A stretch of DNA of 64,000 nucleotides, taken from positions 7,735 through 71,734 of the forward strand of contig CAYJKF010000003.1 of assembly GCA_964370865.1 (NCBI GenBank), given 5' to 3'. Under the pieces are notes generated by a model. The model was not told where the DNA came from. It saw only the letters and a list, made by a program, of their open reading frames with translations, and ran no database searches. Below, piece by piece: positions 1 through 64,000 of the stretch. The position numbers and the translations under genes were made by a program. How positions within the stretch are numbered: position 1 is the first letter of the stretch; each line of letters opens with the position of its first letter. The stretch comes from an uncultured Candidatus Saccharibacteria bacterium (GTDB taxonomy: Bacteria; Patescibacteriota; WWE3; 2-01-FULL-39-13).

Positions 1-2
1 TT

Positions 3-1229
3 TTGGTTGATGTAGAAAGTGATGCACCTGAAGCTGAAAGTAACGTAGATGTTGATGAAAAAGTCGAAATTAAAGAGGTTGGCAGTGTTTTAGGAGCTTC
101 TACAATGCCAGCAACAGGTTCTAACTTTGGCTTCACACTATTTGGGGCAAGCTTAGTTCTACTTGGGCTTCTTGTAAGATTTAGAAGATTCTTTAAGAAA
201 CCTGTACAAATAGCTTTATTTACTCTAGCTTTATCAGTTTTCGCTGTTACTAAAGTAAACGCGTCAACATTAAATGCAAGGCTATACGAACCAAATGATA
301 ATGTTAATTCAACATTTAAATTAGATTTTGTAGTTCTATCTATGAATCAAAGTGATGGTGTTATAGTAGATTGTTATGTTAAAAGACCTGGTGAAGGTTC
401 TTTCTCAGTATTCCAAACGGTTAATTTAATAGCTGGTGGCACTTCATCTACATGTGATGTAAATAATTCTGTATTAACAACATCCAGTCTTACTCCATAT
501 GAATTCTACATAGAAGCTACTCAAGGTGTTAACAATGCCACTTCTGGAACTGTGGATACAAGATATGATTCTGCAGGACCAAATAAACCAGAAGATTTTG
601 ATGTCGATAGAGATAATGAGTGCGAATACGATATTGAATTCAAAACAGCTAACGACGGACAGACTGCAAAAGTTGAAGTTTACAGATCAACAAATGATGT
701 ATTTCCAGTAAATGACTCAACAAGGGTTAAAACAATAGTAATTGGTCCAAATACCGAACATAGTTTCACAGATACAGTAGCCGGTGTATTATGTGGAGAG
801 GTAAATTACTATGCTCTCAGAGCGTTTGACTCAGCAGGAAATGCCTCAGATGTAGCTAATCAAGATTATGATGAAACTTCAACCAAGACAGTTACCGTTT
901 CAACAACCTCCTCGGAGGGCAATGAAGGTGGTACCGCAGGTACAGGAGGAACAACTGGAGGCATTGGTGGAGCGATATTAATAGAAGAGGGTAGTGGCGC
1001 AGTAGCAACTCCAACCGACGAAGAAGGAGCCGTAGCTGGTACAACAGATGAAGAAGGTAATTCTATCGATGGATTGGAAATTATTGATACTGATGACTCA
1101 GAAGATGATGAATCAAATCCCTCAGTTCTTGGTGACACAGACAAACCATTTAACTGGTGGATTGTTTTAGGTATCCTTGGAGCAGGAATTGTTGGCTATG
1201 TCGGATACAAATACTTCGCAAGAAAATAA
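3..1229 (+). CDS. Cell-surface protein, 5'-partial (continues upstream of window). It has an N-x-S/T-rich ectodomain, a Gly/Thr- and Asp/Glu-rich stalk and a C-terminal hydrophobic anchor with basic tail. It also carries an internal LPXTG-like module (MPATG + hydrophobic stretch + RFRRFFKK) followed by a second signal-anchor-like helix.
   Basis: Uninterrupted ORF from the window edge. Hydrophobic/charged pattern read from the translation. Many N-x-S/T sequons. Its 3' end overlaps a sortase-like gene. Confidence 0.55.
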   Translation: MVDVESDAPEAESNVDVDEKVEIKEVGSVLGASTMPATGSNFGFTLFGASLVLLGLLVRFRRFFKKPVQIALFTLALSVFAVTKVNASTLNARLYEPNDNVNSTFKLDFVVLSMNQSDGVIVDCYVKRPGEGSFSVFQTVNLIAGGTSSTCDVNNSVLTTSSLTPYEFYIEATQGVNNATSGTVDTRYDSAGPNKPEDFDVDRDNECEYDIEFKTANDGQTAKVEVYRSTNDVFPVNDSTRVKTIVIGPNTEHSFTDTVAGVLCGEVNYYALRAFDSAGNASDVANQDYDETSTKTVTVSTTSSEGNEGGTAGTGGTTGGIGGAILIEEGSGAVATPTDEEGAVAGTTDEEGNSIDGLEIIDTDDSEDDESNPSVLGDTDKPFNWWIVLGILGAGIVGYVGYKYFARK

Positions 1230-1884
1230 AAAATACTTACAAGTCATAAGAAGGTCCATAAACGTTAACAGCGTTTCAAACCTTCTTATTTTGTTAGGAT
1301 TTGTAATTCTGTTTCTAACTTATTATAAAATTGCTTTTTATGAGTCACGTTACATCGTGTCCAAAGTCCTAACAGAAAATTCTGCTAATGATAGTAAAAC
1401 CACTTCCGCAAGTGACAACAATGCAAGTAAGGAAATTGACTTAACCGACGAGACTCGAATCATAATTCCAAAACTCCAAATAGATGCGCCCATTATTTTA
1501 GATATTGATCCATATAATGTGGCTGATTATCAAATAGCATTATCCAAAGGTGTCGCCCTATCAAAAACATCTGCAGACTTAGATGAGTTAGGTAGATCTT
1601 TCATCTTTGCACATTCCTCAGAGAACTTCTATGAAGCAAGCCGATATAATTCCATTTTTTATTTAGTAAATAAACTTGAAGCTGGTGACAAATTCTACAT
1701 AACGTACAAAAGTCAGCTTTATGAATACGAAGTAAAAGGCAGGGAATATGTTAAGCCTGATAGAGTTGATTTGATGTCAGCAAAAACTGATAACACAACT
1801 AAAGAGCTATATTTAATGACTTGTTGGCCACCAGGAACCACTTTCCAACGCTTAATAGTTAAGGCAGAATTAATTAACAAGTGA
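1177..1884 (+). CDS. Sortase-family transpeptidase, N-terminally membrane-anchored. The true start is probably an internal Met, e.g. MSDTNTSQ.
   Basis: N-terminal TM helix (LLILLGFVILFLTYY). Conserved His (FIFAHSS), catalytic TLxTC-like LYLMTCWPPG and downstream Arg (TTFQRLIV), in sortase order and spacing. Confidence 0.6.
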   Translation: MEQELLAMSDTNTSQENKKYLQVIRRSINVNSVSNLLILLGFVILFLTYYKIAFYESRYIVSKVLTENSANDSKTTSASDNNASKEIDLTDETRIIIPKLQIDAPIILDIDPYNVADYQIALSKGVALSKTSADLDELGRSFIFAHSSENFYEASRYNSIFYLVNKLEAGDKFYITYKSQLYEYEVKGREYVKPDRVDLMSAKTDNTTKELYLMTCWPPGTTFQRLIVKAELINK

Positions 1885-1896
1885 TAGACTATTTGT

Positions 1897-2247
1897 ATGC
1901 TTAAGCAAATTATAAAACTCTTTCTGGATGCATTAGCATTGATTTTAGTTTCTTATATTTTACCTTCACTCCAAATCTCCGATTATGTGACTGCACTTAT
2001 TGCCGTTTTAGTAATTGCTCTAGTTAATATGTTTATTAAGCCTATTGTTCATATACTTACATTGCCAATTAATATTGTTACGCTGGGATTATTTACATTA
2101 TTAATTAATGCGGCTATGTTCGCACTTGCTGCTTACTTTGTAGATGGATTTGAAATAGCCAATCTATTAACTGCAGTTCTTGGTTCGATACTATTTTCGA
2201 TTTTCTCTTTTGCCTTTGCCACTTTATTAAACGTTAATTCAGATTAA
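1897..2247 (+). CDS. YvlD/DUF360-family (phage-holin-4-like) small integral membrane protein
   Basis: Four predicted TM helices. Close resemblance to B. subtilis YvlD across ...ALIAVLVIALVNMFIKPIVHILTLPINIVTLGLFTLLINAAM... Confidence 0.65.
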   Translation: MLKQIIKLFLDALALILVSYILPSLQISDYVTALIAVLVIALVNMFIKPIVHILTLPINIVTLGLFTLLINAAMFALAAYFVDGFEIANLLTAVLGSILFSIFSFAFATLLNVNSD

Positions 2248-2259
2248 ATTTTTGGGAAA

Positions 2260-2829
2260 GTGAATAAAATTAAAACTCTGTCTCTTCTGACATTTTCAAT
2301 ATTACTTCTTGTTGTATTTTTATACTGGCAAGGACGACCGTTCATTTGTGAGTGTGGAACTATATCATTGTGGTCGGGAAACATATGGAGTTCAGAAAAC
2401 TCACAACAATTCTCTGATCCATATTCATTTACTCATTTACAACACGGTCTAGTATTCTTCATTTTAATTGCCATCCTTCTACCAAAGCTTAAAGCTAATA
2501 CAAAATTCTTAATAGCCATTTTTGTCGAGGTTCTTTGGGAAATTGTTGAGAACAGTACTTACGTTATTAATATCTATAGAACTAACACTGCATCACTTGG
2601 CTATACAGGTGATTCAATACTCAATTCTATCGGGGACATTCTGTTCTGTGTAATAGGTTATTTGATTGCCAAAAGGCTCGGTATTAAGAAGGCCATCATA
2701 CTATTCCTATTTATTGAAGTCACTATGGTTTACCTATTAAGAGATAGCCTAATTCTAAATATAATCACTATGATTCATCCATTTGAAAGTATCGTCAATT
2801 GGCAATTAGAAGCTGCCATAGCTATTTAA
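2260..2829 (+). CDS. Multi-pass membrane protein, UPF0314-like (ICxCG...LW.G...SSENSQ motif)
   Basis: Several hydrophobic helices. Motif FICECGTISLWSGNIWSSENSQ recalled from the UPF0314 family; the family assignment is from memory only. Confidence 0.4.
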   Translation: MNKIKTLSLLTFSILLLVVFLYWQGRPFICECGTISLWSGNIWSSENSQQFSDPYSFTHLQHGLVFFILIAILLPKLKANTKFLIAIFVEVLWEIVENSTYVINIYRTNTASLGYTGDSILNSIGDILFCVIGYLIAKRLGIKKAIILFLFIEVTMVYLLRDSLILNIITMIHPFESIVNWQLEAAIAI

Positions 2830-2969
2830 GACTAGATATGGTAATCTACTCCAAGTTAATTTTAAACGGCAACTTAGCCGCTATATCGACTAAAAACCAT
2901 AGAACACGCAGGCTAAACCACTTTGCTCTCGAAATCTTCAGTTTTTACTCCATATAAAAACAAGTAAAT

Positions 2970-4169
2970 ATGTATAAACAAAGCTTTAGTAGGTACAGAA
3001 ATGCCTCACGTGGTCCTAGTAGAAATGGTTCAGGTAGACGTCAAGGAGGAGGTCGTGGAAGATCAGCCGGTTTCCAAGATTTCTCAAAATTCATAAACAA
3101 GAATCCAGAAGATGTTATTGTAGAAGCATTTACACCACAAATTCAAATAAATGATTTGCCATTAGTTAGTGCTTTAAAGGCAAATATTATCAAAAAGGGT
3201 TACACGCAGTTAACTCCGATTCAAGATCAAGCCATTCCATTAGTAATGCAAGGTAAAGATCTTATTGGGGTTGCTAATACCGGAACAGGTAAAACAGCTG
3301 CATTTTTAATTCCGTTTATAAATAAGGCTTACAACGATATAAATCAGAGAGTCTTAATCATAGCTCCAACTAGAGAGTTAGCACAGCAAATTAATACTGA
3401 ATTTAGATCATTTAGCCAAGGCTTAAATCTCTATTCCGTTTTATGTATAGGTGGAACTAATATGTTCGCTCAAAGAAGAGAATTGAGCAAAGTTCACAAC
3501 TTTCTAATTTGTACACCTGGTAGAGTTAAGGATTTAACTCAAAGAGGTTGGGTAAATTTGTCATTATATAAGAATGTTGTAGTCGATGAAGTCGACAGAA
3601 TGTTTGACATGGGTTTTCAAAATGATATTCAATTTATATTAGGATCAGTTGCAAAAGAGAGACAAACTTTATTTTTCTCGGCAACAGTATCAAGTGAAAT
3701 TGAAGTCTTGATTAATAAGTATCTTGTTCAGCCAGAAAAGATTGTTATGAAGCAAAAAACTAGCTCTGCAAATATTATGCAGGATATAATTAGGACCTCA
3801 TCTCAAAAAGAAAAAATGGAAGTCTTGCACGATATGTTAATTAAAGAAGAATTCACAAAAGTTCTTATCTTCATTAAAACTAAATGGAATCTTGCAGAAA
3901 TCGAAGTTGAACTAAAAGATAGAGGTTTTAAAGTGGAGTCAATTCATGGCAATAAGTCACAAGCTCACAGACAAAGGTCCTTATCGAACTTTAAAGAGAA
4001 TAGAATTAAGATTTTATTAGCTACTGATGTAGCAGCTAGAGGACTGGATATAGATAACGTTTCTCATGTTATTAACTATGATCTTCCAGCGACTTATGAA
4101 GATTATGTTCATAGGATTGGAAGAACAGGAAGAGCTAACAATAAAGGTGTGGCTTTGACGTTCGTCTAA
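2970..4169 (+). CDS. DEAD-box ATP-dependent RNA helicase with an Arg/Gly-rich N-terminus; motif II is DEVD
   Basis: Q motif (TPIQ), motif I ANTGTGKTAAF, Ia PTRELAQQ, TPGR, motif II VVDEVD, SAT, motif VI HRIGRTGRA. Confidence 0.9.
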   Translation: MYKQSFSRYRNASRGPSRNGSGRRQGGGRGRSAGFQDFSKFINKNPEDVIVEAFTPQIQINDLPLVSALKANIIKKGYTQLTPIQDQAIPLVMQGKDLIGVANTGTGKTAAFLIPFINKAYNDINQRVLIIAPTRELAQQINTEFRSFSQGLNLYSVLCIGGTNMFAQRRELSKVHNFLICTPGRVKDLTQRGWVNLSLYKNVVVDEVDRMFDMGFQNDIQFILGSVAKERQTLFFSATVSSEIEVLINKYLVQPEKIVMKQKTSSANIMQDIIRTSSQKEKMEVLHDMLIKEEFTKVLIFIKTKWNLAEIEVELKDRGFKVESIHGNKSQAHRQRSLSNFKENRIKILLATDVAARGLDIDNVSHVINYDLPATYEDYVHRIGRTGRANNKGVALTFV

Positions 4170-4178
4170 AATATATTC

Positions 4179-4207
4179 TTGACTCATTTCCCCCAACAGG
4201 CTACTAT
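4179..4207 (+). promoter_or_regulatory. Putative sigma70-like promoter of the csoR-copA operon (-35 TTGACT, 17-nt spacer, -10 TACTAT)
   Basis: Hexamers read directly at 4179-4184 and 4202-4207, upstream of the csoR ATG at 4227. Confidence 0.45.
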
Positions 4208-4227
4208 ATCCCCATAGGGGGGATATA
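4205..4227 (+). promoter_or_regulatory. CsoR-type operator: GC-core inverted repeat TATATCCCC-ATA-GGGGGGATATA overlapping the -10/TSS region and abutting the csoR start codon
   Basis: Near-perfect palindrome read in the sequence. It resembles the known B. subtilis/M. tuberculosis CsoR operator (ATACCC...GGGTAT type). It lies immediately upstream of a CsoR-family gene and a copper ATPase gene. Confidence 0.65.
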
Positions 4228-4496
4228 TGTCGTACACACCAAAAGACTCAAAAGAAAGAATTCTACATAGATTAAAAATAGCAAACGGTCACCTTAAAAA
4301 AGTGCAAGATATGATGCAAGACGATGCATATTGCATTGATATAATCCATCAATCGAAAGCCATTCAAAAAGCCTTAAAAGAGGTTGATAATTTAATACTT
4401 GAAAACCACCTTAATGGTTGTGTTGCTGATGCAATCAGCCAAGGCAACAAAGATGAAGCGATATCAGAGGTAATGAATATTTTTAAAAAATCCTAG
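4227..4496 (+). CDS. csoR: CsoR/RcnR-family metal-sensing transcriptional repressor (copper-sensitive operon repressor)
   Basis: 89 aa with the conserved Cys-His-Cys ligand pattern (...YCIDIIHQ...NGCV) typical of CsoR (DUF156). Directly precedes copA. Confidence 0.85.
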
Positions 4497-4497
4497 A

Positions 4498-6789
4498 ATG
4501 ATTAACAAAAAATTTGAAGTTAAAGGAATGCACTGTGCAAGTTGCAGCTCGATTATAAAAAAGAAAATATCTAAACTTCCTGGGGTCGAAGAATGCCATA
4601 TAAACTACGCAACAGAGAAAGCCAATATTTCATTTGATCCAAAAAATGTATCCGTTAATCAGATGAATAGTGAAATTAATAAACTTGGATATTCAATCAT
4701 TGACACCGAAAGTGATATTACCAGTTCCAGCAAAACAAATGAGCACATGGATCACACTCATCATACCGGAATTTCGATGACTAAGGAAGATAAATTAACT
4801 GAACTTAATAAGGCGAAAGTTAAGGTCAGTTTTGCTATGCCCATAACTTTACAAATTTTCACAATAATGATGTGGGATATTGCATCTAAAATATTCGAGT
4901 GGATTCCTATGATGCCTATAAATATGGAAATCCTAAATGCGATTTCTTTTGTACTTGCAACAATCTTTATATTTTGGATAGGACAATCATTTTTAGAAGG
5001 GGCAATACGTTTCTTTAGATATCGAGTTGCTAATATGGATACGCTTATTGGTATTGGGACGATTTCAGCTTTTATTTACAGCAGTGCAATATTTTTATTT
5101 CCGCAAATTATAGAACTATTAAATGCTCCTAATCATACCTATTTTGATGTAACTATCGTTGTTATTGGGTTTGTGACTTTTGGTAAGTATTTAGAAGCGA
5201 AATCTAAATTAAAAACAGGGGAGGCAATCGAGAAATTGCTTAAACTCCAAGCAAAAACAGCTACCGTTATTCGAGACGGCAAGGAAGAAGAGTTACCAAT
5301 TGAAAGTGTTGTCGTTGATGACATTATTATAGTAAAGCCTGGTGCAAAGATTCCTTTAGATGGAATTATTATTGAAGGTCAAACTTCAGTAGATGAATCA
5401 ATGATTACTGGCGAACCAATTCCTGAAGATAAAAAAGTAGGGGACATTGTAATCGGTGCCACTATAAATAAACAAGGTAATATAAGATATAAAGCCACAA
5501 AAGTCGGTTCAGATACAATGCTTTCACAAATCATTAAGTTGGTAGAAGACGCACAGGGCTCTCAAGCACAAATTCAAAACCTAGCAGATAAAATTTCTTC
5601 AATTTTCGTACCTATCGTTTTGGTTATATCTGTATGCGTTTTGGTTCTATGGCTAACTATAGGTAGCTATTTTATGGGATTTTCTAGTGGATTATCATAT
5701 GGAATATTATCTTTTGTAGGCATCCTGGTAATTGCATGTCCATGTGCACTTGGTTTAGCTACTCCAACAGCAATTATTGTTGGAGTTGGTAAAGGTGCAG
5801 AAAATGGAATCTTAATTAAAAATGCCGAAAGCCTAGAGAAACTTTATAAAGTAACAACTCTTGTATTTGATAAGACAGGAACAATTACAAAAGGTAAACC
5901 AACGGTTACGGATATTGTCTCATTTAATAATAACTTTACGCTTGAAGATTTACTTGGTAAGGCTTCAAGTTTAGAAAAGCTTTCAAGTCATCCACTGGCA
6001 ATGGCCGTAACTGAAAAAGCTTCTGAACTTAAATTGGAAAATTTAAAAGTCGAGAGTTTTAAAGAAACTGATGGGGTCGGAGTTGAAGGATTAATTCACA
6101 ACTTGAAAGTAATTGTGCGAAAACCAGTTAATTCAGAAAATCAAAATGAGACTATTCAACGTCTACAGAGCGAAGGAAAGACTGTTATTGTGGTCGAAGA
6201 AGAATCATATTTAATAGGCGCTATAGCAATTAGCGACACAATTAAAGAAACAGCTGTGGGGGCTATTAAGAAACTTCACTTACTTGGAATTAAAACTGTA
6301 ATGTTAACAGGGGATAACAGCAAAGCGGCTAATTTTATTGCTAAACAAGTTGGAATCGATATTGTGAAAGCTGAGGTTATGCCACAGGATAAATCAGCTG
6401 TAATAAAAGATCTTCAAAAAGATGGTGCAATCGTGGCAATGGCAGGGGATGGTATAAATGACGCTCCAGCCTTAACACAAGCCGACGTAGGCGTAGCTAT
6501 GGCTACTGGTACTGATATTGCAATTGAGTCTTCAGATATAATTCTATTACACGGCGATATATCTAAAATTCCACAAGCTTTTAAACTATCTCATTCAACC
6601 ATTCGAACGATAAAGCAAAATCTGTTTTGGGCATTCATTTACAATGTAGTAGGAATACCTCTTGCTGCAGGAGCTCTCTATCCTTTCTTTGGAATATTTT
6701 TAAACCCTGTATTTGCAGGGCTAGCTATGGCATTATCTTCTGTATCAGTTGTAAGTAATTCATTATTATTAAAGAGGTTAAAACTATGA
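4498..6789 (+). CDS. copA: Copper-translocating P1B-type ATPase
   Basis: N-terminal HMA domain GMHCASC, TM CPC motif (ACPCALG), DKTGTIT phosphorylation site, GDGINDAP hinge. Confidence 0.95.
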
Positions 6790-7814
6790 TAGATAATTTA
6801 TGGGTAGTGTTCATTACTGGATTAACGGTTGGTGGACTTACTTGTCTTGCAGTCCAAGGTGGACTTCTTGCCTCTGTATTGGCAAGTAAAGAAAATGAAA
6901 ATCCTAACAGCAAAGATATTCGTAAAAAAACTATTATTGCTACAGGTGCTTTTCTTATCTCTAAGCTTATTGCTTATGCATCTTTAGGGTTTGTACTTGG
7001 TGCATTTGGATCAGCATTAAGTATTAGTGATGATGTACAAGTTTTAATGCAACTCGCCGCAGGATTATATATGGTTGCGGTTGCTCTAAATTTGCTCGAG
7101 GTACATCCGATATTTAGGTATGTTATTTTTCAACCTCCTAAATTTTTAACTAAGTTAGTGAGAAATCAGACAAAATCAAAGGACTTATTTGCCCCAGCAC
7201 TACTAGGAGCTATGACAGTTTTTATTCCATGTGGAACTACGATAGCTATGGAAACGCTTGCAATAAGCTCTGCCAATCCAATATATGGGGCTGCAATTAT
7301 GGCTGCATTTACGCTTGGAACAATTCCTGCATTTCTTGGAATCGGAGTTCTTACTTCATTCTTAGGTGAAACTTTTAAATCAAAATTTTTAAAAGTTGCG
7401 GCTTTTGCCGTTCTATATTTAGGTGTTACATCTATCTGGGGATCGTTTACTGCACTCGGTTTCACATTTCAAGTCGGTGAAGGACCAAATCGTAATACTA
7501 AAGAGAATACAGCAATCCTTGGATCGCAAAGTGAAGAAAATCAACCAATAGATCAGGAAGTAGAAATTAATATTACCTCCTCAGGATACTCACCTGCATA
7601 CATTCAGGTTAAACAGGGATCAAGAGTTAGAGTTACATTGATTGGAAAAGGCGCATATTCATGTGCAGCTGCTTTTAGAATACCTTCTCTTGGAATATCT
7701 GAGAATCTATCTCCAAATGATAAAGTTCAATTTAGTTTTACACCTCAAAATAAAGGAAAAATACCATTTAATTGCTCAATGGGAATGTATACAGGAGTAA
7801 TAGAAGTATTATGA
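6786..7814 (+). CDS. Integral membrane protein (DsbD_2/CcdA-like TM domain with single Cys in two helices) fused to a C-terminal cupredoxin-like putative copper-binding domain
   Basis: About 6 TM helices (LTCLAVQGG..., VFIPCGTT...). C-terminal about 90 aa beta-rich domain with Cys/His/Met (SCAAAF...[11 protein letters not shown]). Start overlaps the copA stop, in the copper operon. Confidence 0.5.
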
Positions 7815-8044
7815 AAGTAATAACACTAAAAATACTTGGAATGCACTGTACAGCTTGTGCTATGAATATTGATTTTGATTTAGAAGACTTAGACGGAGTT
7901 AAAAATTCAACAACAAACTATGCCAAACAAACATGTGAAGTTGAATTTGATGAAAGTCTTATTACAGTTGATCAACTACAAGAACAGATCAAAAAAATAG
8001 GTTACGATTCAGAGGTTTTCTCCACCACTACTATTTCTTCTTAA
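7811..8044 (+). CDS. copZ: HMA-domain copper chaperone
   Basis: [20 protein letters not shown] (GMxCxxC). The ATG overlaps the upstream stop (ATGA). The ORF track gives a longer form from 7772. Confidence 0.85.
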   Translation: MKVITLKILGMHCTACAMNIDFDLEDLDGVKNSTTNYAKQTCEVEFDESLITVDQLQEQIKKIGYDSEVFSTTTISS

Positions 8045-9413
8045 TATTTATCTTTAAATCTCTTAGTTGAATTTCAGTAACTTCACTTGGAGCATTCATT
8101 ACTGAGGTCTGACCATTTCCTGTCATTGGAAATGCCTGAACTTCTCGTAAATATTTCTCACCTGTAAGATTCATAATGCAACGCTCTACTCCAATAGCTA
8201 TACCACCATGTGGAGGCGTTCCAAATTGAAAGGCTTCAATCATATGACCGACGCTTTCCATCATTTCATCTTTTGAGTAACCCATTATTTTGTAAGTGGC
8301 TTCTAATATTTCAGATTTGTGAGCTCTAATACTACCTCCACCTGATTCATATCCATTACAAACTAAGTCATATTGAGTTGTTAATATTTGATCGATATTC
8401 TCACCTTTCATATGCCAGTCTAAATGTTCTGGAATAGGCATCGAAAATGGATTATGACTGAATGTCCACTTTCCATCCGATGTCTTTTCGAAAAAAGGAA
8501 ATTCAATAACCCAAGCGTAGGAGAGTACTCCGTCTTCTTTTTCTTGCTCAGTTCTGAGGTCAAATTTATCTGCCCCATACTTATCCATAGCATCTTTATA
8601 TGTAATTCTTGGGAATGGTTTTTCTTTTAACTTAAATCCCATACTTTCAACAACGGTAATCATCATTTCCTCAACAGTATTCATTACATCATTCATATCG
8701 ACAAATGACATTTCTAAATCGATTTGAGTATGTTCAAATCCTCTATCTGCCCTTAAATCTTCATCTCTAAGAGCCCTAGCTATTTGAAAATACCTCTCAA
8801 AACCAGCAGTCATTAATAATTGTTTATATTGTTGCGGTGACTGGGGGAGTGCATAGAATTTTCCGGGTTGGAGTCTTGAAGGAACTATAAAATCTCGTGA
8901 ACCTTCTGGAGTTGATTTCGTTAATAATGGAGTTTCAATTTCAACAAAATCCTTAGAAAATAAAGCTTCACGTGCCTTTTGAACAAAGTCACTTCTAAGT
9001 CTTATATTTTTTTGTAATCTCTGGGTTCTAAGATCTAAGTATCTATATTTTAAACGTGTGTTCTCCTCAATATTTGCAGTATCTTTACTAATTTCAAATG
9101 GGGGAGTTTTTGATTCGTTTAATATGGTTAATTGAGTGGCTTCTAACTCAACGGTCCCAGTTTCAATTTCTGTATTTATCATTGACTGAGGTCTTGCCTT
9201 AACAAGTCCTTCTATTTCAATAACGAATTCATCTCTAAGGGCTTTAGCTTGTTCAACGATTTCGCCTGCAAATACTACTTGAAGAAGTCCACTTCTGTCT
9301 TTAAGGTCCAAAAAAATAATTTTTCCATGTCCTCTTACAGAATTAACCCATCCTTTAACGAGTACGGTTTCTCCTACTTTTGACATGGTTTCTTTTATAA
9401 TAGTGCGGTTCAT
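8031..9413 (-). CDS. aspS: Aspartyl-tRNA synthetase, short form (460 aa, no GAD insertion domain)
   Basis: N-terminal OB fold. Class II motif 2 signature FYALPQSPQQYKQLLM...FERYFQIARALRDEDLRADRGFEHTQIDLEMSF matches AspRS. Motif 3 is GGIAIGVER. Confidence 0.9.
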   Translation of the reverse strand: MNRTIIKETMSKVGETVLVKGWVNSVRGHGKIIFLDLKDRSGLLQVVFAGEIVEQAKALRDEFVIEIEGLVKARPQSMINTEIETGTVELEATQLTILNESKTPPFEISKDTANIEENTRLKYRYLDLRTQRLQKNIRLRSDFVQKAREALFSKDFVEIETPLLTKSTPEGSRDFIVPSRLQPGKFYALPQSPQQYKQLLMTAGFERYFQIARALRDEDLRADRGFEHTQIDLEMSFVDMNDVMNTVEEMMITVVESMGFKLKEKPFPRITYKDAMDKYGADKFDLRTEQEKEDGVLSYAWVIEFPFFEKTSDGKWTFSHNPFSMPIPEHLDWHMKGENIDQILTTQYDLVCNGYESGGGSIRAHKSEILEATYKIMGYSKDEMMESVGHMIEAFQFGTPPHGGIAIGVERCIMNLTGEKYLREVQAFPMTGNGQTSVMNAPSEVTEIQLRDLKINIKKK

Positions 9414-9570
9414 TTGTATTTTATTGAAATATGTATATGGAGATTATACTCGAAATATGGGCTATTTTTAATAGCCTTTCATTATTAATTCTTACAAATA
9501 AATTCTAACAGATTTTCGTATCAATCCAGGCATACCTTTGAAATAGAATTGTATATGATAAAATCCCCTA

Positions 9571-9819
9571 ATGGATCAAACAAATGACAACAACTCTAGA
9601 AAAGTAGCAACAGTAACCGTAGATAAGAAAGCCTGCATAGGGGCTGCAACTTGTGTCGTATTAGCACCTAATGCATTTGAATTAGATTCTGATAATATAG
9701 CCTCACTTAAAACTACTGCACTCACTCATACAGACCAAGAATTAATTAATGCGGCTGCGTCATGCCCAACTCAGGCTATAAAGCTATTTGATGCAAGCGG
9801 GATCGAAATTAAAATATGA
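9571..9819 (+). CDS. Small [3Fe-4S]/[4Fe-4S] ferredoxin
   Basis: CIGAATCVVLAP...ASCPTQAI, a single-cluster Pyrococcus/Thermotoga-type ferredoxin pattern. Confidence 0.8.
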   Translation: MDQTNDNNSRKVATVTVDKKACIGAATCVVLAPNAFELDSDNIASLKTTALTHTDQELINAAASCPTQAIKLFDASGIEIKI

Positions 9820-10229
9820 ATAAAATAATATTAAAAATTTTCACGTTTTTTATAAGCCTAGGAATAGTAGGTGTCACTGGTTTTTTGATTCTTCATAACG
9901 AACAGGAAAATAAAAGGATTAAACATGCAAACGCACAAGATTATTATTCAGAACAATATAAATTATGGATGGATTATAAAAAGGAATACGACCTAAAAGT
10001 TTTAGAAATTAAACAGGCTAACCTCAAAGAGATGACCGAAGCAAAGTTAACTTATGAAAAGTTACTTGTTGATCAGCCCCAGTTAATTAAGGAACATACA
10101 CGATTAGTAGCTAGCGGAGTAACTAGTTCTCAAACCCAACAGAATACTGCGGCAACTTCAAGTAAAAAATCCAGTACAACTGTTCAGGTTTCAAAACCAA
10201 AGTCACAGCCTAAGACTCGTGCATCATAA
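9816..10229 (+). CDS. Membrane-anchored coiled-coil protein with a Ser/Thr/Gln-rich tail
   Basis: N-terminal TM helix. Start overlaps the ferredoxin stop (ATGA). No recognisable catalytic motif. Confidence 0.4.
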   Translation: MNKIILKIFTFFISLGIVGVTGFLILHNEQENKRIKHANAQDYYSEQYKLWMDYKKEYDLKVLEIKQANLKEMTEAKLTYEKLLVDQPQLIKEHTRLVASGVTSSQTQQNTAATSSKKSSTTVQVSKPKSQPKTRAS

Positions 10230-10231
10230 CT

Positions 10232-10729
10232 ATGAATAAACTATATCTACTAATAATTATATTTTTGATAACCATCTTCACCTTATTTCAAAGCTTAATA
10301 AATTCAAAAAACAGCCTTTTAAATAGCGGTCCTCAACCTGTTATCGCAGAGGATGACGATGAGAATGAAGACGAAGAAGAGGAAGAAGATGAACACGATG
10401 ATGAAAGAGAAGATGAGGATGAGTACGAAGATGATGACGATTATTATGAATATCTTACAGAGCCATCTGAATCTACTACAACTGTAGAGGAAGAACCTGT
10501 TACCACCTATATAAATGTTATTGATAATGGATATGAAGTCGATTCCGATAAGGATTTATTAGTAGATGCTGTTGATCCTCATCCGCTAATTCCCGAAATT
10601 GATTTTTTTACAGACTCGGATGAAGATTCTGTTCCTGATGCATATGATAGCTTTCCTGGTAAGGATGATTTCACCTATATAGAGTTCCAAGATATTGATG
10701 ATAATGGAATCCTCGATGATATTGAATAA
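10232..10729 (+). CDS. Secreted polyacidic (Asp/Glu-rich) protein, a possible cation-binding protein
   Basis: Signal peptide followed by a DDDENEDEEEEEDEHDDEREDEDEYEDDDDYYEY tract. Confidence 0.4.
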   Translation: MNKLYLLIIIFLITIFTLFQSLINSKNSLLNSGPQPVIAEDDDENEDEEEEEDEHDDEREDEDEYEDDDDYYEYLTEPSESTTTVEEEPVTTYINVIDNGYEVDSDKDLLVDAVDPHPLIPEIDFFTDSDEDSVPDAYDSFPGKDDFTYIEFQDIDDNGILDDIE

Positions 10730-10734
10730 ACTAA

Positions 10735-11673
10735 ATGCCTACTGTTGAGAAAAGCCTTCATAGAGAGATTATGGCTACTGATATCTACCTCTGTGTCAGC
10801 TCAGATAAATATCCAAAAGAAGAGATTGATGTTGATTTAAATCAAGCCATATCTAAACTCAAAGATTTTGAGCGTAGATTTAGTAGGTTTGATAGTGAAA
10901 GTGAGCTAAGCCAATTTAACAACTCCAGTAAATTTAAGGCCAGCCAAGAGTTCATAGATTTGCTCAATGTTTCACTAAAATATTATTTAAAAACTGAAAA
11001 AATATTTAACCCAGCACTTTTACCCCTTTTGTTGAAGGAAGGATATACTCATAGTTTTTATGATATGGATCAAAAAAGGAATCAAGTTATAAATAGCGAT
11101 GGGCATAATTATAATTTTGAAGATATAAAAATTAACACTCAAACTAATGTCGTTACTAAACCAATCAACATGAAGATAGATTTTGGAGGAATTGGAAAGG
11201 GATATATGGTAAATAAATTATCAGAATTCTTTAAAGAAAAATATAAGGATTATTGTATTGATTTAGGCGGTGACATGTTCCTAAGTGGAGAGGATAAACA
11301 AAATAAATATCCATATTGGGCAATAGAAATTGAAAATCCACTCTCAGATGAGTTGGAAATGCCAACTCTGATACTGAAAGATATGGCAATAGCTACTTCG
11401 GGTATTAATCGAAGAAATTGGCAAAAAGATAATGTAACTAAAAACCACATCATAAATAAAGTTCAAGGAAGCATTAACAATGATTTGTTATGCGTAACCG
11501 TCATATCTGACAATTGTATTAATTGCGATATATTTGCTAAAGTTCTATTGATTCTAGGGCTAGAATCTGGAGTAAAATATAGTGAAAATCATAATTTAGC
11601 AGCAATATTTGTTAGTAAAGGTAAATTATTAGTTATAAATAAAAATGCGCAAAAATTCGTTTGGACTGAATAA
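10735..11673 (+). CDS. apbE: FAD:protein FMN transferase, with no signal peptide and therefore probably cytoplasmic
   Basis: ApbE motifs IDFGGIGKGYMV, DLGGDM, AIATSG. N-terminus starts directly with the mature-domain-like MATDIYLCV. Confidence 0.8.
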   Translation: MPTVEKSLHREIMATDIYLCVSSDKYPKEEIDVDLNQAISKLKDFERRFSRFDSESELSQFNNSSKFKASQEFIDLLNVSLKYYLKTEKIFNPALLPLLLKEGYTHSFYDMDQKRNQVINSDGHNYNFEDIKINTQTNVVTKPINMKIDFGGIGKGYMVNKLSEFFKEKYKDYCIDLGGDMFLSGEDKQNKYPYWAIEIENPLSDELEMPTLILKDMAIATSGINRRNWQKDNVTKNHIINKVQGSINNDLLCVTVISDNCINCDIFAKVLLILGLESGVKYSENHNLAAIFVSKGKLLVINKNAQKFVWTE

Positions 11674-13333
11674 CTTAATACTTAGTGGGGTTATCTTTGG
11701 AATATTTTTATCCACTCCGACAATTACACTTGCACAATCCGATTATGCTGAAGATAGCGACCTTGATGGAATTAGTGACGAGGCCGAAATAGGCATATAT
11801 AAGACTAACCCAAACGATCCTGATACAGACAAAGATGGTGTATTAGATTATATTGAAATTACTGTCGACAAGACAAACCCCACAGATATAAACTCCTCCC
11901 ATTTAACTGAAATCTCTGCAGAGTCACTAATAAACCCAAGGGATCCGATTGTGTGGTACCTAAGTAGAATAACTGGAATAGGTGCCTTTATTATGTTTAC
12001 AATGGTGATTTCGATGGGTCTGTTGATGACATCGAAATTTCTACTAAAAGTGCCATTTCTTAAAGCTCCTGACGCCTTACAATTACATAGTTTTACAGCG
12101 TCGATAATAGCTTTCACATTAATGCTAGTACATTTTTTGTCATTAATTTTTGATGATTTTATAAAACTGGAACTGAGTGAGATTTTTGTACCTTTTATAT
12201 TAGATCGCGATACTAATAGTTCATTGGGGTTCAATCTTAGATTCCCAGTTGGTCTTGGAGTTACAGCATTCTATTTTGCATCCGTTCTAGTTATAACTTC
12301 ACAATTAAGAAAAAAGATTGTATCGATAAAAGTCTGGAGAAAAATACACTATTCTAGTTTTGTGTTTTATTTACTATTTTTATTTCACGCAATCCTTTCA
12401 GGTACGGATACAAAAGAACCATGGATGATAGGAATATACGTATGGTCCGTTACTCAGGTGACAATCCTCATTTTACTTAGAATTTTTGGTAAAAAATACT
12501 TTTTACCAAGGCCAGCGATGGTAAATCCTATTCCAACAACACAAACTCAGATAACACCTAAAATAGATATTCCCAAAAATATTTCAGTAACTCCTCAAAG
12601 ATTTGAATTCTCCCTTATGCAAAAAGCAATGTTAAATGAAAAAGTTATGCTGCTCAAATTATCTCTTCTAAATCCCCCAGAAATTAATTTTACTTCTGGC
12701 CAATTTTTAAATATAAAGGTTAACGATAAACAATATAGGTCATATTCCATTAGTTCAAGTAGTTCAGAAAAAAAATCAGTGGAAATTATTGCTGCAGTAG
12801 GTCATGAAGGCATTGGCGCTAATTACTTTAAGAGTTTAAAAGTAGGCGATAAAGGCGAATTTATTGGACCATCTGGTAAATTTATCCTACCTCAAGTCCT
12901 TTCCTCAAATTTAGTCTTTATAGCAACTGGAACTGGAATAAGTCCACTAATATCTATGTTAAGAACCCTTAACGAAAGGGACTGTAAATCAAATATTCAG
13001 TTAATTTTTGGAATCAGAAATCAAAGTGAATTGTTCCTCTTAGATGAAATAAAATCCTTTGAAAAATCAAAACTGACTTTTAAATACTTAGTATGTTTTT
13101 CACAATTACCTCAAGAAAGTGTTGAAAACTCAGTGAATGGACGGGTGACTGATTTTATTCCGATGGATAATAAAGAATCTCAATATTTTATATGTGGTAA
13201 CCCTTATATGGTGCAAGATGTAACAACGCTTTTAGAATCCAAACAAATACCACAAGAAAATATTTTTCATGAGAAGTTTACTGTAGTAAATGCTCCAAAA
13301 ATAGAAAACCCTGTACCTGTATTAAAAAACTAA
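11645..13333 (+). CDS. NOX/ferric-reductase-like flavocytochrome. It has a signal peptide, extracellular TSP3-like Ca-binding repeats, a 6-TM bis-heme ferric-reductase domain and a cytoplasmic FAD/NAD(P)H FNR-like domain.
   Basis: DSDLDGISDE / NPNDPDTDKDGVLD repeats. His pairs H-x14-H and H-x12-H in TM helices. FAD motif RSYSISS, GPSGKF, NAD motif GTGISP, CGNPYM. Confidence 0.75.
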   Translation: MRKNSFGLNNLILSGVIFGIFLSTPTITLAQSDYAEDSDLDGISDEAEIGIYKTNPNDPDTDKDGVLDYIEITVDKTNPTDINSSHLTEISAESLINPRDPIVWYLSRITGIGAFIMFTMVISMGLLMTSKFLLKVPFLKAPDALQLHSFTASIIAFTLMLVHFLSLIFDDFIKLELSEIFVPFILDRDTNSSLGFNLRFPVGLGVTAFYFASVLVITSQLRKKIVSIKVWRKIHYSSFVFYLLFLFHAILSGTDTKEPWMIGIYVWSVTQVTILILLRIFGKKYFLPRPAMVNPIPTTQTQITPKIDIPKNISVTPQRFEFSLMQKAMLNEKVMLLKLSLLNPPEINFTSGQFLNIKVNDKQYRSYSISSSSSEKKSVEIIAAVGHEGIGANYFKSLKVGDKGEFIGPSGKFILPQVLSSNLVFIATGTGISPLISMLRTLNERDCKSNIQLIFGIRNQSELFLLDEIKSFEKSKLTFKYLVCFSQLPQESVENSVNGRVTDFIPMDNKESQYFICGNPYMVQDVTTLLESKQIPQENIFHEKFTVVNAPKIENPVPVLKN

Positions 13334-13383
13334 CTCTAAGTGGGTATTTCGATTTTCTAGCTCATGATTTAGAAAATTGTTGG

Positions 13384-13878
13384 GTGTATAATTTGCGCAT
13401 GATAGATACATATCCAGACCAACTAACCGAACTTTCTTTAATACAAGACCCACGACATGATGAAATATGCAGTAACTCATTGAATCTGTTCTATTCAGCT
13501 GCTAAGGAAACGACATCAGAAGATTTATTTGCAAATTCAACGGTGGTATATACCCTAACCATAGATCCAGTTACACGAGAAAGATTTATTACTGAAATAG
13601 GTCAAAGAAATTTTACCTCTTCCGATGGGCCAGCAGAAGGTGAAAGTTTTAGTAATCCAGTTAATCTACTCCCAACCCTTCCAGCAATTTATCCAGTCAG
13701 GGGTATCGTCAATGTAATGATATGCTTTGCCAGAGGAGTGCCTCTAATCTGTGATGGTAGGGCCGCCCGTGAAATATTTGGTAAAGCTCTACCCGGTCCT
13801 AAAGGCGCTGATAGTGGAACACGTCGATTCGCAAATGAATGTGGAGAAGTAGTCATTCACTGGGTAGAATTAGATTAA
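13384..13878 (+). CDS. Hypothetical protein (apparently higher GC than surroundings)
   Basis: ORF only, no recognised motif. GTG or downstream ATG start. Confidence 0.35.
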   Translation: MYNLRMIDTYPDQLTELSLIQDPRHDEICSNSLNLFYSAAKETTSEDLFANSTVVYTLTIDPVTRERFITEIGQRNFTSSDGPAEGESFSNPVNLLPTLPAIYPVRGIVNVMICFARGVPLICDGRAAREIFGKALPGPKGADSGTRRFANECGEVVIHWVELD

Positions 13879-14030
13879 GCTACTAAAGTAACACATCATA
13901 CATAACCAGAATCCTCACTTCTTCCCTTAATATTTAAGAACATTGTCCTTTTGCATTACGTAAATCTCTTAATAAAACAAACAACCCGCCGCTAGCTGGC
14001 AGGTTGAATGTATTAAATGTCAAAAGGAAA

Positions 14031-14918
14031 TTAATTTACTTTTTTATTTCCTTGAGCATTTGGACTACTTTGAAGATAGCTTACGCAGTCTCCTTGGTTC
14101 TTGAATGCAGGATTATTGAAATCCATCCATCCTGAATTCTTACACTGATTTTTATCAGTTGGGCTAAGTGGCGTCTCAAAATCGAAAGTCGTGGTATCTC
14201 CACTAACTCCAAATTTAACCGCATCAATATTTTCGGTGTAACCATCAGCATATGGTTCTCCTACTCTTATACCTAACCATGAATCGGTTACACGAACTCT
14301 AACTCCAGAATAGGTAGCTAATATATCAGCCCAAGTTCTTGGCGTTGTTCCGGGTATTACTGATCCTGGCCATGTTGGTCCAGAGTATCTCCACATTGCA
14401 TTACCACTATTTAAAGCATCCCATTCTTGCCATGTATCTTGAACAACTGTTCCATTATCTGTTGGTAAAAAGACTAATCTTCTTTGCCATGTATCTGAAC
14501 CATTAAAATCAACATTAAATTGTAAGTAACCTGAACGGGTTGCTGATCCTCCATTACCTACTGAAGGGTTGTATGTGCTATATGCAAGTGTAGTTATATC
14601 AGCTAGTGGTGTTCCACTGAATTGATATGTAGCTAAATTCCTACGTTCGGATCCAGTTACGCTTATTTGAACGCTTCCAGTACCTTCAGGTGGTGTTGCT
14701 GGTCCTAAAACGAATGACCCGAGTGTATTATCAATAGTATCGGTTTCATCGTTATAGAAAAACCATGAATCAGGCTCTGCGACAACATCTGCTACATTAG
14801 TCGCCATATCACCTGGCAATACCACTACCGTAGAATCTGCTGCGAATGCTGGTCTTACGAGTAAAACCATAGCCAACGCTCCAAAGGTAATAAATAAATT
14901 TTTATATGTTATTTTCAT
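14031..14918 (-). CDS. Secreted hypothetical protein (signal peptide ...PAFA/ADS)
   Basis: N-terminal signal peptide. Trp/Gly/Thr-rich mature region. Confidence 0.45.
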   Translation of the reverse strand: MKITYKNLFITFGALAMVLLVRPAFAADSTVVVLPGDMATNVADVVAEPDSWFFYNDETDTIDNTLGSFVLGPATPPEGTGSVQISVTGSERRNLATYQFSGTPLADITTLAYSTYNPSVGNGGSATRSGYLQFNVDFNGSDTWQRRLVFLPTDNGTVVQDTWQEWDALNSGNAMWRYSGPTWPGSVIPGTTPRTWADILATYSGVRVRVTDSWLGIRVGEPYADGYTENIDAVKFGVSGDTTTFDFETPLSPTDKNQCKNSGWMDFNNPAFKNQGDCVSYLQSSPNAQGNKKVN

Positions 14919-14997
14919 TATTAATCACCTCCTTAATTTTCACTTAATACTTAACGTCACTGTGTAAATATATTTATTTACCTCTTACGTAATTTAC

Positions 14998-15264
14998 TTA
15001 TTCTTCAACTTGACCATGTGGTTCACAGTATGTATCTACCCATGCTCGTCTTTGTTCTCCTACATCACCTGTAAAAGACTGTTTTATATCCATGTTTTGT
15101 GGAAAAAACTTGTCACTAGCGTAGAAGGATCTATCCATACCCCAACATGCATTTGAATTAGCATTAGGATTTTTAACAGCCGCACCAGGTACTGCTGCAA
15201 AACTTGGTGTAACAGCAAGCACTAAGGCTACGAGTGCTAAAACTGAGATTATATATTTATTCAT
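14998..15264 (-). CDS. Small secreted Cys-containing hypothetical protein
   Basis: Signal peptide MNKYIISVLALVALVLAVTPSFA, then a 2-Cys mature peptide. Confidence 0.45.
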   Translation of the reverse strand: MNKYIISVLALVALVLAVTPSFAAVPGAAVKNPNANSNACWGMDRSFYASDKFFPQNMDIKQSFTGDVGEQRRAWVDTYCEPHGQVEE

Positions 15265-15399
15265 TCGGAATCACCCCCTTTTTACTATAACTTCATATAT
15301 ACAGGAATCTATTTGAAATGCAAACCGCTTAAGGAGGATAGATGTGACAGGTAAAATTATCTTTTTATTTTTTGAATAGTTTTAATTAAGATTTCGGAA

Positions 15400-16479
15400 C
15401 TACAATTTTTTAATCGGCAAAGTAAAATAAAAAGTTGACCCCTTATTTTCGATGCTTTTAACCCATAGGTCACCGCCATGTTGTTTGATAATCTCCTGAG
15501 AAATAAAGAGACCCAGACCAAGTCCAGGAATCTGACTCTCTTTTTGTCCTTTCGCTCTGAAAAATCTTTCATAGATTCTTTTTTGCTCTTCTTTGGGAAT
15601 ACCCATTCCAAAATCCTGAATTATAACTGTAGCTTTATCTTCTGAAGATTCTAGTGAAACATTTACTTTCTCAGAATCCGGTGAGTATTTAATTGCATTA
15701 GAGATAAGATTTACAAGTACTTGATGAACACGGGCTTTATCTGCATACACTTGGGCTTTTGTGGTGCTTGGGTATTTGATAACGTGAGAGCTAATTGTGT
15801 ATTGAAAATTACCAACAACTTCAGTAATAAGTTCTTCTAGTTGGAAATCCACTTTCTTAAGGCGTAGCTTTCCTGATTTTATCTTATATACGTTCATAAA
15901 GGATGCTACCAATTCAGTTAATCTATTCATTTGAAGATCCATGTTTTCAAGCATTACTGATGCTTTTTCATCATTTGTTATTAGCGGATGTCTTTGAAGA
16001 AGCTGTGTATATGCTTTCATGCTCGTTACAGGGGTCTTTAGTTCGTGAGATGCAATGGATATAAAATCATCTTTTTGTTGTTCGATATGCTTTTTTTCTG
16101 TAATGTCTTCCATAGACATAAGAATCATAGCGGCTTTATTATTCTTCTGGACTAATTTGCGAGCATTGATAAGGACAATTCTTTTTCCAATTTCCGGAAA
16201 GTCATGCTCGAGCTCAAAGTCCTGAAAAAAAGTTTTTTGAGGTAATATTTGCTCGAGTAATTTACGTAGCTGAGGGGAATTCCATTGTCCATTTCCTAAT
16301 TTATATATCAACTTTCGCTCAGTTTCCTTTTTATCTACATGAAAGATTTTATAGAAAGACCTATTTGCAGTAATTACGCGTAATTTTTCATCTAAAATAA
16401 TAAGAGGTTCCCGCACCGTTTCAACTATTGCCTCCGCGTAGTCTAATTCTTCTTTTGCCGATAACTCTTTTTTAGCCAT
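15400..16479 (-). CDS. Cytoplasmic PAS-domain sensor histidine kinase (orphan, no adjacent response regulator)
   Basis: H-box SHELKTP, N-box NLISNAIKYS, D-box DFGMGI, G-box GLGLGL. N-terminal PAS-like region. No TM segment. Confidence 0.9.
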   Translation of the reverse strand: MAKKELSAKEELDYAEAIVETVREPLIILDEKLRVITANRSFYKIFHVDKKETERKLIYKLGNGQWNSPQLRKLLEQILPQKTFFQDFELEHDFPEIGKRIVLINARKLVQKNNKAAMILMSMEDITEKKHIEQQKDDFISIASHELKTPVTSMKAYTQLLQRHPLITNDEKASVMLENMDLQMNRLTELVASFMNVYKIKSGKLRLKKVDFQLEELITEVVGNFQYTISSHVIKYPSTTKAQVYADKARVHQVLVNLISNAIKYSPDSEKVNVSLESSEDKATVIIQDFGMGIPKEEQKRIYERFFRAKGQKESQIPGLGLGLFISQEIIKQHGGDLWVKSIENKGSTFYFTLPIKKL

Positions 16480-16517
16480 ATTGGTTACTTAATGATTAGA
16501 GTATACACATTATTTAG

Positions 16518-17282
16518 GTGTTGTCGAAAGCTACACCAAGTTTAATAGTTTGTATTGCATATTGTACTTTCTACGTATACTATGGGTACATGAATGACAA
16601 ATCTGATTTTTTTCCTCTTTCAGATAATCCATTCGAGCCAGAACCTATCGAGGCAACAACCGAACGTGGACAAGAATTGTTAAAAGATCCGGAATACATT
16701 CAAGCAAGAGTATTAGCTGACGTTGCACTTCAATATATATGGTACTATCTGGGATCAGATTATAACAACATGATTGAAGGAATGTCTCCAGAACTTGAAA
16801 TTGCAGGATTAGAGCAAGATGTAGCTATAAAAGCTTATGGGCATTTATATAATTTTGCTAGAGGTACGGACATGAACGATCTAACAAAAATCCCAAGTGA
16901 TATGCTTCACCCTGTAGGAGAAGATAGTTCAACTCTTAAATCGTTTATTGATCGCCATTATCATAATGCTTTTTGGATGATTAGTGATGACAGGGCTAAT
17001 CATAGGAGAATATTTCACCTATTTAAACCAGGATTCAGAAGTCAAATGTTTCCAGAAGAAACACAAGGAGTCGGAGTAAAAATTGAGAGAATAAAATCTA
17101 CTGTTGAGGACTCAAGCGGATACCTATTAATTGATTTCTACCCTACTAACGACTATGGAAATTTACCACAATTTGGACCAACTAATGCGAGTACATTAAA
17201 TTTTACATTTGGCAATTTTCCTCCAACGTTTGAAATGAAAGGACATCGTTATACCAGTCCTATAAATAATAAAAACGGTTAA
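16518..17282 (+). CDS. Hypothetical protein (probable start at internal MNDKSDFF)
   Basis: ORF only. Confidence 0.4.
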   Translation: MLSKATPSLIVCIAYCTFYVYYGYMNDKSDFFPLSDNPFEPEPIEATTERGQELLKDPEYIQARVLADVALQYIWYYLGSDYNNMIEGMSPELEIAGLEQDVAIKAYGHLYNFARGTDMNDLTKIPSDMLHPVGEDSSTLKSFIDRHYHNAFWMISDDRANHRRIFHLFKPGFRSQMFPEETQGVGVKIERIKSTVEDSSGYLLIDFYPTNDYGNLPQFGPTNASTLNFTFGNFPPTFEMKGHRYTSPINNKNG

Positions 17283-17471
17283 TGAGAATTTTATTATGCG
17301 CGATTAATAGATTGATCCCTTGGCGTTTACCTAACTTGAAAATAAATTGGTTTGGATGCATGAAATCCAGTAGCATCAAATAAGTTTTTTCCTGGCTGGG
17401 CATGTCGGTCAAGAACGCAGCGCTTCTCTAGGATATAAATGATAGGGTTTAATTCATTTTAGGGAATGTAG

Positions 17472-17945
17472 TCAGATCTTTCTTGGAAAGAATTTTCGAA
17501 ACGGTAAAAATAGTCCTACAAGACTTATAATTATAAATACCGTTAAGGGCAGAATTAATGAAGGATTTGGTTCAGAGAATAAGTTTAAGCTAAGTCCAAT
17601 CCAACTTAAAAAGTAAATAGGAACAAACCAGAAAGCGTACCAAGCCCATTTTTGTCCTGACCTATAAGCAGTCATAGAAATGACTATAAGAAAAAAAGCA
17701 AAGCCTAAATCAGATAAACCCCCACCTCTAAAATAAAAATTGTACAAGTTGAAATCCCCCAAACTTGAAGATCTCAGTTCATCTAATGTTTTACCACTAA
17801 TGGTCAACACCAATGCTGGATCCGTATTAAAACCTAATGCATGAGGAAGCGCACCAACTAAGACAAATATTCCGATAACAAGGAATAGAATCCAGGCATA
17901 TTTCTCATAAAGCTTTACTGTGATAGAGTCATTCATCATTATCAA
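17472..17945 (-). CDS. Integral membrane protein, hypothetical (4-5 TM)
   Basis: Hydrophobic helices. Flanked by unusually long intergenic regions. Confidence 0.4.
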   Translation of the reverse strand: MIMMNDSITVKLYEKYAWILFLVIGIFVLVGALPHALGFNTDPALVLTISGKTLDELRSSSLGDFNLYNFYFRGGGLSDLGFAFFLIVISMTAYRSGQKWAWYAFWFVPIYFLSWIGLSLNLFSEPNPSLILPLTVFIIISLVGLFLPFRKFFPRKI

Positions 17946-18216
17946 TTATGCAAACTATCATTCGTAATATCAAGTGAACACTACATTTTTTACGTTTACC
18001 ATGTATTGATTTTGTATTATTAATTTATTGGTGTTAACTACGAATATACAAATTATCCTGTACGTATATTCTTCTAGATGGCTGGGCATCGTGGATGACG
18101 TTAGAACCATTATCCAAGATCAATCGGAGTATGTTTACATTCCAGATATAGCACATCAGCTTTAATTATCTTCTACTTTCTATAAAATTACCCCACCATA
18201 CCAATCACTATACTTT

Positions 18217-19212
18217 GTGTTCACAACCACGAGGTATAATCAATCCATGAAAAGAAAAATATTTCTCTGGGGACTCTTTGTTTTGGGGTTATTTTTATTT
18301 TTTCAACTTATAAGTATCTTGACTCTATACGCAGGCAATTACTTTTTAGAAAGTCATGCCACTCGCAAGGCTCAAGTCTTATTTACAACATCTTACTGGA
18401 CATCACTAACTCTAAATAAGGTGCCACTTGAGTTGGTTAAAGATATTAACAAAATTAAGCCAGAAGTAGAAATTAAAGATCCAAAGATAATACATAAAAT
18501 AGACTCATCTGAGGTATCCGTGTCAGATAAGAAAATAACAACTCAGGAATATGACGCTGGTCATAAAACTATTACACTTTCGGCAATACTAAAAAACAAC
18601 GCTAAGGTTGGCATTCCTAGCATCAAGCTATCGAATATCACAATGTACAATAAGGACAATGTTGTGATCGCTAAAAAACAAGATTACGACAAAAATATAT
18701 TTATGCCTTATGGCACAGAATATCCTTTTACATTCCAAATCATAAATCCATCCGAACCCCTGGATGTGAGTGATTTTAGTGTTGAGATGAGCATACCAGA
18801 ATTCACTATTAACGAAAAAGCTGTAAGGCTAGACACGTCTAATGCCAAATTACTTTCTGTTGAAACATTCGAAGCACAAAGTGGTAAAAATTATACATTT
18901 AGGTACAGATTCACGATAGGAAATAATACTGATAGAGAAGTAAATAATATTAGGAGGTTAACTTTTTTGAAACACGAAGGACATACATTAACACTAATGG
19001 AAGATGCCTGTTGTACTCAGGTAGCATTTGTTCCTCCAAGTACAAGCAATTACCCTAGTCTCGGTAATAGTGGATATGTCTGGAGTTTGAAACCACAGGA
19101 ACAAAGAGAATTTGAGTTACAAATTAGCCCAAATCCTGAATTATACACAACGGATATTAACTCCCAAAATATTGAGTTAATTAATTATATCTTCGGAGCA
19201 TACGCAGATTAA
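18217..19212 (+). CDS. Membrane-anchored hypothetical protein (probable start MKRKIFLW near 18247)
   Basis: N-terminal TM helix, then a soluble domain of unknown function. Confidence 0.4.
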   Translation: MFTTTRYNQSMKRKIFLWGLFVLGLFLFFQLISILTLYAGNYFLESHATRKAQVLFTTSYWTSLTLNKVPLELVKDINKIKPEVEIKDPKIIHKIDSSEVSVSDKKITTQEYDAGHKTITLSAILKNNAKVGIPSIKLSNITMYNKDNVVIAKKQDYDKNIFMPYGTEYPFTFQIINPSEPLDVSDFSVEMSIPEFTINEKAVRLDTSNAKLLSVETFEAQSGKNYTFRYRFTIGNNTDREVNNIRRLTFLKHEGHTLTLMEDACCTQVAFVPPSTSNYPSLGNSGYVWSLKPQEQREFELQISPNPELYTTDINSQNIELINYIFGAYAD

Positions 19213-19296
19213 TCATCACGATGACGAATAAAACAAAACCGATATTAATGATCTTTTATTTAAAGGGAGGTTATATTATCACCTGTAGTTTATAGG

Positions 19297-22200
19297 CTAC
19301 TTAAATTCTACTACTCTATCACGACGAAAGGTTTTGTTAGTCCCCGAAAAACTATCGTATGCTGAGAAATAAGTATCGTTAAACTCAATCAGCGATAATA
19401 ACCGCCAATACTTCGCACTACCAGCCTTAGTAGATTGATAGCGGATATTTATGTTTTTAGAAACACGATCCCCCAAATATTCGCCAAATGCGTCTTGATT
19501 AACTTCACGCGCACCGACACTAAATCCCTTATTTACTGAGGAGTTGGGCTTCTGAACTTTTGTCGTGGAGGTCCCATTAACATCGTGTACGTTATCTACT
19601 TCTTCGTCAGAGAAATTAGTGATATACATTTCTTTTGGGGCATCTTCAGGAGCGATTGTTTCTTTTTCTAATTCCTTAACTACATCCGTCTTGCTGATCA
19701 TGGATTCGTAATCGAAATACTCCTTTATGTAATCAATTAGAGCTTTTTCCTCTCCCGGTTGGTCGCTTATCCAATCGAAATACGATATACGATAGAAATT
19801 CCAGCCAGCCGCTTCTAGGACACCCTGGCGCTCCCAGTCGCTCTGAATATATACTTGACCGTCTCCTCCTTCGAAATGTGTAGGGCCGTCACATTCAATG
19901 GCTAACTTTTTGCCATTATGAGATACCGTTATATCAATCCTAAAACCTAGTGATTCAGTTTGTGTTTCTATTGTGTAATCGTTAGGATCTAATTCTTTAG
20001 CCAAGAAGCTATATATATTCTCTTCAAAACCCGAATCAAACTGTTGTGCAGATTTGATGTGTCGGCGAGAAACAATTCCAAACTTATCAATATATTCCAA
20101 GTACTTTTTAATCCAGATACCATCCGGCCATAGCTCTGTTGCAATCGATGTAACGGTATGGACTTGTAATCTCGCACGACTAAACGCAACATTCACTCGC
20201 CCTGCCGCGATATCTTTACGAATCTCACCTCCTTCTCCTGTTAGAGCTATATAACGCCTCTTATCGCTGGGGTCTTTGATGACGAAAGAGTAGATTACTA
20301 TATCTCTTTCATCTCCTTGAATCCCATCAATAATAGACACCTTTATGTTTTCATCAGAAATAGTTTTACGAATCAACTCCGCCTGTTCATTGAAGAAGGT
20401 TAAAATAGCAATAGTTTTATCTTTTAAAGCCGCATCAATCTTTATCTCCTCTAATATTTGCTGAATTTTCCTTACTTCTGCGATATTGGTTTTATCGGAA
20501 GTTTCTTCTAGTTCGTTTGGAGCTACTAAATGGGTTAATAAAATGCGTCCTGTATTTTTGTAAGGCACAATATTATCGTTTATCGCTTCGAGATTACGAC
20601 CTATCGGTTCATAAAATGACTGATTAGAGAAACCTATCAGCTCTTTGGGAGAACGATAGTGGTACTTAAGTGTTTTGGTTTTAAAACCATTTAAATGGGC
20701 GATGTCCATAACAGATTTAACGGTGTCTTCTTCTGCTTTGATTTGGTAGACATCAGGAATCTTGTGCTTTTTGGCAATCGCTTTCAATTGATCATTAGAC
20801 TTAAACATAATATTATCGTCTCGCATTTGTAATGTATCCCCAAAGAAAATAGTGTGTTTAGCACGGAACATAGAAGGAAATGCGTATGCAAAGTTGCATT
20901 GAGATGCCTCATCAATAATCACATAATCAAATGCGTTCATTTCTAAAGGTACAATTCGACTTACATCATCCAAACTCATCATCCAAATCGGAAGTACTTT
21001 AGTCATTGCCTTGAAATTATCTTCGTTATGTTTAAGCCTATCAAATGTTTTATTGGCTTTTTTACTTTTTGTTAGACTTCTAGCAACTTGTGCAAGAGTC
21101 GCTTTCAAAGATTTGTCGTTATTCGCTTCCCCGATTCTAGTTAAGATACGATTTCGGACATAATTAGTAGTATTAGTTCTGTAAAATTTTCTTATATCCT
21201 TTATTTCGCGATTTAATTCATTTGCCGAATATAATGACACCTCGTTAATCTGTTCAGAAATCTTAGTATACCGAGTTAAATCACTAAAGACCTGCTCCTC
21301 ACCTCCATTTTCTATAATAATCTTTTTAATATTTGTGAATGCCGTTGCGGGTATATTTTTACTCTGTAATAAATCCTGTACCAACGCGCGACTACGAGCG
21401 ATTGCCTTAATTTGACTGGTATAATTAAAATATTCCACAAGACTATCGAGTAGTTGTAAACGTGCTGACTTAGTGTTGTCTGAGAACAGTATTCTCTCAA
21501 GCTCAATATAAATTTCCTGAAGTATAGTTCGGCAGTATTTCTTTAAAGCATTATGTAGTTTTGTGTTATTAACTCTAATACCAAACCAACTGGATCGCTC
21601 AGGCATCTTAGACTTAAAATAGGTTTGAATATCTGTTATTGAATCGATGGTCGACTGGTAATTAATTTCAAGTGACTTAAACTTGGTGTCCAGAGCATTT
21701 ATTAATTTGCCGTGGACGTTCTCTGTATCTTTGATCTTTGACACCATCTTCGCAATGAATTTTTCCTGTTCCAATACTTGGTCATACCATTCACGACTGA
21801 TTCCGTAGGTATACAATGGTTCAAGATAATCCAGTTTTCTACGCTCAACGTATAATGTATATATATATCTTTCATTCTCGATATTTTTATCAAATATATT
21901 GGATCGGTCGGCGAGTAAGGCCAGAGGCTCTTTTAAGTCACCAACTTTACTTTTTTGGAATTCTCGATTTAAAGCTTGAAGGGTAATTGCTGCGCTATCC
22001 TTTTCGTCAGATTCATTATACATTTTTGAAGTCTTGTCTGGTATGTAACCAAATAAGAATGGAATATCTAATCCTTTCAGCTTATCCTTTACTCCACGAA
22101 TGGCTTGATCCTTTTGACTTGCAAAAAGTACGCGTTTACCTGTTGCTGCAAAATGAACTAACAAATTGGCAATTGTCTGTGACTTACCTGTACCTGGAGG

Positions 22201-23181
22201 ACCTTCAACAATTACTGCTTTATTTGAAGTGATTCCTAATACTTTTAATTGATACTTATCGTAGTCAAAGGGGAAGAATATTTCAGTACTTCCGTCTTCC
22301 GAAACATGCTGTTCAATTGTCATATCCTCATCTGAAACCCAACTTCCAAGAGACGTTTTAATTAAATCCGTGTCATCAATAGCTGCGATTGCTTTAAGGT
22401 CCTCCGCCAAGAAATAATTTGTCTTGTTGGTAATGCAAACAATACTAAATTCGAAAGAAGGAATAAGGGTAATTGACTTTGCATCGGCTCTATCAAGCTG
22501 CGTTCTTATTATTGCCCACAGTTCCTCAATGAACTCATCTTCAAGAGGCAAAATTGTTCTTCCTTCTGATTCTGCAGCCGCTATAAACGTAAATATCTCA
22601 TCATAGTATTGCTGCGGTAAGTAGTTCTTCAGTGGACCACATAGTATTTCAATATAATTGTCGGGCAGTTCAAGAATGACATTAACGCCAACCGCGGTGT
22701 ATTTGAGATTAATCGCAGCTACCGGTAACTGTATAAGGGGTGCTTCATATTTTTCGTATTCTTCGCTGTAATCGGCCTCTAAAATTCGTCGGGATTCAAA
22801 GGACACAAAACCGGTTTGAAGAACAACTCTTTTAGTGTACTCATCTGTTTTTATCTTAGTATCAATCTCTTGGATTTGATTTAAGAGTTCTCGGTCACGT
22901 GCAATACGAGCCTCTGCTTTACGCTGTTCCTCACTTTTGTCATCTTCCGGGGTATTGGGGTCAAAGTGACTATCTAATGATATTACTAGAGAAAGAGTGA
23001 TGCTAGCCATATCATTCTCAAAGATCAGTTCGGAAATTGGTAGCAAGTTAACATCTATTTTATCGGTTTTAACTGGCCTACTCCTCGGACCACTGCTTGA
23101 AATCAAACCCACATAGTCGAGTCCATAATTAGCTAATTGGCGAATTGATATTGGTATTTTTGACATACTATATAGAAGCAA
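19297..23181 (-). CDS. Large Upf1/DNA2-like SF1 helicase (AAA_11/AAA_12 type) with an N-terminal about 330-aa unknown (DUF4011-like) region and a C-terminal DUF559/Vsr-like endonuclease domain
   Basis: Walker A VIVEGPPGTGKSQTI, Walker B VIIDEASQ, motif V IDGIQGDERDIVIYSFV, motif VI RVNVAFSRAR. C-terminus ...LAIECDGPTHF...DWERQGVLEAAGWNFYRISYFDW matches the DUF559 core. Confidence 0.8.
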   Translation of the reverse strand: MLLYSMSKIPISIRQLANYGLDYVGLISSSGPRSRPVKTDKIDVNLLPISELIFENDMASITLSLVISLDSHFDPNTPEDDKSEEQRKAEARIARDRELLNQIQEIDTKIKTDEYTKRVVLQTGFVSFESRRILEADYSEEYEKYEAPLIQLPVAAINLKYTAVGVNVILELPDNYIEILCGPLKNYLPQQYYDEIFTFIAAAESEGRTILPLEDEFIEELWAIIRTQLDRADAKSITLIPSFEFSIVCITNKTNYFLAEDLKAIAAIDDTDLIKTSLGSWVSDEDMTIEQHVSEDGSTEIFFPFDYDKYQLKVLGITSNKAVIVEGPPGTGKSQTIANLLVHFAATGKRVLFASQKDQAIRGVKDKLKGLDIPFLFGYIPDKTSKMYNESDEKDSAAITLQALNREFQKSKVGDLKEPLALLADRSNIFDKNIENERYIYTLYVERRKLDYLEPLYTYGISREWYDQVLEQEKFIAKMVSKIKDTENVHGKLINALDTKFKSLEINYQSTIDSITDIQTYFKSKMPERSSWFGIRVNNTKLHNALKKYCRTILQEIYIELERILFSDNTKSARLQLLDSLVEYFNYTSQIKAIARSRALVQDLLQSKNIPATAFTNIKKIIIENGGEEQVFSDLTRYTKISEQINEVSLYSANELNREIKDIRKFYRTNTTNYVRNRILTRIGEANNDKSLKATLAQVARSLTKSKKANKTFDRLKHNEDNFKAMTKVLPIWMMSLDDVSRIVPLEMNAFDYVIIDEASQCNFAYAFPSMFRAKHTIFFGDTLQMRDDNIMFKSNDQLKAIAKKHKIPDVYQIKAEEDTVKSVMDIAHLNGFKTKTLKYHYRSPKELIGFSNQSFYEPIGRNLEAINDNIVPYKNTGRILLTHLVAPNELEETSDKTNIAEVRKIQQILEEIKIDAALKDKTIAILTFFNEQAELIRKTISDENIKVSIIDGIQGDERDIVIYSFVIKDPSDKRRYIALTGEGGEIRKDIAAGRVNVAFSRARLQVHTVTSIATELWPDGIWIKKYLEYIDKFGIVSRRHIKSAQQFDSGFEENIYSFLAKELDPNDYTIETQTESLGFRIDITVSHNGKKLAIECDGPTHFEGGDGQVYIQSDWERQGVLEAAGWNFYRISYFDWISDQPGEEKALIDYIKEYFDYESMISKTDVVKELEKETIAPEDAPKEMYITNFSDEEVDNVHDVNGTSTTKVQKPNSSVNKGFSVGAREVNQDAFGEYLGDRVSKNINIRYQSTKAGSAKYWRLLSLIEFNDTYFSAYDSFSGTNKTFRRDRVVEFK

Positions 23182-23238
23182 TTAACTCCTAGCCGTATTA
23201 TACAGCGAAAATTATTGCTTGTAGTGTATATTTAAAGT

Positions 23239-23874
23239 ATGTTTAGTCTTTCTACTACCAATACCGAGATAAAAGGAGAAATTGGCTATTTCAAACTTCA
23301 GAATTGGTGGCTGTCGAGCTTTACTCAAAAAGAACGAGACCGTATTGAAGAGATTTTTCACCCGATGGGTTCAAATTCAAACGACAAATCTCTTACAGAA
23401 TATACGATTCGTTGGACTTCTCAGACTGCAACTGGATTTCTTCAATCACTTGCGAGTTGGTTTAATAATCCGCAAGACAGAGAAATTGCGAAAAAGATAA
23501 TCGCGAAAGCCGAGGAATTAGCTCCCCTAAGCGGAGATATTCTCGACCAACATTTTACACTACAACAAAAGATGCAGATTTACTACCCTGAACGAGAAAC
23601 AAATCCATTGGCACTAGAAAAATCTATATCAGCTTGCAAAGAACAAATTGCTTTGGCTTCAAAAGCTTCAAAAGCCTTTCTGAAAGAATATCCCAATCAA
23701 CCCTTGCCAGTTCATGCAGGTTACTCTAAGCTCAGAATTATCCTTGAGAAGCAAAAGAAATATGATGAGGCAATAGAGCTTTGTTTAGAAGCAAAAGTTC
23801 AAGGTTGGAATGGTGACTGGGATAAACAGATAGAAACTCTCAAAAAGAAAAAAGAAAAACTTTCACACAGTTAG
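23239..23874 (+). CDS. Hypothetical protein
   Basis: ORF only. Lys-rich C-terminus. Confidence 0.35.
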   Translation: MFSLSTTNTEIKGEIGYFKLQNWWLSSFTQKERDRIEEIFHPMGSNSNDKSLTEYTIRWTSQTATGFLQSLASWFNNPQDREIAKKIIAKAEELAPLSGDILDQHFTLQQKMQIYYPERETNPLALEKSISACKEQIALASKASKAFLKEYPNQPLPVHAGYSKLRIILEKQKKYDEAIELCLEAKVQGWNGDWDKQIETLKKKKEKLSHS

Positions 23875-23899
23875 AATTATCACTACTCCACCATTAATC

Positions 23900-24349
23900 C
23901 TAGTACTTGAACTGATTTTTCGCATCTTCCCTTTTTGTACCGAATTCTTCCTCCATCATTTTCAGAAATTTATTATATACATTGTCAGCCTGCAAGTTGC
24001 CTTCTTCTGTAATAAAAACATGTAAGTCTTCATTACTAGCAATTACTTGTGTCTGCCTTGGAAGCCCATCTACATACGCCCACACCAACTTAGTGGCTGA
24101 AATATCACCATTCAAAGCCCTATCTACAATCTTTTTCACTAGCTTCTCTTTACGACTTAAACCTGTCTCACTATCAAGCTCATCCAAATACTCGCGGACA
24201 CAATCAGCAATTGTCTGACCTTTCAATGGCCTGCCTTTAGGATTACCTGAGACACCTTTTGTAAACGGCCTACCAATCACTCTGCTGTTATTCTCCTGTT
24301 TATCAGCAATTTCCATTAGCTTAATTATATACCAAGAAATGTCTATCAA
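23900..24349 (-). CDS. Phage/plasmid-associated small protein with a GNPxGRP motif (DUF5681-like)
   Basis: VSGNPKGRPLKGQ motif, recalled as common in phage/plasmid small proteins. Start uncertain. Confidence 0.4.
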   Translation of the reverse strand: MIDISWYIIKLMEIADKQENNSRVIGRPFTKGVSGNPKGRPLKGQTIADCVREYLDELDSETGLSRKEKLVKKIVDRALNGDISATKLVWAYVDGLPRQTQVIASNEDLHVFITEEGNLQADNVYNKFLKMMEEEFGTKREDAKNQFKY

Positions 24350-24391
24350 AGACTGTGAGTTGTTGGACTAATCTAATTTAGTCTATTTCAT

Positions 24392-27079
24392 TTGTGCAAT
24401 AATAAAAATATTCAGTATTTCAACTATAATCTAGGAATGGAAGCGGATAAATTATTATTCTTAGCAAAATTGCGTAAAATTGCCGAACAAAGAGGTGGGC
24501 TATGTCTCTCAAATAGCTATTATAGTGCAAAAACATCCATGTTATGGCAATGTAGAACTGGACATCAATGGTATGCAATTCCAGATTCAATTCGAAGAGG
24601 ATCATGGTGTCCTTACTGTTCCGGTAAACATCAGAGTATAAAAGATATGGAAGAGATTGCCGCCAAAAGAAATGGTAAATGTTTATCCTCTCATTTCGAT
24701 AAGGCGAAGACAAAACTATTATGGGAGTGTAACAAAGGGCATCAGTGGTATGCAACTCCAGATAAAGTTAAAAGGGGATCATGGTGTCCTCAATGCATTG
24801 GTAGAGGTAAGACGATTAATGATATGAAACAAGTAGCTGAATTGAATGGAGGAGTATGTCTATCCACAGAACTCATCAATTTGAATACTAAGCTGTTATG
24901 GAAATGCAAACACGGACATATATGGGAGGCAAGTGGCACTTCTGTATATACCAATGGTAATTGGTGTGCTAAATGTGGTTATAAAAAAGTAGCTAAGCAG
25001 AAAATAAAGCATACCCTATCAGAAGCTAAACAAATAGCTACAGAAAGGGGGGGTTATTGCGTAAGTAAAAAGTATATTTCATTTAACGCAAAATTATCTT
25101 GGAAGTGTCAAAATGGACATCTCTGGAAAGCTTCCTTTGGTAATATTCTTAAAGGAAGTTGGTGCCCAATATGTTCTTCTCATCGAGGTGAGAAAATATC
25201 TCGATTAATTTTAGAAAAATTATTTGGGCGAGAATTTCCCAAATCATATCCTAAGTGGTTAACAAGTAAGTCTCATACCCAACTAGAACTAGATGGATAC
25301 AACGACCAACTCAAAATTGGACTAGAATATCAGGGACAGTTGCATTTCAATAACATTGACCACTTTTATAATACTGATGAAGAGTTTCAGAACCGCCAAG
25401 AAACTGATAGACTTAAACGCAAATTGTGTCGAAAACACAACGTAAAATTATTGGAAATTCCATATACAATCGACTACGACAAAATTGAAAGCTACATTCG
25501 TATATGGTTAGTTGAAAATAAAATTCCACAAGATACAATTAATCCCCACAAAATAGATATTACTCCCTATGAAATATATTCAGCTACAGAAATGGATCAA
25601 CTAAAAGAAACTATAAGAAATCGTGGAGGCAATATAAATATTCAACAATATACCGGATCAGTAGGACGTATAGAAGTAATATGCAAAAATAACCACCGTT
25701 GGGAAACTACACCTACAAGTATAAAGTCTGGTAGGTGGTGCCCATACTGTTTAGGGAGATATAAAAGTATAGACGATATGCAAACCTTAGCATTACGAAA
25801 TGAAGGTTTATGTTTATCTGAAAAATATATAAACGGAATTACCCCACTTAAGTGGAAGTGCAAGGCCGGACACATATGGTATGCAAAGCCAAGTAACATT
25901 ATATTTGGAAAATGGTGTCCAAGATGCGTTGGGCAAAATAAAACAATACTTGATATGGTTACTCTAGCAAAAAAATTTGGAGGCAAGTGTCTTTCTCCAA
26001 TTTATATAAATGTAAAAACTCCACTTCAATGGGAATGCAGTAATGGTCATGTATGGGAGGATACACCCGATGCAATAATCCAAGGAAAACGTTGCCCATA
26101 TTGTAATCGGCAGTATTATACTATCGTCGAGGCTAAAAAGCTTGCAACAACTAAAAAGGGGGAGTGTTTATCTACTACAGATTATAAAGGGAAAACTAAT
26201 CTTCTTTGGAAATGCAATAAAGATCATAGTTGGAATGCCTCTCCGTTTGTTATCGAATCAGGAAAATGGTGTCCAGTATGTGCGAAAGAGAAGCGAATTA
26301 CTATTAATAAGGCAAGGAAGTTAGCAGAAAGTAGAGGTGGGGCATGTATTTCAGATCTCTATGTAAACTCGTTGACTCCATTATTATGGAAGTGTGCAAC
26401 AGGCCACGAATGGAAGAGCACATATCAGAACATTCGAAAGGGGAATTGGTGTCCGTATTGTTCAAAAAATAGAAAGATCACGAAGGATGTTATAGATGAT
26501 TTTATCAAACCTAGAGGTGGCATATGCCTGTCGAATGGCCCATTCAAATCTAAGATGGATCTTCAATGGATGTGTAAATATGGCCACAAATGGTCTACAC
26601 AGTATACTAATATACAACGAGGGCATTGGTGTCCTATATGTGCAAAGCAAACATCAATCCAAATTTCTGATATTAAGAAATTTGCTAATAGAAAGCATGG
26701 AGATTGCTTATCTACGTCTTATAAAAACAACTCTCAATTATTGACTTGGTCTTGTGAACAAGGACACGTTTGGAAAGCAAGTTATTCAAATGTTAGTCAA
26801 GGTACATGGTGTCCATATTGCCGAGGGAAATATAAAACAATTAAAGATATGCAAGAACTCGCAAAGCCTAAAGGTGGTAAATGTTTATCGAGTGTATATA
26901 TAAGCGCAAAAACCAAACTAACATGGGAATGTAAATATGGGCATATTTGGGAAGCTACACCTGATAGTATCATAAGTAAACATACATGGTGTCCAATCTG
27001 CAAGAGTCAACGCTTTAAACTTACACCTGAGATAGATAAGATTAGTTTGGAAGCAACTAATGATACACTTGCATCATAA
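24392..27079 (+). CDS. Protein with 12 tandem Cys/Trp/His zinc-ribbon-like repeats (DUF4379 / 'probable zinc-ribbon'-like). After repeat 4 the array is interrupted by a DUF559/Vsr-like endonuclease core.
   Basis: Repeats of about 58 aa matching GGxCLSxxYxxxxTxLxWxCxxGHxWxAxPxxIxxGxWCPxC, counted directly. Insert contains LELDGY...LEYQGQLH...DRLKRKLCRKHNVKLLEI, which resembles iEvDG..H...D.R...L...G.vlRf of DUF559. Confidence 0.7.
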   Translation: MCNNKNIQYFNYNLGMEADKLLFLAKLRKIAEQRGGLCLSNSYYSAKTSMLWQCRTGHQWYAIPDSIRRGSWCPYCSGKHQSIKDMEEIAAKRNGKCLSSHFDKAKTKLLWECNKGHQWYATPDKVKRGSWCPQCIGRGKTINDMKQVAELNGGVCLSTELINLNTKLLWKCKHGHIWEASGTSVYTNGNWCAKCGYKKVAKQKIKHTLSEAKQIATERGGYCVSKKYISFNAKLSWKCQNGHLWKASFGNILKGSWCPICSSHRGEKISRLILEKLFGREFPKSYPKWLTSKSHTQLELDGYNDQLKIGLEYQGQLHFNNIDHFYNTDEEFQNRQETDRLKRKLCRKHNVKLLEIPYTIDYDKIESYIRIWLVENKIPQDTINPHKIDITPYEIYSATEMDQLKETIRNRGGNINIQQYTGSVGRIEVICKNNHRWETTPTSIKSGRWCPYCLGRYKSIDDMQTLALRNEGLCLSEKYINGITPLKWKCKAGHIWYAKPSNIIFGKWCPRCVGQNKTILDMVTLAKKFGGKCLSPIYINVKTPLQWECSNGHVWEDTPDAIIQGKRCPYCNRQYYTIVEAKKLATTKKGECLSTTDYKGKTNLLWKCNKDHSWNASPFVIESGKWCPVCAKEKRITINKARKLAESRGGACISDLYVNSLTPLLWKCATGHEWKSTYQNIRKGNWCPYCSKNRKITKDVIDDFIKPRGGICLSNGPFKSKMDLQWMCKYGHKWSTQYTNIQRGHWCPICAKQTSIQISDIKKFANRKHGDCLSTSYKNNSQLLTWSCEQGHVWKASYSNVSQGTWCPYCRGKYKTIKDMQELAKPKGGKCLSSVYISAKTKLTWECKYGHIWEATPDSIISKHTWCPICKSQRFKLTPEIDKISLEATNDTLAS
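24452..27010 (+). repeat. Intragenic tandem coding repeats, about 174-bp period (4 copies, about 420-bp interruption, 8 copies)
   Basis: Repeated protein units produce periodic DNA. These are not CRISPR: there are no short identical repeats or spacers, and the region is coding. Confidence 0.7.
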
Positions 27080-27097
27080 TATCATCGATTAATTAGC

Positions 27098-27733
27098 ATG
27101 TATTATTCTAATAAATTTATCAAAGAATATTTGCATAATGATATTCAAAAATCTATTGAAAACGATGTTAAAACGGCGATTAAAGGTTACTCAGAACTCT
27201 GGATTAAGGAAACACGCGAAGCTGGTTTTTTCGCAATACCAAGGTTACTCTTCCCAGAAATAGACGGACTAGGATCGTATATTACAGGAAACTCAAATAC
27301 TACTACGATAAATATAAAAAGTTATTTGAGTATGGTAATGTCGCAAATTGATGATAACTACAAGAAATACGCTGGTTTTATAACAATTATCTTCAGACAC
27401 GGATTGCTACATCAACATGCTCCAAAAAAATTTCGTTACAACGGGAAGACAATTGGTTGGGCAATTCAAGTTGGCTCACCTAATTTACCAATATCTGCTC
27501 TCCGAAAATCCCACCTAATTTTTAGTGGTTCTCATCTATGGATACATGCAAATGTTTTTTGTGATGATTTAATCAAATCAATTGACCTGTTCGAACCATT
27601 AGTTATCCAGAAATATAGGGAACATTTTATAAAATCTTACCGCGAGCAAAATCGCAAACTCTCCATACATGACTCAATAAGACCGAATGTGATAGAACGG
27701 GATGATTTTAATTTTCTCAAAGACTTAAAATAA
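27098..27733 (+). CDS. Hypothetical protein
   Basis: ORF only. Confidence 0.35.
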   Translation: MYYSNKFIKEYLHNDIQKSIENDVKTAIKGYSELWIKETREAGFFAIPRLLFPEIDGLGSYITGNSNTTTINIKSYLSMVMSQIDDNYKKYAGFITIIFRHGLLHQHAPKKFRYNGKTIGWAIQVGSPNLPISALRKSHLIFSGSHLWIHANVFCDDLIKSIDLFEPLVIQKYREHFIKSYREQNRKLSIHDSIRPNVIERDDFNFLKDLK

Positions 27734-27794
27734 TCCCGTTCAGTAAATGCATATAAATTGTATTTACACGGACGACAAACAATAAAATCCCAAA

Positions 27795-28034
27795 TTAGAA
27801 ACACTCAGAATATAGGCTTTCAGATGAAAGTGAGCCACTTGAAATCGCAAACTGTTCAACACAACTAAAAAATGAATCGTAATTCGCTTCTGATTCTATA
27901 TATTCGCCATACCACTCTTTAGCAGTTTGACCTTCGTATTTTCCGTTAGAACCTATACCCCAAAAAATAGAAATAATTACAATTGTGCAAATAACTCCGC
28001 CTATAAAACCACCTGAAGAATTTTCGTCTATCAT
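27795..28034 (-). CDS. Small membrane protein, hypothetical
   Basis: One TM helix. Confidence 0.3.
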   Translation of the reverse strand: MIDENSSGGFIGGVICTIVIISIFWGIGSNGKYEGQTAKEWYGEYIESEANYDSFFSCVEQFAISSGSLSSESLYSECF

Positions 28035-28039
28035 TTGTG

Positions 28040-28762
28040 TTAATAGCTAAAACTAATGTCTACTCCATTTTTTTTGTACTTTATAATTGTCGGCAAAACT
28101 TCCTCTTCACCAAACACATTTTTAAAAAAGTCTAATCCTTCTCTACGATCTACGATGAAACCTAGATTCCGAAAATCATCGTCATCAATGTTTCTTGCGA
28201 AATGAGGAAATTCACATAATGTGATGAACTTATTTTTCTCATTAGAATTATCCTCATCTCGGTATTCGAGACATGGTAATAGCATCCACTCATAGATTCC
28301 CTGGGGACTTTTCACAAGCTTTTCATAGATGCTAAATAAAATATGATTTTCAAGACCGTCGTCATCACCTGCAACTGTTGCAGAATAAAGTAGATTAGTC
28401 GTTTGATCCCGAAATATGATACCGCATCCTTGATACGAATTAATAAAGTAAGCGTTTTCAGAAGACAAATATGTCAAGTTTACTCTAGATCTTAGTCTAA
28501 ACTTTCTGAAATCAGAATTAGAACTCTTCAATTTATCTTTATCAGTTTTTGTCCAATCTTTAAACTCTTTACCTTCAGTTGCACTAGCAATACCGCAGAG
28601 TTCGCCAAATTTATCAAATTTAAGAACTGATTGCACAGCATCGATAGACATACTGTATGAGTATCCACTATTCCTTTCCTTTTCGAGATTTTTGATTCTT
28701 CTATCAATCTGGTAATAAAAATAACCTGCAATTACTATTACAATTACGGTTGTAAGCCACAT
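28040..28762 (-). CDS. Membrane-anchored hypothetical protein
   Basis: N-terminal TM helix. No recognised motif. Confidence 0.35.
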   Translation of the reverse strand: MWLTTVIVIVIAGYFYYQIDRRIKNLEKERNSGYSYSMSIDAVQSVLKFDKFGELCGIASATEGKEFKDWTKTDKDKLKSSNSDFRKFRLRSRVNLTYLSSENAYFINSYQGCGIIFRDQTTNLLYSATVAGDDDGLENHILFSIYEKLVKSPQGIYEWMLLPCLEYRDEDNSNEKNKFITLCEFPHFARNIDDDDFRNLGFIVDRREGLDFFKNVFGEEEVLPTIIKYKKNGVDISFSY

Positions 28763-28811
28763 ATTAATTATTACTCTCTTCGCTCAGTAATAGTTTACTG
28801 AGAATTGAGAA

Positions 28812-29129
28812 TTAACTACGTAGTATATCTTGTAAATCCTTCTCCAAAGATTTCCTTTGTTCTTCAGTTAATTTTTCCATATTTTCTTCGGCAATCTTCG
28901 TAATATCCTCATTTGTAATTTGCATTTTCCTTTGAATAGCAATCAATTTGGTCTCATTCCATACTTCAAAAACACGAACAAGCTTGCGAAGGTAATCTAC
29001 TTTCATGTCTAGCCCAATCAAAAGTGCCATGAATGCATACACTAAAAACAATCTCAAATCAATTAAAATTAGAATTGTTGCTAGAATTAACTCAAATAAA
29101 TAGGTGACGATCTTACTTGTTTTAGACAT
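28812..29129 (-). CDS. Small membrane protein (start taken at internal MSKTSK to avoid overlap with the upstream HTH gene)
   Basis: Two TM helices. The ORF track gives 28812..29225. Confidence 0.3.
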   Translation of the reverse strand: MSKTSKIVTYLFELILATILILIDLRLFLVYAFMALLIGLDMKVDYLRKLVRVFEVWNETKLIAIQRKMQITNEDITKIAEENMEKLTEEQRKSLEKDLQDILRS

Positions 29130-29343
29130 TAGTTTTAACCTCCGTAGAATTGACCTGTTTTTTTTCTGAAGCCAGAAACTTCTCAATATCTTCCTTTCTA
29201 TAACGCCGATCTCCTCGTTGACCAAATCTAACCGCTTTTAGAATCCCATTTTTATCCCATTTTCTCAAGGTATTTTGGTGGACTTTCAAACTCTGTGCTA
29301 CTTCCGATATTGTCATGAGGTCTGAAATTAGTTGTTTTTCCAT
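29122..29343 (-). CDS. Excisionase/MerR-type helix-turn-helix DNA-binding protein (Xis-like)
   Basis: MTISEVAQSLKVHQNTLRKWDKNGILKAVRFGQRGDRRY is a typical excisionase-family HTH. Confidence 0.7.
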   Translation of the reverse strand: MEKQLISDLMTISEVAQSLKVHQNTLRKWDKNGILKAVRFGQRGDRRYRKEDIEKFLASEKKQVNSTEVKTNV

Positions 29344-29387
29344 AGACTAACTTTACTTAACTATACTCTACTTTATTATACACATAT

Positions 29388-30329
29388 TTGGTAAAATATC
29401 AGGCAAATACTAAGATATTTTTGAACAAAATTAAAATGAATATTGATTTAGAATGCATTGGATTGTTAAGTTTGATTCTACAAGACAGTCCAAATGACCG
29501 ACAATTTATCCTTGCAATATTGGCTAGGTCGAATACAGACCCATCAAAAATTTTCTTCGATCCAACTACAGAATATCCAGTATTTTATCGATATGCAAAT
29601 AACAAGATCCCTTTTTATCTAATGGGGAAAGGAGTATTAACTAACATACCTCGTAAAGGATTTTCAAAAAGAATTTTTTCCTCCTACTACCTGTCATTTG
29701 CTGAATCCATTATTAATAGCTCTAAAGACCAGGACGTATCTAAAAAGTTGTTAAGTGTTTCTAACTTCATTACTTTGGAAAATAGTACTGGATATAGAGA
29801 TGCCGAGGCTTTTTTGATATTCAGAGATAAGGCATTAGTTTTTATTCGAAATTATGCTACCACACATAAGGAGGAAATAAATTCCTTCCTGGGCACTGAA
29901 CTTAGCAAAGATATATATAAATCAAATGAAACCAATAAGTCGGAAGCCCAGAACAAACCAAGACCTTCAGAAAATCAACTAGTTTGGAGCGATTTAGTCC
30001 TCAACCTTGACCGATGTGTACTGAGATATAAGGACAATTCTCCCACCGAGATTTCTATTGACACAAAAATAGCAAAGTTTCTTATGATACTAATGAATAA
30101 CCAGGATAAAGTCATTCAGTACAAAGATATCGCAAAGGAATTGCAATTGAATTGTTGGAATAATGAAGTGGATAATAAAAATGTTGCTCGCGATGTTCAA
30201 TCTACAAAGAGAGATTTGTTGCGTTTTCTTGAGGATAAAGTAGGAATGACCAAAAAGATTACATCAAATATGATAATAGTCAAAAAGAATGTGGGATTCA
30301 AATTAAGTCACTCGAGCTCTTCACACTAA
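29388..30329 (+). CDS. Hypothetical protein, possible C-terminal winged-helix regulator
   Basis: ORF only. Confidence 0.35.
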   Translation: MVKYQANTKIFLNKIKMNIDLECIGLLSLILQDSPNDRQFILAILARSNTDPSKIFFDPTTEYPVFYRYANNKIPFYLMGKGVLTNIPRKGFSKRIFSSYYLSFAESIINSSKDQDVSKKLLSVSNFITLENSTGYRDAEAFLIFRDKALVFIRNYATTHKEEINSFLGTELSKDIYKSNETNKSEAQNKPRPSENQLVWSDLVLNLDRCVLRYKDNSPTEISIDTKIAKFLMILMNNQDKVIQYKDIAKELQLNCWNNEVDNKNVARDVQSTKRDLLRFLEDKVGMTKKITSNMIIVKKNVGFKLSHSSSSH

Positions 30330-30398
30330 AAAATCACAATAAAATCATAAAAATTACCACAGAAAAATCGTCGAGTATTCTTCACTATTGCGTCAATA

Positions 30399-30689
30399 TT
30401 GAGTCAGTTCAAATTGTTAAATATTACAATGACTCTAGATACAAAAGATTATTACTTCACTTCAGATCTTGCATTGGCAGCTGCTATATCGCTGTACTTC
30501 CCTCTTGAAGTAATTGACAGAACAAATCCCAACAAAGCTCAATTTCTTTTTAAAAGAGATGAAAGTCTCGATCAGCTTATTGAAGCTTTCTGGAGAAATG
30601 AAATGAAAGTTGATCCGCAAATATATTTCAATCAGCTAAAAGTCACTAAATCGAGGTTATACGAGAAAGAGAAAGATGTTATCAGATGA
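30399..30689 (+). CDS. Small hypothetical protein (mobile-element cargo)
   Basis: ORF only. Overlapping small-gene array typical of phage-like regions. Confidence 0.3.
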   Translation: MSQFKLLNITMTLDTKDYYFTSDLALAAAISLYFPLEVIDRTNPNKAQFLFKRDESLDQLIEAFWRNEMKVDPQIYFNQLKVTKSRLYEKEKDVIR

Positions 30690-30951
30690 GCAAGTTAAAA
30701 AATTTCAGAGGCTCTATATGTTCGTTACGGATAGAATCGATTTGGCAACATCATTAATTGCACTCGGGCATTATTTGCACGAATGTTTAATTCAAGATTT
30801 TAAAATAATATTTGTATTCAAAGACACAGAGGACTGTATAAAGATAAAGAAAGACTGGAATAATTGCACTTTATATCCAAACATTAAATTATATCTCCTT
30901 GCTCAAAAACAAATTAATAAAATCATTTATGATGGAGGGCTTTATGCTTAG
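30676..30951 (+). CDS. Small hypothetical protein
   Basis: ORF only. Confidence 0.3.
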   Translation: MLSDEQVKKFQRLYMFVTDRIDLATSLIALGHYLHECLIQDFKIIFVFKDTEDCIKIKKDWNNCTLYPNIKLYLLAQKQINKIIYDGGLYA

Positions 30952-31120
30952 TGAAGTAGCCATCCTTGAATTCAAACGCCTCTATGAGTCAGATACGGGC
31001 ATCATAATCACTTATGAAGAGGCATTATCCAAAGCAACCGAGTTCGTTTCATTCATAAAAATTTTCATTAAGAGCAATAAGTCGATTAATAATACACAAC
31101 CAAATGATGATGAAAACTAG
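30899..31120 (+). CDS. Small hypothetical protein
   Basis: ORF only. Confidence 0.25.
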   Translation: MLKNKLIKSFMMEGFMLSEVAILEFKRLYESDTGIIITYEEALSKATEFVSFIKIFIKSNKSINNTQPNDDEN

Positions 31121-31823
31121 CATGGAAGAAGCCTTATATATTCGGAAACAATCAGCTCGAATGAAAAGATATATAAAAACACCGAGGCCTCTGATTTTCT
31201 TATTTTCACTTAAATACTTAACTCCAACTGCCTTTGGTTTATATATGTACCTAGCTATGTATGCTGGTTTCGATAGTCGGAACTCACAGTATGGAGTGAT
31301 AGAATTAAAAACTAGCGAACTTGCATCCTTACTCGGATTTAATATAAAAACAATTCAAACAAATCTAAAAAAATTATCTCAAATAAATGCAATTCAATTC
31401 ACTAAGGACAACTATATATCAATCACAAACTATGAAACTCTTTTTGTCAAAACTAAAGAAACATTTCCAAAGAATGAAGACGCGTTATTTTTACTAGAGA
31501 ATTATTTTTCCATTAATTCGCAAAATAATTCCAATAAACAGAAATATATTTCCACAGTTGAGAAAAATATTTCCAATCAAACTCTAAATAATGATAATCA
31601 GATTAAGGAACAAACCCCGTATACTGTAAGTTCCTATAAGGTAAGTAAAGTTAATAATAATGATGAAGAAGAAACAGATGATAATGATTATAAGCGTATA
31701 AAGTACATCAATGGAGACAAATATGAACACTCTCAAGGAACTTGGATGAAAGTAGACAAGTTTACAGATGAGGAGTTAGATGATATTTCCGAAAAGATTA
31801 ATGAAGATGTATCAAACTGGTAA
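31104..31823 (+). CDS. Putative winged-helix DNA-binding / replication-organizer-like protein with an Asn-rich C-terminus
   Basis: HTH-like segment TSELASLLGFNIKTIQTNLKKLSQ. Context is next to the recombinase. Confidence 0.3.
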   Translation: MMMKTSMEEALYIRKQSARMKRYIKTPRPLIFLFSLKYLTPTAFGLYMYLAMYAGFDSRNSQYGVIELKTSELASLLGFNIKTIQTNLKKLSQINAIQFTKDNYISITNYETLFVKTKETFPKNEDALFLLENYFSINSQNNSNKQKYISTVEKNISNQTLNNDNQIKEQTPYTVSSYKVSKVNNNDEEETDDNDYKRIKYINGDKYEHSQGTWMKVDKFTDEELDDISEKINEDVSNW

Positions 31824-31876
31824 TAGATGTAGAATTAATTAGTGAATGTATCTTTTGGAGGGTTGAAATAGCCGAA

Positions 31877-33658
31877 TTGGGTATAACCCTCAAAAGTTGT
31901 GCATTCACAACCAGTTCGGCTATCTTAGTCATGAAACAAATTAAACCAACACAACCAACCAAATATATTATCTACTGTCGTAAAAGTAGTGAGGAAGAAG
32001 ACCGACAAATACTCAGTCTAGAAGCACAAAAAAGAGAACTAGAAGAATTTGCACAAAAATCTAACTTAAATGTTATAGATACACTCACTGAATCACAAAG
32101 CGCATTTAAAACAGGACGACCAATATTTAGCACTCTTCTCTCTAGAATTCAGAAAGGTGAAGCAAATGGAGTCATCTGTTGGCAACCAAATCGTATAAGT
32201 AGGAACCCAAAAGATGGTGGCGAATTTATTTATATGATGGATCTTGGTTTCATCAAAGAGCTGAGAACTCCATACAAGTCATTTGTGAACTCTGCTGATG
32301 ATAAATTCTTTCTCAACCTTGAATTTGGAATTGCAAAAAAAGATTCTGACGATAAATCCGAAAATGTAAAAAGAGGAAACAGACAAAAAATATTAAATGG
32401 AGACATTCCGGGATGTGCTCCACAAGGATATCTGAATGTAACTGATCCGATCACAAAAAGAAAGTATGTCGATATTGACCCAAGTCGTTTTCCTTTGATA
32501 CAAAAAGCCATACGACTTATTCTTTACGAAAGCAAAACTCCAATGCAAGCAATGGAAATATTAAACAATGAATGGGGGTATAGATCACGACAGACGCTAA
32601 AAATGGGTAATAAGAAAATGTCACCGAGCACATGGTATAACCTACTCAACAATCAATTTTACTATGGCAAAATACTAAGAATCGACACAGAAACAATAGG
32701 AAATCACCCACCAATGATAACCGAAGATGAATACAATCGAGTCCAGATTCTTCTTGGGAATAGAGGAAGACCAACCGTAAAAAAAGTCGGTTTTTATGCT
32801 AAAGGAATAATAAAATGTGGAGAATGTGGAGGAAATCTTACGGCTCATGATAAATGGCAAATAATATGTCCTGTTTGCAAAAATAAATTTCACAAATCAA
32901 TTGACAGAAAAGAATGCCCTATTTGCTCTACTGCAATCGCTAATATGAAGGATCCCAAATTACTATATTATGTTTACTATTCTTGTGTAAATAATAATCA
33001 TGGGAAATGCAAACAAGGATCATTAACTGAAACCACTCTAGAAAATACTGTAATGGAAAAACTAAGCAAGATTAGACTTAAAGATACCTACAGAGACTGG
33101 GCAATAAAATATTTAAATGAAATTGCAGATGATGACATCGAAGTGTATCAAAAAGGAACTGAAAATCTGGAAAAGAGGAAAACGGAAATAGATAAAACAT
33201 TAGATAATTTACTTAAAGTATTTATATCTCCAATTAATACAGATAAAGCAATTATGTCGGATCTTCAATATATAAATCAAAAAGAAAGACTCACAAATGA
33301 GCTGAAAGAAATTGGAGAGGATGTATCAAAGGCAGAAAAATACCATAGGAATTGGAGAGATGAGATAATAAAGAAATTCAACTTCGCACATGACGCACCT
33401 AAGAGATTTGAAACAGCAGATACAAATGAAAAAGCGACCATACTATCTAGTATAGGTTTGAACCTGACTGTACTTGATAGAAAACTGCACATTCAAGGGG
33501 ATCCAATCTTCTTCCTGATCGAAGAAGGTATAGAAAAATCAAAAGTGATAGAAGATAAGTTAGAACCTGTGAATATGCTTACAGTTAGTGAACAATCGGA
33601 GTGTATCGAGGAGCTTCATCAGACTTGGCTGCCCAACTTGGATTCGAACCAAGATTGA
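31877..33658 (+). CDS. Large serine recombinase (resolvase/invertase catalytic domain, recombinase domain, zinc-ribbon, coiled coil). Likely start is MKQIKPT near 31931.
   Basis: Catalytic-Ser N-terminal domain YIIYCRKSSEEE...GVICWQPNRISRN. Cys pairs CPVC / CPIC. Long coiled-coil C-terminus. 3' end overlaps tRNA-Gln antisense. Confidence 0.85.
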   Translation: MGITLKSCAFTTSSAILVMKQIKPTQPTKYIIYCRKSSEEEDRQILSLEAQKRELEEFAQKSNLNVIDTLTESQSAFKTGRPIFSTLLSRIQKGEANGVICWQPNRISRNPKDGGEFIYMMDLGFIKELRTPYKSFVNSADDKFFLNLEFGIAKKDSDDKSENVKRGNRQKILNGDIPGCAPQGYLNVTDPITKRKYVDIDPSRFPLIQKAIRLILYESKTPMQAMEILNNEWGYRSRQTLKMGNKKMSPSTWYNLLNNQFYYGKILRIDTETIGNHPPMITEDEYNRVQILLGNRGRPTVKKVGFYAKGIIKCGECGGNLTAHDKWQIICPVCKNKFHKSIDRKECPICSTAIANMKDPKLLYYVYYSCVNNNHGKCKQGSLTETTLENTVMEKLSKIRLKDTYRDWAIKYLNEIADDDIEVYQKGTENLEKRKTEIDKTLDNLLKVFISPINTDKAIMSDLQYINQKERLTNELKEIGEDVSKAEKYHRNWRDEIIKKFNFAHDAPKRFETADTNEKATILSSIGLNLTVLDRKLHIQGDPIFFLIEEGIEKSKVIEDKLEPVNMLTVSEQSECIEELHQTWLPNLDSNQD

Positions 33659-33699
33659 CGGCTTCAAAGGCCGCTGTCCTACCGTTAGACGATCGGGCA
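33626..33699 (-). tRNA. tRNA-Gln (UUG)
   Basis: Cloverleaf folded by hand: acceptor UGCCCGA/UUGGGCA, anticodon loop CUUUGAA, T-loop TTCGAAT, discriminator G and CCA encoded. Confidence 0.85.
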
Positions 33700-33846
33700 A
33701 TATAACTCCCACTATTATATTAAGAATTACACTTAAATTATAGAGCCAGAACCAACTTTAAGAAATTGTCACCTAATGTCAGCGTATAACCTATAGACAT
33801 ATAAATAACATTGGATAAAATCATAAGTAGTTAGTACCTTCAAATA

Positions 33847-36366
33847 ATGACATATTTTAGAGCTTTACTTCAAAGCAAATATTTTAGAAAACTTAAGAAT
33901 TATACGGATATACTTATAGTATTCCTGGGCAGGGTGCTCTATTATATTTTTGACTTTTATTACAACCTCTTTAAAAACATATACAAATACATCAAAACCT
34001 TCTTACAATATATTTACACAAAGCATAAAGATATTAGACTTAAACTTGTATACAATGGAATAACTAAGACCAAAAGTAAAAGTAAGCAGCGTAAAATGAA
34101 AATTACAGGTAAAAGTCAGTACAAAAATTTAGGTGCACATAAACGCCATCATACTCCGAGAAGCTGGTACTATTTAAAAATTGTATTTTTTCCATTCTAT
34201 GCCATTTATAAAATACTTAGATGGCTATTTAGCTGGGAATTTAAAGTCAAACCTTTTTCATTTAGCTTTATTGCTTTCACCATATTTATCTCATCACTTG
34301 TAGCTTTTGCGATATTATATTTTTCAATAATAGAGCAATTACCAACTGTTGAGTCATTGCAAACATATAATCCAAAATACACAACTAATATATATGATAG
34401 AAAAGGAAATCTTCTCTATCGAACGTATAACAACGAAGATAGATATTATGTTCAACTTGAGGAAATTCCAGATATCGTGCAAAAAGCTACTATTGCCGTT
34501 GAAGACGCCACCTTTTACGACCACTTCGGGCTATCATTTAAAGGAATCGTAAGAGCCGCAAAGAAAAGTTACCTAGAAGATGATTTACAAGGTGGATCAA
34601 CAATTACTCAGCAGTTGGTTAAAAATTCGCTACTATCAGGAGAGAGAACATATACAAGAAAAATTAAGGAGGCAATACTATCACTTGAACTAGAAAGAAA
34701 ATTCGATAAAGCAGACATTCTTGAAATGTATCTGAATAAAATTTCATACGGCGGCACTTCTTATGGAATTAAATCCGCAGCTAATAAATATTTTGGTAAG
34801 GAATTAAGTGAATTAACTCTGGCAGAAGCTTCCTTATTAGCTGGATTACCAGCATCACCATCAAACTACTCACCACTAATAAACGACGTTTCAATAGCAA
34901 AGGCCCGACAATGGGAAGTACTAGATTTAATGGTAAAAAGCTTTTATATAACCCAAGAACAAGCAGATGCCGCATTTGAGGAGGAATTAGTATACAAAGC
35001 TAAACTCGAACAAATAGTTGCACCTCATTTTGTTAACTACGTTATAAGCGAACTCGAAAAAAAGTATGGCCAAAAAATGGTAGCTGAAGGTGGACTTAAT
35101 GTATACACAACAATAGATTTAGAACTTCAAAATAAATTGCAAGAAATCGTGACTAAAAATATCGCTCAGATGGGAAAAAGAAGTGGAGTTACAAATGGTG
35201 CCGCATTAATCACAAATCCATCAACTGGCGAAATCCTCGCAATGGTTGGAAGTATTAACTATTGGCATGAGGAAAATGATGGACAAGTAAATGTTACGAC
35301 ATCCTTAAGACAACCTGGTTCTTCTATAAAACCAATTACATATGCTCTGGCATTTGAAAGTGGAATGCATCCATTTGATACCGTAGAAGATTCTCCAGTA
35401 ACCTATAAAATTGAGGGACAACCAGACTACAAACCTGTAAATTACGATGGCGGATATCACGGAAAAGTTACTTTAAAGGCTGCGTTAGCTAATTCCTACA
35501 ATATCCCCGCAGTAAAAGTTTTGGATAAACTAGGTATGGAAAAATATCTAGACTTCGCTCATAAAATCGGAATAAATAGTTTTGAGGATACAAGTAGATT
35601 TGGTTTATCAATAACACTCGGTGCCGGAGAAGTTAAAATGACGGACATGGCAACTGCTTATGGAACATTTCCAAATAATGGATATAAAGTAGAAGCTTCA
35701 CCAATACTTAGAATCTATGATTATTATGGTAATACAGTTTTCAATAACGATTGCGCTAAGTTAACATATGAAGAACAATCTGTAATTGCACAAAAAGCAT
35801 ATGCAGGACCAAACACAACAGGTCATACAGGAATAAACACCTGCCATCCAGAAAAAGTAATTTCAGAAGATACAGCTTTTTATATAAACGAAATTCTCTC
35901 CGATAACCAGGCCAGATTACCCGCTTTTGGAGCAGGAAATAATCTTGCTATAAAGGGAAAACAAGTCGCAGTTAAAACAGGAACTACACAAAACCTAAAA
36001 GATAACTGGGCCATAGGTTATACAAAAGAATACGTGGTACTAACATGGATAGGAAATAACGATGGAACACCTATGAAAAATGTCGCCTCAGGCTATGGCA
36101 GCGCATCTCAACTCTGGAGAGAAACTTTTGACTACCTAATTAAAAATAAGGAAGTAAGCGATAAATTTAGTATTCCATCAGACATGATTGAAGTAAGTGT
36201 TTGCCCGATTACAAATACACTAGCTTGTGGTGGTTGCCCAAACGTAAAGAGATTATATAAAAAGGGCAGTGAACCAGAAAAGGCTTGTAATTCAGATACA
36301 ATTAGACAAATACTTGAGGATCAAGAGAGACAAAAACGTGAAGATGAAGACCATGATGGCGATTAA
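33847..36366 (+). CDS. ponA: Class A penicillin-binding protein (PBP1A-type transglycosylase/transpeptidase). Probable true start is MKITGKS near 34096.
   Basis: GT51 motifs EDATFYDHFG, GGSTITQQLVKN. Transpeptidase SSIKP (SxxK), SYN (SxN), KTGTT (KTG). N-terminal TM anchor. Confidence 0.9.
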   Translation: MTYFRALLQSKYFRKLKNYTDILIVFLGRVLYYIFDFYYNLFKNIYKYIKTFLQYIYTKHKDIRLKLVYNGITKTKSKSKQRKMKITGKSQYKNLGAHKRHHTPRSWYYLKIVFFPFYAIYKILRWLFSWEFKVKPFSFSFIAFTIFISSLVAFAILYFSIIEQLPTVESLQTYNPKYTTNIYDRKGNLLYRTYNNEDRYYVQLEEIPDIVQKATIAVEDATFYDHFGLSFKGIVRAAKKSYLEDDLQGGSTITQQLVKNSLLSGERTYTRKIKEAILSLELERKFDKADILEMYLNKISYGGTSYGIKSAANKYFGKELSELTLAEASLLAGLPASPSNYSPLINDVSIAKARQWEVLDLMVKSFYITQEQADAAFEEELVYKAKLEQIVAPHFVNYVISELEKKYGQKMVAEGGLNVYTTIDLELQNKLQEIVTKNIAQMGKRSGVTNGAALITNPSTGEILAMVGSINYWHEENDGQVNVTTSLRQPGSSIKPITYALAFESGMHPFDTVEDSPVTYKIEGQPDYKPVNYDGGYHGKVTLKAALANSYNIPAVKVLDKLGMEKYLDFAHKIGINSFEDTSRFGLSITLGAGEVKMTDMATAYGTFPNNGYKVEASPILRIYDYYGNTVFNNDCAKLTYEEQSVIAQKAYAGPNTTGHTGINTCHPEKVISEDTAFYINEILSDNQARLPAFGAGNNLAIKGKQVAVKTGTTQNLKDNWAIGYTKEYVVLTWIGNNDGTPMKNVASGYGSASQLWRETFDYLIKNKEVSDKFSIPSDMIEVSVCPITNTLACGGCPNVKRLYKKGSEPEKACNSDTIRQILEDQERQKREDEDHDGD

Positions 36367-36419
36367 TTTAAGTAAGTTAGTAGGGAAGTGGCATTACCAG
36401 AAACAGGGCAGGAAGATGT

Positions 36420-36755
36420 TTATTCAACTTTAGAACTGGTATTAGGAAGGGTTTTAACCCCATTAATCGAGATTTCTACTCTATTATCTGACCCTGCAGT
36501 ATTAGTATTAGGAATAGTATTAGGTATTCCACCGATATTCACACCCTCCGAGTTATTATCAGAATCTAATTTCTCTTCACCCGGAACAACATCGATTTCA
36601 GGGCTTAGAACATCAGCACTTAATTCTGGAGCCTGAAGATTTACTTCTGGAACTTTTGGTCTGTTTTGCAAATATCCAAAAAAAACAACAGCAACCGGTA
36701 TTAATAATATAGCGATAACTGATGCAACAGTTCTTGCTGATTCATTTATGTTCAT
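36420..36755 (-). CDS. Membrane-anchored hypothetical protein
   Basis: N-terminal TM helix. Pro/Asn-rich. Confidence 0.35.
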   Translation of the reverse strand: MNINESARTVASVIAILLIPVAVVFFGYLQNRPKVPEVNLQAPELSADVLSPEIDVVPGEEKLDSDNNSEGVNIGGIPNTIPNTNTAGSDNRVEISINGVKTLPNTSSKVE

Positions 36756-36756
36756 G

Positions 36757-37332
36757 CTATATCACCTCCTTATTATTATAATTAATCAACTTTAATATTT
36801 TAGCTTTAACCAGTATTCTAAATTCGTCATTTGGTCCATCACACGTAAAAAGGCTTAAGTGAGTATCCCCAATAGATGATATTTTGTCAATTTCGTCAGG
36901 CAATACAACCTCTTTCGATACAATCTCATAAGTCACAACTCCAGATGGAGTATAAATCTTTATAGTTTCTCCTTTGTTTAACTGATTCATATTCCCAAGT
37001 AATTCAGGAATGGCATGACCATAAACAATTAAATTTCCACCGTTTTCAAATTCCAACTCACTATTCTCAACATAAGCTAGAAAATGCCTATAAACCTTCC
37101 AAGATTCGTTTACTTCTTCACTTTTTTGTAAGCCTACTTTTATCCCAATACTTGGAATTGAAATCGCAACCGGTTTATCAAAACCCTTATAAGGACTGAA
37201 TTCTGATGGAGAATTCGAAATATAAAAGTCTGACTTCGAGTGGACTATCGTGGGATTTGCAATTTGATAAATCGAGAATAATAGTACTGAAAAATTTAAG
37301 CTAGCAAACAGCAAAATATATTTATAAAACAT
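36757..37332 (-). CDS. Sortase-like transpeptidase (second copy), N-terminally anchored
   Basis: His in LIVYGHAIPE, TLxTC-like HLSLFTCDG, then Arg (EFRILV) 8 residues on. N-terminal TM. Less certain than the first sortase. Confidence 0.4.
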   Translation of the reverse strand: MFYKYILLFASLNFSVLLFSIYQIANPTIVHSKSDFYISNSPSEFSPYKGFDKPVAISIPSIGIKVGLQKSEEVNESWKVYRHFLAYVENSELEFENGGNLIVYGHAIPELLGNMNQLNKGETIKIYTPSGVVTYEIVSKEVVLPDEIDKISSIGDTHLSLFTCDGPNDEFRILVKAKILKLINYNNKEVI

Positions 37333-37357
37333 CTATATAAAGGGCAGAAAACAATTT

Positions 37358-39052
37358 CTAATATTTCATTAAGTCTTTTGGTTCCATCCAACCTCTTTGA
37401 GCTATGTTAATTCCATATTTCATCAAATCTAGATCGCTTACCGAGTGTGCGTCAGTGTTAATTGCAATTGAACAACCAAGACTTATAGCCAGTCTAACTA
37501 AATTCTCATTCAAATCAAGTCTTTGAGGATGTGCATTAATTTCTAAAGCAACATCATACTCCTTACATAACTTAAATATATATTCGTAGTCAAACTCATA
37601 CCCTGGACGTTGTCCTATAAGCCTGCCAGTTGGATGAGCTATGAATTTTGTTAAAGGATTTTTAACAGCAACTTCGATTCTTTTTGTCATTTCATCAATT
37701 GTCATTTTCGTAGACATATGAATTGATACGATTACATAATCAAGTTTTGACAACAACTTTTCATCATACTTAAAAGTTCCATCGCGATCTATATCTACTT
37801 CTGCTCCAGCATAAATTTTTATACCATCAACCTTTTGCTCAATTTCTCTAATGTCGGATAAATAGTCATTAAATTGACTTTGTGGAATTGGATTAGCTAC
37901 TGGAGGTGCTCCAAAATGGTCACTTATTCCAATATATTTATAACCTTTAGATTTCGCAGCTAAAACCATTTCTTCAATTGTATTGTTCGCATCACTCCAA
38001 GTTGTATGTGTATGTAAATCTCCTTTTATATCATCAAGAGTAATTAAGGTCGGTAATTCATTTTTAATTGCGGATTCTATTTCACCATTATTCTCTCTTA
38101 AAACCGGTGGTATAAAACGTGAAACTAATGTCTGGTAAATTTTTTCCTCACTTTTTCCTTCGATAAGATCATCAGTTTTTCTATCAAACAGACCATATTC
38201 AGATAATTTGTATCCCTTCGAGATAGCAATATTTCTTAACTTAACATTATGATCTTTGCTACCAGTAAAATACTGCATTGCCGCTCCGTATGAATCGATT
38301 GGAACAATACGCATATCTGCTTGAACCTTCTGCTTTAGCCATACCGATGACTTTGTATCTCCAGAGCCAAGTATTTTATCGACTTCTTTGTATTTAGTAA
38401 AAAAATCTCTTGTTAAATCAGGTTCCTTAGTTGAGACCAAAAAATCCATATCACCAATCTGTTCCTTCTTTCTTCTAAAGGAGCCAAGCGCCTCAACTTT
38501 AATAATATTTTTATCGCCCTTAAGGTAATTTAGATAATCTTCAACCAGTGGTTCGATTTGGTAATATGGTTTCTTATCTTTATTCGTAATCGCAAATTTT
38601 ATACTTTCTAAAATATTGTCTTGAGATTTTTTACCAAAGCCTTCGAGCGTGGCAATTTTGTTTTCATCCGCGGCTTTTTGCAAATCAGAGATATTTTTAA
38701 TTCCGAGCGTCTTATATAATTTGAGGATTTTCTTAGGACCAATACCTTGTATTTGTAGAAGTCCCTCTAATTCAACTGGGCTAGATTTTTTTAATTCCTC
38801 ATAGTCAGTTATTTTTCCTTCTAATAAGTATTCAACAATGTTAGCAGCAGTAACTTTTCCAATACCTTCCATCGCTACTAATAATTGAGGATTCTTTATG
38901 AATTTTTCATCTGCTAAATCAACGGATAGGGAATTTATAACTTCTGCGGCTTTTCGGTATGCACGTGATTTAAAGAAAGCATTTTTATCCTCCAACATAT
39001 CTATGTAGGAAGCCATTTTAGAGAAAATGTCAGCGATCTCTTGATTTATCAT
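37358..39052 (-). CDS. polX: Family X DNA polymerase with C-terminal PHP phosphoesterase domain (PolX)
   Basis: HhH motifs. Pol-beta nucleotidyltransferase GSFRRKKEQIGDMDFLV. PHP motif DLHTHTTWSD. Confidence 0.85.
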   Translation of the reverse strand: MINQEIADIFSKMASYIDMLEDKNAFFKSRAYRKAAEVINSLSVDLADEKFIKNPQLLVAMEGIGKVTAANIVEYLLEGKITDYEELKKSSPVELEGLLQIQGIGPKKILKLYKTLGIKNISDLQKAADENKIATLEGFGKKSQDNILESIKFAITNKDKKPYYQIEPLVEDYLNYLKGDKNIIKVEALGSFRRKKEQIGDMDFLVSTKEPDLTRDFFTKYKEVDKILGSGDTKSSVWLKQKVQADMRIVPIDSYGAAMQYFTGSKDHNVKLRNIAISKGYKLSEYGLFDRKTDDLIEGKSEEKIYQTLVSRFIPPVLRENNGEIESAIKNELPTLITLDDIKGDLHTHTTWSDANNTIEEMVLAAKSKGYKYIGISDHFGAPPVANPIPQSQFNDYLSDIREIEQKVDGIKIYAGAEVDIDRDGTFKYDEKLLSKLDYVIVSIHMSTKMTIDEMTKRIEVAVKNPLTKFIAHPTGRLIGQRPGYEFDYEYIFKLCKEYDVALEINAHPQRLDLNENLVRLAISLGCSIAINTDAHSVSDLDLMKYGINIAQRGWMEPKDLMKY

Positions 39053-39965
39053 TAAATAGTTTTTCTAATGCGGCCTTCTGCTCACGATTTACCGACTTTG
39101 GAATTAGTACTTTTATAGTAACATAATGATCTCCGCGTCCGAATCCTTTGGGATTGGGCATTCCCATACCATTTAACTTGAACATTGTATTTGGCTGAGT
39201 ACCAGCTGGAATTTTGAGAGATTTATTACTGAATGCAGTTTTTGACTTTGGATCAACCACTTTAATATCAACTTTTCCTCCAAGTATTGCAGAAGTAAAT
39301 GGAATATCTTGTACACTTTCAACATCCAATCCGTGCCTTACAAATTCTTTATGAGGTGCAACCTGGATTGTAAGTAGAAGATCTCCAGCTTCACCATCTT
39401 TAGCACGGGATGGTTCACCCTTACCAGCAAATTTAACTGTAGTTCCATCTAGTACACCAGGGGGTAGTTTTATCTTTAATTTGTGATTATCGACTGAAAT
39501 TACTTGCTCAAATCCTTTAATTGCATCTTCGAAATCAATAGACATAGAATATCTTAGATTTCTACCTTTTCTATTTGCCCCCCCAAACCCTCTGAATCCA
39601 AAAACTTCCTCAAAAATATCAAAAGGATCTTGTCCGGCACCACCAGGACCACCAAAACCTCCATCAGATGAATAGGACCATGAGAATGGCCCATAATTCC
39701 CTCCAGAACCACCAAATGGATTACCACCGCTATATCCTGGCTGTTCGTTTGGAGCAGTCCCAAATTGGTCGTAATGAGCTTTTTTTGTCTTATCTCCGAG
39801 TATTTGATACGCCTCGTTTATTTCTTTGAATTTGGTTTCGGCATCCGGTTTGTCTTTAGCAACATCCGGATGCCATTCCCTTGCTTTCTTTCTATACGCA
39901 GACTTTATTTCCGCTTCAGAAGCTGACTTTTCTACACCCAATACTGCATAATAGTCCTTTGACAT
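39030..39965 (-). CDS. dnaJ: DnaJ-family co-chaperone (J domain, G/F region, no CxxCxGxG zinc finger; class B/CbpA-like)
   Basis: YYAVLGV...HPD J-domain. Gly/Phe-rich linker. Confidence 0.9.
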   Translation of the reverse strand: MSKDYYAVLGVEKSASEAEIKSAYRKKAREWHPDVAKDKPDAETKFKEINEAYQILGDKTKKAHYDQFGTAPNEQPGYSGGNPFGGSGGNYGPFSWSYSSDGGFGGPGGAGQDPFDIFEEVFGFRGFGGANRKGRNLRYSMSIDFEDAIKGFEQVISVDNHKLKIKLPPGVLDGTTVKFAGKGEPSRAKDGEAGDLLLTIQVAPHKEFVRHGLDVESVQDIPFTSAILGGKVDIKVVDPKSKTAFSNKSLKIPAGTQPNTMFKLNGMGMPNPKGFGRGDHYVTIKVLIPKSVNREQKAALEKLFNDKSRDR

Positions 39966-39970
39966 GTAGT

Positions 39971-41902
39971 TTATTCAACTTCTCCTTCGACAGCATCGTT
40001 TTTATTGTCTTTTGGCTTATCGCCATCAGGAGAATCCTGAGTTCCAGATTGGGATTGATCACCATTTTCTGAACCTGTTGCATCTGCTGACTTATTATCT
40101 GTAGAAGCGTAGAGAATACTTCCTAGTTCCATTAATAATTTATTAACTTCTTCGGTCTTTGAAGTTATTACTGCATCATCCGATGAAGTTTTAATTAAGT
40201 CTTTTAATTCATTTAGTTGTTTTTCTAGCTCTTCCTTCTTGTCAGCTGGTAATTTATCACCATTTTCTCTAACTGACTTTTCAGCAGAATAAACTACGTT
40301 TTCTGCGGTATTCTTTGCTTCAACCGCTTTTTTACGTTTTTCATCATCAGCTTTATGAGTTTCAGCCTCTTTTACCATACGTTCCACCTCGGCATCAGAT
40401 AAACCTGTACTACCTTGAATAGTGATTTTTTGCTCTTTGTTCGTGGCTTTATCTTTAGCAGTTACGTGCAAAATTCCGTTTGCATCGATATCAAATTTAA
40501 CTTCAATTTGTGGGACACCTCTTGGTGCAGGTGGTATTCCATCTAGAATAAATGTACCTAGTGATTTATTATCGCTGGCCATTTCTCTTTCTCCTTGAAG
40601 AACATTAATCTGTACGCTAGTTTGGCTATCAGCCGCTGTACTGTAAACTTGAGATGCACTTGTTGGAATTGTTGTATTACGTTTTATAACTGCCGTACTA
40701 ACTCCTCCAAGAGTTTCGATACCAAGAGATAGGGGAGTAACATCCAATAAAACTACATCCTTAACATCTCCTGTTAAAACTCCACCTTGAATTGCAGCAC
40801 CGATAGCTACAACTTCATCAGGATTAACTCCTTGGTGGGGCTCTTTACCAAAAAATTCTTTAACTTTTGAAACAATTTTTGGTGTTCTAGTCATTCCTCC
40901 AACTAAAACAACTTCTTGGATTTGTTCTTTACTAAAACCAGAATCCTTCAAAGCTTGTTTTAGTGGTTCTAAGGTTTGATCAATAAGATCACTGACTAAC
41001 TGCTCATATTTAGACCGAGTTAACGTTACATCCATGTGTTTTGGACCACTTTGATCTGCAGTAATAAACGGAATACTAATTTGTGTTGACTCTACACTAC
41101 TAAGCTCGATTTTGGCTTTTTCAGCAGCATCTTTTAACCTTTGCATTGCTTGTTTATCACCGGTTAAATCGACACCATTATCTTTTTTGAATTCTTGAAT
41201 TAACCACTCAATAACTTTTTTATCAAAATCATCTCCGCCTAGTAAGGTATTTCCGTTTGTAGCTTTAACTTCAAAAACTCCATCACCGATTTCTAAAATT
41301 GAAATATCAAAAGTACCTCCACCTAAATCGTAAACGGCGATAATTTCATTATTCTTTTTATCCAAACCATAAGCTAACGAAGCAGCTGTTGGTTCGTTTA
41401 TAATTCTTTCAACTTCTAAACCTGCAATTTTACCAGCTTCCTTTGTAGCATTACGCTGAGCGTCATTAAAATAAGCAGGAACTGTAATTACAGCTTTAGT
41501 AATGGTTTCACCTAAAAATCTTTCTGCATCAGCTTTTAATTTTCTTAAAACATGTGCTGAAATTTCTTGAGGTGTGTATTCTTTACCATCAATTTCAACT
41601 ACAGCCATTCCGTTTGCATTAGATTTAATGTTGTACGGTACTTCTGCTTTAATTTTTTGAACCTCTTCATCAGAAAACTTTCTACCCATAATACTTTTTA
41701 CAGAATAGATTGTATTTTTAGGATTGATAACAGCTTGTCTTTTAGCAGCTGCTCCTACAGTTATTTCTGAATTAGATATTGTTACTACAGATGGAGTAGT
41801 TCTATTTCCCTCTGCGTTTTCTATGATCTTGGATTTGCCACCTTCCATTATAGACATGGCACTGTTTGTTGTTCCGAGATCTATTCCTATAATTTTGCTC
41901 AT
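39971..41902 (-). CDS. dnaK: Hsp70 chaperone DnaK
   Basis: [18 protein letters not shown] and other Hsp70 signatures. Confidence 0.97.
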
Positions 41903-41930
41903 TTTATTTCTCCTTTTTTAAAATATTTAA

Positions 41931-42380
41931 TTATTTACTTTTATTACCTACTGCAACGATGGCTATTTGTATAACCTTCGAATTTAATATGTATCCCTTA
42001 CGATATATTTTCATTATTTTTCCGTCTTCACCATCAACGGACTCTATTGCTTCGTGCAAATTTGGATCAAATTGCGTTTTTCCTATATCAATCTTAATTT
42101 CTGTTAAGCCATATGATTCTAAAGTTTTAGTGAAATTATCTTTAACTTTATTTAATCCAGCATCATTTAAATGTTCTTCTGCTTTTTCTAAATCCAATAA
42201 AACACTTAACAGTTTCTTTATTAATTCTTCATTAGCATATTCAATAAATCTTTTACGATCTTCTTCAGTTCGTTTTTCTAGATTTTGATAGTCTGCTAAC
42301 GACCTTTTATATTTATTCTCGAGCTCATTTATTTGCTCAGTTAACTTATCTATTTGTTTTTCGTTCTCTTTATGTGACAT
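41931..42380 (-). CDS. grpE: GrpE nucleotide-exchange factor
   Basis: KRSLADYQNLEKRTEED...LLSVLLDLEKA typical of GrpE. Operon position. Confidence 0.85.
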   Translation of the reverse strand: MSHKENEKQIDKLTEQINELENKYKRSLADYQNLEKRTEEDRKRFIEYANEELIKKLLSVLLDLEKAEEHLNDAGLNKVKDNFTKTLESYGLTEIKIDIGKTQFDPNLHEAIESVDGEDGKIMKIYRKGYILNSKVIQIAIVAVGNKSK

Positions 42381-42384
42381 ATGA

Positions 42385-43110
42385 TTATAAATTTTGGCCT
42401 ACTTCTGTTAACAGAGTTTTCATATAACGAAGAATCGGTAAATTTTTTTCGTAATTAGATCTAGCTGGACCGATTACACCGACAAAACATTGGTGAGTAC
42501 CAAGAACCGTATGAATTGCAGTTATACAAACTGGATCCATATGTGCTAAACCTATTTCACGTCCAATCAAGACTGTTACGTCTCGATCTGATACATGACT
42601 AGTAATTATCGATTTTATTAATTCGTAATCATCAACGAATCTCAATACCGATTTTGTTACGTCTATTTCAAAGAACTCTGGTTTATCAAGAATTTTACTT
42701 GTTCCAGTATAAGAAATGTATCCGTCATCTGTGACTGCAAATGCTAAGCTATCTGTCAGATCGGACAGTACTTGCGCAGCATTTCTTAATAATCTTTCAA
42801 TCTCGTAGCGCTCATTCCAAATCTTCTGTCTCATCGAGACTTCCTCTACAACACTAATTGGAACCTCTACCATTAATTCAGAGATATAGTATCTATAAGC
42901 TCTTTCGTTAGGTACTCTTCCGCTTGATACGTGAAGCATATTTAAATACCCTTTACGTACAAGATCAGACATTATATTTCTTACAGTAGCTCCACTTACA
43001 GTTAACCTTCTATTTTCTACTAATTCTACTGAACCTACAGGCTGTGCGCTTTTAATATATTCCTCTATAATTGCCTTTAGTATTTGGCTTTGCCTCGGTG
43101 ATAGATTCAT
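42385..43110 (-). CDS. hrcA: Heat-inducible transcription repressor HrcA (short form)
   Basis: N-terminal winged helix LSPRQSQILKAIIEEYIKSAQPVGS. Operon position upstream of grpE-dnaK-dnaJ. Confidence 0.8.
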   Translation of the reverse strand: MNLSPRQSQILKAIIEEYIKSAQPVGSVELVENRRLTVSGATVRNIMSDLVRKGYLNMLHVSSGRVPNERAYRYYISELMVEVPISVVEEVSMRQKIWNERYEIERLLRNAAQVLSDLTDSLAFAVTDDGYISYTGTSKILDKPEFFEIDVTKSVLRFVDDYELIKSIITSHVSDRDVTVLIGREIGLAHMDPVCITAIHTVLGTHQCFVGVIGPARSNYEKNLPILRYMKTLLTEVGQNL

Positions 43111-43138
43111 CTATCACTCATAGTACTATGAGTGATAG
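43111..43138. promoter_or_regulatory. CIRCE-like HrcA operator: a perfect 28-bp palindrome CTATCACTCATAGTACTATGAGTGATAG abutting the hrcA start
   Basis: Perfect inverted repeat read in the sequence. Core ATCACTC...GAGTGAT resembles the CIRCE consensus TTAGCACTC-N9-GAGTGCTAA. It sits in the hrcA/ksgA divergent intergenic region. Confidence 0.55.
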
Positions 43139-43157
43139 CCTTTCGTCAACAGTAAAA

Positions 43158-43955
43158 ATGCAAGAATTTAAAGCAGTAAAACATTTAGGACAAAACTTCC
43201 TACAAAATCATAAGATAGCTGATTTAACAGTCGAATCTCTTGATATCCAAAAAGGGGACAGAGTACTTGAAATAGGGCCTGGACCAGGCATTTTAACTGA
43301 AAGAATTATACAGAAGAACCTTTCGAAACTAACTTTAGTCGAGCTCGACAATAAGTTCCTAAATAAACTTAAGCTTATCACTCTTGGACATTACGACATT
43401 GTAGAAATTAGAAACGAAAATATTCTTGACTACTTAAATACTGGAAAAATAGAACATAATAAAATTATCGGAGCAATTCCATACAACATTACTTCCCCCC
43501 TTTTTCACAAAATTCTAAGTTTAGACGTTTTACCTGAAACAATTGTTATGATAATTCAACTCGAGGTCGCAAATAAAATTACAAATTACGACGCGGGAAG
43601 TAACTACTGGAATTTAGTAACGATGATGTACGATAAACAACTCGTCGCCAAAGTTCCAGCAAAAGATTTCTTACCATCACCCAAAGTTGATAGCGCAGTA
43701 ATTAAACTACAAATTAATAACGCTAACTATGACATTTTTAAAAATGAAATCGGTTCGCTTTTTAGGTGGTCAAAATTCTTACATTCATTCTTTATTTCTC
43801 CACGTAAAAAATTAAATAAAAGTTTATATAAAAATGTATTAACTCAATTAGATATTGATACGAACCTACGACCACATCAGTTATCTCAATCGCAAATCCT
43901 CGAAGTATTCCGACTAGCGGTTAAAAGTGGTATTCTTAAAACCGAAAACAAATGA
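43158..43955 (+). CDS. rsmA: 16S rRNA (adenine1518/1519-N6)-dimethyltransferase RsmA/KsgA (start taken at MQEFKAVKHLGQNFL)
   Basis: GQNFLQN...VLEIGPGPGILTE SAM motif. The ORF track gives a longer form from 43071. Confidence 0.85.
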   Translation: MQEFKAVKHLGQNFLQNHKIADLTVESLDIQKGDRVLEIGPGPGILTERIIQKNLSKLTLVELDNKFLNKLKLITLGHYDIVEIRNENILDYLNTGKIEHNKIIGAIPYNITSPLFHKILSLDVLPETIVMIIQLEVANKITNYDAGSNYWNLVTMMYDKQLVAKVPAKDFLPSPKVDSAVIKLQINNANYDIFKNEIGSLFRWSKFLHSFFISPRKKLNKSLYKNVLTQLDIDTNLRPHQLSQSQILEVFRLAVKSGILKTENK

Positions 43956-44911
43956 AACACCTCGAAGAACATATCGTACAATCAGATATTTGGGAAAATT
44001 TTAAAAACGAATTTGGCAACGAAACGTTAAAAGTTGCAGATGTACTTATTATTAAACATAAAATACCTTTACTACCTTATTATGTTGGATATGCACCACG
44101 TGTAAATTTTCTTACTCAAAATTGCAGTTGGAAGGAACTAAAAAAGATTTGCAAAGATGAAAGAATAATTTTTGTAAGATTTGATATACCAAACATTACA
44201 AAAGATCAGATTACATCCGGAAGATCGGCAAAAGTTTTCGAGGACCTTGTCAAACATTGCAAGAAATCCCCAAGAAACACATTTGCTAAGTGGAATATTC
44301 TTTTAAATTTAAACCGTTCGGAATCAGAAATTATCGACTCATTTAGTCAGAAGACTAGGTATAACGTGCGACTTGCTTCAAAAAAGGGCGTTTACACAAA
44401 AGTCGAGAACACTGAAGCAGGGTTTAAGGTCTTTATTAAACTTTTAAAAGAGACATCTAAAAGACAGAAATATTTAATTCATTCAGAAAGCTACTATAAA
44501 AAATTGTTTAAAATGCTTTTAGAGCAGAAAATGGTTAATATTTTAAACGCTTATCATAATGACCAACCTTTAGCATCCTGGTTTCTAATTAACTATAGAA
44601 AAACTTTTTACTATCCATATGGGGGATCTTCTGAATTGCATAAGAATTTAATGGCTTCGAATTTAATAGCTTGGGATGCAATAGCACTTGGAAAATCCCT
44701 TGGATGTGAATTATTCGATATGTGGGGAGCTACAAATGATCAAAATAGTTCATGGTGGGGATTTACTAAATTTAAATTAGGTTACGGTGGAGAGTTAGTA
44801 GAATACATTGATTCATACGATTTCTACGTTAATAAACCGATGTCATTTTTGTTTAATACGGCTTATCAGACTTTTTGGAATATCGTAGGATTCGGTAGAC
44901 GTTTTAGATAG
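43952..44911 (+). CDS. FemAB-family aminoacyltransferase (peptidoglycan interpeptide-bridge formation)
   Basis: Tandem GNAT-like FemAB layout with a conserved C-terminal region ...ASWFLINYRKTFYYPYGGSS...LIAWDAIALGKSLGCELFDMWG. Confidence 0.65.
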   Translation: MKHLEEHIVQSDIWENFKNEFGNETLKVADVLIIKHKIPLLPYYVGYAPRVNFLTQNCSWKELKKICKDERIIFVRFDIPNITKDQITSGRSAKVFEDLVKHCKKSPRNTFAKWNILLNLNRSESEIIDSFSQKTRYNVRLASKKGVYTKVENTEAGFKVFIKLLKETSKRQKYLIHSESYYKKLFKMLLEQKMVNILNAYHNDQPLASWFLINYRKTFYYPYGGSSELHKNLMASNLIAWDAIALGKSLGCELFDMWGATNDQNSSWWGFTKFKLGYGGELVEYIDSYDFYVNKPMSFLFNTAYQTFWNIVGFGRRFR

Positions 44912-44927
44912 AAAATAACGACTAGTG

Positions 44928-47900
44928 TTAATTTAATTCGTGTTTACCAATTCCATTTGGCCAACAGTGTTTTTCATATGCACAACCTTTACAAGTAGAA
45001 AGATCAGTTGTCCGCTCAAATTTTAATTCATGAATCGCTTTCCAGGTTGATCTAATTTCTTCTTTAGCTCCATCTAAACTAATATCAGAAACATCAAAAG
45101 ATTCTCGTTTTGCATCTAGTTTTCCGTTGCCTAAAAAATCTAGTTCAACTATATTAACTTTGAGTTTTATACGTCTGCTTAATTCAACCAAAAGTTTATA
45201 GAAAAGCATTTGTCTAAATAGCTTTCCATCAGAATTTGCTGTTTTTCCTAAAATTTCATTGCGGGTTTTAGGTTTGCCTGTTTTGTAATCGACTATTTTA
45301 ACGGACTTGTCATCTATGTTTAAGTCGATAATTTTATCGATTTTCCCTTGTAATAATATATCGCCATCTAATACAGGTAAATCAAAATCGAAGCCAAAGT
45401 ATTTTTCTAAAAACAGAATATTGTGTTCAGAATTGCTGAATTCTTCCTTATATTTTTCGTAATACTTAGTTAAGGTAGCCTCTCCTTCTGATTTTATTTC
45501 TTTATAATCTTTTGCACTTACAATTTGTTTATCGAGGAATTCATTAAATTTGGTAATCATAAAATCAATTGATGCCACTTCATTATTAATTAGTTTCTTA
45601 TAAGCATTTTCTAGAGCGTAGTGAATTGAACTTCCCATAGTTAAAGCCTTATGGAGTTCTCTCGGCGTGTGAAATAGAAAGTCTAATTTAAATTTATAGG
45701 CGCAATCTAAGTATGTATTCAAAGAAGTAGCACTAAGTTTAAAATTCTTCAAGGCATTTTGTAAGAATTGGATTTCATCCGGATTATCATTTGCAGGAGA
45801 ACTTCTACTTTGCATAATTGTCTGAAGAAGTTCAATTCCTATTTGATTATACTTTTCATCATTTGCGTTATTAACAAGTACCGGATCTATTTCATATAAA
45901 TATTTTGAGGAAATCGCATCTTTCTCGCCAGTTACTCCATAAGTTTTTGCATTAGAAATATATAAATGATTTTTTGTACGTGTAATTGCAACGTATACTA
46001 AACGACGCTCATCCTCGTCATTTAGCGTTTTAGGATCTATCGGGTTCTTATCCACGTTGGATGGTATTTTTATTAGGTCTCTAATCACATTATTACCCCA
46101 TTTTTTATCAGTAAAATAGGGGATAAATACATGCTGAAATTCAAGCCCCTTAGATTTATGAGCAGTCATTAAATTAACCGAGTTCTCAGAGAGGTTTAAA
46201 TCTTCTTCTGTAATTCTAATATTGTGCTCAATCATTAGTTCTAGGTTATTTACTAACTCTCTAAGGCTTAATTTGTGATTCGTTTGATTAAGCTTTTTAA
46301 TATCAGACAGAAATGAATTAAGTTTATTTAGTAATCTAAAATTATCTTTCTGATTAAGTACCCATATTAAATATCCAGTGTCATCAAGTAATTGCCTGAT
46401 AAAATCAAAAACCTGAGCATTATGGGACTTTTCTTGCAAGGTGGCAATCATATCAAAGAAGTCTCTAAAGGCTTGAATATCGATACCAATTTCAGCAACC
46501 TCATCAGAATAGACGGCTTCAAATAAAGGTATCTTCTTTTCAGTGGCGTATCTTGAAAGTTTTAATACATCTAGTGGCTTAAGTTTAATAAATTCATAGT
46601 TCATTAGCACAAAGAGTTCGCTTTCTTCCTGTTTTATATTTATTCTAGAGATCACATTCAATATATGAATTAGCCTTGTTATAATTCCTGATGTTAAAAT
46701 ATTTTCTCCGCCAGCAATTTGATAACGTATACCAAATCTAGAAAACATCTCTGCAATTGTTTCAACATCTTGGTTATTTCTATAAATAACTGCAATCTCT
46801 GCGGGGTTGGTACCAGAAGCAATTAATTCTCTAACTTTATCCGCTATAAAAAACGACTCAGCATAATGATTTATGAATTCGAAGTTATCAATTTGAACAG
46901 ATGATTTATCCTCAGGAATTTCTGATTTTAGCGATTTAGTAATATCCAATATGCTAGAAATTCTGTTTTCGTTATGAGCAATTAGTGATGCTGCAGCATC
47001 TAACACATATTGTTGGCTTCGGTAGTTTTTATCAAGTACAACTTTTTTACAGTTTGGATATTTTTCTAAAAAGGATTTAATATTATCGATAGATGCTCCT
47101 TGAAATCTATAAATAGATTGGTCATCGTCACCTACCACGAATAAATTTGGATTCTCTTTATCAAACTCAGTTAATTTAGTTAAGAGTTCAAATTGTGACC
47201 CATTTGTATCTTGAAACTCGTCAACTAAAAAGTATAAAAACCTTTCTTGATATTTTAGTAGTAACTCAGAGTTTGTTTCAAAGGCTTTAATTACAAAATT
47301 AATCATATCCTCAAAGTCATATCGCTTACTAGCCTTTATCATTTCTTCGTATTGGATATAAACCTCAAGTAATTCCTGGTTTTTAAGAAGGTCCTCTCCC
47401 ACGATTTCCGATTCTTTAATAATTGTCTGGTACTCATCGGGTAAAATACCTTCACGCTTTAGGTATTTAATTTTATTAATGATGGTTCCAAGATAATAAT
47501 AAGAAGCATTAAATGGCTTAATCATTTTGAAATTACTTTTATCCAGGATATCTCTAAATATAAAAATTCTCTCTAAATCTGAAAGTGGTTCGATGTCGCC
47601 GTGAATAATAAAATGGCTTGGATTATTTCGAATTACATCAGTAGCAAATGAATGGAATGTATATATTCCAATATCATAGGCTGTTGGTCCGATAATTGAG
47701 CGGAGTCTATCTCTCATGGCTCTAACTCCAGATTCAGTAAAAGTTAAGGCTAAGATTTCAGAAGGATTTGTATCAGTCTTAGTTAAGATATTTGCGATTC
47801 GAGAAGTTAGGATTTGTGTTTTTCCAGTACCTGGCCCCGCTAAAACAAGAACAGGGCCTTCAAGAGCGTCAACGGCATCTTTTTGTCTGTCATTTAATTT

Positions 47901-47942
47901 TTTATATACTTCTTGAAATGTTTTATCGTACTGCGTTGTCAC
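44928..47942 (-). CDS. UvrD/PcrA-like SF1 DNA helicase fused to a C-terminal RecB/Cas4-like PD-(D/E)xK nuclease with a Cys cluster
   Basis: Walker A LAGPGTGKTQ, UvrD motifs (VDEFQDTN, etc.). C-terminal ...VDYKTGKPK...CKGCAYEKHCW. Confidence 0.8.
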   Translation of the reverse strand: MTTQYDKTFQEVYKKLNDRQKDAVDALEGPVLVLAGPGTGKTQILTSRIANILTKTDTNPSEILALTFTESGVRAMRDRLRSIIGPTAYDIGIYTFHSFATDVIRNNPSHFIIHGDIEPLSDLERIFIFRDILDKSNFKMIKPFNASYYYLGTIINKIKYLKREGILPDEYQTIIKESEIVGEDLLKNQELLEVYIQYEEMIKASKRYDFEDMINFVIKAFETNSELLLKYQERFLYFLVDEFQDTNGSQFELLTKLTEFDKENPNLFVVGDDDQSIYRFQGASIDNIKSFLEKYPNCKKVVLDKNYRSQQYVLDAAASLIAHNENRISSILDITKSLKSEIPEDKSSVQIDNFEFINHYAESFFIADKVRELIASGTNPAEIAVIYRNNQDVETIAEMFSRFGIRYQIAGGENILTSGIITRLIHILNVISRINIKQEESELFVLMNYEFIKLKPLDVLKLSRYATEKKIPLFEAVYSDEVAEIGIDIQAFRDFFDMIATLQEKSHNAQVFDFIRQLLDDTGYLIWVLNQKDNFRLLNKLNSFLSDIKKLNQTNHKLSLRELVNNLELMIEHNIRITEEDLNLSENSVNLMTAHKSKGLEFQHVFIPYFTDKKWGNNVIRDLIKIPSNVDKNPIDPKTLNDEDERRLVYVAITRTKNHLYISNAKTYGVTGEKDAISSKYLYEIDPVLVNNANDEKYNQIGIELLQTIMQSRSSPANDNPDEIQFLQNALKNFKLSATSLNTYLDCAYKFKLDFLFHTPRELHKALTMGSSIHYALENAYKKLINNEVASIDFMITKFNEFLDKQIVSAKDYKEIKSEGEATLTKYYEKYKEEFSNSEHNILFLEKYFGFDFDLPVLDGDILLQGKIDKIIDLNIDDKSVKIVDYKTGKPKTRNEILGKTANSDGKLFRQMLFYKLLVELSRRIKLKVNIVELDFLGNGKLDAKRESFDVSDISLDGAKEEIRSTWKAIHELKFERTTDLSTCKGCAYEKHCWPNGIGKHELN

Positions 47943-47968
47943 TTGGTTTGATAGTGAATCATAAAGTT

Positions 47969-48727
47969 CTAACTGTCAATCTCAATATCAATTTCAATAT
48001 TCTCATTAACGAAATTAATTATGCCCTGAGCTATACCTTTTGCTGAAACTTCTGGCTTATTAATCAAGAATTGCGCATCTGAATGATTAGTTAAAAACCC
48101 TGTTTCTACAATAACGCCTGGAGTCATTTCATGAATTGCATGATCATACTTTCTAGTGTTAAATGCATAATATCTTGTCATGTTTCTAGTAATGTTAGGA
48201 TCAAGTGGCAATTTAGTAGTTTCGCCGTATGTATCCTCAATCTGTTTCGATAGTATATCGGCTAAAGACGTTCTATCTCTAGCATAATGTGCTACTTTAT
48301 ATCCTGAAATTGAAGTATCAAGATTTCCATCGGCATGAATTGCTATGAATGCATCCGCCCAGTAATCTTTAGGAACTGTAGCAGGTAGAATATCCACAAC
48401 GTATCCTTGGTCCTCTAATATTTCTTTAGTTTCTTCGGCAATAACAAGCGCTACTTCCCACTCAGTTTTTCCAAATCCAGAAGTCCCACCGCCATTGTCA
48501 CGAATATTTGAAAGTTCATCTGGCATTTCAAGACGTTTATAGTGTCCAACCTGTAAACCAATTTTTATTGGTCCATCTGGCCTTTTCCAACCCTCGGGTA
48601 CTTGTGGCTCAAACCCCATATAGAGGACTTCACCTTTTGATCTAGTTGAGTCATATGTCCAGTATCCAAGACCTGAAATACTTAGCAGAAGGACTAGGAA
48701 CAGGACTACTTTTTGCTTTTTAAACAC
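47969..48727 (-). CDS. N-acetylmuramoyl-L-alanine amidase (Amidase_3-like), secreted/anchored
   Basis: N-terminal hydrophobic anchor. QVGHYK...GGGTSG...AFIAIHADGN resembles the Amidase_3 GHGG / HaNa motifs. Confidence 0.55.
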   Translation of the reverse strand: MFKKQKVVLFLVLLLSISGLGYWTYDSTRSKGEVLYMGFEPQVPEGWKRPDGPIKIGLQVGHYKRLEMPDELSNIRDNGGGTSGFGKTEWEVALVIAEETKEILEDQGYVVDILPATVPKDYWADAFIAIHADGNLDTSISGYKVAHYARDRTSLADILSKQIEDTYGETTKLPLDPNITRNMTRYYAFNTRKYDHAIHEMTPGVIVETGFLTNHSDAQFLINKPEVSAKGIAQGIINFVNENIEIDIEIDS

Positions 48728-48788
48728 TTTAGTAGTTAAGCATGTTGGACTTGAAGTTGGTAGGGGATAATAGTGGCGAAAAACCAGC

Positions 48789-49439
48789 TTATTTTGTATA
48801 TCTATTTTTCTCTCGCCAATTTGTGATTTCTTTGTGATTTCCGTTTAACAATACTTCAGGAACTTTCATTCCATTAAAATCCGCTGGACGTGTATATTGC
48901 GGATAATCTAATAAATTTCTATCGGTTGGATTCGAATAAGATTCCGAGTTATTAAATTCATCATTTTTGATGGCCCCAGGAATTAATCTAACTATAGAAT
49001 CTATAAGTACCATTGCTGGTACTTCACCACCACTTAAAACGTAATCTCCAATCGAAATTTCATAATCAACATATTTATCAATAACCCGCTGATCGATGCC
49101 TTCATATCTTCCACATATGAGTATAAGGTGACTTTGTTTTGATAGATTCTCGGCAGTTGATTGACTATAAGTTGAGCCACTTGGAGTCAAAAATATTACT
49201 TTTGAATTTTCCTGCTTAACGGATTCAATTGCTTTCGATAGTGGCTCTGGCATTAGTACCATTCCGACACCACCACCAAAAGGACGATCATCAACTTGCT
49301 TATATTTATCACTTGTAAATTCACGTAGGTCTAAAACATTTATTTTTACTACTTGAGATTTTTGAGCTTGATTAACAATTCCAGAAATAAGAAAATCTGT
49401 AAATAAATTTGGAAAGATGGTTATGATGTCTATTTGCAT
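48789..49439 (-). CDS. trmD: tRNA (guanine37-N1)-methyltransferase
   Basis: Full-length match to the TrmD pattern (IDIITIFP...GGGVGMVL...ICGRYEGIDQRV...SIGDYVLSGGE). Confidence 0.95.
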   Translation of the reverse strand: MQIDIITIFPNLFTDFLISGIVNQAQKSQVVKINVLDLREFTSDKYKQVDDRPFGGGVGMVLMPEPLSKAIESVKQENSKVIFLTPSGSTYSQSTAENLSKQSHLILICGRYEGIDQRVIDKYVDYEISIGDYVLSGGEVPAMVLIDSIVRLIPGAIKNDEFNNSESYSNPTDRNLLDYPQYTRPADFNGMKVPEVLLNGNHKEITNWREKNRYTK

Positions 49440-49490
49440 ATACCTTATACTCTAACTTATGTTCGACTGTACGTTAAACAAATTTAATTT

Positions 49491-51017
49491 CTATAAATAT
49501 TCCGCCTGGTAAACTTCTACCCAAATATGTTTTGAAAATTGCACTTTTTCTAGTTTTGTATAATTAGCATCCATAAAACTTTTGACATCCAAGGCACCAC
49601 TTAAATTATCTGTAATTAGAACATAAAATTTGCTATGCCCTTTCCTCAAAATTTCAATATCTGATCTTAAAAGCTCTTCTGAAACAATTGGTATGGCGCC
49701 TTCTTTCTTATCCCAAATAGGAAAAGTCGTAGCTTTTGCTAGTCCATTATAATAATACTGAAATGGATAGATTGTATAGGCTGGTGTTAATAAGACTATA
49801 TCGCGGGAATCAGCATTATTTTCTATAAACGCAATTGCGTCTTTATAATTTTCTCTCGCAGGATTTTGCATGTGATTTTGTTGAACATATAACATCACAG
49901 CCATTAATAGAAAAAACATACAAACTAATATGTTTCTAGTAACGCCTCTCAATTCAGTTAAATACCAAGCCATAAAAATATAAAGCATAGGAGTAACGAT
50001 AATAAAATACCTGCTTAAAAAAACGGATTTAACAACGACGCTAAAAGTATAACCTAGCAAAATCGGCAGTATGGTACCTAACACTACCAAAAATAGTGTA
50101 TATGAAAAGGGGTTCTGTCTTTTAGTTAGAAAAATAAAGCCAAAGAATATTGATATCGGCCAGACAGATAATAATATCGAACCAATACTATCTGGTAAAA
50201 ACCCTCCAATATATTCAAAATAAGTTTGAATTATATTAAATGGAATTGGGGTCGCAAGTTCTGGTGCGTATGTACCCGACCCGTAATTCATAATTAGGGC
50301 TCTCACCCAAGGGAAAAAAGTTAAACCTATTAATACTGCGCATATTACAAGTTTCAAAAAGCGCGAAGTTACGTTAAAATTCTTAAACTCCTCACTTAAG
50401 CTCATGCTTCGGCTTGAAATTATAAAGAATACAGCCTGTACTAGCAGAACTAACAAAAAGAAATAATGTGTATATACTCCGACTATATTAACTATTACAT
50501 AAAAGAAATAATCAATTAACTTATTTCTTTTTAATGTTCGGATGAAAAATAAATATGAGAGTGTTGTAATAAAAATTAATAACGTATACATACGAATTTC
50601 TCGGCTGTACCAAACCCATATTGGGGACAGCGCAGCGATTAACATCGTATACTTAGATCGATCCTTTCCAATTACTTCCGATGATAGATAATAAATGGCT
50701 GGGATAGTTAATATTCCTGGAATTAATGCTAATAATCTCACCATATAAACATCTGAGCCAAAATATAAAATCCAGTAATGAAGTAAAGAGTTGTGTAGAG
50801 GCAAATGTACATTCTTAAGCATGTACTGAGTTATAAATGGAATAGAATGAGATGCCTGCCAAATGCTTTGAGTTTCATCCAACCTGAGACTTTCCGATTG
50901 AATCCCAATTAGTCGTAAACCAGTAGCCAATACCATTATGGCAAAAAGAATCACCGGTTCTCTTAAGAGATACTTGACCTTGAGTTTGTAATTATGTCTT
51001 AATATTTTTCTAAACAT
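49491..51017 (-). CDS. GT-C superfamily glycosyltransferase (ArnT/PMT-like, GT39/GT83-type) with about 12 TM helices
   Basis: Polytopic. Acidic DE in the first extracytoplasmic loop (LRLDETQS). Start overlaps the upstream GT2 gene. Confidence 0.6.
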   Translation of the reverse strand: MFRKILRHNYKLKVKYLLREPVILFAIMVLATGLRLIGIQSESLRLDETQSIWQASHSIPFITQYMLKNVHLPLHNSLLHYWILYFGSDVYMVRLLALIPGILTIPAIYYLSSEVIGKDRSKYTMLIAALSPIWVWYSREIRMYTLLIFITTLSYLFFIRTLKRNKLIDYFFYVIVNIVGVYTHYFFLLVLLVQAVFFIISSRSMSLSEEFKNFNVTSRFLKLVICAVLIGLTFFPWVRALIMNYGSGTYAPELATPIPFNIIQTYFEYIGGFLPDSIGSILLSVWPISIFFGFIFLTKRQNPFSYTLFLVVLGTILPILLGYTFSVVVKSVFLSRYFIIVTPMLYIFMAWYLTELRGVTRNILVCMFFLLMAVMLYVQQNHMQNPARENYKDAIAFIENNADSRDIVLLTPAYTIYPFQYYYNGLAKATTFPIWDKKEGAIPIVSEELLRSDIEILRKGHSKFYVLITDNLSGALDVKSFMDANYTKLEKVQFSKHIWVEVYQAEYL

Positions 51018-52599
51018 TGTTTTTATTAATTAGCTCTTTCCTTATGCCTAAGTTACGACTAATTCTCAATAAAATTGATGATAAAAGGGCTTTATCAACA
51101 ACGACTCTAGCTAAACTGCGCCATGGATAGGATACCCTTATAAATCCAAAAAACATTCCAATATTAAAAATTATCCAGGATGAATTAGTAAGTACAGATG
51201 GTGTAATACCCTGTTTTATTAGTGCAAAAATTATGACAGATATTCCTAAAACCATATACATAATATGAGGAATAGCGAATTTTATAAAATTTCCGGTCTC
51301 CGCTTCTTTTGATGTAACATTAAATTTAGATTTAAAATTAAGTATTGTAGAAAGAACCGCTTTTATATAAATAAAAGACGAACTCATCGATAATTGTATG
51401 GCTCTAAATGTAATCGTGTTTTCAGTTGAGGCCATTAATAAATAGATTGTTGAAAATATAAATGGGAGGAAAAATATAATAAAACTTCCGAATTGGTCGG
51501 TTACTGGCGACACGCCTGTTAGTAAAACAATTATTGGTACTAAAATATCAATTAATACAATAAATCCGTTTAAATAGTAGCTTGAGGAATATATATATTG
51601 AATTTTCTGAAGTAGAGTTAAATTTTTTTTAAATATTGGATTATATTTAAAAATTAATTCGGAAGAACCACGAGCCCAGCGAAATTGTTGAATTACATAA
51701 TTTTGTAGATTATGTGGTGCTAAGCCCTCCGCAAGAATTTTTGAAATATAAACCGAATTCCATCCTTTCTCATGCATAAATAAAGAAGCTAAAAAGTCCT
51801 CTGCTATATTATTTTCAGGAACCCCTCCAATTTCTTCTATGGCTTTTCTTCTAACAACTGCATTTGTTCCACACCAAAAGGTTGAATTCATTTGACTTTT
51901 TCCTCTACAAATTGAGCCGAAAAACAACTCCTGTTGTTCCCAAGTTGCTGTTGTTAAAAATGAATCATGTCGATTCTGATAATACTGAGGTGCTTGGGCT
52001 AAAGCTAATTTTTCGTCATTAAAATAGGGCATAATCTCTTTTAGATAATTAGAGTAAGGAACATGGTCCGCATCGAAGATGGTTATAAAAGGTGCAGAAG
52101 TTTCTTTTAGTGCATTGTTTATATTTCCAGCCTTGGCTCCAATATTGTGCTTCCGAGAGATGGCTTTTGCTCCTAGTGCAATTGCCATTTTATTTATGTC
52201 TTTCCAGTTCTCAGCTTTTCTTCCTCTTCCATCATTTAGCACGTAAACATTAAAATTTGGATAATCCATTGCCAGTGCAGCAGTGACAGTCTTTTTAACT
52301 ATATCAGTTGGTTCACCACAAACAGTTATAAATACGTCAACGGGTGGAGTTTCGTTTGAGACTGGCGCTTCGGATTTTCTCTGATTCCAAATGGTAATTG
52401 CATATGCTAATGCTTGAAATACATGATAAATTTCACCAACCAGTAAAGGTATATAAAGCCATAAAACACCAGCATGTGAAAAATCAAACCACCAATAGAG
52501 ATATATAATTGATGCTAAAACATTTAATAAAATTAACCCCCTAGGAACGGTTACTGTGGCATCTATGATTTCATGAGGTTGTTTAAGGTTGAAAGTCAT
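51010..52599 (-). CDS. Processive family-2 glycosyltransferase (cellulose/hyaluronan-synthase-like, BcsA-like core)
   Basis: DxD (FDADH), QxxRW (QQFRWARG). TM helices N- and C-terminal to the catalytic domain. Confidence 0.85.
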   Translation of the reverse strand: MTFNLKQPHEIIDATVTVPRGLILLNVLASIIYLYWWFDFSHAGVLWLYIPLLVGEIYHVFQALAYAITIWNQRKSEAPVSNETPPVDVFITVCGEPTDIVKKTVTAALAMDYPNFNVYVLNDGRGRKAENWKDINKMAIALGAKAISRKHNIGAKAGNINNALKETSAPFITIFDADHVPYSNYLKEIMPYFNDEKLALAQAPQYYQNRHDSFLTTATWEQQELFFGSICRGKSQMNSTFWCGTNAVVRRKAIEEIGGVPENNIAEDFLASLFMHEKGWNSVYISKILAEGLAPHNLQNYVIQQFRWARGSSELIFKYNPIFKKNLTLLQKIQYIYSSSYYLNGFIVLIDILVPIIVLLTGVSPVTDQFGSFIIFFLPFIFSTIYLLMASTENTITFRAIQLSMSSSFIYIKAVLSTILNFKSKFNVTSKEAETGNFIKFAIPHIMYMVLGISVIIFALIKQGITPSVLTNSSWIIFNIGMFFGFIRVSYPWRSLARVVVDKALLSSILLRISRNLGIRKELINKNNV

Positions 52600-53834
52600 T
52601 CGATTTCATATAAATTGTTAAGTCGATTGCTGTATGCCGCCATTCCAAACCATACGAGATTTTGAGCATAATACCCAATATCCTCTTTAAAATCTTCGGT
52701 ATCAGGATTATAAAGTGGTGCAATTTTACTTACATATATTTCATCGGCAGTTTTTGGAGCGATAATTGCGAATGCTGGAAGTAAGATTCCGTATACACTA
52801 TTACTTTCACTATCGTTACCGATGCTACCATCATGATTATATTCACGTGATATCTTCTTCCGTTTCTGCCATTCTTCGTCTAAAAACTTTAATTTTTCTA
52901 AATACTCTTTTGCCCTAGGATCTTTATGCCACTGCCAATCCAATGCAACTCTATAAGGAACTCTTATTGCATCGTCTGAAAAATGAGTCGATTTATCTTC
53001 ATGAATTACACTGATTATTTTCCCGGTAATTGGATCTAAATTTACCCAATCTGGAGGTAAATTTACTGATTTTTCTAAATCTAAATTGCTTTCAGTCGAC
53101 TCAAAAAGTACCCCATACGCCGTATCTTTCAATTTATCCCAAGGATGTGTTGGATCAACTTCAGCAAATATTGGATAAGCAGCAAATGAGAAATAGGATG
53201 GGTTAATAGTAGGCTGTTTTTCTTCTTTCGCCCAATTACCCGCAACAAGATAGTAATTACCATTTAATTCATAAACTTCATTTTCCCAAATGTCGTTTAA
53301 AATTATCAGAGCTTCATCTAAATAATATTTATCATTCCATCGCTTGGAGGCAAAGATTAAGGCTAATGCTATATCCTGATCAGCATCTGAAGCGGTATTC
53401 ATACCTCCCTCGTTTACTAGGACATCCCATTTACCATCTGGATTTTGCCCCCATTTCCATGCAAATAAGTCATCCTCAGGTCTTTTTTGAAGATTATTAT
53501 TTGTCCATTTTAAAACCTTATCAAACACTTCTTTATCGTCAATCCAAACAGCTCGTAATAATGAATATGATTGACCCTCAGATGTGGTCAGGTAATTGAG
53601 TGATCTATCAATTGTTCGACCATCTTTCTGAATTTTGTCCTTATAAGCAACCCAAAGTTGCTCTAAAACCGCAACCGGATATGTTTTTATAAAAAGTGCC
53701 TCCTGGGTGTTTTGAGTTTTCAAAAATTCAAAGTTTGTACTTACGTAATTTTTACCATCCCGTTTTGTATACAATGCGACAAAAACTAGCACTAAAAAGG
53801 TAAATAGTATTGTTAATAGAAGACTCTTTTTCAT
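52596..53834 (-). CDS. Glycoside hydrolase family 8 endoglucanase (BcsZ-like), membrane-anchored/secreted
   Basis: TSEGQSYSLL (compare BcsZ TSEGQSYGMF) and ASDADQDIALAL GH8 signatures. Confidence 0.8.
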   Translation of the reverse strand: MKKSLLLTILFTFLVLVFVALYTKRDGKNYVSTNFEFLKTQNTQEALFIKTYPVAVLEQLWVAYKDKIQKDGRTIDRSLNYLTTSEGQSYSLLRAVWIDDKEVFDKVLKWTNNNLQKRPEDDLFAWKWGQNPDGKWDVLVNEGGMNTASDADQDIALALIFASKRWNDKYYLDEALIILNDIWENEVYELNGNYYLVAGNWAKEEKQPTINPSYFSFAAYPIFAEVDPTHPWDKLKDTAYGVLFESTESNLDLEKSVNLPPDWVNLDPITGKIISVIHEDKSTHFSDDAIRVPYRVALDWQWHKDPRAKEYLEKLKFLDEEWQKRKKISREYNHDGSIGNDSESNSVYGILLPAFAIIAPKTADEIYVSKIAPLYNPDTEDFKEDIGYYAQNLVWFGMAAYSNRLNNLYEIE

Positions 53835-53938
53835 ATTATATTAAACTTATAGTCCTTACCAAAAAGGCAATAATTATATCGAAACGATACTTATTATATA
53901 GTGTTAATAGAATTTTGTAACCTATTTAGAAATTTACT

Positions 53939-54015
53939 TGGTCGGGGAGACAGGACTCGAACCTGTGACCTCTTCGTCCCAAACGAAGCGCGCTAGCCAA
54001 CTGCGCTACACCCCG
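53939..54015 (-). tRNA. tRNA-Pro (UGG); U6:U67 mismatch in the acceptor stem
   Basis: Hand-folded cloverleaf: D-stem GCGC/GCGC, anticodon loop UUUGGGA, T-loop TTCGAGT, CCA encoded. Confidence 0.75.
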
Positions 54016-54339
54016 AAAATCTTGTATCTACTTAATTGGCAATCCTATAGTTTTACCGACGTTCTTTAGTACGCCAACCACAATTGACAGGACGAGTTTA
54101 CAAAAATAGAAAAAAACCTTTAGAATTCGAGACAGAACAAATGCTGCATACTGTTCAGCCTGGTTTTTCTTAACATCCATATCATACTGGTTTTGTACGA
54201 AGTTGTCTTGCATTATGAAATTATACGTTAAATGTAGATTTTAAGCATCATATACGTTTATAATATATATGCGTTACAATAACAAAAACGGTCAGTTTGT
54301 ATGTTGTGTCTAGAAATACCCACAACTGGTGCCTTTTAT

Positions 54340-54425
54340 GCCGCGGTGGCGGAATGGTAGACGCGCTGGACTTAAAATCCAGTTCCTTCACCGGAGTGAG
54401 AGTTCGAGTCTCTCCCGCGGCACCA
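54340..54425 (+). tRNA. tRNA-Leu (UAA), long variable arm
   Basis: Acceptor GCCGCGG/CCGCGGC, anticodon loop CUUAAAA, T-loop TTCGAGT, CCA encoded. Confidence 0.85.
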
Positions 54426-54437
54426 AGGCATGGATTT

Positions 54438-54514
54438 GCCTCTGTAGCTCAATTGGATAGAGCGTCGGTCTTCGGAACCGCAGGTTGGGGGTTCAAATCC
54501 TCTCGGAGGCACCA
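54438..54514 (+). tRNA. tRNA-Arg (UCG)
   Basis: Acceptor GCCTCTG/CGGAGGC (one G-U), anticodon loop CUUCGGA, T-loop TTCAAAT, CCA encoded. Confidence 0.75.
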
Positions 54515-54531
54515 TAATATACATACCATCC

Positions 54532-54607
54532 GGGTGCATAGCTCAATTGGCAGAGCAACTGGCTCTTAACTAGTAGGTTGCAGGTTCAAGCCCTGCTGCA
54601 CCCACCA
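54532..54607 (+). tRNA. tRNA-Lys (CUU)
   Basis: Acceptor GGGTGCA/TGCACCC, anticodon loop CUCUUAA, T-loop TTCAAGC, CCA encoded. Confidence 0.85.
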
Positions 54608-54651
54608 AATTTGCCAAAGATAAATTTTCTGAAACAGTATAATAGTAGATA

Positions 54652-55848
54652 ATGGTCGATTTAACTGCCGAGCAAAAAAAAATAACTGAAAAACTACTTG
54701 ATTGGATAGAAGTGCTTTCGGAAGAATCGGATGATGACTGGATTGAGCTCGATAAACAATTTATTACTGTCGGCGGTTATGCTGGTACAGGTAAAACTAC
54801 TCTTATTAGTCACTTTCGAAAAATTCTAAAAGAAAAGCATCCAAAAGTTAAAGTCGCTTTCTGTGCCTATACAGGAAAAGCAACAAGAGTCCTAAAAAAT
54901 AAACTAGAAGAAGCAGGGTCTATCTATTCAACAGATTCAATCTCAACAATCCACGGTCTTATTTATACTCCAATAGAAGATGATAGAGACCGAATTGTGG
55001 GTTGGGAAAGAAAACCAGAAATAAAAGAAGATTTAATAATAATTGATGAGGCTTCAATGGTAGACGAGAATATTTGGAACGACATCACTCAGTACCACAT
55101 TCCAATTATTGCTATTGGCGATCATGGCCAACTTCCACCTATAAATGGAAATTTTAATTTAATGGAAACTCCTCAATATAAATTAAATGAAATTCATAGA
55201 CAGGCTAAGGATAATCCAATCATAAAGTTATCAATCCACGCTAGAAATTTTGGACAGGTATTACCCAATGTATACTCTGACACGGTTCTAAAAGTTAAAA
55301 GAAGTGATGAAAACTCTGGTTATAAAATCGAAGAGGTTATGGAAAAATATGACCGAGATACTTTAGTTATATGTGGTTACAACCAAACTCGAATTAAACT
55401 CAATAAATATATCAGGCAAAAGCTGGGCTTTGAATCAGTCGAACCTATCCGCGGTGATAGAGTTATTTGTCTTAGAAACAATCATGAGGAAGGTATTTAT
55501 AATGGAATGTTTGGTGAAATCGTAAACATCGAGGATAAAGATGAACGAAGATATAAAGTTGAAATTAGGATAGACGACACAGGAGAAATTTATCTTGGAA
55601 ATATTCTAAAAGTCCAGTTTAATAATCCACAGTCCATGAATTTTACCGATCAGCGCGTTTTGACGTTGGATTCAGATTTGTTCGATTTCGGTTATGCTGT
55701 GACAGTTCATAAAAGTCAGGGAGGTCAAGCAAAACGCGTAATCTTCTTTGAAGAAAAAATGGGCAAAATGCAACCAGATACAAAGCGAAAATGGTTATAT
55801 ACCGCTATCACAAGAGCTCAAGAAGAACTCTATATTATTGAAAGTTAG
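54652..55848 (+). CDS. RecD/Dda-like SF1 DNA helicase (AAA_30 + UvrD_C_2 type)
   Basis: Walker A GYAGTGKTT, Walker B IIIDEASM, C-terminal YAVTVHKSQGGQ and TAITRAQE motifs. Confidence 0.75.
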   Translation: MVDLTAEQKKITEKLLDWIEVLSEESDDDWIELDKQFITVGGYAGTGKTTLISHFRKILKEKHPKVKVAFCAYTGKATRVLKNKLEEAGSIYSTDSISTIHGLIYTPIEDDRDRIVGWERKPEIKEDLIIIDEASMVDENIWNDITQYHIPIIAIGDHGQLPPINGNFNLMETPQYKLNEIHRQAKDNPIIKLSIHARNFGQVLPNVYSDTVLKVKRSDENSGYKIEEVMEKYDRDTLVICGYNQTRIKLNKYIRQKLGFESVEPIRGDRVICLRNNHEEGIYNGMFGEIVNIEDKDERRYKVEIRIDDTGEIYLGNILKVQFNNPQSMNFTDQRVLTLDSDLFDFGYAVTVHKSQGGQAKRVIFFEEKMGKMQPDTKRKWLYTAITRAQEELYIIES

Positions 55849-55868
55849 TTACGTGTTACCATTATTTA

Positions 55869-57278
55869 ATGCAACTTCAGCCTCTTAAAAGAGACGTACT
55901 TCCTGAACCACCAAAATCAGTATGGAAATTACTTGGTCCAAGTTTTATTTTACTAGGACTTGGTCTTGGAACCGGAGAATTAATTCTCTGGCCATTTCTT
56001 GTTTCTAACTGGGGACTTGGAATTATGTGGGGAGCTGTTCTTGGAATTACCATCCAATATTTCTTAAATATGGAAATTGAAAGATACACACTAGTGAATG
56101 GTGAAAGTATTTTTGTGGGATTTGCACGAATTTTTAGATTCTTACCGATGTGGTTTATTGGTTCAACGGTTATTGCTTGGTCTTGGCCAGCATTTTCATC
56201 TGCTTCCGCGGCAATATTTTCTCAGTTTGGAATTGTACATACCGAATATATTGCAGTAGGAATGTTAATTCTAGTTGGACTAATTCTAACCTTAGGGCCA
56301 GTTCTGTATAAGACTGTAGAGACTGTGGAAAAAGTTTTAATCTGTATTGCAATTCCACTTATCATAATCATTGCCGCGTTAGTTATAGATATATTTGATA
56401 TTAGGACTCTTTTACTTGGAATTCTGGGAGTAGGTGAAGGATATTATTTTGTTCCGCTAGATACTGATTCAGGAAAAGTCTTTCCTTACATGGCATTTTT
56501 AGCAGCATTTGCATATTCAGGAGCAGGAGGAAATCTTCTTTTAGCACAGTCCTTCTATATCAAAGAAAAAGGCTATGGAATGGGCAAGTACTCCGGAAAA
56601 ATAACTAGCCTGATCACGGGTAAAGCAGAAGAAATCCACCTAGAAGGCACAACTTATAATGTAACTGAAGATGAAAAAAGAAAATTTAAATCATGGTTTG
56701 CAATTGCTGGCAAAGAACACTTTATTGTTTTCTGGGGAATGGGTCTTTTAACCATGTTACTACTTGGAACTATTTCTTATGCATCAGTTTATGGAAATCC
56801 ATCTAATGCTGAAGGAATTAATTTTGTATTTAATCAAGCCAAAGCTATAAATGCAATGTCAGGTGGAATTTTAGGAACGCTATTACTAATCGTTACTTCA
56901 CTTATGCTTTTTTCGACACAACTTTCTGTAATAGATGGAGCAGGAAGAATTGTTGCCGAAAACGTAGCTCTCGTCGCTAGAGAAAAAATTGGACCAAAGA
57001 AAATGCCATATGTTTATTACGCAGCTATATGGATTATTTTAATTTTTGGAATGATGATGCTTTTAGTTGGTGTCAAAGAACCACAATTCTTGATTGTTAC
57101 TGGCGCTGTGATAAATGCTGTTTGTATGACAGTATTTGCAGGCCTATTAAATAGAACCAACTCACGTCTACTTCATCACAGCGCCCAAGCTAGTGATTTC
57201 AGAAAAGCTATAATTACAGCTATCTTTGTAATACTATTGGTTTTTACAAGCTTAGTCCTTGTTGATAGGATTTTTTAA
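55869..57278 (+). CDS. NRAMP-fold divalent-cation transporter homolog with a non-canonical first metal-site motif (GTGE instead of DPGN)
   Basis: About 11 TM. N-terminal LGPSFILLGLGLGTGELILWP parallels Nramp LGPGFL...DPGN. Confidence 0.5.
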   Translation: MQLQPLKRDVLPEPPKSVWKLLGPSFILLGLGLGTGELILWPFLVSNWGLGIMWGAVLGITIQYFLNMEIERYTLVNGESIFVGFARIFRFLPMWFIGSTVIAWSWPAFSSASAAIFSQFGIVHTEYIAVGMLILVGLILTLGPVLYKTVETVEKVLICIAIPLIIIIAALVIDIFDIRTLLLGILGVGEGYYFVPLDTDSGKVFPYMAFLAAFAYSGAGGNLLLAQSFYIKEKGYGMGKYSGKITSLITGKAEEIHLEGTTYNVTEDEKRKFKSWFAIAGKEHFIVFWGMGLLTMLLLGTISYASVYGNPSNAEGINFVFNQAKAINAMSGGILGTLLLIVTSLMLFSTQLSVIDGAGRIVAENVALVAREKIGPKKMPYVYYAAIWIILIFGMMMLLVGVKEPQFLIVTGAVINAVCMTVFAGLLNRTNSRLLHHSAQASDFRKAIITAIFVILLVFTSLVLVDRIF

Positions 57279-57330
57279 TAAATACGCAAGCTGGAAAATA
57301 ATATTAGCTGGTTTTTACTTCATGAGTAAA

Positions 57331-57349
57331 GTGCTAAAATTTCACTCAG
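57331..57349 (+). promoter_or_regulatory. Conserved 19-mer GTGCTAAAATTTCACTCAG (copy 1) upstream of tRNA-Gly(GCC); contains the -10-like TAAAAT
   Basis: Near-identical copy (18/19) at 60489-60507 upstream of tRNA-Gly(UCC). Confidence 0.4.
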
Positions 57350-57357
57350 CAAACTGA

Positions 57358-57432
57358 GCGGGTATCGTATAGTGGCTATTATACTTCCTTGCCAAGGAAG
57401 AGATACGGGTCCGATTCCCGTTACCCGCTCCA
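57358..57432 (+). tRNA. tRNA-Gly (GCC)
   Basis: Acceptor GCGGGTA/TACCCGC, anticodon loop UUGCCAA, CCA encoded. Weak D-stem. Confidence 0.8.
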
Positions 57433-57436
57433 TACC

Positions 57437-57458
57437 GGACATATGTCCAGTTTTTTTA
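57437..57458 (+). terminator. Rho-independent terminator (GGACATATGTCC hairpin + T7)
   Basis: Perfect 12-nt palindrome followed by TTTTTTT, directly after tRNA-Gly. Confidence 0.55.
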
Positions 57459-57700
57459 TTTCTCCCCAATAAATCAATCCTTTCTTGAGTCCGAGCGAGA
57501 ATTTCTGGTAAAATTCGCCAGCCTGGAAATGTAAATACTGGCAAAGAGAATAGAACCTATGGATGATAATCACATGTATATAACAAAAGAAGAACTTGAG
57601 GAATTTAAGCAACTTGCTTTTAAGGAATATGGGATTAAACTCACAGATGAGCAGGCTTACTAACAAGGAAGTGCTTTGTTGAGGTTGATGGATTGCGTGC

Positions 57701-58330
57701 TTGATAAGACTCTTTAACAGAAAAAAAAAGACGCTGTTCGTAGGACTATTGATAAAAAATAACATGAATATTACTTGGGAAGAACTTCTATTGGAAACAT
57801 TACCTTTTCGTGAAGAGATCTTAGAGTGGTGTAAAACTCACCCCGAGTTTAAAAAAGGGCTAAAAGTTTTAGCCTCTGAAAGATTTCTCCATTTAGGAAC
57901 GGTGATGATTTCTTACCCTCCTGGAACAAATGACCAAGTCATTGGCGTGTATGCTTATGATTACAAGCACAATCCTCCGCTGTTTAAACAAGACTTTATC
58001 GTAGATGTAAATCAAGCTCACAAAGAATTTGTTCTTTACACAGGATTTCCAAAAGGCACTCAAAGCACTAAATATGTAAAACATATGAATGATTTTTTCT
58101 CTAAATACGGAAGAAACGGGAATTATGCTGGTTCACATCACTTAACATTTGATCAGTTGCCTGAAGATCCTGAGATAAGACGAAGAGCTGAAAGAATGAT
58201 CGAACGCGCAAAGGATTTGCCTGAGGATATTACCAATCCTCCACAACAAATGATGGTGGATTATTTATCAAAAATCAAAGAAGCCAAAAAAGATAAAAGG
58301 GCAGAGATTCGAAAGCTTAAAGAAAAATAA
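57701..58330 (+). CDS. Hypothetical protein (probable start MNITWEE near 57764)
   Basis: ORF only. Confidence 0.4.
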   Translation: MIRLFNRKKKTLFVGLLIKNNMNITWEELLLETLPFREEILEWCKTHPEFKKGLKVLASERFLHLGTVMISYPPGTNDQVIGVYAYDYKHNPPLFKQDFIVDVNQAHKEFVLYTGFPKGTQSTKYVKHMNDFFSKYGRNGNYAGSHHLTFDQLPEDPEIRRRAERMIERAKDLPEDITNPPQQMMVDYLSKIKEAKKDKRAEIRKLKEK

Positions 58331-58391
58331 AGATAATCTACACCAAGCTGGTTTTCAAACTTACTAAGTTGTAAAATACAACCAATAAATT

Positions 58392-59255
58392 ATGGCAAAA
58401 CGAACTGTTATTGAAGCAACTTCCCCTCCAAAATTAGTAATGCCGCAAGAAAAGGTAAGGGAATTACTTAACAAGCAATTGGAAAAAGGTAGAGAACTTC
58501 AAAATGTTCAAATAAATAGTGAGCAGAGCTATGATTCTGCTGAAGCTTCTAAAGAGAAATGGAAAGACTTTACAGAAGAGATATTACAACGATCATTTGA
58601 CAATGATTCGATGAGAAAAGAATTCGCTTCTAGCTATGGAGCGATGAGAATGGCTTCAGATCTGTATGACATGATTTCGAATTACAAGAATGATATTGAT
58701 GCGAAAGTAAATAAATTAGATTCGATAATAGAGAGACTAGATCTAATTCCAGAATTGCTACCGACACTAGGTCCTAGTAATGAAAATCCACAACAAAGCA
58801 ATGACGTAAGTTCAAAAGAAGTGTTTATTGTTCATGGACATAATCATGAAATGAAAGTTCAAGTTGCACGTTTTATCGAAAGTGTCGGTTTAACTCCAAT
58901 CATACTTCATGAGCAACCCAATGGAGGCAAAACATTAATCGAGAAGCTTGAGCATCATTCAGCCGTTGGTTTTTGCGTTGTTCTTGTAACAGCAGATGAC
59001 ATGGGCTACGAGGTTGGGCATGAAAAGGATGCAAGACCAAGAGCTAGACAAAACGTGATCGCTGAACTGGGATTTTTTGTAGGGAAGCTTACTAGAAAAA
59101 ATGTTTCTGTACTTTATGCAGCTGGTGTTGAACTCCCTTCAGATTTTTTTGGCGTTGTTTATATCCCGATAGATAAGGACGAAGGGTGGAAATTGAAACT
59201 AGCTAAAGAAATTAAGAATGCTGGTATGCCAATAGATTTGAATCGTGCTCTGTAA
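58392..59255 (+). CDS. Two-domain protein: an N-terminal about 130-aa coiled/unknown domain and a C-terminal TIR-like Rossmann domain (COG4271 / 'predicted nucleotide-binding protein containing TIR-like domain' type)
   Basis: C-terminal KEVFIVHGHNHEMKVQVARFIESVGLTPIILHEQPNGGKTLIEKLE...GFCVVLVTADDMG matches the recalled TIR-like (PF10137-type) consensus VFIVHGHD...PIIL.EQ.N.G.TIIEK.E...FAVVLLTPDD. Confidence 0.5.
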   Translation: MAKRTVIEATSPPKLVMPQEKVRELLNKQLEKGRELQNVQINSEQSYDSAEASKEKWKDFTEEILQRSFDNDSMRKEFASSYGAMRMASDLYDMISNYKNDIDAKVNKLDSIIERLDLIPELLPTLGPSNENPQQSNDVSSKEVFIVHGHNHEMKVQVARFIESVGLTPIILHEQPNGGKTLIEKLEHHSAVGFCVVLVTADDMGYEVGHEKDARPRARQNVIAELGFFVGKLTRKNVSVLYAAGVELPSDFFGVVYIPIDKDEGWKLKLAKEIKNAGMPIDLNRAL

Positions 59256-59423
59256 GATTCTTACTTTAACTCTAAAAAGCTTTTTATAGCGATGTGGTTC
59301 TTTAGTGCAGTGAGTTGTAGAATCAAATTAGGAGCACTCGACTTCCGTAGGTTCGAGCGAAGTTCGGTTACCAGCTCCAAAATTATTTGTGATATTAGTA
59401 CGAATGTTATATTCTAGTTCAGT

Positions 59424-60485
59424 ATGCTATTTGACTACCCAACTGTACTATCATTTGACGATGTCTTATTAGTACCACAACGAAGCAGAGTTAACTCCAG
59501 GTCAGAGGTAGATTTAACAACACACATTACTCCAGATTTTAAATTAGATATTCCGCTTATAACATCCAACATGTCGACCATTACAGGCATAGACATGGTT
59601 TTAGAAATGAATCGACTTGGAGGAATGTCAGTTCTACATCGATTCGAATCATTAGATGAACAAATTAAAAAAATAATTTTTCTAAAAAAGAATAATGCAA
59701 AATTTGCTGTTTCTTTAGGAATAAAGAGTGACGTTTTAGAAACCGCAAGAAAACTAGTGAATGCTGGTGCATACGTGATTAATATTGACGCTGCACATGG
59801 CCACTTAGAAAAAACTCTAAAAACAATAAAGATTCTCAGAGATGAATTTGGAAGCGATGTAATTATATGGGGAGGAATAGCAGCGACATATGAAGCTGCA
59901 AGAGATCTATATGCAGCAGGCTCAGATGTTGTAACAGTTGGAGTAGGTGGAGGATCAATCTGTACCACCAGAATTCAAACTGGATGCGGACTTCCGACTT
60001 TTACGTCGATAGTTGAGGCGGCAAGGGCCGCAAAAGAATACAATCGTACAGTTATTCCACTCGCTGGCATAGAAAATTCAGGCATGATTGTCAAAGCCCT
60101 TGCCGCCGGCGCATGCGCCATAATGGGAGGAAATCTCTTTGCCGGTACAGACGAATGCCCAACTCCAATCGTAGAAATTAATGGCAAAAAATTTAAACAA
60201 TATAATGGATCAACTTCACTTACGGAAAAATCAAACCATCAGCAAAGCGGTTTAAATAATGAGAAACACTACACTACGCATATCGAAGGAGTTGAAGGAT
60301 ATGTAAGTTATAAAGGACCAGTCTCCAACGTCGTTGAAAATATGTTAGCAGGAGTGAAATCCGGATTATCCTACAGTGGGGCTACTTCTATAAAAGAGTT
60401 ACAAGAAAAAGCCAAATTCGCTAAGGTCACTCCAGCGGTTCAGAAAGAAAATAACTTCCACGATATTGTTAGAAATATTACTTAA
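59424..60485 (+). CDS. IMPDH/GMP-reductase family enzyme without a CBS subdomain (GuaC-like, 353 aa)
   Basis: TIM-barrel IMPDH signatures: active-site loop GVGGGSICTTR, N-terminal DDVLLVP. Confidence 0.8.
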   Translation: MLFDYPTVLSFDDVLLVPQRSRVNSRSEVDLTTHITPDFKLDIPLITSNMSTITGIDMVLEMNRLGGMSVLHRFESLDEQIKKIIFLKKNNAKFAVSLGIKSDVLETARKLVNAGAYVINIDAAHGHLEKTLKTIKILRDEFGSDVIIWGGIAATYEAARDLYAAGSDVVTVGVGGGSICTTRIQTGCGLPTFTSIVEAARAAKEYNRTVIPLAGIENSGMIVKALAAGACAIMGGNLFAGTDECPTPIVEINGKKFKQYNGSTSLTEKSNHQQSGLNNEKHYTTHIEGVEGYVSYKGPVSNVVENMLAGVKSGLSYSGATSIKELQEKAKFAKVTPAVQKENNFHDIVRNIT

Positions 60486-60488
60486 AGG

Positions 60489-60507
60489 GTGCTAAAATTT
60501 CATTCAG
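60489..60507 (+). promoter_or_regulatory. Conserved 19-mer GTGCTAAAATTTCATTCAG (copy 2) upstream of tRNA-Gly(UCC)
   Basis: See copy 1. Confidence 0.4.
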
Positions 60508-60573
60508 TTTATATATCTTTGCGGAAATCGATTAAGCGTTAAACGCTGACGAATACCCAGAGTGTACCCATGA

Positions 60574-60648
60574 GCGGGTATCGTATAATGGCTATTATGT
60601 CACCCTTCCAAGGTGAAGACGCGAGTTCGACTCTCGCTACCCGCTCCA
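60574..60648 (+). tRNA. tRNA-Gly (UCC)
   Basis: Acceptor GCGGGTA/TACCCGC, anticodon loop CUUCCAA, T-loop TTCGACT, CCA encoded. Confidence 0.8.
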
Positions 60649-60656
60649 TAAAAAAA

Positions 60657-61022
60657 ATGAATAAATATACATTAATTGGTTCAATAACATTTCTTATCGC
60701 ATTGAGTGAAATAGCTTTTTTACTCTGCTTATGGGTTTTTGTAATGCCAAAAATGTTTGCTATTTATGATTCTTTCAAAGTAGAAATTTCGTATTGGCCA
60801 TTAACACTTGGAACTGTATTATTAAGTTTTCTAGGACTTGGAGGACTCTTTGTAGCTTATAAACTTTTTTCAAAAGATCAAAATAATAAAAATATATACT
60901 TTAACCTTGGAATAATACAGACGATGCTTGTGTTTGTATTGGTAGGTATATTTGCAGCCTTTGTCGTTCACTCAGCGATTTCTCCTATCTATACACTTTC
61001 CACTGTTCTTGAACCTAAATAG
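60657..61022 (+). CDS. Small integral membrane protein, hypothetical (start MNKYTLIG; the longer track ORF would overlap the tRNA)
   Basis: 3-4 TM helices. Confidence 0.4.
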   Translation: MNKYTLIGSITFLIALSEIAFLLCLWVFVMPKMFAIYDSFKVEISYWPLTLGTVLLSFLGLGGLFVAYKLFSKDQNNKNIYFNLGIIQTMLVFVLVGIFAAFVVHSAISPIYTLSTVLEPK

Positions 61023-61089
61023 GAATGATCGAACCCAAACCTGAACCGACGCAAGAAGAACTCCTTTTTAAGTACATTAAGGTGACAAA

Positions 61090-61716
61090 TTGAAGCAACG
61101 GCTATATACTCGAAGTATGTTTACACTTCCGGAACTCAAGTACCAATATACTGAGCTAGAACCACATATCGATGCTACTACTATGGAAATTCACCATACA
61201 AAGCATCATCAAGCTTACATCACTAAATTGAATGAGGCTATTGATAAACATCCAGAACTCGCAAATAAAACAATTGAAGAATTATTAAGGGATGTCGACA
61301 CCACCCCAGAAGATATTCAGGCTGCAATTAAAAATCATGGTGGTGGACATCATAATCACTCCTTATTTTGGAATGTAATTGGTCCAAAAGAAACACAACC
61401 ATCTGATGTATTTCAATCAAAAATAAGTAGCCAGTTTGAATCTTATGAGAAGTTTAAGAGTGAATTTACTGAGAACGCGCTATCCAGATTTGGAAGTGGC
61501 TGGTCATGGCTTGTGAAAACATCAGTAGGTGACTTAAAATTATATTCTCTCCCAAACCAAGATTCACCAATTACACTTGGAGATACTCCACTCCTCGGAC
61601 TAGATGTTTGGGAACATGCTTACTATTTAAATTACCAAAATAGGCGAGCTGACTATGTTAATGCCTTCTGGAATATCGTTAACTGGCCTGAAGTTGAAAA
61701 AAATTACTTAAATTAG
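61090..61716 (+). CDS. sodA: Fe/Mn superoxide dismutase
   Basis: LPELKYQYTELEPHID..HHTKHHQ.Y and DVWEHAYYLNYQNRRADY signatures. Confidence 0.95.
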   Translation: MKQRLYTRSMFTLPELKYQYTELEPHIDATTMEIHHTKHHQAYITKLNEAIDKHPELANKTIEELLRDVDTTPEDIQAAIKNHGGGHHNHSLFWNVIGPKETQPSDVFQSKISSQFESYEKFKSEFTENALSRFGSGWSWLVKTSVGDLKLYSLPNQDSPITLGDTPLLGLDVWEHAYYLNYQNRRADYVNAFWNIVNWPEVEKNYLN

Positions 61717-62420
61717 ATCGAAAAATATCTACCTGAATTCACATGAAGACTTTGCCCTGTAACATGTTTTGCATTTATCAAAAATAAAATTAGTTCAGCA
61801 ATTTCCTTTGGGTCAGAAGGACTTTTTATTGGTAATCTATCGAGAATATCGGGTCTCTCCTTTAAAATATTTTTACCTAGACCAACATCCATAATACCAG
61901 GACTAATTACATTCGACCTAATACCTTTATTCGAAAACTCTCTTGCACAAGTTAACATTACCCCCTCAAATGCTCGTTTTGAAGTATGATATGGAACCTC
62001 CGATTGAGTTCCACCTTTGGTTGAAACTGAAGATATATAGGTTATTGTATGATTTGATTCTGCCAAATTCGTATTCTTAGATAACCACTTTTTAATTGCA
62101 AGTTGAGTAATTGCGAAGTGGCTTAAAAAGTTTGTCTTATATGGAAGATTAAAATCTTGTATGCTTAAATCTAAAAAATCTTTTGCCTCTAGCATTGCAT
62201 GGGCAAGAACAAGATGATCAAATGAGAGTTGATTAATTGTGGCCAAGGAGTTTTCAAAGTTTGTTAAATTTAAATCAAAGTGAGAAAAGTTTTCATTGGA
62301 TTTTAATTGAGTACCAGCCTTACCAATTGAAATAACTTTATAATTTTTATCCAATAGGGTTGAACAAACAATGGTGCCTAATCCACCATTTCCACCAGTA
62401 ACAAGTACGGTTTCTTGCAT
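61713..62420 (-). CDS. Short-chain dehydrogenase/reductase (SDR)
   Basis: TGGNGGLG cofactor motif. Catalytic YHTSK (YxxxK). Confidence 0.8.
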   Translation of the reverse strand: MQETVLVTGGNGGLGTIVCSTLLDKNYKVISIGKAGTQLKSNENFSHFDLNLTNFENSLATINQLSFDHLVLAHAMLEAKDFLDLSIQDFNLPYKTNFLSHFAITQLAIKKWLSKNTNLAESNHTITYISSVSTKGGTQSEVPYHTSKRAFEGVMLTCAREFSNKGIRSNVISPGIMDVGLGKNILKERPDILDRLPIKSPSDPKEIAELILFLINAKHVTGQSLHVNSGRYFSI

Positions 62421-62461
62421 ACTAATATACTATACCTATGTATTATGTATGTGAAGAATAT

Positions 62462-63238
62462 CTATTCAGTAGCTGATGTTTTTTTTACTTCAACATCCAA
62501 TATTTTTACTGGATTAACTGGAGTCGACATCTCACGCATCATGTTAGCTTTAACAGGTGCAGTGGCAATTTTATCTACAACATCTAATCCACCAACAACA
62601 CTTCCGAAAATCACATAATCTTTTGGTAATGGGTTATCGGCATGCATGATAAAGAATTGACTTCCATTTGTATCGGGACCGGAATTCGCCATCGCTACAG
62701 TTCCTCTTGTATATTCTCCAACAAAAACCTCATCATCAAATTTATATGCAGGACCTCCAGTTCCATCTCCTTTTGGATCACCTGATTGAATCATAAATCC
62801 ATCAATTACTCGATGAAAAATCACATCATTATAAAAACCCAATTCAGCAAGTGATACAAAATTATTTGCCGTAAGTGGCGTTTCTTTTTCATTTACATCG
62901 ATTGTTATGTCTCCTTCAGTCGTTTTTAATACTACCTGGTAATTTGTATTACTTTCCAACTCAGTTGTTGGTTTCGATAGGTTTAATTTTTCTTCTAGTG
63001 ACATCTTTACGTTTGCCATTTTTGTATCCTTTTGTGGAGTTTCAGTAGGTTTTGCAACTGACCCTGTATCATCCTGTGGGAGAGACAAGGAAGTATTTTC
63101 ATCAGAATCATAGCCAAAATCACCAGTTATCTTTGCCTCATTTGATTTTTGATTCTTAGTAGATAGGTAGACAAGACCTAAAAATCCTACAACTAATATA
63201 ACTACTAATACTAACGCTATTGTTTGATTTTTTTCCAT
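62462..63238 (-). CDS. Cyclophilin-type peptidyl-prolyl cis-trans isomerase, membrane-anchored/secreted
   Basis: N-terminal TM. FHRVIDGFMIQSGDP...GTVAMANSGPDTNGSQFFI cyclophilin core. Confidence 0.9.
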   Translation of the reverse strand: MEKNQTIALVLVVILVVGFLGLVYLSTKNQKSNEAKITGDFGYDSDENTSLSLPQDDTGSVAKPTETPQKDTKMANVKMSLEEKLNLSKPTTELESNTNYQVVLKTTEGDITIDVNEKETPLTANNFVSLAELGFYNDVIFHRVIDGFMIQSGDPKGDGTGGPAYKFDDEVFVGEYTRGTVAMANSGPDTNGSQFFIMHADNPLPKDYVIFGSVVGGLDVVDKIATAPVKANMMREMSTPVNPVKILDVEVKKTSATE

Positions 63239-63316
63239 AAGGACTTTTTAACACATGCGGAATTTAATATCTATAATCCAATAAATTTTGATAGTATAAT
63301 GTGAGGTGTGACATTT

Positions 63317-63393
<77 letters not shown>

Positions 63394-63409
63394 CATTATA
63401 AATGGGAGG

Positions 63410-64000
63410 ATGTCTTTAAACATCTTGCCCATGGAATCAAAAGTAAATCTCCAGAAATTAAAAGAAAACACTATTAAAGTATTCAATGACTGTTTACTAC
63501 CAAATGGATGCTTAGTAGCCGCGCCATCGCATATGCCATATTATCCATCTCATGCAAAAAGCTATTTGTATAGCTGGCCTGGCAGAGATAATGGATTTAA
63601 TCTTCTTGCGATGGCGCACATTGGTTTCGACAAATACGAACCAGTTTTAACTTGGCTTTGGGAAAGAGCCGAAGATTTCCAGATTGCTATCGAGCCACAC
63701 CATCCCGGATTAATCCATCGCAGTTATTATCCAAACGGAACAATTAGAGAATATCAATTTCAACCAGATCAAGGCGCTACTTTAATATGGAGCATTGATG
63801 AAAAAAACAAACTATTTAATAAATCACCAAGTAGACTTGAAACAAAAATTATTAGAGCTTTAGCTGAGGCTTATAGAACAATATGGAGTGAAAATAAGTT
63901 CACGCTTAACATCGAAGACATCTGGGAAGAAAGAGAACTGGCCATAGACCATGGAAATTTCACTTATTCACTCTCCGTTTGTGCAATTGCAATGGAACGA
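63410..64000 (+). CDS. GH15-family (glucoamylase/trehalase-like) glycoside hydrolase, 3'-partial (runs off the window; not in the supplied ORF track)
   Basis: Manual translation from the ATG at 63410 gives MSLNILPMESKVNLQKLKENTIKVFNDCLLPNGCLVAAPSHMPYYP...SYLYSWPGRDNGFNLLAMAHIG, resembling the GH15 Y.YvWpRDaa...al signature. No stop before the window end. Confidence 0.5.
   Translation, partial: MSLNILPMESKVNLQKLKENTIKVFNDCLLPNGCLVAAPSHMPYYPSHAKSYLYSWPGRDNGFNLLAMAHIGFDKYEPVLTWLWERAEDFQIAIEPHHPGLIHRSYYPNGTIREYQFQPDQGATLIWSIDEKNKLFNKSPSRLETKIIRALAEAYRTIWSENKFTLNIEDIWEERELAIDHGNFTYSLSVCAIAMER

Follow-up and report, generated by a model that had tools for sequence, protein, structure and literature searches.

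Sortase sorting signals are defined as C-terminal. The open reading frame (ORF) at the start of the window (the whole stretch of 64,000 nucleotides of DNA that was analysed) carries such a signal in its interior, followed by a second hydrophobic segment and a further ectodomain, and this raises the question of what kind of protein, or proteins, the ORF encodes. The original prediction proposed two answers, namely internal processing of a polyprotein by a sortase, or an assembly frameshift that had fused two sortase substrates. The comparison with related loci presented here favours a version of the first: with a probability of roughly 0.6, the ORF would be a natural two-in-one precursor of a surface cassette of CPR bacteria, comprising a giant LPxTG protein, an FN3-FN3 membrane protein and a sortase, and this precursor would be cut twice.

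The complete gene and the order of its parts

The ORF occupies nt 3..1229 of the + strand (frame 3, TAA at 1227-1229) and supplies the last 408 codons and the stop of its gene. Its description as 5'-partial holds, the truncation arising only from the start of the window inside the gene: upstream extension yields a complete gene (L001:4063-10032) encoding 1989 aa, with an N-terminal signal peptide. The ectodomain of about 1600 aa upstream of the sorting motif MPATG has weak matches to SpaA_4, SdrD_B and choice-of-anchor-C. Beyond it, the chain runs through the sorting signal, a signal-peptide-like segment ending in VNA, an FN3-like pair, a linker, a transmembrane (TM) segment and the basic tail KYFARK; the part from the FN3-like pair onwards is referred to below as the module. 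The MPATG cassette, the second helix ending in VNA, the downstream ectodomain and the KYFARK tail had all been located correctly in the original prediction. Simple rules, based on hydropathy and regular expressions, served to delimit the hydrophobic and signal segments.

No rRNA was found in the window, and the earlier guess of a CPR origin is consistent with the related loci, all of which belong to Patescibacteria MAGs. The titles of several of these MAGs read 'Gammaproteobacteria', which looks like mislabelling.

Fused and split forms among relatives

A profile search for the module returned 1173 hits at E<=0.001, of which the best 150 were inspected. The fused architecture was found in 96 of 154 protein-cluster representatives (50%-identity clusters; best 150 of 1173 hits), as well as in 24 of 48 species-level CPR genomes (GTDB species loci). 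The module lies at the extreme C-terminus of all fused forms, and an internal [LMF]PxTG motif is present in 96 of 97 of them (best 150 of 1173 hits); the succession of sorting signal and second signal peptide is seen again in 96 independent clusters (50% identity), more than chance would account for. In the split relatives, the module is a separate gene of about 320 aa, as in P0001-P0005 (316-340 aa), which start with Met and a signal peptide and whose loci have the order giant LPxTG gene, module, sortase. In the split form, there is usually an 8-nt overlap between the module ATG and the upstream stop. Since the orthologues occur as two adjacent genes, either the window ORF arose by fusion in the course of evolution or the split forms arose by fission. 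Public records label the members of the cassette 'hypothetical protein'.

Changes between the fused and split states numbered at least ~18 on a rough tree (neighbour-joining, about 235 aa), compared with 46 in shuffles, and most of the nearest tree branches share the fused state. With at least ~18 changes of state, both the fused and the split form appear to be viable and heritable.

The proposal that an assembly frameshift had fused two genes was not borne out, as five contigs assembled separately show the identical junction and the fusion is found again in half of the other CPR species surveyed (24/48). The entire stretch of giant gene, module and sortase shows <=1 nt difference among the five assemblies, and a frameshift of this kind is also ruled out by the recurrence of the fusion in many MAGs from unrelated studies. 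A broader form of the same idea would add decay to artefact, with the ATGnnTAA overlap of two genes having recently lost 1 nt in an inactivating event, after which the module is no longer properly made. The junction lends itself to this reading, given that the window has aga ttc ttt aag at the place of aga tATG TTT AAa in the split relatives, one base shorter, and has lost both their ATG and their AGGAGG-like Shine-Dalgarno sequence. Nevertheless, the same sequence is present in five assemblies from different samples, the fused state is common to most of the nearest branches, every residue invariant in a 57-sequence family alignment is kept in the module and the V-N-A signal-peptidase site described below is intact, so that artefact or decay is extremely improbable.

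An internal sorting signal

The LPXTG-type motif MPATG (105..119, + strand; aa 1616-1620 of 1989) is directly preceded by VLGAST (87..104, +) and followed by the 19-residue hydrophobic segment SNFGFTLFGASLVLLGLLV (120..176, +), which is the membrane-spanning part of the signal, and by the basic RFRRFFKK, these elements together making up the tripartite build of a sorting signal. NCBIfam model TIGR01167 matched the internal anchor with 17.2 bits against a cut-off of 15.9 (aa 1617-1643 of P0006). The signal does not stand at the extreme C-terminus, as 369 residues come after MPATG, and it is likewise internal in the 96 fused relatives. In 92 of these 96, [VIL]LG is found within 14 aa ahead of LPxTG, most commonly at a spacing of 4 aa. 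The motif itself varies among relatives (LPATG 48, LPSTG 21, LPGTG 13, LPKTG 4, MPATG 2, MPSTG 2), Met at its first position being rare in the family (4/96); MPATG was assumed to be an acceptable sortase substrate despite this Met. The predicted sortase cut falls at the T/G bond, and SNFGFTLFGASLVLLGLLV is predicted to act as a stop-transfer helix with N-out/C-in orientation.

A second signal peptide at the junction

The two hydrophobic segments are separated by the basic loop RFRRFFKKPVQ (177..209, +), which contains five K/R and no D/E and is predicted to be cytoplasmic. It is the charged tail of the sorting signal merged with the n-region of a second signal peptide, and its F-K-K aligns with the M-F-K-K of the stand-alone orthologues. 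The signal-peptide-like segment (210..263, +) consists of the h-region IALFTLALSVFAV (210-248, 13 aa) and the c-region TKVNA (249-263); nt 177-263 accordingly hold the features by which signal peptides are recognised, namely a basic n-region (RFRRFFKK), a short h-region and V-N-A at -3/-1. Moreover, an alignment places the stretch FKKPVQIALFTLALSVFAVTKVNA column by column against the Met-initiated signal peptides of P0001-P0005, with an invariant Ala at -1. Because about half of the lineages encode the two halves in separate genes, the second segment can be identified as a signal peptide by homology. Signal peptidase I is predicted to cut after VNA (nt 263/264), which would make S88 (STLNAR...; peptide STLNARLYEPND / STLNARLYEPNDNVNSTFK) the N-terminus of the module.

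The geometry of the junction fits a membrane hairpin and the positive-inside rule: in fused forms, the first basic residue follows LPxTG at a median distance of 24 aa, and median values for the loop are 8 aa in length and 4 K/R, with hardly any D/E. The same geometry would be compatible with a stable two-helix insertion, and internal signal peptides located after a TM segment often behave as uncleaved signal anchors. The hairpin might then be retained, with MPAT/G cut, the second segment uncut and the module a three-TM protein; in a weaker version, neither site would be cut and the product would be one polytopic protein with two ectodomains. This reading is unlikely in view of the conservation of the cleavage site. 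A [VAT]-x-A motif ahead of the conserved mature N-terminus is kept in 88/95 fused forms, where shuffling gives an expectation of ~29 and where the same test finds it in 15/95 first and 16/95 C-terminal TM segments; it would be needless in a segment that is never cut. The h-region, at 13 aa in the window protein, has the shortness typical of cleaved signal peptides, not of TM anchors, and the retention of the internal LPxTG in 96/97 fused forms speaks against the version without any cleavage. Ala occupies the chosen -1 position in 94/96 fused and 49/51 split forms.

Separate translation of the module in the window genome is ruled out for canonical starts, as the gene contains no in-frame ATG/GTG/TTG between MPATG and the mature N-terminus. 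No Shine-Dalgarno sequence for an internal module start was found in it, ATA at codon 70 being the sole candidate. Since the gene lacks an internal start, yet keeps all four invariant columns of the module, the module would be made in this genome only via the fusion. Among the fused relatives, 45/96 still have a Met close to the beginning of the second signal peptide, and in some of these the module could also arise from an internal start.

The FN3-like module and its anchor

The mature ectodomain of the module (264..872, +) comprises two beta-sandwich FN3-like domains (~270-560 and 591-827) and includes the motif RAFDSAGN. It had been called 'glycoprotein-like', a description that found no support, the ectodomain being a tandem FN3-like pair. 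The ectodomain contains four Cys, two of which fall in columns without variation among 57 aligned family members; all four invariant columns of this alignment are preserved in the window module. Pfam and NCBIfam gave no significant match for the module family, a fold search with the module recovered generic tandem FN3 pairs only, and the closest match in GTDB representative genomes has 41% identity.

The ectodomain is followed by a Gly/Thr/acidic linker (873..1154, +), modelled with low confidence and probably disordered, which has no LPxTG and carries SVLGDT beside the membrane (VLGDT at 1125-1139). The chain ends in the TM segment WWIVLGILGAGIVGYVGY (1155-1208, +) and the basic tail KYFARK (1209-1226, +), which are the membrane anchor of the module and include no canonical sorting signal. 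The supposition that this downstream part is a second sortase substrate fails, an LPxTG-like motif occurring in the C-terminal 60 aa of 1/154 relatives only.

The sortase genes

A sortase gene overlaps the 3' end of the ORF, as had been described; its start is, however, more likely the ATG at 1198 than the TTG at 1177, giving a product of 228 aa (1198..1884, +) and an overlap of 32 nt. The proposed search with PF04203 returned a match (E=2.2e-19; 69.9 bits against a cut-off of 26.6), and TIGR01076 scored 42.8 bits against 39.35. The protein has an N-terminal TM segment, VSNLLILLGFVILFLTYY (1273-1326, +), and its candidate catalytic residues, all on the + strand, are His in FAHSS (1612-1614), assigned by position only, Cys in LMTCW (1822-1824) and Arg in QRLIV (1849-1851). 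In an alignment with solved SrtA chains, LMTCW is paired with LVTC and QRLIV with KRIIVK. With its PF04203 and TIGR01076 matches and the aligned Cys and Arg, the cassette sortase looks active.

None of the sortase class A-F models (NCBIfam NF0337xx) was matched at its cut-off; class C scored best (59.9 vs 160 bits), with classes D, E and F below it. In 51/52 loci, the next gene downstream is a sortase gene, and the window encodes a second, distant sortase at 36757..37332.

Proposed processing of the precursor

Internal processing by a sortase is thus the better supported of the two original options, through comparison: the LPxTG is kept, the sortase gene is linked in nearly all loci (51/52), the second segment is homologous to signal peptides and the peptidase site is retained. 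From this conserved architecture we infer the topology, both cleavages and the acceptor in the following scheme. The N-terminal signal peptide would launch Sec export of the ~1600-aa ectodomain, until the hydrophobic part of the sorting signal halts transfer and leaves the RFRRFFKK loop in the cytoplasm. The second segment, once the signal peptide of the downstream gene, would then re-insert N-in/C-out and resume export, now of the FN3-FN3 module, which the last TM helix and the KYFARK tail would hold in the membrane. As a stop-transfer helix, a cytoplasmic loop and a re-inserting segment follow one another, the two exported parts would be linked by a short hairpin in the membrane. MPAT/G would be cut by a sortase, most likely that of the neighbouring gene, which would transfer the giant ectodomain to an acceptor, by default the cell wall; signal peptidase I would cut after VNA and release the module as a type I membrane protein, and the hairpin of ~50 aa would be thrown away. 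The products would equal those of two translationally coupled genes, which may be why fused and split forms interconvert freely.

A different acceptor has also to be considered. The sortase might join the LPxT carboxyl of the giant ectodomain not to the wall but to the FN3-FN3 module, at its new N-terminus or a side-chain amine, and thereby tether the giant protein covalently to a membrane-anchored stalk; in the fused form, the hairpin would be excised and the two ectodomains religated. Several features of the cassette are in keeping with such a reaction, namely the linkage of giant substrate, module and sortase in 51/52 loci, the 1:1 stoichiometry that follows from fused or translationally coupled genes, and the nature of the module, a non-enzymatic stalk of tandem FN3 domains anchored by a TM segment of its own. 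The sortase nearest to class C by HMM score would be the dedicated enzyme and the unlinked one (36757..37332) could be the housekeeping enzyme, a division known from Gram-positive pilus systems. Against it, the module has no invariant Lys: at the position of the most conserved one (91%), the window protein has Val, and Asn takes the place of the K of PKSPT. The +1 residue after the predicted signal-peptidase cut varies (A 37%, followed by G, S, V, Q, L and E); the giant protein is devoid of a YPKN pilin motif, and the class C score (59.9) is far from the cut-off of 160. A fixed Lys acceptor in the module was therefore dropped, no invariant Lys being present, and a conserved +1 residue as N-terminal nucleophile was not found among the aligned modules. 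Transfer to the module is, on balance, rather unlikely.

One form of this alternative may be termed membrane-hairpin splicing, carried out jointly by the cassette sortase and signal peptidase: the hairpin between MPAT/G and VNA/S would be excised and the LPxT carboxyl ligated by the sortase to the module N-terminus or another amine, giving a covalently continuous membrane-anchored giant adhesin. We consider it quite improbable. If it were true, the split lineages would use the same ligation on two separately exported proteins, and the near-ubiquitous sortase of Microgenomates would be primarily a protein-protein ligase for the cassette.

Comparison with known systems

The proposed two-cut precursor has its closest precedent, by analogy, in the atypical LPXTG domain of the streptococcal IgA1/Zmp proteases. 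This domain is described for IgA1 protease/ZmpA, ZmpB, ZmpC and ZmpD (Bender and Weiser, 2006, as cited in PMC3518915), and in Zmp proteins two hydrophobic segments come after the LPXTG, a second signal-peptidase site being proposed behind them (PMC3518915). Zmp and the window protein are alike in their non-C-terminal LPXTG, their two hydrophobic segments and the second signal-peptidase site, which is predicted here. In Zmp, however, the LPXTG is near the N-terminus and only a small piece lies upstream, whereas the window protein has a passenger of ~1600 aa in that position; the downstream part is a zinc protease (HEXXH) in Zmp and, in the window protein, an FN3 tandem that has a TM anchor of its own. 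The two families share no sequence homology, so that the likeness is one of analogy, not of membership. Unlike Zmp, the window family also has its halves as separate coupled genes in about half of the lineages, an adjacent sortase gene (51/52 loci) and CPR hosts.

With canonical Gram-positive LPXTG proteins, the window protein shares the pentapeptide, the ~20 hydrophobic residues and the basic cluster, and the sortase shares with its canonical counterparts a membrane anchor, His/Cys/Arg (His by position only) and HMM scores above cut-off. It departs from them in an internal signal with 369 residues following, in Met at position 1 and in a sortase below the class A-F cut-offs. Sortase-assembled pilus clusters likewise have a dedicated sortase beside the substrate and a second, unlinked sortase, and the weak SpaA-like and SdrD-B-like matches recall them; the window, on the other hand, has one LPxTG gene and a partner protein without LPxTG. 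The pilin motif [YFVI]PK[NDGST] is absent from P0006. A pilus system is unsupported, there being no pilin motif, a single LPxTG gene and a missed class C cut-off.

In viral envelope polyproteins, such as those of flaviviruses, the end of a TM segment is followed by an internal signal sequence that restarts translocation, and host signal peptidase separates the products. That case is eukaryotic, takes place at the ER and involves no sortase, so that the likeness is again an analogy only.

Significance for CPR surface biology

A search of the literature on internal LPXTG motifs, sortase polyproteins and CPR sortase substrates found no account of the present architecture, and the only described exception to C-terminal sorting signals that it found was the streptococcal Zmp/IgA1-protease family, whose processing model is itself proposed. 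The occurrence of the same two proteins as coupled genes or as a single chain amounts to a repeated natural control experiment, and there is strong comparative support for an internal sorting signal combined with a re-initiating signal peptide as a workable, selectable design. Since the fused design recurs beside a sortase, it would represent a real and recurrent route to two surface proteins from one precursor.

The analysis also defines a very widespread, unannotated three-part surface cassette, and a compact natural one for studies of dual processing by sortase and signal peptidase. It sits in CPR bacteria, in which surface biology and host attachment are still poorly characterised. Sortases are almost universal in Microgenomates (PMC6744442), and the cassette may explain that near-ubiquity.

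Architecture of the fused gene

The 5' end of the window carries an open reading frame (3..1229, frame 3; TAA stop at 1227-1229) in which a sorting signal lies internally. On the plus strand, with segment boundaries set by simple rules, VLGAST (87-104, preceded by ...EVGS) directly precedes the LPXTG-type motif MPATG (105-119), followed by a first hydrophobic segment SNFGFTLFGASLVLLGLLV (120-176), the basic stretch RFRRFFKKPVQ (177-209) and a second hydrophobic segment IALFTLALSVFAV with TKVNA (210-263). There follow ~200 aa of ectodomain, a Gly/Thr/acidic linker, a C-terminal transmembrane (TM) segment WWIVLGILGAGIVGYVGY (1155-1208) and a KYFARK tail (1209-1226). The original prediction was accurate in its description of this frame and of the sortase gene overlapping it, all segments being found as described.

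An exact-sequence look-up with the sortase placed the locus on 23 contigs. The upstream frame, complete there (L001:4063-10032, L001 being a copy of this locus), codes for a protein of 1989 aa that begins with a signal peptide; its large ectodomain gave weak, sub-threshold matches to SpaA_4, SdrD_B and choice-of-anchor C. The NCBIfam LPXTG_anchor model matches residues 1617-1643 (17.2 bits; cut-off 15.9), and the signal has all the sequence features of an LPXTG anchor save the defining C-terminal position. The MPATG motif, with 369 residues C-terminal to it, is part of a recognisable sorting signal in an internal position. In the window, no in-frame ATG, GTG or TTG occurs between MPATG and the mature N-terminus of the downstream module, a small membrane protein, which retains all four columns invariant across the 57-sequence family alignment; the window module can therefore only be made within the long chain. 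Upstream of the window, beyond tsaD/tsaE, L001:1-2028 contains another giant frame (1916 aa called, running off the locus) with no LPxTG sorting signal at its end, so that giant surface-type genes are clustered here and only one is a sortase substrate.

Distribution of fused and split forms

A pattern scan with the family alignment, using one genome per GTDB species, yielded 48 loci, all in Patescibacteria MAGs, including WWE3, Gottesman-, Levy-, Roizman-, Collier- and Pacebacteria. LPxTG, TM segment, basic loop, second signal peptide and module form a single frame in 24 of them; 21 are split into adjacent giant and module genes, and three are too fragmentary for a call. An assembly frameshift joining two genes, as the original prediction had alternatively proposed, is contradicted by this recurrence and by a junction 100% identical in five separately assembled contigs, whose 6.6-kb stretches from giant gene to sortase differ by one base at most. 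Artefact or decay is thus a highly improbable origin of the window fusion.

A profile search of 1.84 billion cluster representatives returned 1173 matches at E<=0.001 (494 at E<=1e-30), of which the best 150 were inspected. Among the 154 sequences compared, 96 are fused with an internal [LMF]PxTG and 57 stand alone. The sole case among 97 inspected fused proteins without the LPxTG pentapeptide (..KEVLGAATGTNTTWLIL..), the 760-aa cluster representative P0144, keeps the putative hairpin and the second signal peptide. The module is the extreme C-terminus of every fused protein inspected. On an approximate neighbour-joining tree of the module, fused and split forms each tend to group together, yet at least 18 changes of state are required (label shuffles: mean 46, minimum 34); the window protein forms a long branch, with at most ~37% identity to any other and mostly fused neighbours. 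The best GTDB match is 41% identical.

Many cassette-bearing MAGs (L010, L021, L026, L030, L034 and others) are titled 'uncultured Gammaproteobacteria' or 'Pseudomonadales', and some 'Saccharibacteria'; on MAGs with a CPR-specific cassette, the former two look like placeholder or wrong labels.

Split loci and probable translational coupling

Queried with the 408 aa of the window frame, a word-based search for homologues found five proteins only, all stand-alone (316-340 aa), each with its own Met, signal peptide, the same ectodomain, linker, TM segment and basic tail. Their signal peptides align with FKKPVQIALFTLALSVFAVTKVNA of the window, and Ala at -1 is invariant. Gene order is fixed: the giant protein (...VLGAST-LP[AS]TG, TM, basic tail), the small protein, then the sortase. 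The end of the giant gene and the start of the small gene share 8 nt (ATGnnTAA) in 15 of 22 split loci, or in 16 when L008 is read from its second Met; examples are L015, L017, L019, L026, L038, L039, L042, L043, L052 and L053, near locus position ~6990. The Arg-Arg codons in the charged tail of the sorting signal also form the AGGAGG Shine-Dalgarno sequence, so that one stretch of DNA provides charged tail, ribosome-binding site, start and stop. Judged from sequence, this arrangement is typical of translational coupling. The window has aga ttc ttt aag aaa at the site where aga tATG TTT AAa aaa stands in the split relative L009; it is one base shorter there and has neither ATG nor stop in frame.

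Junction anatomy and proposed processing

Across the family, a median of 24 aa (range 19-29) separates LPxTG from the first basic residue. The median basic loop is 8 aa long and the median number of K/R in it is 4; there are nine acidic residues in total in 96 loops, and the second hydrophobic stretch comes after this loop. The 15 aa preceding the conserved mature N-terminus (LSVRxEQPKSPT) include a [VAT]-x-A motif in 88/95 fused proteins; the same test gave 15/95 for the first TM, 16/95 for the C-terminal TM and about 29 expected for the shuffled region. Ala stands at -1 in 94/96 fused and 49/51 split proteins, as chosen by an optimising picker biased to an equal degree in both sets. Even when internal, the second segment thus retains the features of a signal peptide that can be cleaved.

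The junction geometry fits a membrane hairpin. The sorting-signal helix would stop transfer (N-out/C-in), leaving the short, strongly basic loop on the cytoplasmic side; the former signal peptide would re-insert N-in/C-out and export would resume, the last helix and KYFARK anchoring the module. Cutting by sortase at MPAT|G and by signal peptidase after VNA would then yield exactly the pair of mature proteins for which split lineages use two coupled genes. For this full chain, in which we infer the topology, both cleavages and the acceptor, we estimate a probability of roughly 0.6. Were the second segment left uncut, a module with three TM segments would remain; the retained signal-peptidase site and the short h-region make this unlikely.

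A [VIL]LG motif precedes LPxTG by ~4 aa in 92/96 giant proteins, and [VIL]LG(A/E/D)(S/T) recurs in the module's juxtamembrane linker (window 1125..1139) in 136/154 sequences, though the module lacks LPxTG. The motif could be an extended recognition element or, in the module, the leftover of a former sorting signal.

The module

The AlphaFold2 model of the module (57-sequence alignment; mean pLDDT 79.5) comprises a signal-peptide helix, two confident beta-sandwich domains, a low-confidence linker and a C-terminal TM helix; Foldseek against the PDB returned generic tandem FN3 pairs. No Pfam or NCBIfam family covers it, and its members are named 'hypothetical' or 'uncharacterized' in public records. 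An LPxTG-like motif occurs in its C-terminal region in only 1/154 sequences, so the module is not a canonical sortase substrate; of the two sortase substrates originally proposed, the internal LPxTG signal is real and the second does not hold.

Cassette sortase and second sortase

The frame after the fused gene matches PF04203 (E=2.2e-19; 69.9 bits, cut-off 26.6), bearing out its original assignment as a sortase. It has an N-terminal TM segment, and when it is aligned with solved class A sortases its conserved LMTCW and QRLIV match their catalytic Cys and Arg. Translation probably begins at the ATG at 1198, giving a 32-nt overlap with the upstream frame. It passes general sortase models and reaches none of the class A-F models (best, class C: 59.9 bits; cut-off 160). 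A sortase gene lies directly 3' of the module in 51/52 loci, the exception being a contig edge and L006 and L021 being one contig. As a whole, the cassette is a conserved architecture of homologous parts with a linked sortase.

A second sortase (36757..37332, minus strand, 191 aa; PF04203 E=3e-13), 34% identical to the first over 70 aa, is encoded downstream of hrcA-grpE-dnaK-dnaJ and a PolX/PHP gene; no LPxTG substrate gene adjoins it, and it may be a housekeeping enzyme. Some relatives have an extra sortase 4-7 kb upstream of the cassette (L006:2085-3339, L048:2566-3180), in L006 between a 241-aa frame and a cellulose-synthase-like glycosyltransferase.

Alternatively, the dedicated sortase could attach the giant protein not to the wall but to the module; strict linkage of the three genes, 1:1 expression and the presence of a second, distant sortase that could serve for housekeeping would suit this. 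This is quite unlikely, given that no Lys is invariant (the most conserved is Val in the window protein), the predicted +1 residue is variable and the giant protein has no pilin motif.

Genomic neighbourhood

Directly after the cassette sortase, 1897..2829 encodes a 116-aa four-TM protein of the PF04020 'phage holin 4_2' family (E=1e-29) and a DUF2585 membrane protein (E=1e-58), a pair not conserved beside the cassette in the relatives inspected. A copper-handling cluster follows at 4227..8050 (CsoR-type repressor, HMA-domain P-type ATPase, DsbD_2/cupredoxin protein, small HMA protein). Four of the window's eight tRNA genes (Pro, Leu, Arg, Lys) are clustered at 53939..54607; the 64,000 nt contain no rRNA.

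Comparison with known systems

Streptococcal Zmp proteins, as far as PMC3518915 (citing Bender & Weiser 2006) describes them, combine a signal peptide, LPXTG, two hydrophobic segments and a proposed second signal-peptidase site. The junction logic is alike, whereas the families are unrelated: Zmp proteins have a small piece upstream of the motif and a protease downstream, unlike the giant upstream part and module of the fused protein, and no split-gene counterparts appear in that account. Literature searches on internal LPXTG, sortase polyproteins and CPR sortase substrates found no description of the cassette. Given this precedent and this absence, we regard the cassette as a new and very widespread family that provides a new setting for a rare processing design, itself as yet unproven. 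That either gene structure would give the same two products would explain why fused and split forms have interconverted so frequently and why both processing sites are kept.

Follow-up and report, generated by a model that had tools for sequence, protein, structure and literature searches.

A Patescibacteria operon as the probable version of a widespread ApbE–cytochrome module and a candidate transmembrane electron exporter

Among known systems, the gene cluster described here comes closest to one that was defined by bioinformatics and of which no member has been characterised, the ‘MsrQ-like’ flavinylation-associated transmembrane electron transfer system (Meheust et al. 2021, eLife, PMC8238504; Huang et al. 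2024, mSystems, PMC11334425). Its clusters pair apbE with a two-haem membrane protein of PF01794 type, which in many cases carries a PF00175 NAD-binding domain at its C-terminus; NAD(P)H is the proposed electron source, and an acceptor outside the cytoplasm, perhaps iron, the proposed destination. Only ApbE and FMN-bind genes with a signal peptide or lipobox went into the definition of the class, leaderless ApbEs being excluded; its clusters typically include an [S/T]GA[S/T]-bearing protein of the FMN_bind (PF04205) family, and CPR were ‘strikingly underrepresented’ in the survey (PMC8238504; PMC11334425). Other points of comparison are SpNOX of Streptococcus pneumoniae (PDB 8qq7, 8qt6, 8qta), in which one polypeptide carries a bis-haem ferric-reductase domain and, after it, a FAD/NAD(P)H domain in the cytoplasm; E. 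coli MsrQ/Fre, a two-component NOX-like system of the FRD superfamily, in which a separate cytosolic flavin reductase can feed a cytochrome that has one haem and, on the cytosolic side, an FMN bound through R77 and R78 (PMC12525009), and that serves the molybdoenzyme MsrP; the Klebsiella pneumoniae ApbE, a cytoplasmic enzyme whose target is a soluble fumarate reductase, modified at the canonical motif of its cytoplasmic FMN_bind domain (PMC12052999); and the multi-flavinylated proteins and FMN_red C-terminal extensions of Huang et al. 2024, whose sites lie on unstructured extensions or repeats.

The window, the whole 64,000-nucleotide stretch of DNA that was analysed, comes from a Patescibacteria/WWE3-type organism, in keeping with the initial annotation, and carries five same-strand ORFs (g1 to g5, 9571-13333; these and all features below are on the + strand), found where that annotation had placed them. 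Pfam and hydropathy bore out the identities it had proposed: a ferredoxin, a membrane-anchored protein (g2), a polyacidic protein (g3), an ApbE and a flavocytochrome. The g1-g5 junctions measure -4, +2, +5 and -29 nt, so that packing ‘with 0-6 nt gaps or overlaps’ holds for three of them but not for g4/g5, which overlap by 29 nt; overlap of the ApbE and cytochrome genes, by 11-38 nt, recurs in related loci L001-L007 and L016. These junctions, together with a search that found no terminator-like site on the + strand within the cluster, suggest that g1-g5 form one putative operon. The same gene order was seen again in L001-L003, where g5 identity falls to 41-46%, and with variations in L005-L007, L009 and L013, and is therefore more than chance. 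A copper-handling gene set lies upstream of the cluster within the window. Genes for an acceptor, a metal transporter or a reductase partner were not consistently present beside the module.

As first supposed, this exact gene set appears to be undescribed in the literature. Compared with MsrQ-like clusters, it has a leaderless, Lys-variant ApbE, two unannotated small proteins (tail and acidic) in place of the FMN_bind protein, and an added ferredoxin; neither FMN_bind nor [S/T]GA[S/T] is found in g1-g5. We put at about 0.5 the probability of the whole reading developed below, that the operon encodes a transmembrane electron exporter whose ApbE perhaps flavinylates the tail of g2.

The membrane cytochrome, g5 (11645..13333, 562 aa), is fused to an FNR-type reductase. 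In Pfam, FAD_binding_6 and NAD_binding_1 passed the threshold; Ferric_reduct narrowly missed it (25.5 bits against a cut-off of 28), as did TSP3_bac (20.7 bits against 25). The NCBIfam match was BenC-like. Residues 1-31 (11645..11737, ...TLAQ|S) make up a signal peptide or first helix according to hydropathy and a model helix at 8-29, and orthologues have A-x-Q/A-type sites. There follows a predicted extracytoplasmic region (11747..11884) with two TSP3-type repeats, predicted to bind calcium, in which D37, D39, D41, G42, D60, D62, D64 and D68 are invariant; TSP3_bac was above cut-off in the L016 relative, and the repeats are degenerate in L014, a locus without g2, g3 and ApbE. The ferric-reductase-like haem domain (11942..12499) has five helices in the AF2 model (102-127, 142-168, 199-220, 228-252 and 259-281; pLDDT 78.6) and conserved outer-face residues D170, P183 and G253-T254-D255. 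The initial annotation had made its flavocytochrome depend on conserved haem-ligand His, and on alignment four His (H148/H163, H-x14-H; H235/H248, H-x12-H) proved invariant in 14 close and 44 wider (unique) family members. The six helices of the model put the TSP3 region outside and the FNR domain (12587..13288; PF00970, PF00175) inside.

Foldseek matched the model best to SpNOX (8qta/8qt6/8qq7, ~470 columns), and its reductase half to 1krh, benzoate dioxygenase reductase (rmsd 2.0 A). The earlier description of g5 as a NOX-like bis-haem flavocytochrome stands for the haem half, with its four invariant His and SpNOX as top structural match, but fails for the reductase half, which is of BenC/FNR type (PF00970/PF00175) and reads RSYS where the NOX family has its FAD motif H[PSA]F[TS][LIMV], and GTGISP where it has its NADPH motif (Hajjar et al. 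2017). Since both NOX-specific motifs are missing, g5 is NOX-like in its working and not a NOX. It departs from SpNOX also in its N-terminal leader and extracytoplasmic TSP3 repeats, in the reductase being a separate gene or absent in its relatives, and in the company of ApbE, g2 and g3 (L014 being the exception). We think it unlikely that g5 functions as a bacterial NADPH oxidase, turning O2 into superoxide or peroxide, perhaps against or on a host cell, with the other genes as accessories: SpNOX is the best structural match, the architecture (haem domain, then C-terminal reductase) is the same and the bis-His spacing is NOX-like (x14/x12 in g5, x13/x12 in the wide set described below), but the Hajjar 2017 motifs are absent, the acidic conserved outer face (D170, D255) fits cations better than O2, and ApbE, g2 and g3 would be left unexplained. 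SpNOX itself may have a physiological acceptor other than oxygen, a protein acceptor having been proposed (PMC11564096).

With E. coli MsrQ/Fre, g5 shares the FRD superfamily and the possibility of supply by a separate reductase, the FNR module being a gene of its own in L006, L007, L009 and L014. The neighbourhoods of some loci might suggest that the module is an MsrQ-type feeder, passing electrons to a repair or redox enzyme outside the cytoplasm whose gene lies elsewhere, such as a methionine sulfoxide reductase, a thiol enzyme or a copper enzyme: msrA and msrB divergently adjoin the L007 cluster, L001 and L002 have genes for a glutaredoxin and an ArsR-type regulator immediately upstream, and the window has its upstream copper set. 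These neighbours vary between loci, however, no MsrP-type molybdoenzyme was present in any locus examined, and the four invariant His imply two haems where E. coli MsrQ has one haem and FMN, making such a feeder quite improbable.

The ferredoxin, g1 (9571..9819, 82 aa; Fer4_15, 45.6 bits, 1.2e-11, also Fer4_13), is a small single-cluster protein of the three-Cys type, its Cys residues (22, 28 and 65) following C-x2-A-x2-C...C-P; every locus with a ferredoxin has the FNR module as well (7/7). The acidic protein, g3 (10232..10729, 165 aa), has an N-terminal leader, is predicted to be exported or membrane-anchored and matched no Pfam family above threshold. Residues 40-70 (10349..10441), read from the sequence, are nearly all Asp/Glu, and in other phyla the counterparts of g3 terminate in runs rich in Asp, His and Glu. 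Alignment of 10 orthologues revealed a conserved C-terminal domain (10508..10726), uncalled by Pfam, with three D-x-D-x-D (thrombospondin-3-like) predicted calcium-binding motifs; putative binding of Fe(III) or Ca2+ by g3 is plausible.

No Pfam family was found for g2 (9816..10229, 137 aa), in which a single N-terminal hydrophobic segment, the membrane helix, leads through a helical stalk and a Ser/Thr-rich linker to a conserved C-terminus. In all orthologues the sequence flanking the helix is more positive on the N-terminal than on the C-terminal side, and in L016, L020 and L021 the equivalent helix and tail are fused behind a cytoplasmic FNR domain, fusions that predict an N-in, C-out topology for g2. 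The protein ends in P-K-T-R-A-S-COOH (10209..10226). P-x-T-x-x-S closes 8/9 WWE3-type orthologues and T-x-x-S all nine (9/9); the motif is present also in L016 (PVTAVS) and L020 (PRTHMS), both chosen by synteny, and occurs four times internally in the L021 fusion (FNR-TM-4x(APxP[VI]TSVS)-acidic end). Shuffling gave probabilities of 0.001-0.005 per tail. The tail motif is a candidate non-canonical ApbE acceptor site or docking peptide, comparable in its position at the end of g2 and in the L021 repeats with the sites of Huang et al. 2024, although those are canonical [S/T]GA[S/T] and their modification was shown experimentally. Flavin tags perform best at a protein terminus, the acceptor Ser/Thr alone being essential (PMC12052999).

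The initial annotation had instead likened the cluster to modules of flavin-based extracellular electron transfer or ferric reduction, and had noted SGVTS in g2 as a near-match to the flavinylation motif. In a standard module of this kind ApbE would flavinylate SGVTS. ASGVTS is present at residues 99-104 of g2 in the window, but the stretch is conserved in no g2 orthologue, which largely refutes this version; Pfam detected no FMN_bind domain in the cluster, and [S/T]GA[S/T] occurred in no protein of any orthologous cluster, leaving it very improbable. SGAT does occur elsewhere in the window, in two ORFs, those of IMPDH and HrcA.

That the ApbE-family protein, g4 (10735..11673, 312 aa; Pfam ApbE, 173.5 bits, 8.3e-51), lacks a signal peptide was upheld: there is no hydrophobic N-terminus, and in every orthologue the domain begins ~12 residues in. 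Lacking a leader, g4 is predicted to be cytoplasmic. When residues were assigned by alignment to Vc_ApbE (6nxi/6nxj) and FmnB (7esa), g4 was seen to keep the catalytic S222, H238 and D265 but to have K269 in place of the metal-ligand Thr, which in E. coli ApbE is T284 of metal site 1 (PMC4767422). Most of the 150 closest cluster representatives, likewise leaderless, have Lys at the T284-equivalent position; S222 and H238 do not vary, and an acidic residue, Asp or Glu, is always found at position 265. Judged by these residues, g4 is plausibly active as an ApbE. It resembles the Klebsiella enzyme in being leaderless, but its partners are membrane or extracytoplasmic proteins and no FMN_bind domain with the canonical motif lies near it; the Thr-to-Lys change is one relative to E. 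coli T284.

Flavinylation of the g2 tail by g4 is the most likely reading of the pair, even though the predicted topology argues against it: a cytoplasmic ApbE and an external tail would be in different compartments, so that flavinylation would need to come before export of the tail. K269 replaces the Thr needed by known Mg2+-dependent ApbEs, which may put the transferase role of g4 in doubt, and the tail motif is without the Gly-Ala of the canonical site. The compartment clash would disappear if the Lys-variant ApbE, having lost metal site 1 and kept FAD bound, were instead a cytoplasmic flavin subunit or loader docked on the inner face of the cytochrome (and the flavin entry point where a module has no FNR), or an FAD-to-FMN processing enzyme; g2 and g3 would then serve only to build the outer face or to bind cations there, with the [S/T]-x-x-S end acting as a docking peptide. 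The loss of the E. coli T284-equivalent ligand, the absence of a leader across the whole clade, the conserved ApbE/FRD gene overlap, which suggests joint synthesis, and the lack of an adjacent FNR in most wide-set modules all lend this some support, as do the cytosolic-side flavin of E. coli MsrQ (PMC12525009) and the solvent-exposed isoalloxazine ring of ApbE structures (PMC12052999). We nonetheless hold it to be doubtful, if possible: the Ser/His/acid transferase triad is strictly kept (although these residues also bind FAD), an ApbE acting as a redox subunit is not known, and a conserved terminal Ser/Thr-spaced motif that travels with this ApbE, fourfold in L021, would go unexplained.

Synteny showed that the five genes are present at this locus but are not the conserved unit. 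The invariant core is g2, g3, ApbE and the cytochrome, with ferredoxin and FNR as optional input parts: L005 and L013 keep g2, g3, ApbE and FRD without ferredoxin and FNR. L014 has ferredoxin, FRD and FNR with no g2, g3 or ApbE nearby, so the cytochrome can apparently work without them. Nor is the module special to CPR, since it is widespread in high-GC lineages. In a wide set of 80 metagenome loci retrieved by ApbE subtype only, FRD was present in 49/80, and an ORF ending in [S/T]-x-x-S lay on the ApbE strand in 50/80, against 6/80 on the opposite (control) strand (per ORF, 52/656 versus 6/730, p=5.7e-12); the tail consensus in this set (S at 0, S/T at -3) is partly imposed by the selection rule. 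Flanks of 1.2 kb or more on either side were available for 27 loci; FRD was present in 20 of them, 19 of which also had a tail protein. FRD lay near 45 Lys-type ApbEs and was missing near 23, the corresponding figures for the Thr-type being 2 and 6, and an acid-ended protein was often found beside the Lys-type. The single locus (1/80) with a canonical D-x-x-[ST]-G-A-[ST] neighbour had a Thr-type ApbE and no FRD. Gene order varies among lineages, and in L101 the module is borne out by the source pipeline’s own gene calls. An HMM built from high-GC tails failed to retrieve g2 of the window, so the case for equivalence of g2 across phyla is made by synteny, by architecture and by a small number of terminal positions. 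The module comprises a bis-haem FRD cytochrome, a leaderless Lys-variant ApbE, an [S/T]-x-x-S tail protein and an acidic membrane-anchored protein.

The observed gene content, conservation, synteny, fusions, fold and motifs are consistent with the following scheme for an exporter. Hydride from NAD(P)H would pass to FAD, bound by the g5 FNR domain on the cytoplasmic side, with g1 as a soluble one-electron partner tying this domain to the cellular ferredoxin pool. Electrons would then cross the membrane outwards through two b-type haems, predicted to be held by H148/H235 (inner) and H163/H248 (outer), towards an acceptor site outside that may be formed by the acidic patch of g5 (D170, G253-T254-D255), its TSP3 repeats, g2 and polyacidic g3. 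ApbE would attach FMN to the g2 tail (P-x-T-x-x-S), placing a flavin on a flexible leash beside the outer haem, from which electrons might go to g3-bound cations (Fe(III) or Cu(II), for example) or to some other acceptor outside. Patescibacteria, which have tiny genomes, are generally thought to be without haem synthesis, which counts against the exporter, as do the sub-threshold Ferric_reduct score of g5, the L014 locus and the lack of a consistent neighbouring acceptor or partner gene. Most likely the operon represents, in Patescibacteria, a widespread four-gene module that has so far gone undescribed, here with an NAD(P)H/ferredoxin input module that would have been added to the core because, we infer, the host organisms lack a quinone pool.

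The five genes at 9571–13333 do form a cluster as proposed in the initial annotation, the open reading frames running head to tail on the + strand with coordinates that match exactly. Junctions between consecutive genes (g1 to g5) are −4, +2, +5 and −29 nt, the last a 29-nt overlap of g4 and g5, and no + strand terminator-like site was found within the cluster. The divergent aspartyl-tRNA synthetase gene (aspS) lies 157 nt from g1; the space between the two starts includes GGGCTATTTTTAATAGCCT, a terminator-like hairpin with a T-rich run behind it (9459–9477, +), which matched no Rfam family at the gathering threshold and may be a leader element or a terminator acting on read-through transcripts. 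The first gene, g1, encodes a single-cluster ferredoxin (Fer4_15/Fer4_13, 45.6 bits) with three cysteines (C22, C28 and C65-P66), its cluster motif C-x2-X-x2-C...C-P, with Ala at the variable position, being kept in 7 orthologues. Both g2 and g3 have one N-terminal hydrophobic segment and belong to no family by profile search, and word-index homology searches with g2 and with the g3 C-terminal domain gave essentially no matches. The fourth protein, g4, is an ApbE (PF02424, 173.5 bits) with no hydrophobic segment by hydropathy, and g5 combines several hydrophobic segments with FAD_binding_6 and NAD_binding_1 domains above threshold. The initial reading of this set as a candidate transmembrane electron-export system proved sound in outline and wrong on three details: the flavinylation site, membership of the NOX family and the unit of conservation.

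Homologues of g5 are scarce, being found only in Patescibacteria, mainly candidate division WWE3 (8 loci in ~185,000 species-representative genomes). An AlphaFold model of g5 (pLDDT 78.6) comprises an N-terminal helix, a region of TSP3-type calcium-binding repeats, five more membrane helices and a well-folded C-terminal domain. The top Foldseek match in the PDB is SpNOX, the NADPH oxidase of Streptococcus pneumoniae (8qta, 8qt6 and 8qq7; ~470 aligned columns); taken alone, the reductase half fits benzoate dioxygenase reductase with an rmsd of 2.0 Å, and in NCBIfam it is nearest to BenC/MmoC-type reductases. With the NAD(P)H domain necessarily cytoplasmic and an odd number of later helices (five), the TSP3 region is predicted to lie outside, with H148 and H235 near the inner face of the membrane and H163 and H248 near the outer. 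The expected conservation of haem-ligand histidines was borne out: all four are invariant both in 14 family members and across 44 unique ferric-reductase-like membrane cytochromes (FRDs), implying two haems. Also invariant in the 44 are W104, R108 and W231 and, on the outer face, D170, P183 and G253-[T/S]254-D255, and the Asp/Gly positions of the two N-terminal TSP3-type repeats are invariant in the 14 family members. Three D-x-D-x-D motifs in g3 resemble these repeats, as judged by eye and alignment only.

The assignment of g5 to the NOX type did not survive closer comparison. The explicit filters of Hajjar et al. 2017 (PMC5676040) ask for two H-x12/14-H pairs separated by 20 residues or more within 3–7 transmembrane helices, together with a C-terminal FAD/NAD(P)H domain, and g5 has all of these (H148-x14-H163, H235-x12-H248, six model helices, and PF00970 with PF00175 at the C-terminus), but it is without both NOX-specific cofactor motifs. 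The FAD motif H[PSA]F[TS][LIMV] has no match in g5 or in its orthologues at loci L001–L003, L006 and L007, all of which carry an FNR-type RSYS or RAYS in its place. The NADPH motif is absent from the dehydrogenase domain of g5, which has GTGISP instead (GTGVAP in L001–L003); the sole match to the motif pattern in g5, GLGVTA at residue 203, falls within a transmembrane helix, and GVGFAP occurs in L006 alone. Thus g5 has its best structural match in SpNOX but differs from the NOX family in bearing RSYS and GTGISP; with both motifs missing, it would be NOX-like in its working yet, by sequence, outside the NOX family as defined by Hajjar et al. 2017. Membership of the FRD superfamily (PF01794) is supported by the fold, the His pairs and relatives that reach the cut-off: Ferric_reduct reaches 40.2 bits in L016 and 28.0 bits in L020, two loci beyond WWE3, compared with a sub-threshold 25.5 bits in g5 (cut-off 28), and precomputed PF01794 matches exist for the relatives P0001, P0008, P0012 and P0013. 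The TSP3_bac profile (PF18884) scores 36.6 bits in the L016 FRD versus 20.7 bits in g5 (cut-off 25). Electrons would be expected to pass from NAD(P)H to FAD, then to the inner haem, the outer haem and the outside, with g1 as a one-electron partner of the FAD/NAD(P)H reductase (FNR) domain. This path is the best-supported part of the proposal, drawing on fold, invariant histidines and topology, with cofactor binding inferred.

It is not the five-gene set that is conserved as a unit. Ferredoxin, g2, g3, ApbE and a fused FRD/FNR occur in that order in the window and in L001–L003; L007 and L009 have the same order with FNR as a separate gene; L006 has g2, g3, ApbE, FRD and FNR with no ferredoxin; and in L005 and in L013, a complete curated 897-kb WWE3 genome, g2, g3 and ApbE accompany the FRD alone. 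These arrangements mark g2, g3 and ApbE as the constant partners of the cytochrome, while ferredoxin and FNR vary by locus, ferredoxin being present only where FNR is (7/7 loci). The sole locus without g2, g3 and ApbE is L014, which consists of ferredoxin, FRD and FNR, and its FRD (5878–6822) has degenerate N-terminal TSP3 repeats; this co-loss, a single case, suggests that the TSP3 repeats of the cytochrome work with g3. Two loci contain split genes, an ApbE in pieces of 97 and 167 aa (L007, 3179–4104) and an FRD in pieces of 206 and 109 aa (L009, 6001–6963), which could represent assembly errors or decay of the module. Directly upstream of the module on the same strand, L001 and L002 encode an ArsR-type regulator and a glutaredoxin (4362–4910), and msrA and msrB lie upstream and divergent in L007 (418–1324).

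The absence of a signal peptide from the ApbE, remarked on at the outset, holds throughout: the domain starts ~12 residues from the N-terminus in every orthologue and there is no lipobox. Nor is this a local oddity. An exhaustive HMMER search found 15,452 ApbE cluster representatives, and the closest 150 were nearly all 300–325 aa, without a hydrophobic leader and with Lys at a metal-ligand position, features whose near-universal presence in this group indicates that leaderless Lys-type ApbEs form a large clade. The catalytic residues are intact: S222, H238 and D265 of g4 align to the triad S241/H257/D285 of Vc_ApbE, the His column being fixed by the H257G mutant entry 6nxj, and S222 and H238 are invariant in 89 ApbE sequences. 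The metal site has changed. Where canonical ApbE has D-x-L-[S/A]-T after the catalytic Asp, g4 has D-I-F-A-K; relative to the site 1 ligands of the E. coli enzyme, D280, D283 and T284 (PMC4767422), D265 is kept and A268 and K269 replace D283 and T284, the Lys being invariant in the aligned clade. The change from Thr to Lys may mean altered metal dependence or loss of transferase activity, and the latter would accord with the main rival to the reading developed here, namely that this ApbE may be an FAD-holding cytoplasmic subunit or loader that no longer transfers flavin; strict retention of the transferase triad instead favours an enzyme that still flavinylates a target. Export of ApbE through fusion or frameshifting with g3 was considered and dropped, since the g3 and ApbE frames differ inconsistently between loci.

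No canonical target accompanies this enzyme. The sequence SGVTS in g2, put forward at first as a near-match to a flavinylation site, is conserved in no orthologue, and the suggested search for [S/T]GA[S/T] found none in any protein of seven orthologous clusters; the full D-x-x-[S/T]-G-A-[S/T] target is likewise absent from the window and from the WWE3-type loci. Within the window SGA[ST] strings occur only in IMPDH and HrcA, and across cluster proteins, window and loci only three irrelevant open reading frames are added, none of the strings having Asp at −3. Pfam gave no FMN_bind (PF04205) match for g2, for g3 or for eight g2-like proteins at E≤1, and recognises 0/8 of the g2-like tail proteins described below. 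The cytoplasmic loops of the cytochrome were also considered as a target: TS129-130 and TS218-219 looked promising in WWE3, yet no cytoplasmic-loop Ser or Thr is conserved across the 44 unique FRDs, which speaks against the cytochrome as a cytoplasmic substrate. Twin-arginine export of g2 was set aside too, RR being present in some high-GC N-termini and in none from WWE3, and judged a composition effect.

A conserved feature emerged from relatives beyond WWE3. The Lys-type ApbE P0091 (36% identical) sits in a cluster of FNR, an unknown gene, ApbE and a TSP3-FRD (L016), and in both L016 and L020 the FNR domain is followed, within one polypeptide, by a transmembrane helix and a low-complexity tail. 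The tails end in PVTAVS (L016) and PRTHMS (L020), compared with PKTRAS in the window g2. These fusions make the g2-like element physically part of the reductase, with the tail across the membrane from the FNR. In L021 a single chain carries FNR, a transmembrane helix, four A-P-x-P-[V/I]-T-S-V-S repeats and an acidic terminus, and thus fuses FNR with g2-like and g3-like features, the motif acting as a repeatable short linear site. The motif, P-x-[S/T]-x-x-S, lies mostly at the extreme C-terminus, and is sometimes repeated, on the tail of a small membrane-anchored protein.

An alignment of Lys-type ApbEs that excluded WWE3, used to scan metagenome contigs, yielded 80 loci, mostly of GC 0.6–0.77, and carried these associations well outside that group. 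No hydrophobic stretch precedes the domain in 76/80 of these ApbEs, even in the maximal open reading frame, and an FRD adjoins ApbE in 49/80 loci; all of these FRDs carry H-x13-H and H-x12-H pairs at a spacing of 76 residues, and an outer-loop motif, H-[AG]-x3-G-[TS]-D-[ST], is retained in most. Neighbouring open reading frames within 2.5 kb were counted with HMM domain boundaries for ApbE and a tail rule of [ST]-x-[AGST]-S. A tail-ending frame was present on the ApbE strand in 50/80 loci and on the opposite strand in 6/80 (52/656 versus 6/730 frames, Fisher p=5.7e-12). Flanks of 1.2 kb or more on each side were available for 27 loci, of which 20 had an FRD and 19 of those 20 a tail protein; the remaining seven, L076 among them, had neither, and four of the seven encode a canonical Thr-type ApbE. 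Overall, Lys-type ApbEs were found with an FRD in 45 cases and without in 23, the latter mostly on short contigs, while for the Thr type the figures were 2 and 6, and a canonical-motif neighbour was detected in only 1/80 loci, L076, beside a Thr-type ApbE (DGISGAT/DAVSGAS). A signal-anchored protein ending in Asp/His/Glu-rich runs was the second recurrent neighbour. With a narrow HMM, an adjacent FNR was found in 1/80 loci, a count that can be read as true absence from most of them subject to that narrowness. Gene order varies by lineage, arguing for selection on the association rather than inheritance of an order, and the same gene set appears in L101 by the source pipeline's own gene calls.

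The tail consensus in the wide set is partly imposed by the selection rule; nevertheless, positions that the rule left free (P at −7, V at −12 and −14, R/K at −2) are also conserved, and the motif is present in proteins picked by synteny alone (nine WWE3-type, L016 and L020), for which tail shuffling gave T-x-x-S at 0.3–7% and P-x-T-x-x-S at 0.1–0.5%. An HMM of the high-GC tails does not recover the window g2, and it is by synteny, architecture and a few positions that the tail proteins would be equivalent across phyla, sequence homology not being claimed. Two tandem ApbE and FRD pairs on one contig (L068, GC 0.72, about 5000–9000) show that the module can be duplicated. In high-GC loci, namely L101 (6044–7715) and the small open reading frames of L035 and L038, a ‘...YLAA...’ helix and, after the transmembrane segment, a ‘V-I-T-E-Y-V-Y’ strand are common to the tail protein, the acid-ended protein and one more small membrane-anchored protein; the three resemble paralogues from a single small-protein family.

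Flavinylation of the tail motif of the g2-type protein by g4-type ApbE is the favoured reading. Besides the retained triad, the only conserved Ser/Thr feature always found with this ApbE is spaced [S/T]-x-x-[S/T], as in the canonical site; flavin tags added by ApbE work best at protein termini, with the acceptor residue alone essential (PMC12052999), which suits a C-terminal tail; and the motif can be repeated, as in L021, like the sites of multi-flavinylated proteins (Huang et al. 2024, PMC11334425). The main obstacle is topological: by prediction the enzyme lies inside and its proposed target, the tail, on the outside. An unstructured tail might be modified before export, a C-terminal site being the longest in the cytoplasm, and the Sec channel tolerates small side-chain adducts. 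FMN would be attached in the cytoplasm, where FAD is available, and the tail then threaded outward, which would leave a leashed flavin next to the outer haem of a NOX-like cytochrome. In its full form, this proposal holds that Lys-variant leaderless ApbEs are a distinct enzyme class, ranging from Patescibacteria to high-GC phyla, which flavinylates non-canonical P-x-[S/T]-x-x-S tails in the cytoplasm for export to the outer haem, where they serve as the natural acceptor of NOX/FRD proteins; we regard it as tentative, with a probability of about 0.3. As to where electrons go, metal cations are suggested both by the g3-type proteins, which are acidic and rich in His, and by the acidity of the cytochrome's outer face. 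Copper/heavy-metal handling genes lie just upstream of the operon (4498–8044, +), with aspS on the other strand between, and encode an HMA-domain P-type ATPase (4498–6789), an unusual fusion of a DsbD_2 membrane domain with a cupredoxin-like domain (6786–7814) and a CopZ-like HMA protein (7772–8044), all on the + strand; such neighbours are not conserved elsewhere, and as a hint at the acceptor they are suggestive only.

Among systems already described, the closest is the ‘MsrQ-like’ flavinylation-associated class (Meheust et al. 2021, PMC8238504), in which, as here, a PF01794 gene clusters with ApbE (in this cluster with a 29-nt overlap between g4 and g5 and a marginal Pfam score for g5). Unlike that class, g4 has neither signal peptide nor lipidation site, its domain starting at about residue 13, and the cluster has no FMN_bind substrate with an [S/T]GA[S/T] site. 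That survey dropped ApbE and FMN-bind genes lacking a signal peptide or lipidation site, found CPR strikingly underrepresented and noted that some ApbE substrates remain unidentified (PMC8238504); the accessible part of its supplementary tables holds no WWE3 or Patescibacteria entries. E. coli MsrQ has one b haem, a cytosolic-side FMN (R77/R78) and the partner MsrP (PMC12525009), whereas two haems are implied in g5, set apart by its count of four invariant His, and no Oxidored_molyb-type gene that might encode an MsrP partner was present in the window cluster or in the loci with gene calls examined. For SpNOX, structural work holds that the acceptor used in the cell may be something other than oxygen, perhaps a protein (PMC11564096). 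The searchable literature yielded no account of the module, the Lys-type ApbEs or the tail motif, though absence there is no proof.

Elsewhere in the window, the operon is followed by an unannotated GTG-start frame of no family (13384–13878) and two convergent secreted proteins with signal-peptide-like N-termini (14031–14918 and 14998–15264). A 1294-aa protein (19297–23181, −) joins AAA_11/AAA_12 helicase domains to a C-terminal MTES_1575 restriction-endonuclease-like domain, and an 895-aa protein (24392–27079, +) has a DUF4379 treble-clef zinc-finger match of 191 bits, evidently in many repeats, and at its N-terminus a stretch that weakly resembles Redoxin. A serine recombinase gene (Resolvase and Zn_ribbon_recom, 31877–33658) slightly overlaps an opposite-strand tRNA gene (33629–33699), and this junction at 31877–33699 may be the edge of an integrated element. 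Four tRNA genes cluster within less than 700 nt (53942–54604), and a further tRNA (60574–60645) lies inside the listed frame 60570–61022, which is therefore probably not a gene.

The cluster in the window is notable mainly for exposing a widespread, unannotated four-gene module, whose proteins are concrete candidate partners of bacterial NOX/FRD cytochromes, and a candidate new ApbE substrate. Patescibacteria are seen as fermenting organisms that have no electron transport chains, and the main survey of flavinylation detected almost none in them. A conserved path from NAD(P)H to the outside bears on the ways in which they shed reductant, obtain metals or affect the surfaces of hosts. The analysis also defines a large clade of leaderless ApbEs with a changed metal site, filtered out by earlier surveys, and a candidate flavinylation motif that is directly testable and of possible use as a protein tag. 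If true, the tail flavinylation proposal would supply the natural acceptor of bacterial NOX/FRD-type proteins, long sought and still sought even for SpNOX, whose structure is solved, and, by flavinylating first and exporting after, a route to extracytoplasmic flavoproteins in which an FAD exporter would not be needed.

What the first reader, a model, noticed from the sequence alone, without database searches (positions are those of the whole stretch)
19297..23181. 1294-aa Upf1-like helicase fused to a DUF559/Vsr-like endonuclease: candidate stand-alone nucleic-acid defense enzyme
All SF1 Upf1/DNA2-type motifs are present (GPPGTGKS, DEASQ, QGDERD, VAFSRAR). They are followed by a clear DUF559 core (ECDGxxH...D.ERQ..L...GW...RI). 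A 330-aa N-terminal region of unknown function could be a sensor. The gene lies in a putative mobile region next to other nuclease-domain and phage-like genes. Helicase-nuclease fusions such as Nhi and type II Mokosh are established anti-phage effectors. This particular DUF4011-like / Upf1 / DUF559 combination is, to my knowledge, uncharacterised.
Basis: partly seen in the sequence, partly recalled or inferred. Interest (0 to 1): 0.65.

Follow-up and report, generated by a model that had tools for sequence, protein, structure and literature searches.

The report
Mobile helicase-nuclease of ultra-small bacteria
This is an intact 1289-residue motor-plus-DNA-cutter enzyme, a shorter relative of the known anti-phage proteins Hhe and ProA with its own N-terminal domain and a WYL-type tail, which travels between ultra-small (CPR) bacteria on islands that insert next to tRNA genes and is most likely a single-gene defence enzyme.

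Summary
The ORF is real: 19297-23181 on the minus strand, probable ATG at 23166, 1289 aa. All Upf1-type SF1 helicase motifs and a Vsr-like nuclease (Pfam MTES_1575, not DUF559 itself) are intact.

- The N-terminus is not DUF4011-like. It is a family-specific domain with no fold relative in the PDB.
- The DUF4011/Upf1/Vsr combination is not uncharacterised. It is Hhe (Gao 2020) and ProA.

This protein is not an equivalog of either: 147 bits against a cutoff of 2000, and 225 against 1500. It shares only the helicase-nuclease core.

More than 100 full-length orthologues are 65-83% identical, mostly in Saccharibacteria, yet the host's DnaK groups with WWE3. The protein is more conserved than DnaK between genomes. 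Its GC does not follow the host's. One copy is a pseudogene, and there is no synteny.

In 11 of 20 loci a large serine recombinase lies upstream, usually overlapping a tRNA gene; in the window this is tRNA-Gln. Some neighbours elsewhere are defence genes (Hachiman, GmrSD, AbiJ-like, TIR).

Verdict: a new variant of a known kind, probably a stand-alone defence helicase-nuclease carried by integrative islands. Function is untested.

The parts
19297..23166 (-). Whole gene: 1289-aa helicase-nuclease, ATG at 23166, stop at 19297-19299. The ORF extends to a TTG at 23181.
   Evidence: 100% identical 1289-aa database protein P0001
22417..23166 (-). N-terminal family-specific domain (aa 1-250): a long helix followed by long beta-hairpins. 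No known fold relative. Candidate sensor or regulatory module.
22234..22416 (-). Highly conserved connector leading into the helicase (aa 251-311; ...FFPFDYDKYQLKVLGI).
   Evidence: Invariant columns N250-G311 in the 36-sequence alignment. The model has low pLDDT here when folded without the helicase.
21967..22233 (-). Helicase RecA1, first part, with Walker A GPPGTGKS (aa 312-400).
   Evidence: Pfam AAA_19/AAA_30/AAA_11 P-loop hits at 312-365. Invariant E321-T331. PDB sequence hits to Sen1 and DNA2 cover this stretch.
21217..21966 (-). Insertion of about 250 aa inside RecA1 (aa 401-650). This is the least conserved part; by analogy it corresponds to the 1B/1C accessory domains of Upf1-like helicases.
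   Evidence: Conservation profile: 39-66% identity to close orthologues, against more than 85% in the core. No Pfam family. The ProA and PDC-S37 models begin to match at aa 496-534. I did not predict the structure of this segment.
20767..21216 (-). Helicase RecA1, second part, with motif II DEASQ and motif III GD..Q (aa 651-800).
   Evidence: Pfam AAA_11 at 635-781. Invariant D752-Q756 and G776-D777..Q780.
20137..20766 (-). Helicase RecA2 (aa 801-1010): YHYRS, QGDERD, VAFSRAR.
   Evidence: Pfam AAA_12, E 6.5e-21. IGHMBP2 (PDB 4b3f) aligns to 743-1032, E 1.3e-12.
19717..20031 (-). Vsr-like (MTES_1575 / DUF559-type) endonuclease domain (aa 1046-1150) with invariant E1091, D1093, H1097, D1110, R1113, Q1114.
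19507..19716 (-). Predicted disordered linker (aa 1151-1220).
   Evidence: pLDDT 29-41. Low conservation.
19300..19506 (-). C-terminal WYL-like SH3-type beta-barrel (aa 1221-1289; ...IRYQS..GSA.YWR...TYF.A...FRRDRVVEFK).
31877..33658 (+). Large serine recombinase, the presumed integrase of the island. Its last 33 nt overlap tRNA-Gln on the opposite strand.
   Evidence: Pfam Resolvase + Recombinase + Zn_ribbon_recom. Homologous recombinases lie upstream of the helicase, on the opposite strand, in 10 other loci.
33626..33699 (-). tRNA-Gln(UUG): the presumed integration site and right-hand end of the island.
   Evidence: ARAGORN and Rfam. In relative L113 the same PBP1-tRNA-Gln junction has no recombinase or helicase in the 3.8 kb beyond it.

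Best explanation
The gene encodes a single-polypeptide, ATP-driven helicase-nuclease. It is a compact relative of the Hhe/ProA type of anti-phage proteins, and it is carried as cargo by integrative islands that a large serine recombinase inserts at tRNA genes of CPR (Patescibacteria) bacteria.

Proposed mechanism, all of it inferred:
- The Upf1-like SF1B motor loads on single-stranded or forked nucleic acid and translocates 5'->3'.
- The family-specific N-terminal domain and the C-terminal WYL-like barrel keep the enzyme off host DNA, or recruit it to abnormal ssDNA or replication intermediates of an invading phage or other mobile element.
- Once engaged, the Vsr-like endonuclease, tethered by a flexible linker, nicks or cleaves the tracked nucleic acid. 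This blocks replication of the invader or causes abortive infection.

Shown here: the domain architecture, the intact catalytic motifs, homology of the helicase-nuclease core to ProA and Hhe, location on mobile islands, horizontal spread, and dispensability.

Inferred: defence as the biological role, DNA as the substrate, and the sensor roles of the two terminal domains.
For: Architecture and intact motifs.

Relationship to defence proteins:
- NCBIfam ProA E 1.4e-66 and Hhe E 6e-43.
- PADLOC PDC-S37 E 9.7e-72, Hhe 1.5e-30, MkoA/MkoC about 1e-27 to 1e-29.
- hhalign probability 99.9% over columns 670-1172 to a genuine ProA, which itself scores 2225 bits.
- Hhe defence requires its Vsr-domain glutamate (bioRxiv 10.1101/2022.06.16.496414).

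Mobility:
- A large serine recombinase lies upstream on the opposite strand in 11 of 20 non-redundant loci that have at least 4 kb upstream.
- Its 3' end overlaps a tRNA gene in 8 of those loci, covering seven tRNA species: Gln, Trp, Gly, Glu (twice), Pro, Met and Asn.
- The recombinases are only 19-35% identical to each other, while the helicases are 70-92% identical.

Horizontal transfer:
- The host DnaK's best named matches are WWE3, at 76-77%. None of the five large (0.84-1.01 Mb) helicase-carrying contigs, among them the complete S. aalborgensis and RAAC3_TM7 genomes, recurs in the longest-contig column of the listed DnaK hits, all of which are at least 65% identical. Their helicases are 67-72% identical to the window's. 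This is an indirect inference from contig lengths.
- Window against L009: DnaK about 62%, helicase 72-75%.
- Where DnaK is 81-83% identical, the resident AddA-like helicase-nuclease is only 50-65% identical.
- The helicase gene's GC stays at 0.36-0.45 while flanking GC ranges from 0.345 to 0.54.

Accessory status:
- No synteny.
- The island is absent at the same tRNA-Gln site in relative L113.
- The L009 copy is a pseudogene that has lost the Walker A motif.

Defence neighbours elsewhere: Hachiman + GmrSD + EcoRI-type methylase; AbiJ-like; TIR; reverse transcriptase; MazEF and PIN.
Against: - There is no functional test of any family member.
- The window's own island holds no recognisable defence gene.
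- The protein is unusually conserved for a defence gene: 65-83% identity over its full length across more than 100 clusters, with invariant residues throughout the N-terminal domain.
- It is the only gene besides the recombinase that recurs in these islands, and always on the same side and in the same orientation. That would also fit a function for the element itself.
- A DUF4011 helicase gene is a core gene, not a variable one, in P. aeruginosa (PMC10250203), so relatives of this class are not always defence cargo.
- I made no statistical test of defence enrichment against a control set.
- The taxonomic census is incomplete: pattern-based scans returned only 15 genome loci.
Confidence: 0.55

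Rival explanations
1. The gene works for the island, not for the host. It is the island's own helicase-nuclease, used to replicate or process the excised element, to exclude competing elements, or to destroy incoming homologous DNA that could cure the island by recombination.
For: - It is the only gene other than the recombinase shared by the islands, always on the same side and in divergent orientation, 0.6-8.7 kb from the recombinase.
- It is far more conserved than the recombinase, 70-92% against 19-35%.
- The window island has no other recognisable backbone or defence gene.
- WYL domains in DriD and PafBC bind ssDNA (PDB entries 7tzv and 6sj9, hit).
Against: - Intact copies occur without any recombinase inside clear defence clusters: L110 with Hachiman, GmrSD and a methylase, and L111 with toxin-antitoxin genes.
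- Its nearest named relatives are host-protecting anti-phage proteins.
- To my knowledge, Upf1-like helicases fused to Vsr nucleases are not known replication initiators or relaxases (own knowledge).
- Only one distant match was found among viral contigs, and two among phage records.
Confidence: 0.17
2. Same defence role, but the substrate is RNA. On this reading it is an Upf1-type RNA helicase coupled to a RAP-like endoribonuclease that degrades phage transcripts.
For: - Pfam RAP hit, E 4.3e-7.
- The closest solved helicases, IGHMBP2 and Sen1, act on RNA as well as DNA (own knowledge).
- Some WYL proteins bind ssRNA, for example the Cas13d accessory protein WYL1 (own knowledge).
Against: - The best sequence model is a restriction-endonuclease-type family, MTES_1575.
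- The best WYL matches are DriD and PafBC; the matched DriD entries were solved bound to ssDNA, and ssDNA binding by PafBC is from my own knowledge.
Confidence: 0.12
3. It is a vertically inherited housekeeping repair, recombination or RNA-decay enzyme of CPR bacteria that merely happens to lie near tRNA genes.
For: - Very high full-length conservation, with invariant residues in every domain.
- A DUF4011 helicase is a core gene in P. aeruginosa (PMC10250203).
Against: - No synteny in any comparison.
- It lies on the island side of recombinases at seven different tRNA species.
- It is more conserved than DnaK between genomes, and its relationships disagree with those of the host DnaK.
- Its GC is decoupled from host GC.
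- L009 carries a pseudogene.
- It is absent beyond the same tRNA-Gln in a close relative.
- The host already encodes an AddA-like helicase-nuclease, a RecD-like helicase and PolX.
Confidence: 0.06

Closest known systems
Hhe (Gao et al. 2020 single-gene system; NCBIfam NF042953 'DUF4011 domain-containing anti-phage protein Hhe'; PADLOC Hhe)
   Same: Both are single polypeptides with a Upf1-like AAA_11/AAA_12 helicase followed by a Vsr-like (MTES_1575) nuclease. The Hhe models match aa 933-1191 (E 6e-43 and 1.5e-30). Hhe defence depends on the Vsr-domain glutamate (bioRxiv 10.1101/2022.06.16.496414). The ECDG glutamate (E1091) is invariant here; I did not align it to Hhe E1731.
   Different: The protein is 1289 aa, against about 1800-1900 for Hhe. 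It scores 147 bits against a cutoff of 2000. It has no DUF4011 domain and has an unrelated N-terminal domain plus a C-terminal WYL-like barrel. It is found in CPR bacteria on serine-recombinase islands, not in Enterobacteria.
ProA (NCBIfam NF058533 'anti-phage protein ProA'; e.g. Klebsiella plasmid protein WP_064360768.1, 1963 aa)
   Same: This is the best-scoring named family (E 1.4e-66, aa 496-1188). hhalign gives 99.9% probability over the helicase motif II-VI region plus the nuclease. Both are carried on mobile DNA.
   Different: ProA has an N-terminal region, then DUF4011, then a helicase with an insertion of about 540 aa, then MTES_1575, then DUF3320. This protein lacks DUF4011 and DUF3320. 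It scores 225 bits against a cutoff of 1500. I could not find the publication behind the ProA name.
PADLOC phage-defence candidate PDC-S37
   Same: This is the best PADLOC hit (E 9.7e-72), covering aa 534-1176.
   Different: Only model positions 728-1369 of 1550 are matched (41%). The N-terminal half of the model and the C-terminus are not matched. PDC-S37 is itself only a candidate.
Mokosh MkoA / MkoC (type I / type II)
   Same: The Upf1-like helicase core is related (E 2e-29 and 1e-26).
   Different: Mokosh pairs the helicase with a PLD-family nuclease (own knowledge). No PLD domain is present here. The similarity is confined to the helicase.
Eukaryotic and archaeal Upf1-like SF1B helicases (IGHMBP2, Sen1, DNA2)
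   Same: These are the closest solved structures by sequence (IGHMBP2 E 1.3e-12), with the same motif set. DNA2 is also a helicase-nuclease.
   Different: The nuclease type and its position differ: DNA2 has an N-terminal PD-(D/E)xK nuclease with an Fe-S cluster (own knowledge). The biological context also differs.
WYL-domain proteins (DriD, PafBC, BrxR, CapW) and the WYL-bearing Pif1 helicase of Thermotoga elfii
   Different: Most WYL proteins are transcription regulators with an HTH domain. Here the domain is appended to a helicase-nuclease through a disordered linker, is below the Pfam threshold, and has been lost in the Nanosynbacter orthologues.

Membership tests
Hhe (NF042953 / PADLOC Hhe) | Whole-protein score at or above the curated equivalog cutoff (2000 bits) | tested here: not met
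   146.6 bits; only aa 933-1191 match
Hhe (NF042953 / PADLOC Hhe) | DUF4011 domain N-terminal to the helicase | tested here: not met
   No PF13195 hit at E<=10 on aa 1-310 or at E<=1 on the whole protein. Positive control: ProA hits DUF4011 at 2.2e-43.
Hhe (NF042953 / PADLOC Hhe) | Upf1-like helicase followed by a Vsr-type nuclease with the catalytic glutamate | tested here: met
Hhe (NF042953 / PADLOC Hhe) | Confers phage resistance | not testable with these tools
   Needs a phage-challenge experiment
ProA (NF058533) | Whole-protein score at or above the curated equivalog cutoff (1500 bits) | tested here: not met
   224.9 bits; a genuine ProA scores 2224.9
ProA (NF058533) | DUF4011 and C-terminal DUF3320 domains | tested here: not met
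   Neither is found. Both are present in the ProA control.
ProA (NF058533) | Homologous helicase-nuclease core | tested here: met
   hhalign probability 99.9%, E 1.2e-34, 460 columns
PADLOC PDC-S37 | Match covering most of the 1550-position model | tested here: inconclusive
   E 9.7e-72, but only positions 728-1369 are matched, 41% of the model. I did not have PADLOC's own coverage rule to apply.
Mokosh type II (MkoC) | Helicase fused to a PLD-family nuclease | tested here: not met
   Only the helicase matches. No PLD domain in Pfam.
Upf1-like SF1B helicases | Walker A, DEAxQ, motifs III-VI in AAA_11/AAA_12 order | tested here: met
WYL domain (PF13280) | Sequence match above the Pfam gathering score (21.8 bits) | tested here: not met
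   No hit for the window protein. Two orthologues reach 20.0 and 17.4 bits over profile positions 12-67 of 70.
WYL domain (PF13280) | SH3-like barrel superposable on solved WYL domains | tested here: met
tRNA-targeting large-serine-recombinase integrative island | Large serine recombinase (Resolvase + Recombinase + Zn ribbon) abutting a tRNA gene | tested here: met
   Window 31877-33658 overlaps tRNA-Gln 33626-33699. The same is seen in 7 other loci.
tRNA-targeting large-serine-recombinase integrative island | Second boundary or att remnant, and an empty site in a relative | tested here: inconclusive
   No remnant of the tRNA-Gln 3' part elsewhere in the window. Relative L113 has PBP1-tRNA-Gln with no recombinase or helicase beyond it, but what follows does not match the window's left flank.

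The most novel reading that the evidence does not exclude
The helicase-nuclease may be the hallmark gene of an undescribed family of tRNA-targeting serine-recombinase islands specific to CPR bacteria. Its job may not be classical anti-phage defence. Many CPR bacteria (Saccharibacteria are the studied case) depend on constant DNA uptake through competence machinery to obtain nucleotides (own knowledge). The island could use an ssDNA-sensing (WYL) translocase-nuclease to shred incoming single strands. That would protect the island from being cured by recombination and, incidentally, feed the host. This reading would explain why the gene is more conserved than DnaK and more conserved than the island's own integrase.
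Probability: 0.08. Interest if true: 0.75.

Novelty: new variant of a known kind. Interest (0 to 1): 0.45.

Why it matters
CPR/Patescibacteria have tiny genomes, and standard tools detect few defence systems in them. The authors of an aquifer defensome survey suspect that this partly reflects unknown systems (PMC12259885).

This family would be such a blind spot. Its scores are far below the NCBIfam cutoffs for Hhe and ProA, and it covers only 41% of the PADLOC candidate model. Yet it is widespread in Saccharibacteria, including human oral Nanosynbacter, where one 90% cluster has 188 member sequences on 98 contigs.

It also offers a smaller form of the Hhe/ProA helicase-nuclease for mechanistic work: 1289 aa against about 1900, with different terminal modules, one of them a WYL domain that has a known ssDNA-binding precedent.

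The recombinase-overlapping-tRNA islands are also a usable marker for finding mobile cargo in CPR genomes.

Tried and rejected
- **Fold search against AFDB50:** the library was not available, so I could not check structurally whether the N-terminal domain resembles DUF4011 models.
- **Exhaustive representative search with the full protein:** I ran it with aa 1-315 only.
- **Second island boundary:** direct-repeat search over 9-34.5 kb, and searches for a remnant of the tRNA-Gln 3' part with up to 3 mismatches, found nothing. The left end stays undefined.
- **Conserved partner gene:** none. Clustering of 433 flanking ORFs from 25 loci found only the recombinase (12 loci in the cluster, 11 of them upstream of the helicase), a PAS histidine kinase (4 loci, probably coincidental) and a few clusters in 3 loci.
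- **Prophage hypothesis for the window island:** no structural or packaging PHROGs among the 10 island ORFs scanned, only two matches of unknown function. Viral contigs gave 1 distant match and phage records gave 2.
- **PC4-like guess:** by eye, the alternative C-terminal domain of P0119 and P0120 looked PC4-like. Pfam and PDB sequence searches do not support this, so I dropped it.
- **A gene near the island's left side:** the 49-aa similarity between window ORF 14031-14918 and a gene next to tRNA-Gln in L114 is too short to use as a boundary marker.
- **Source publication for 'ProA' and any description of PDC-S37:** not found.
- **Profile search of the C-terminal barrel against PDB sequences:** no WYL hit. 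The WYL assignment rests on fold searches and two sub-threshold Pfam hits.

Full report
**1. Observation**

The window has one uninterrupted ORF at 19297..23181 on the minus strand. The ORF list starts it at a TTG. The ATG five codons further in (23166) gives 1289 aa. That is the length of a 100% identical database protein and of almost all orthologues, which are 1288-1294 aa.

Pfam finds three domains:
- a split AAA_11, with the P-loop at about 312-365 and the remainder at 635-781;
- AAA_12 at 823-1005, E 6.5e-21;
- REase_MTES_1575 at 1047-1146, E 2.9e-18, with a weaker RAP match.

In a 36-sequence alignment reaching down to 47% identity, these are all invariant: the Walker A box; DEASQ; most of motif V (Q950, G951, D952, E953, D955) and of motif VI (V993-A998); and the nuclease residues E1091, D1093, H1097, D1110, R1113 and Q1114. 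The closest solved proteins by sequence are IGHMBP2, Sen1 and DNA2, which are Upf1-like SF1B helicases.

**2.

*The N-terminus is not DUF4011-like.*
- No DUF4011 hit appears at E<=10. A genuine ProA used as a positive control hits DUF4011 at 2e-43.
- A profile-profile comparison of the family with that ProA reported a single alignment, columns 670-1172: helicase motifs II-VI plus the nuclease. The N-terminal domain was not aligned.
- An exhaustive phmmer search of aa 1-315 against 1.84 billion representatives found only 48 clusters. Where the protein is full length (about 1150-1450 aa), the domain always sits at the N-terminus.

It is a family-specific domain of unknown fold class.

*The last roughly 70 residues are a separate domain.*
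- They form a small beta-barrel joined to the nuclease by a disordered linker of about 70 residues.
- Foldseek's specific hits are the WYL domains of DriD, BrxR and PafBC (probability 1.0, 18-22% identity).
- Two orthologues give near-full-length but sub-threshold Pfam WYL hits, 20.0 and 17.4 bits against a cutoff of 21.8.

I call it WYL-like. The fold test is met and the sequence threshold is not.

*The C-terminal module varies.* The Nanosynbacter orthologues end at aa 1193 with no remnant of the barrel. Two relatives at 47% identity carry an unrelated C-terminal domain.

**3. Relationship to known systems**

The DUF4011 / Upf1-like helicase / Vsr nuclease combination is not uncharacterised. 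It is Hhe.
- One study reports Hhe as previously shown active against lambda, T3, T7 and PhiV-1. In its own hands it saw weak activity against T7, which a Vsr-domain E1731A mutation abolished (bioRxiv 10.1101/2022.06.16.496414).
- Hhe is used as a standard single-gene helicase-nuclease system in phage-gene screens (bioRxiv 10.1101/2024.10.10.617714).
- NCBIfam also carries an equivalog model for 'anti-phage protein ProA'.

The window protein matches both, but only over its helicase-nuclease core and far below the curated cutoffs: ProA 225 bits against 1500, Hhe 147 against 2000.

PADLOC's best hit is the candidate PDC-S37 (E 9.7e-72), which covers 41% of that model. Hhe and the Mokosh helicases follow.

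A Klebsiella plasmid protein retrieved as a control is a true ProA at 2225 bits. Its layout is an N-terminal region, DUF4011, a helicase with an insertion of about 540 aa, MTES_1575 and DUF3320.

The window protein is therefore a homologue of the Hhe/ProA core with different terminal modules and about 600 fewer residues. It is a relative, not a member.

**4. Who has it, and how it is inherited**

More than 100 clusters at 90% identity hold full-length orthologues at 65-83% identity. The named ones are Saccharibacteria: S. aalborgensis 72%, RAAC3_TM7 71%, Nanosynbacter 67%. A second tier lies at 47-53%. More distant copies, at 38-42%, occur in WWE3, Daviesbacteria and one MAG labelled Gammaproteobacteria. 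Six results argue the other way.

- *No synteny.* None of the window's neighbours recurs next to the orthologues.
- *The host is not a typical Saccharibacterium.* Its DnaK (39971-41902) has WWE3 proteins as its best named matches, at 76-77%. The five large (0.84-1.01 Mb) helicase-carrying contigs, among them the complete S. aalborgensis and RAAC3_TM7 genomes, do not recur in the longest-contig column of the listed DnaK hits, all of which are at least 65% identical. Their helicases are 67-72% identical to the window's. This inference is indirect, from contig lengths.
- *The helicase is more conserved than DnaK.* In the one genome where both can be compared directly (L009), DnaK is about 62% identical and the helicase 72-75%. 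In two true relatives of the host, DnaK is 81-83% identical while the resident AddA-like helicase-nuclease is only 50-65%. On that calibration, a vertically inherited 1289-aa accessory enzyme at 70-78% identity would imply genomes much closer than the DnaK figures allow.
- *GC is decoupled from the host.* The gene's GC stays at 0.36-0.45 while flanking DNA ranges from 0.345 to 0.54.
- *One copy is dead.* The L009 copy has lost aa 194-342, including the Walker A motif, and is frameshifted.
- *A relative lacks it at this site.* L113 is syntenic with the window from the AddA-like gene through DnaK and PBP1 to tRNA-Gln. It has no recombinase or helicase in the 3.8 kb beyond the tRNA.

Together these show an accessory, horizontally moving gene.

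**5. The vehicle**

In the window, a large serine recombinase (Resolvase + Recombinase + Zn ribbon; 31877-33658, plus strand) ends inside tRNA-Gln (33626-33699, minus strand). The helicase lies 8.7 kb further into the island.

I clustered the flanking ORFs of 25 non-redundant family loci.
- The recombinase is the only widely shared neighbour. It is present upstream, on the opposite strand, 0.6-8.7 kb away, in 11 of the 20 loci that have at least 4 kb of upstream sequence.
- In 8 of those 11, its stop codon overlaps a tRNA gene: Gln, Trp, Gly, Glu, Pro, Glu, Met and Asn.
- Several loci without a recombinase still have a tRNA within a few hundred bases of the helicase.
- The recombinases are only 19-35% identical to one another, or not alignable, while the accompanying helicases are 70-92% identical.

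So the helicase is either exchanged among different islands or held under much stronger constraint than the integrases. I found no att repeat and could not place the island's left end. That is expected for serine recombinases, whose crossover core is 2 bp (own knowledge).

**6. Neighbourhood**

The window's own island gives little support for defence clustering.
- Ten island ORFs scanned with PADLOC gave no hit.
- Ten island ORFs scanned with PHROGs gave no structural genes, only a DUF5681 protein and one other match of unknown function.
- There is an 895-aa protein with ten DUF4379 zinc-ribbon repeats, and an HTH protein.

Elsewhere the picture is more typical of defence islands:

| Locus | Neighbours |
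|---|---|
| L110 | Hachiman (HamA + DEAD helicase), GmrSD-type HNH enzyme, EcoRI-type methylase |
| L019, L025 | AbiJ-like proteins |
| L025 | DUF2779 and PLD-like proteins |
| L023 | TIR protein |
| L016 | Reverse transcriptase |
| L111 | MazEF and PIN modules |
| L024, L112 | UmuDC-like genes |

I did not run a controlled enrichment test, so this evidence is qualitative. No partner gene is conserved, which fits a single-gene system.

**7. Mechanism (inferred)**

The motor is an SF1B Upf1-like helicase, and such enzymes track 5'->3' on single strands (own knowledge). The Vsr-type domain has all its conserved acidic and histidine residues and hangs on a flexible linker. It could therefore cut the strand that the motor is tracking, or the displaced strand.

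WYL domains have a relevant record:
- in DriD the domain was solved bound to ssDNA (PDB 7tzv, hit), and PafBC is reported to respond to ssDNA (own knowledge);
- in T. elfii Pif1 the WYL domain is an accessory ssDNA-binding module of an SF1B helicase (own knowledge).

The simplest model is that the WYL barrel increases affinity for ssDNA or senses it. The invariant-rich N-terminal domain would then supply the specificity or autoinhibition that keeps a processive nuclease from destroying the host chromosome.

Whether the outcome is direct degradation of the invader or abortive infection cannot be told from sequence. An RNA substrate is not excluded, given the RAP similarity and the RNA helicase relatives.

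**8. Rivals**

- *A function for the island itself.* This could be replication, competition between elements, or destruction of incoming DNA that could cure the island. It is the serious alternative, because the gene is the islands' only recurrent cargo and is more conserved than their integrases. Intact copies inside recombinase-free defence clusters, and the kinship to host-protecting Hhe and ProA, make it less likely. I put it at about 0.17.
- *A vertically inherited housekeeping enzyme.* Section 4 largely refutes this. I put it at about 0.06.
- *A caution.* A DUF4011 helicase is a core gene flanking a defence hotspot in P. aeruginosa (PMC10250203). Relatives of this class are not defence cargo by definition.

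**9. Verdict**

It is a new variant of a known kind: an Hhe/ProA-type helicase-Vsr nuclease with a novel N-terminal domain and a WYL-like tail. It is largely confined to CPR bacteria, moves between CPR lineages on tRNA-targeting serine-recombinase islands, and falls outside the curated thresholds of current annotation models.

Interest is moderate. Nothing here overturns expectations. It does fill a probable blind spot in the CPR defence repertoire (PMC12259885) and offers a compact form for mechanistic study. All functional statements remain untested.

Noticed in passing
window 31877-33699; loci L002, L005, L006, L023, L024, L108, L109: Large serine recombinase genes whose last roughly 30-45 nt overlap, on the opposite strand, the 3' part of a tRNA gene. 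This occurs in eight loci covering seven tRNA species (Gln, Trp, Gly, Glu twice, Pro, Met, Asn). The recombinases are only 19-35% identical to each other. This looks like a family of tRNA-targeting integrative islands in CPR bacteria.
   Followed up: partly
window 24392-27079 (+): 895-aa protein made of ten DUF4379 treble-clef zinc-ribbon repeats (Pfam E 2.5e-57). The DNA shows a repeat of 177 nt or multiples of it. It lies inside the island. Its function is unknown.
   Followed up: no
window 23239-23874 (+); L008 15269-15892: A 211-aa protein is transcribed divergently from the helicase, with start codons 72 bp apart. It is 71% identical to a gene 1.8 kb from the helicase homologue in a Daviesbacteria MAG, although the two helicases are only 39% identical. 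Its only family match is PHROG 22434, of unknown function. It may be a second mobile cargo gene.
   Followed up: partly
window 30399-30689 (+); L007 2403-2633; L028: A 96-aa island ORF is 69% identical to an ORF 1.7 kb upstream of the 42%-identical helicase homologue in a WWE3 MAG.
   Followed up: no
L009 10001-13502: The helicase orthologue in this MAG is a pseudogene. Residues 194-342, including the Walker A motif, are deleted and the frame is shifted. Truncated database entries (P0102-P0104) may be similar cases.
   Followed up: yes
L019-L022 (Nanosynbacter) 10001-13603; P0119, P0120: The C-terminal module varies. Oral Nanosynbacter orthologues (1200 aa; 188 member sequences on 98 contigs) lack the WYL-like barrel entirely. 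Two relatives at 47% identity carry an unrelated C-terminal domain of about 119 aa that matches nothing in Pfam or the PDB.
   Followed up: partly
window 39971-41902 and the whole window: The host's DnaK is closest to WWE3 (Katanobacteria) proteins, at 76-77%, not to Saccharibacteria. The window is therefore probably from a WWE3-like CPR genome, although most helicase orthologues are labelled Saccharibacteria.
   Followed up: partly
window 44928-47942 (-), 54652-55848 (+), 37358-39052 (-): The host encodes its own AddA-like UvrD-helicase/PD-(D/E)xK nuclease (1004 aa), a RecD-like SF1 helicase and a PolX-PHP polymerase. These lie in the block that is syntenic with relatives L113 and L114, except for the RecD-like gene, which lies outside the region those loci cover.
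   Followed up: partly
window 15400-16479 (-); L006, L008, L024: A PAS-HisKA-HATPase histidine kinase lies within 3-5 kb of the helicase in four loci. No response regulator was identified among the neighbouring ORFs scanned with Pfam. This is probably coincidence, but I did not test it.
   Followed up: no
window 49491-53834 (-): A cluster of a PMT_2-type glycosyltransferase, a cellulose-synthase-like GT2 and a GH8 glycoside hydrolase, followed by a group of four tRNA genes at 53939-54607.
   Followed up: no
L010 10001-13648: A 38%-identical family member sits in a MAG labelled Gammaproteobacteria. Its GC is 0.31 against 0.46 in the flanks. This is either recent transfer out of CPR bacteria or a binning error.
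   Followed up: no
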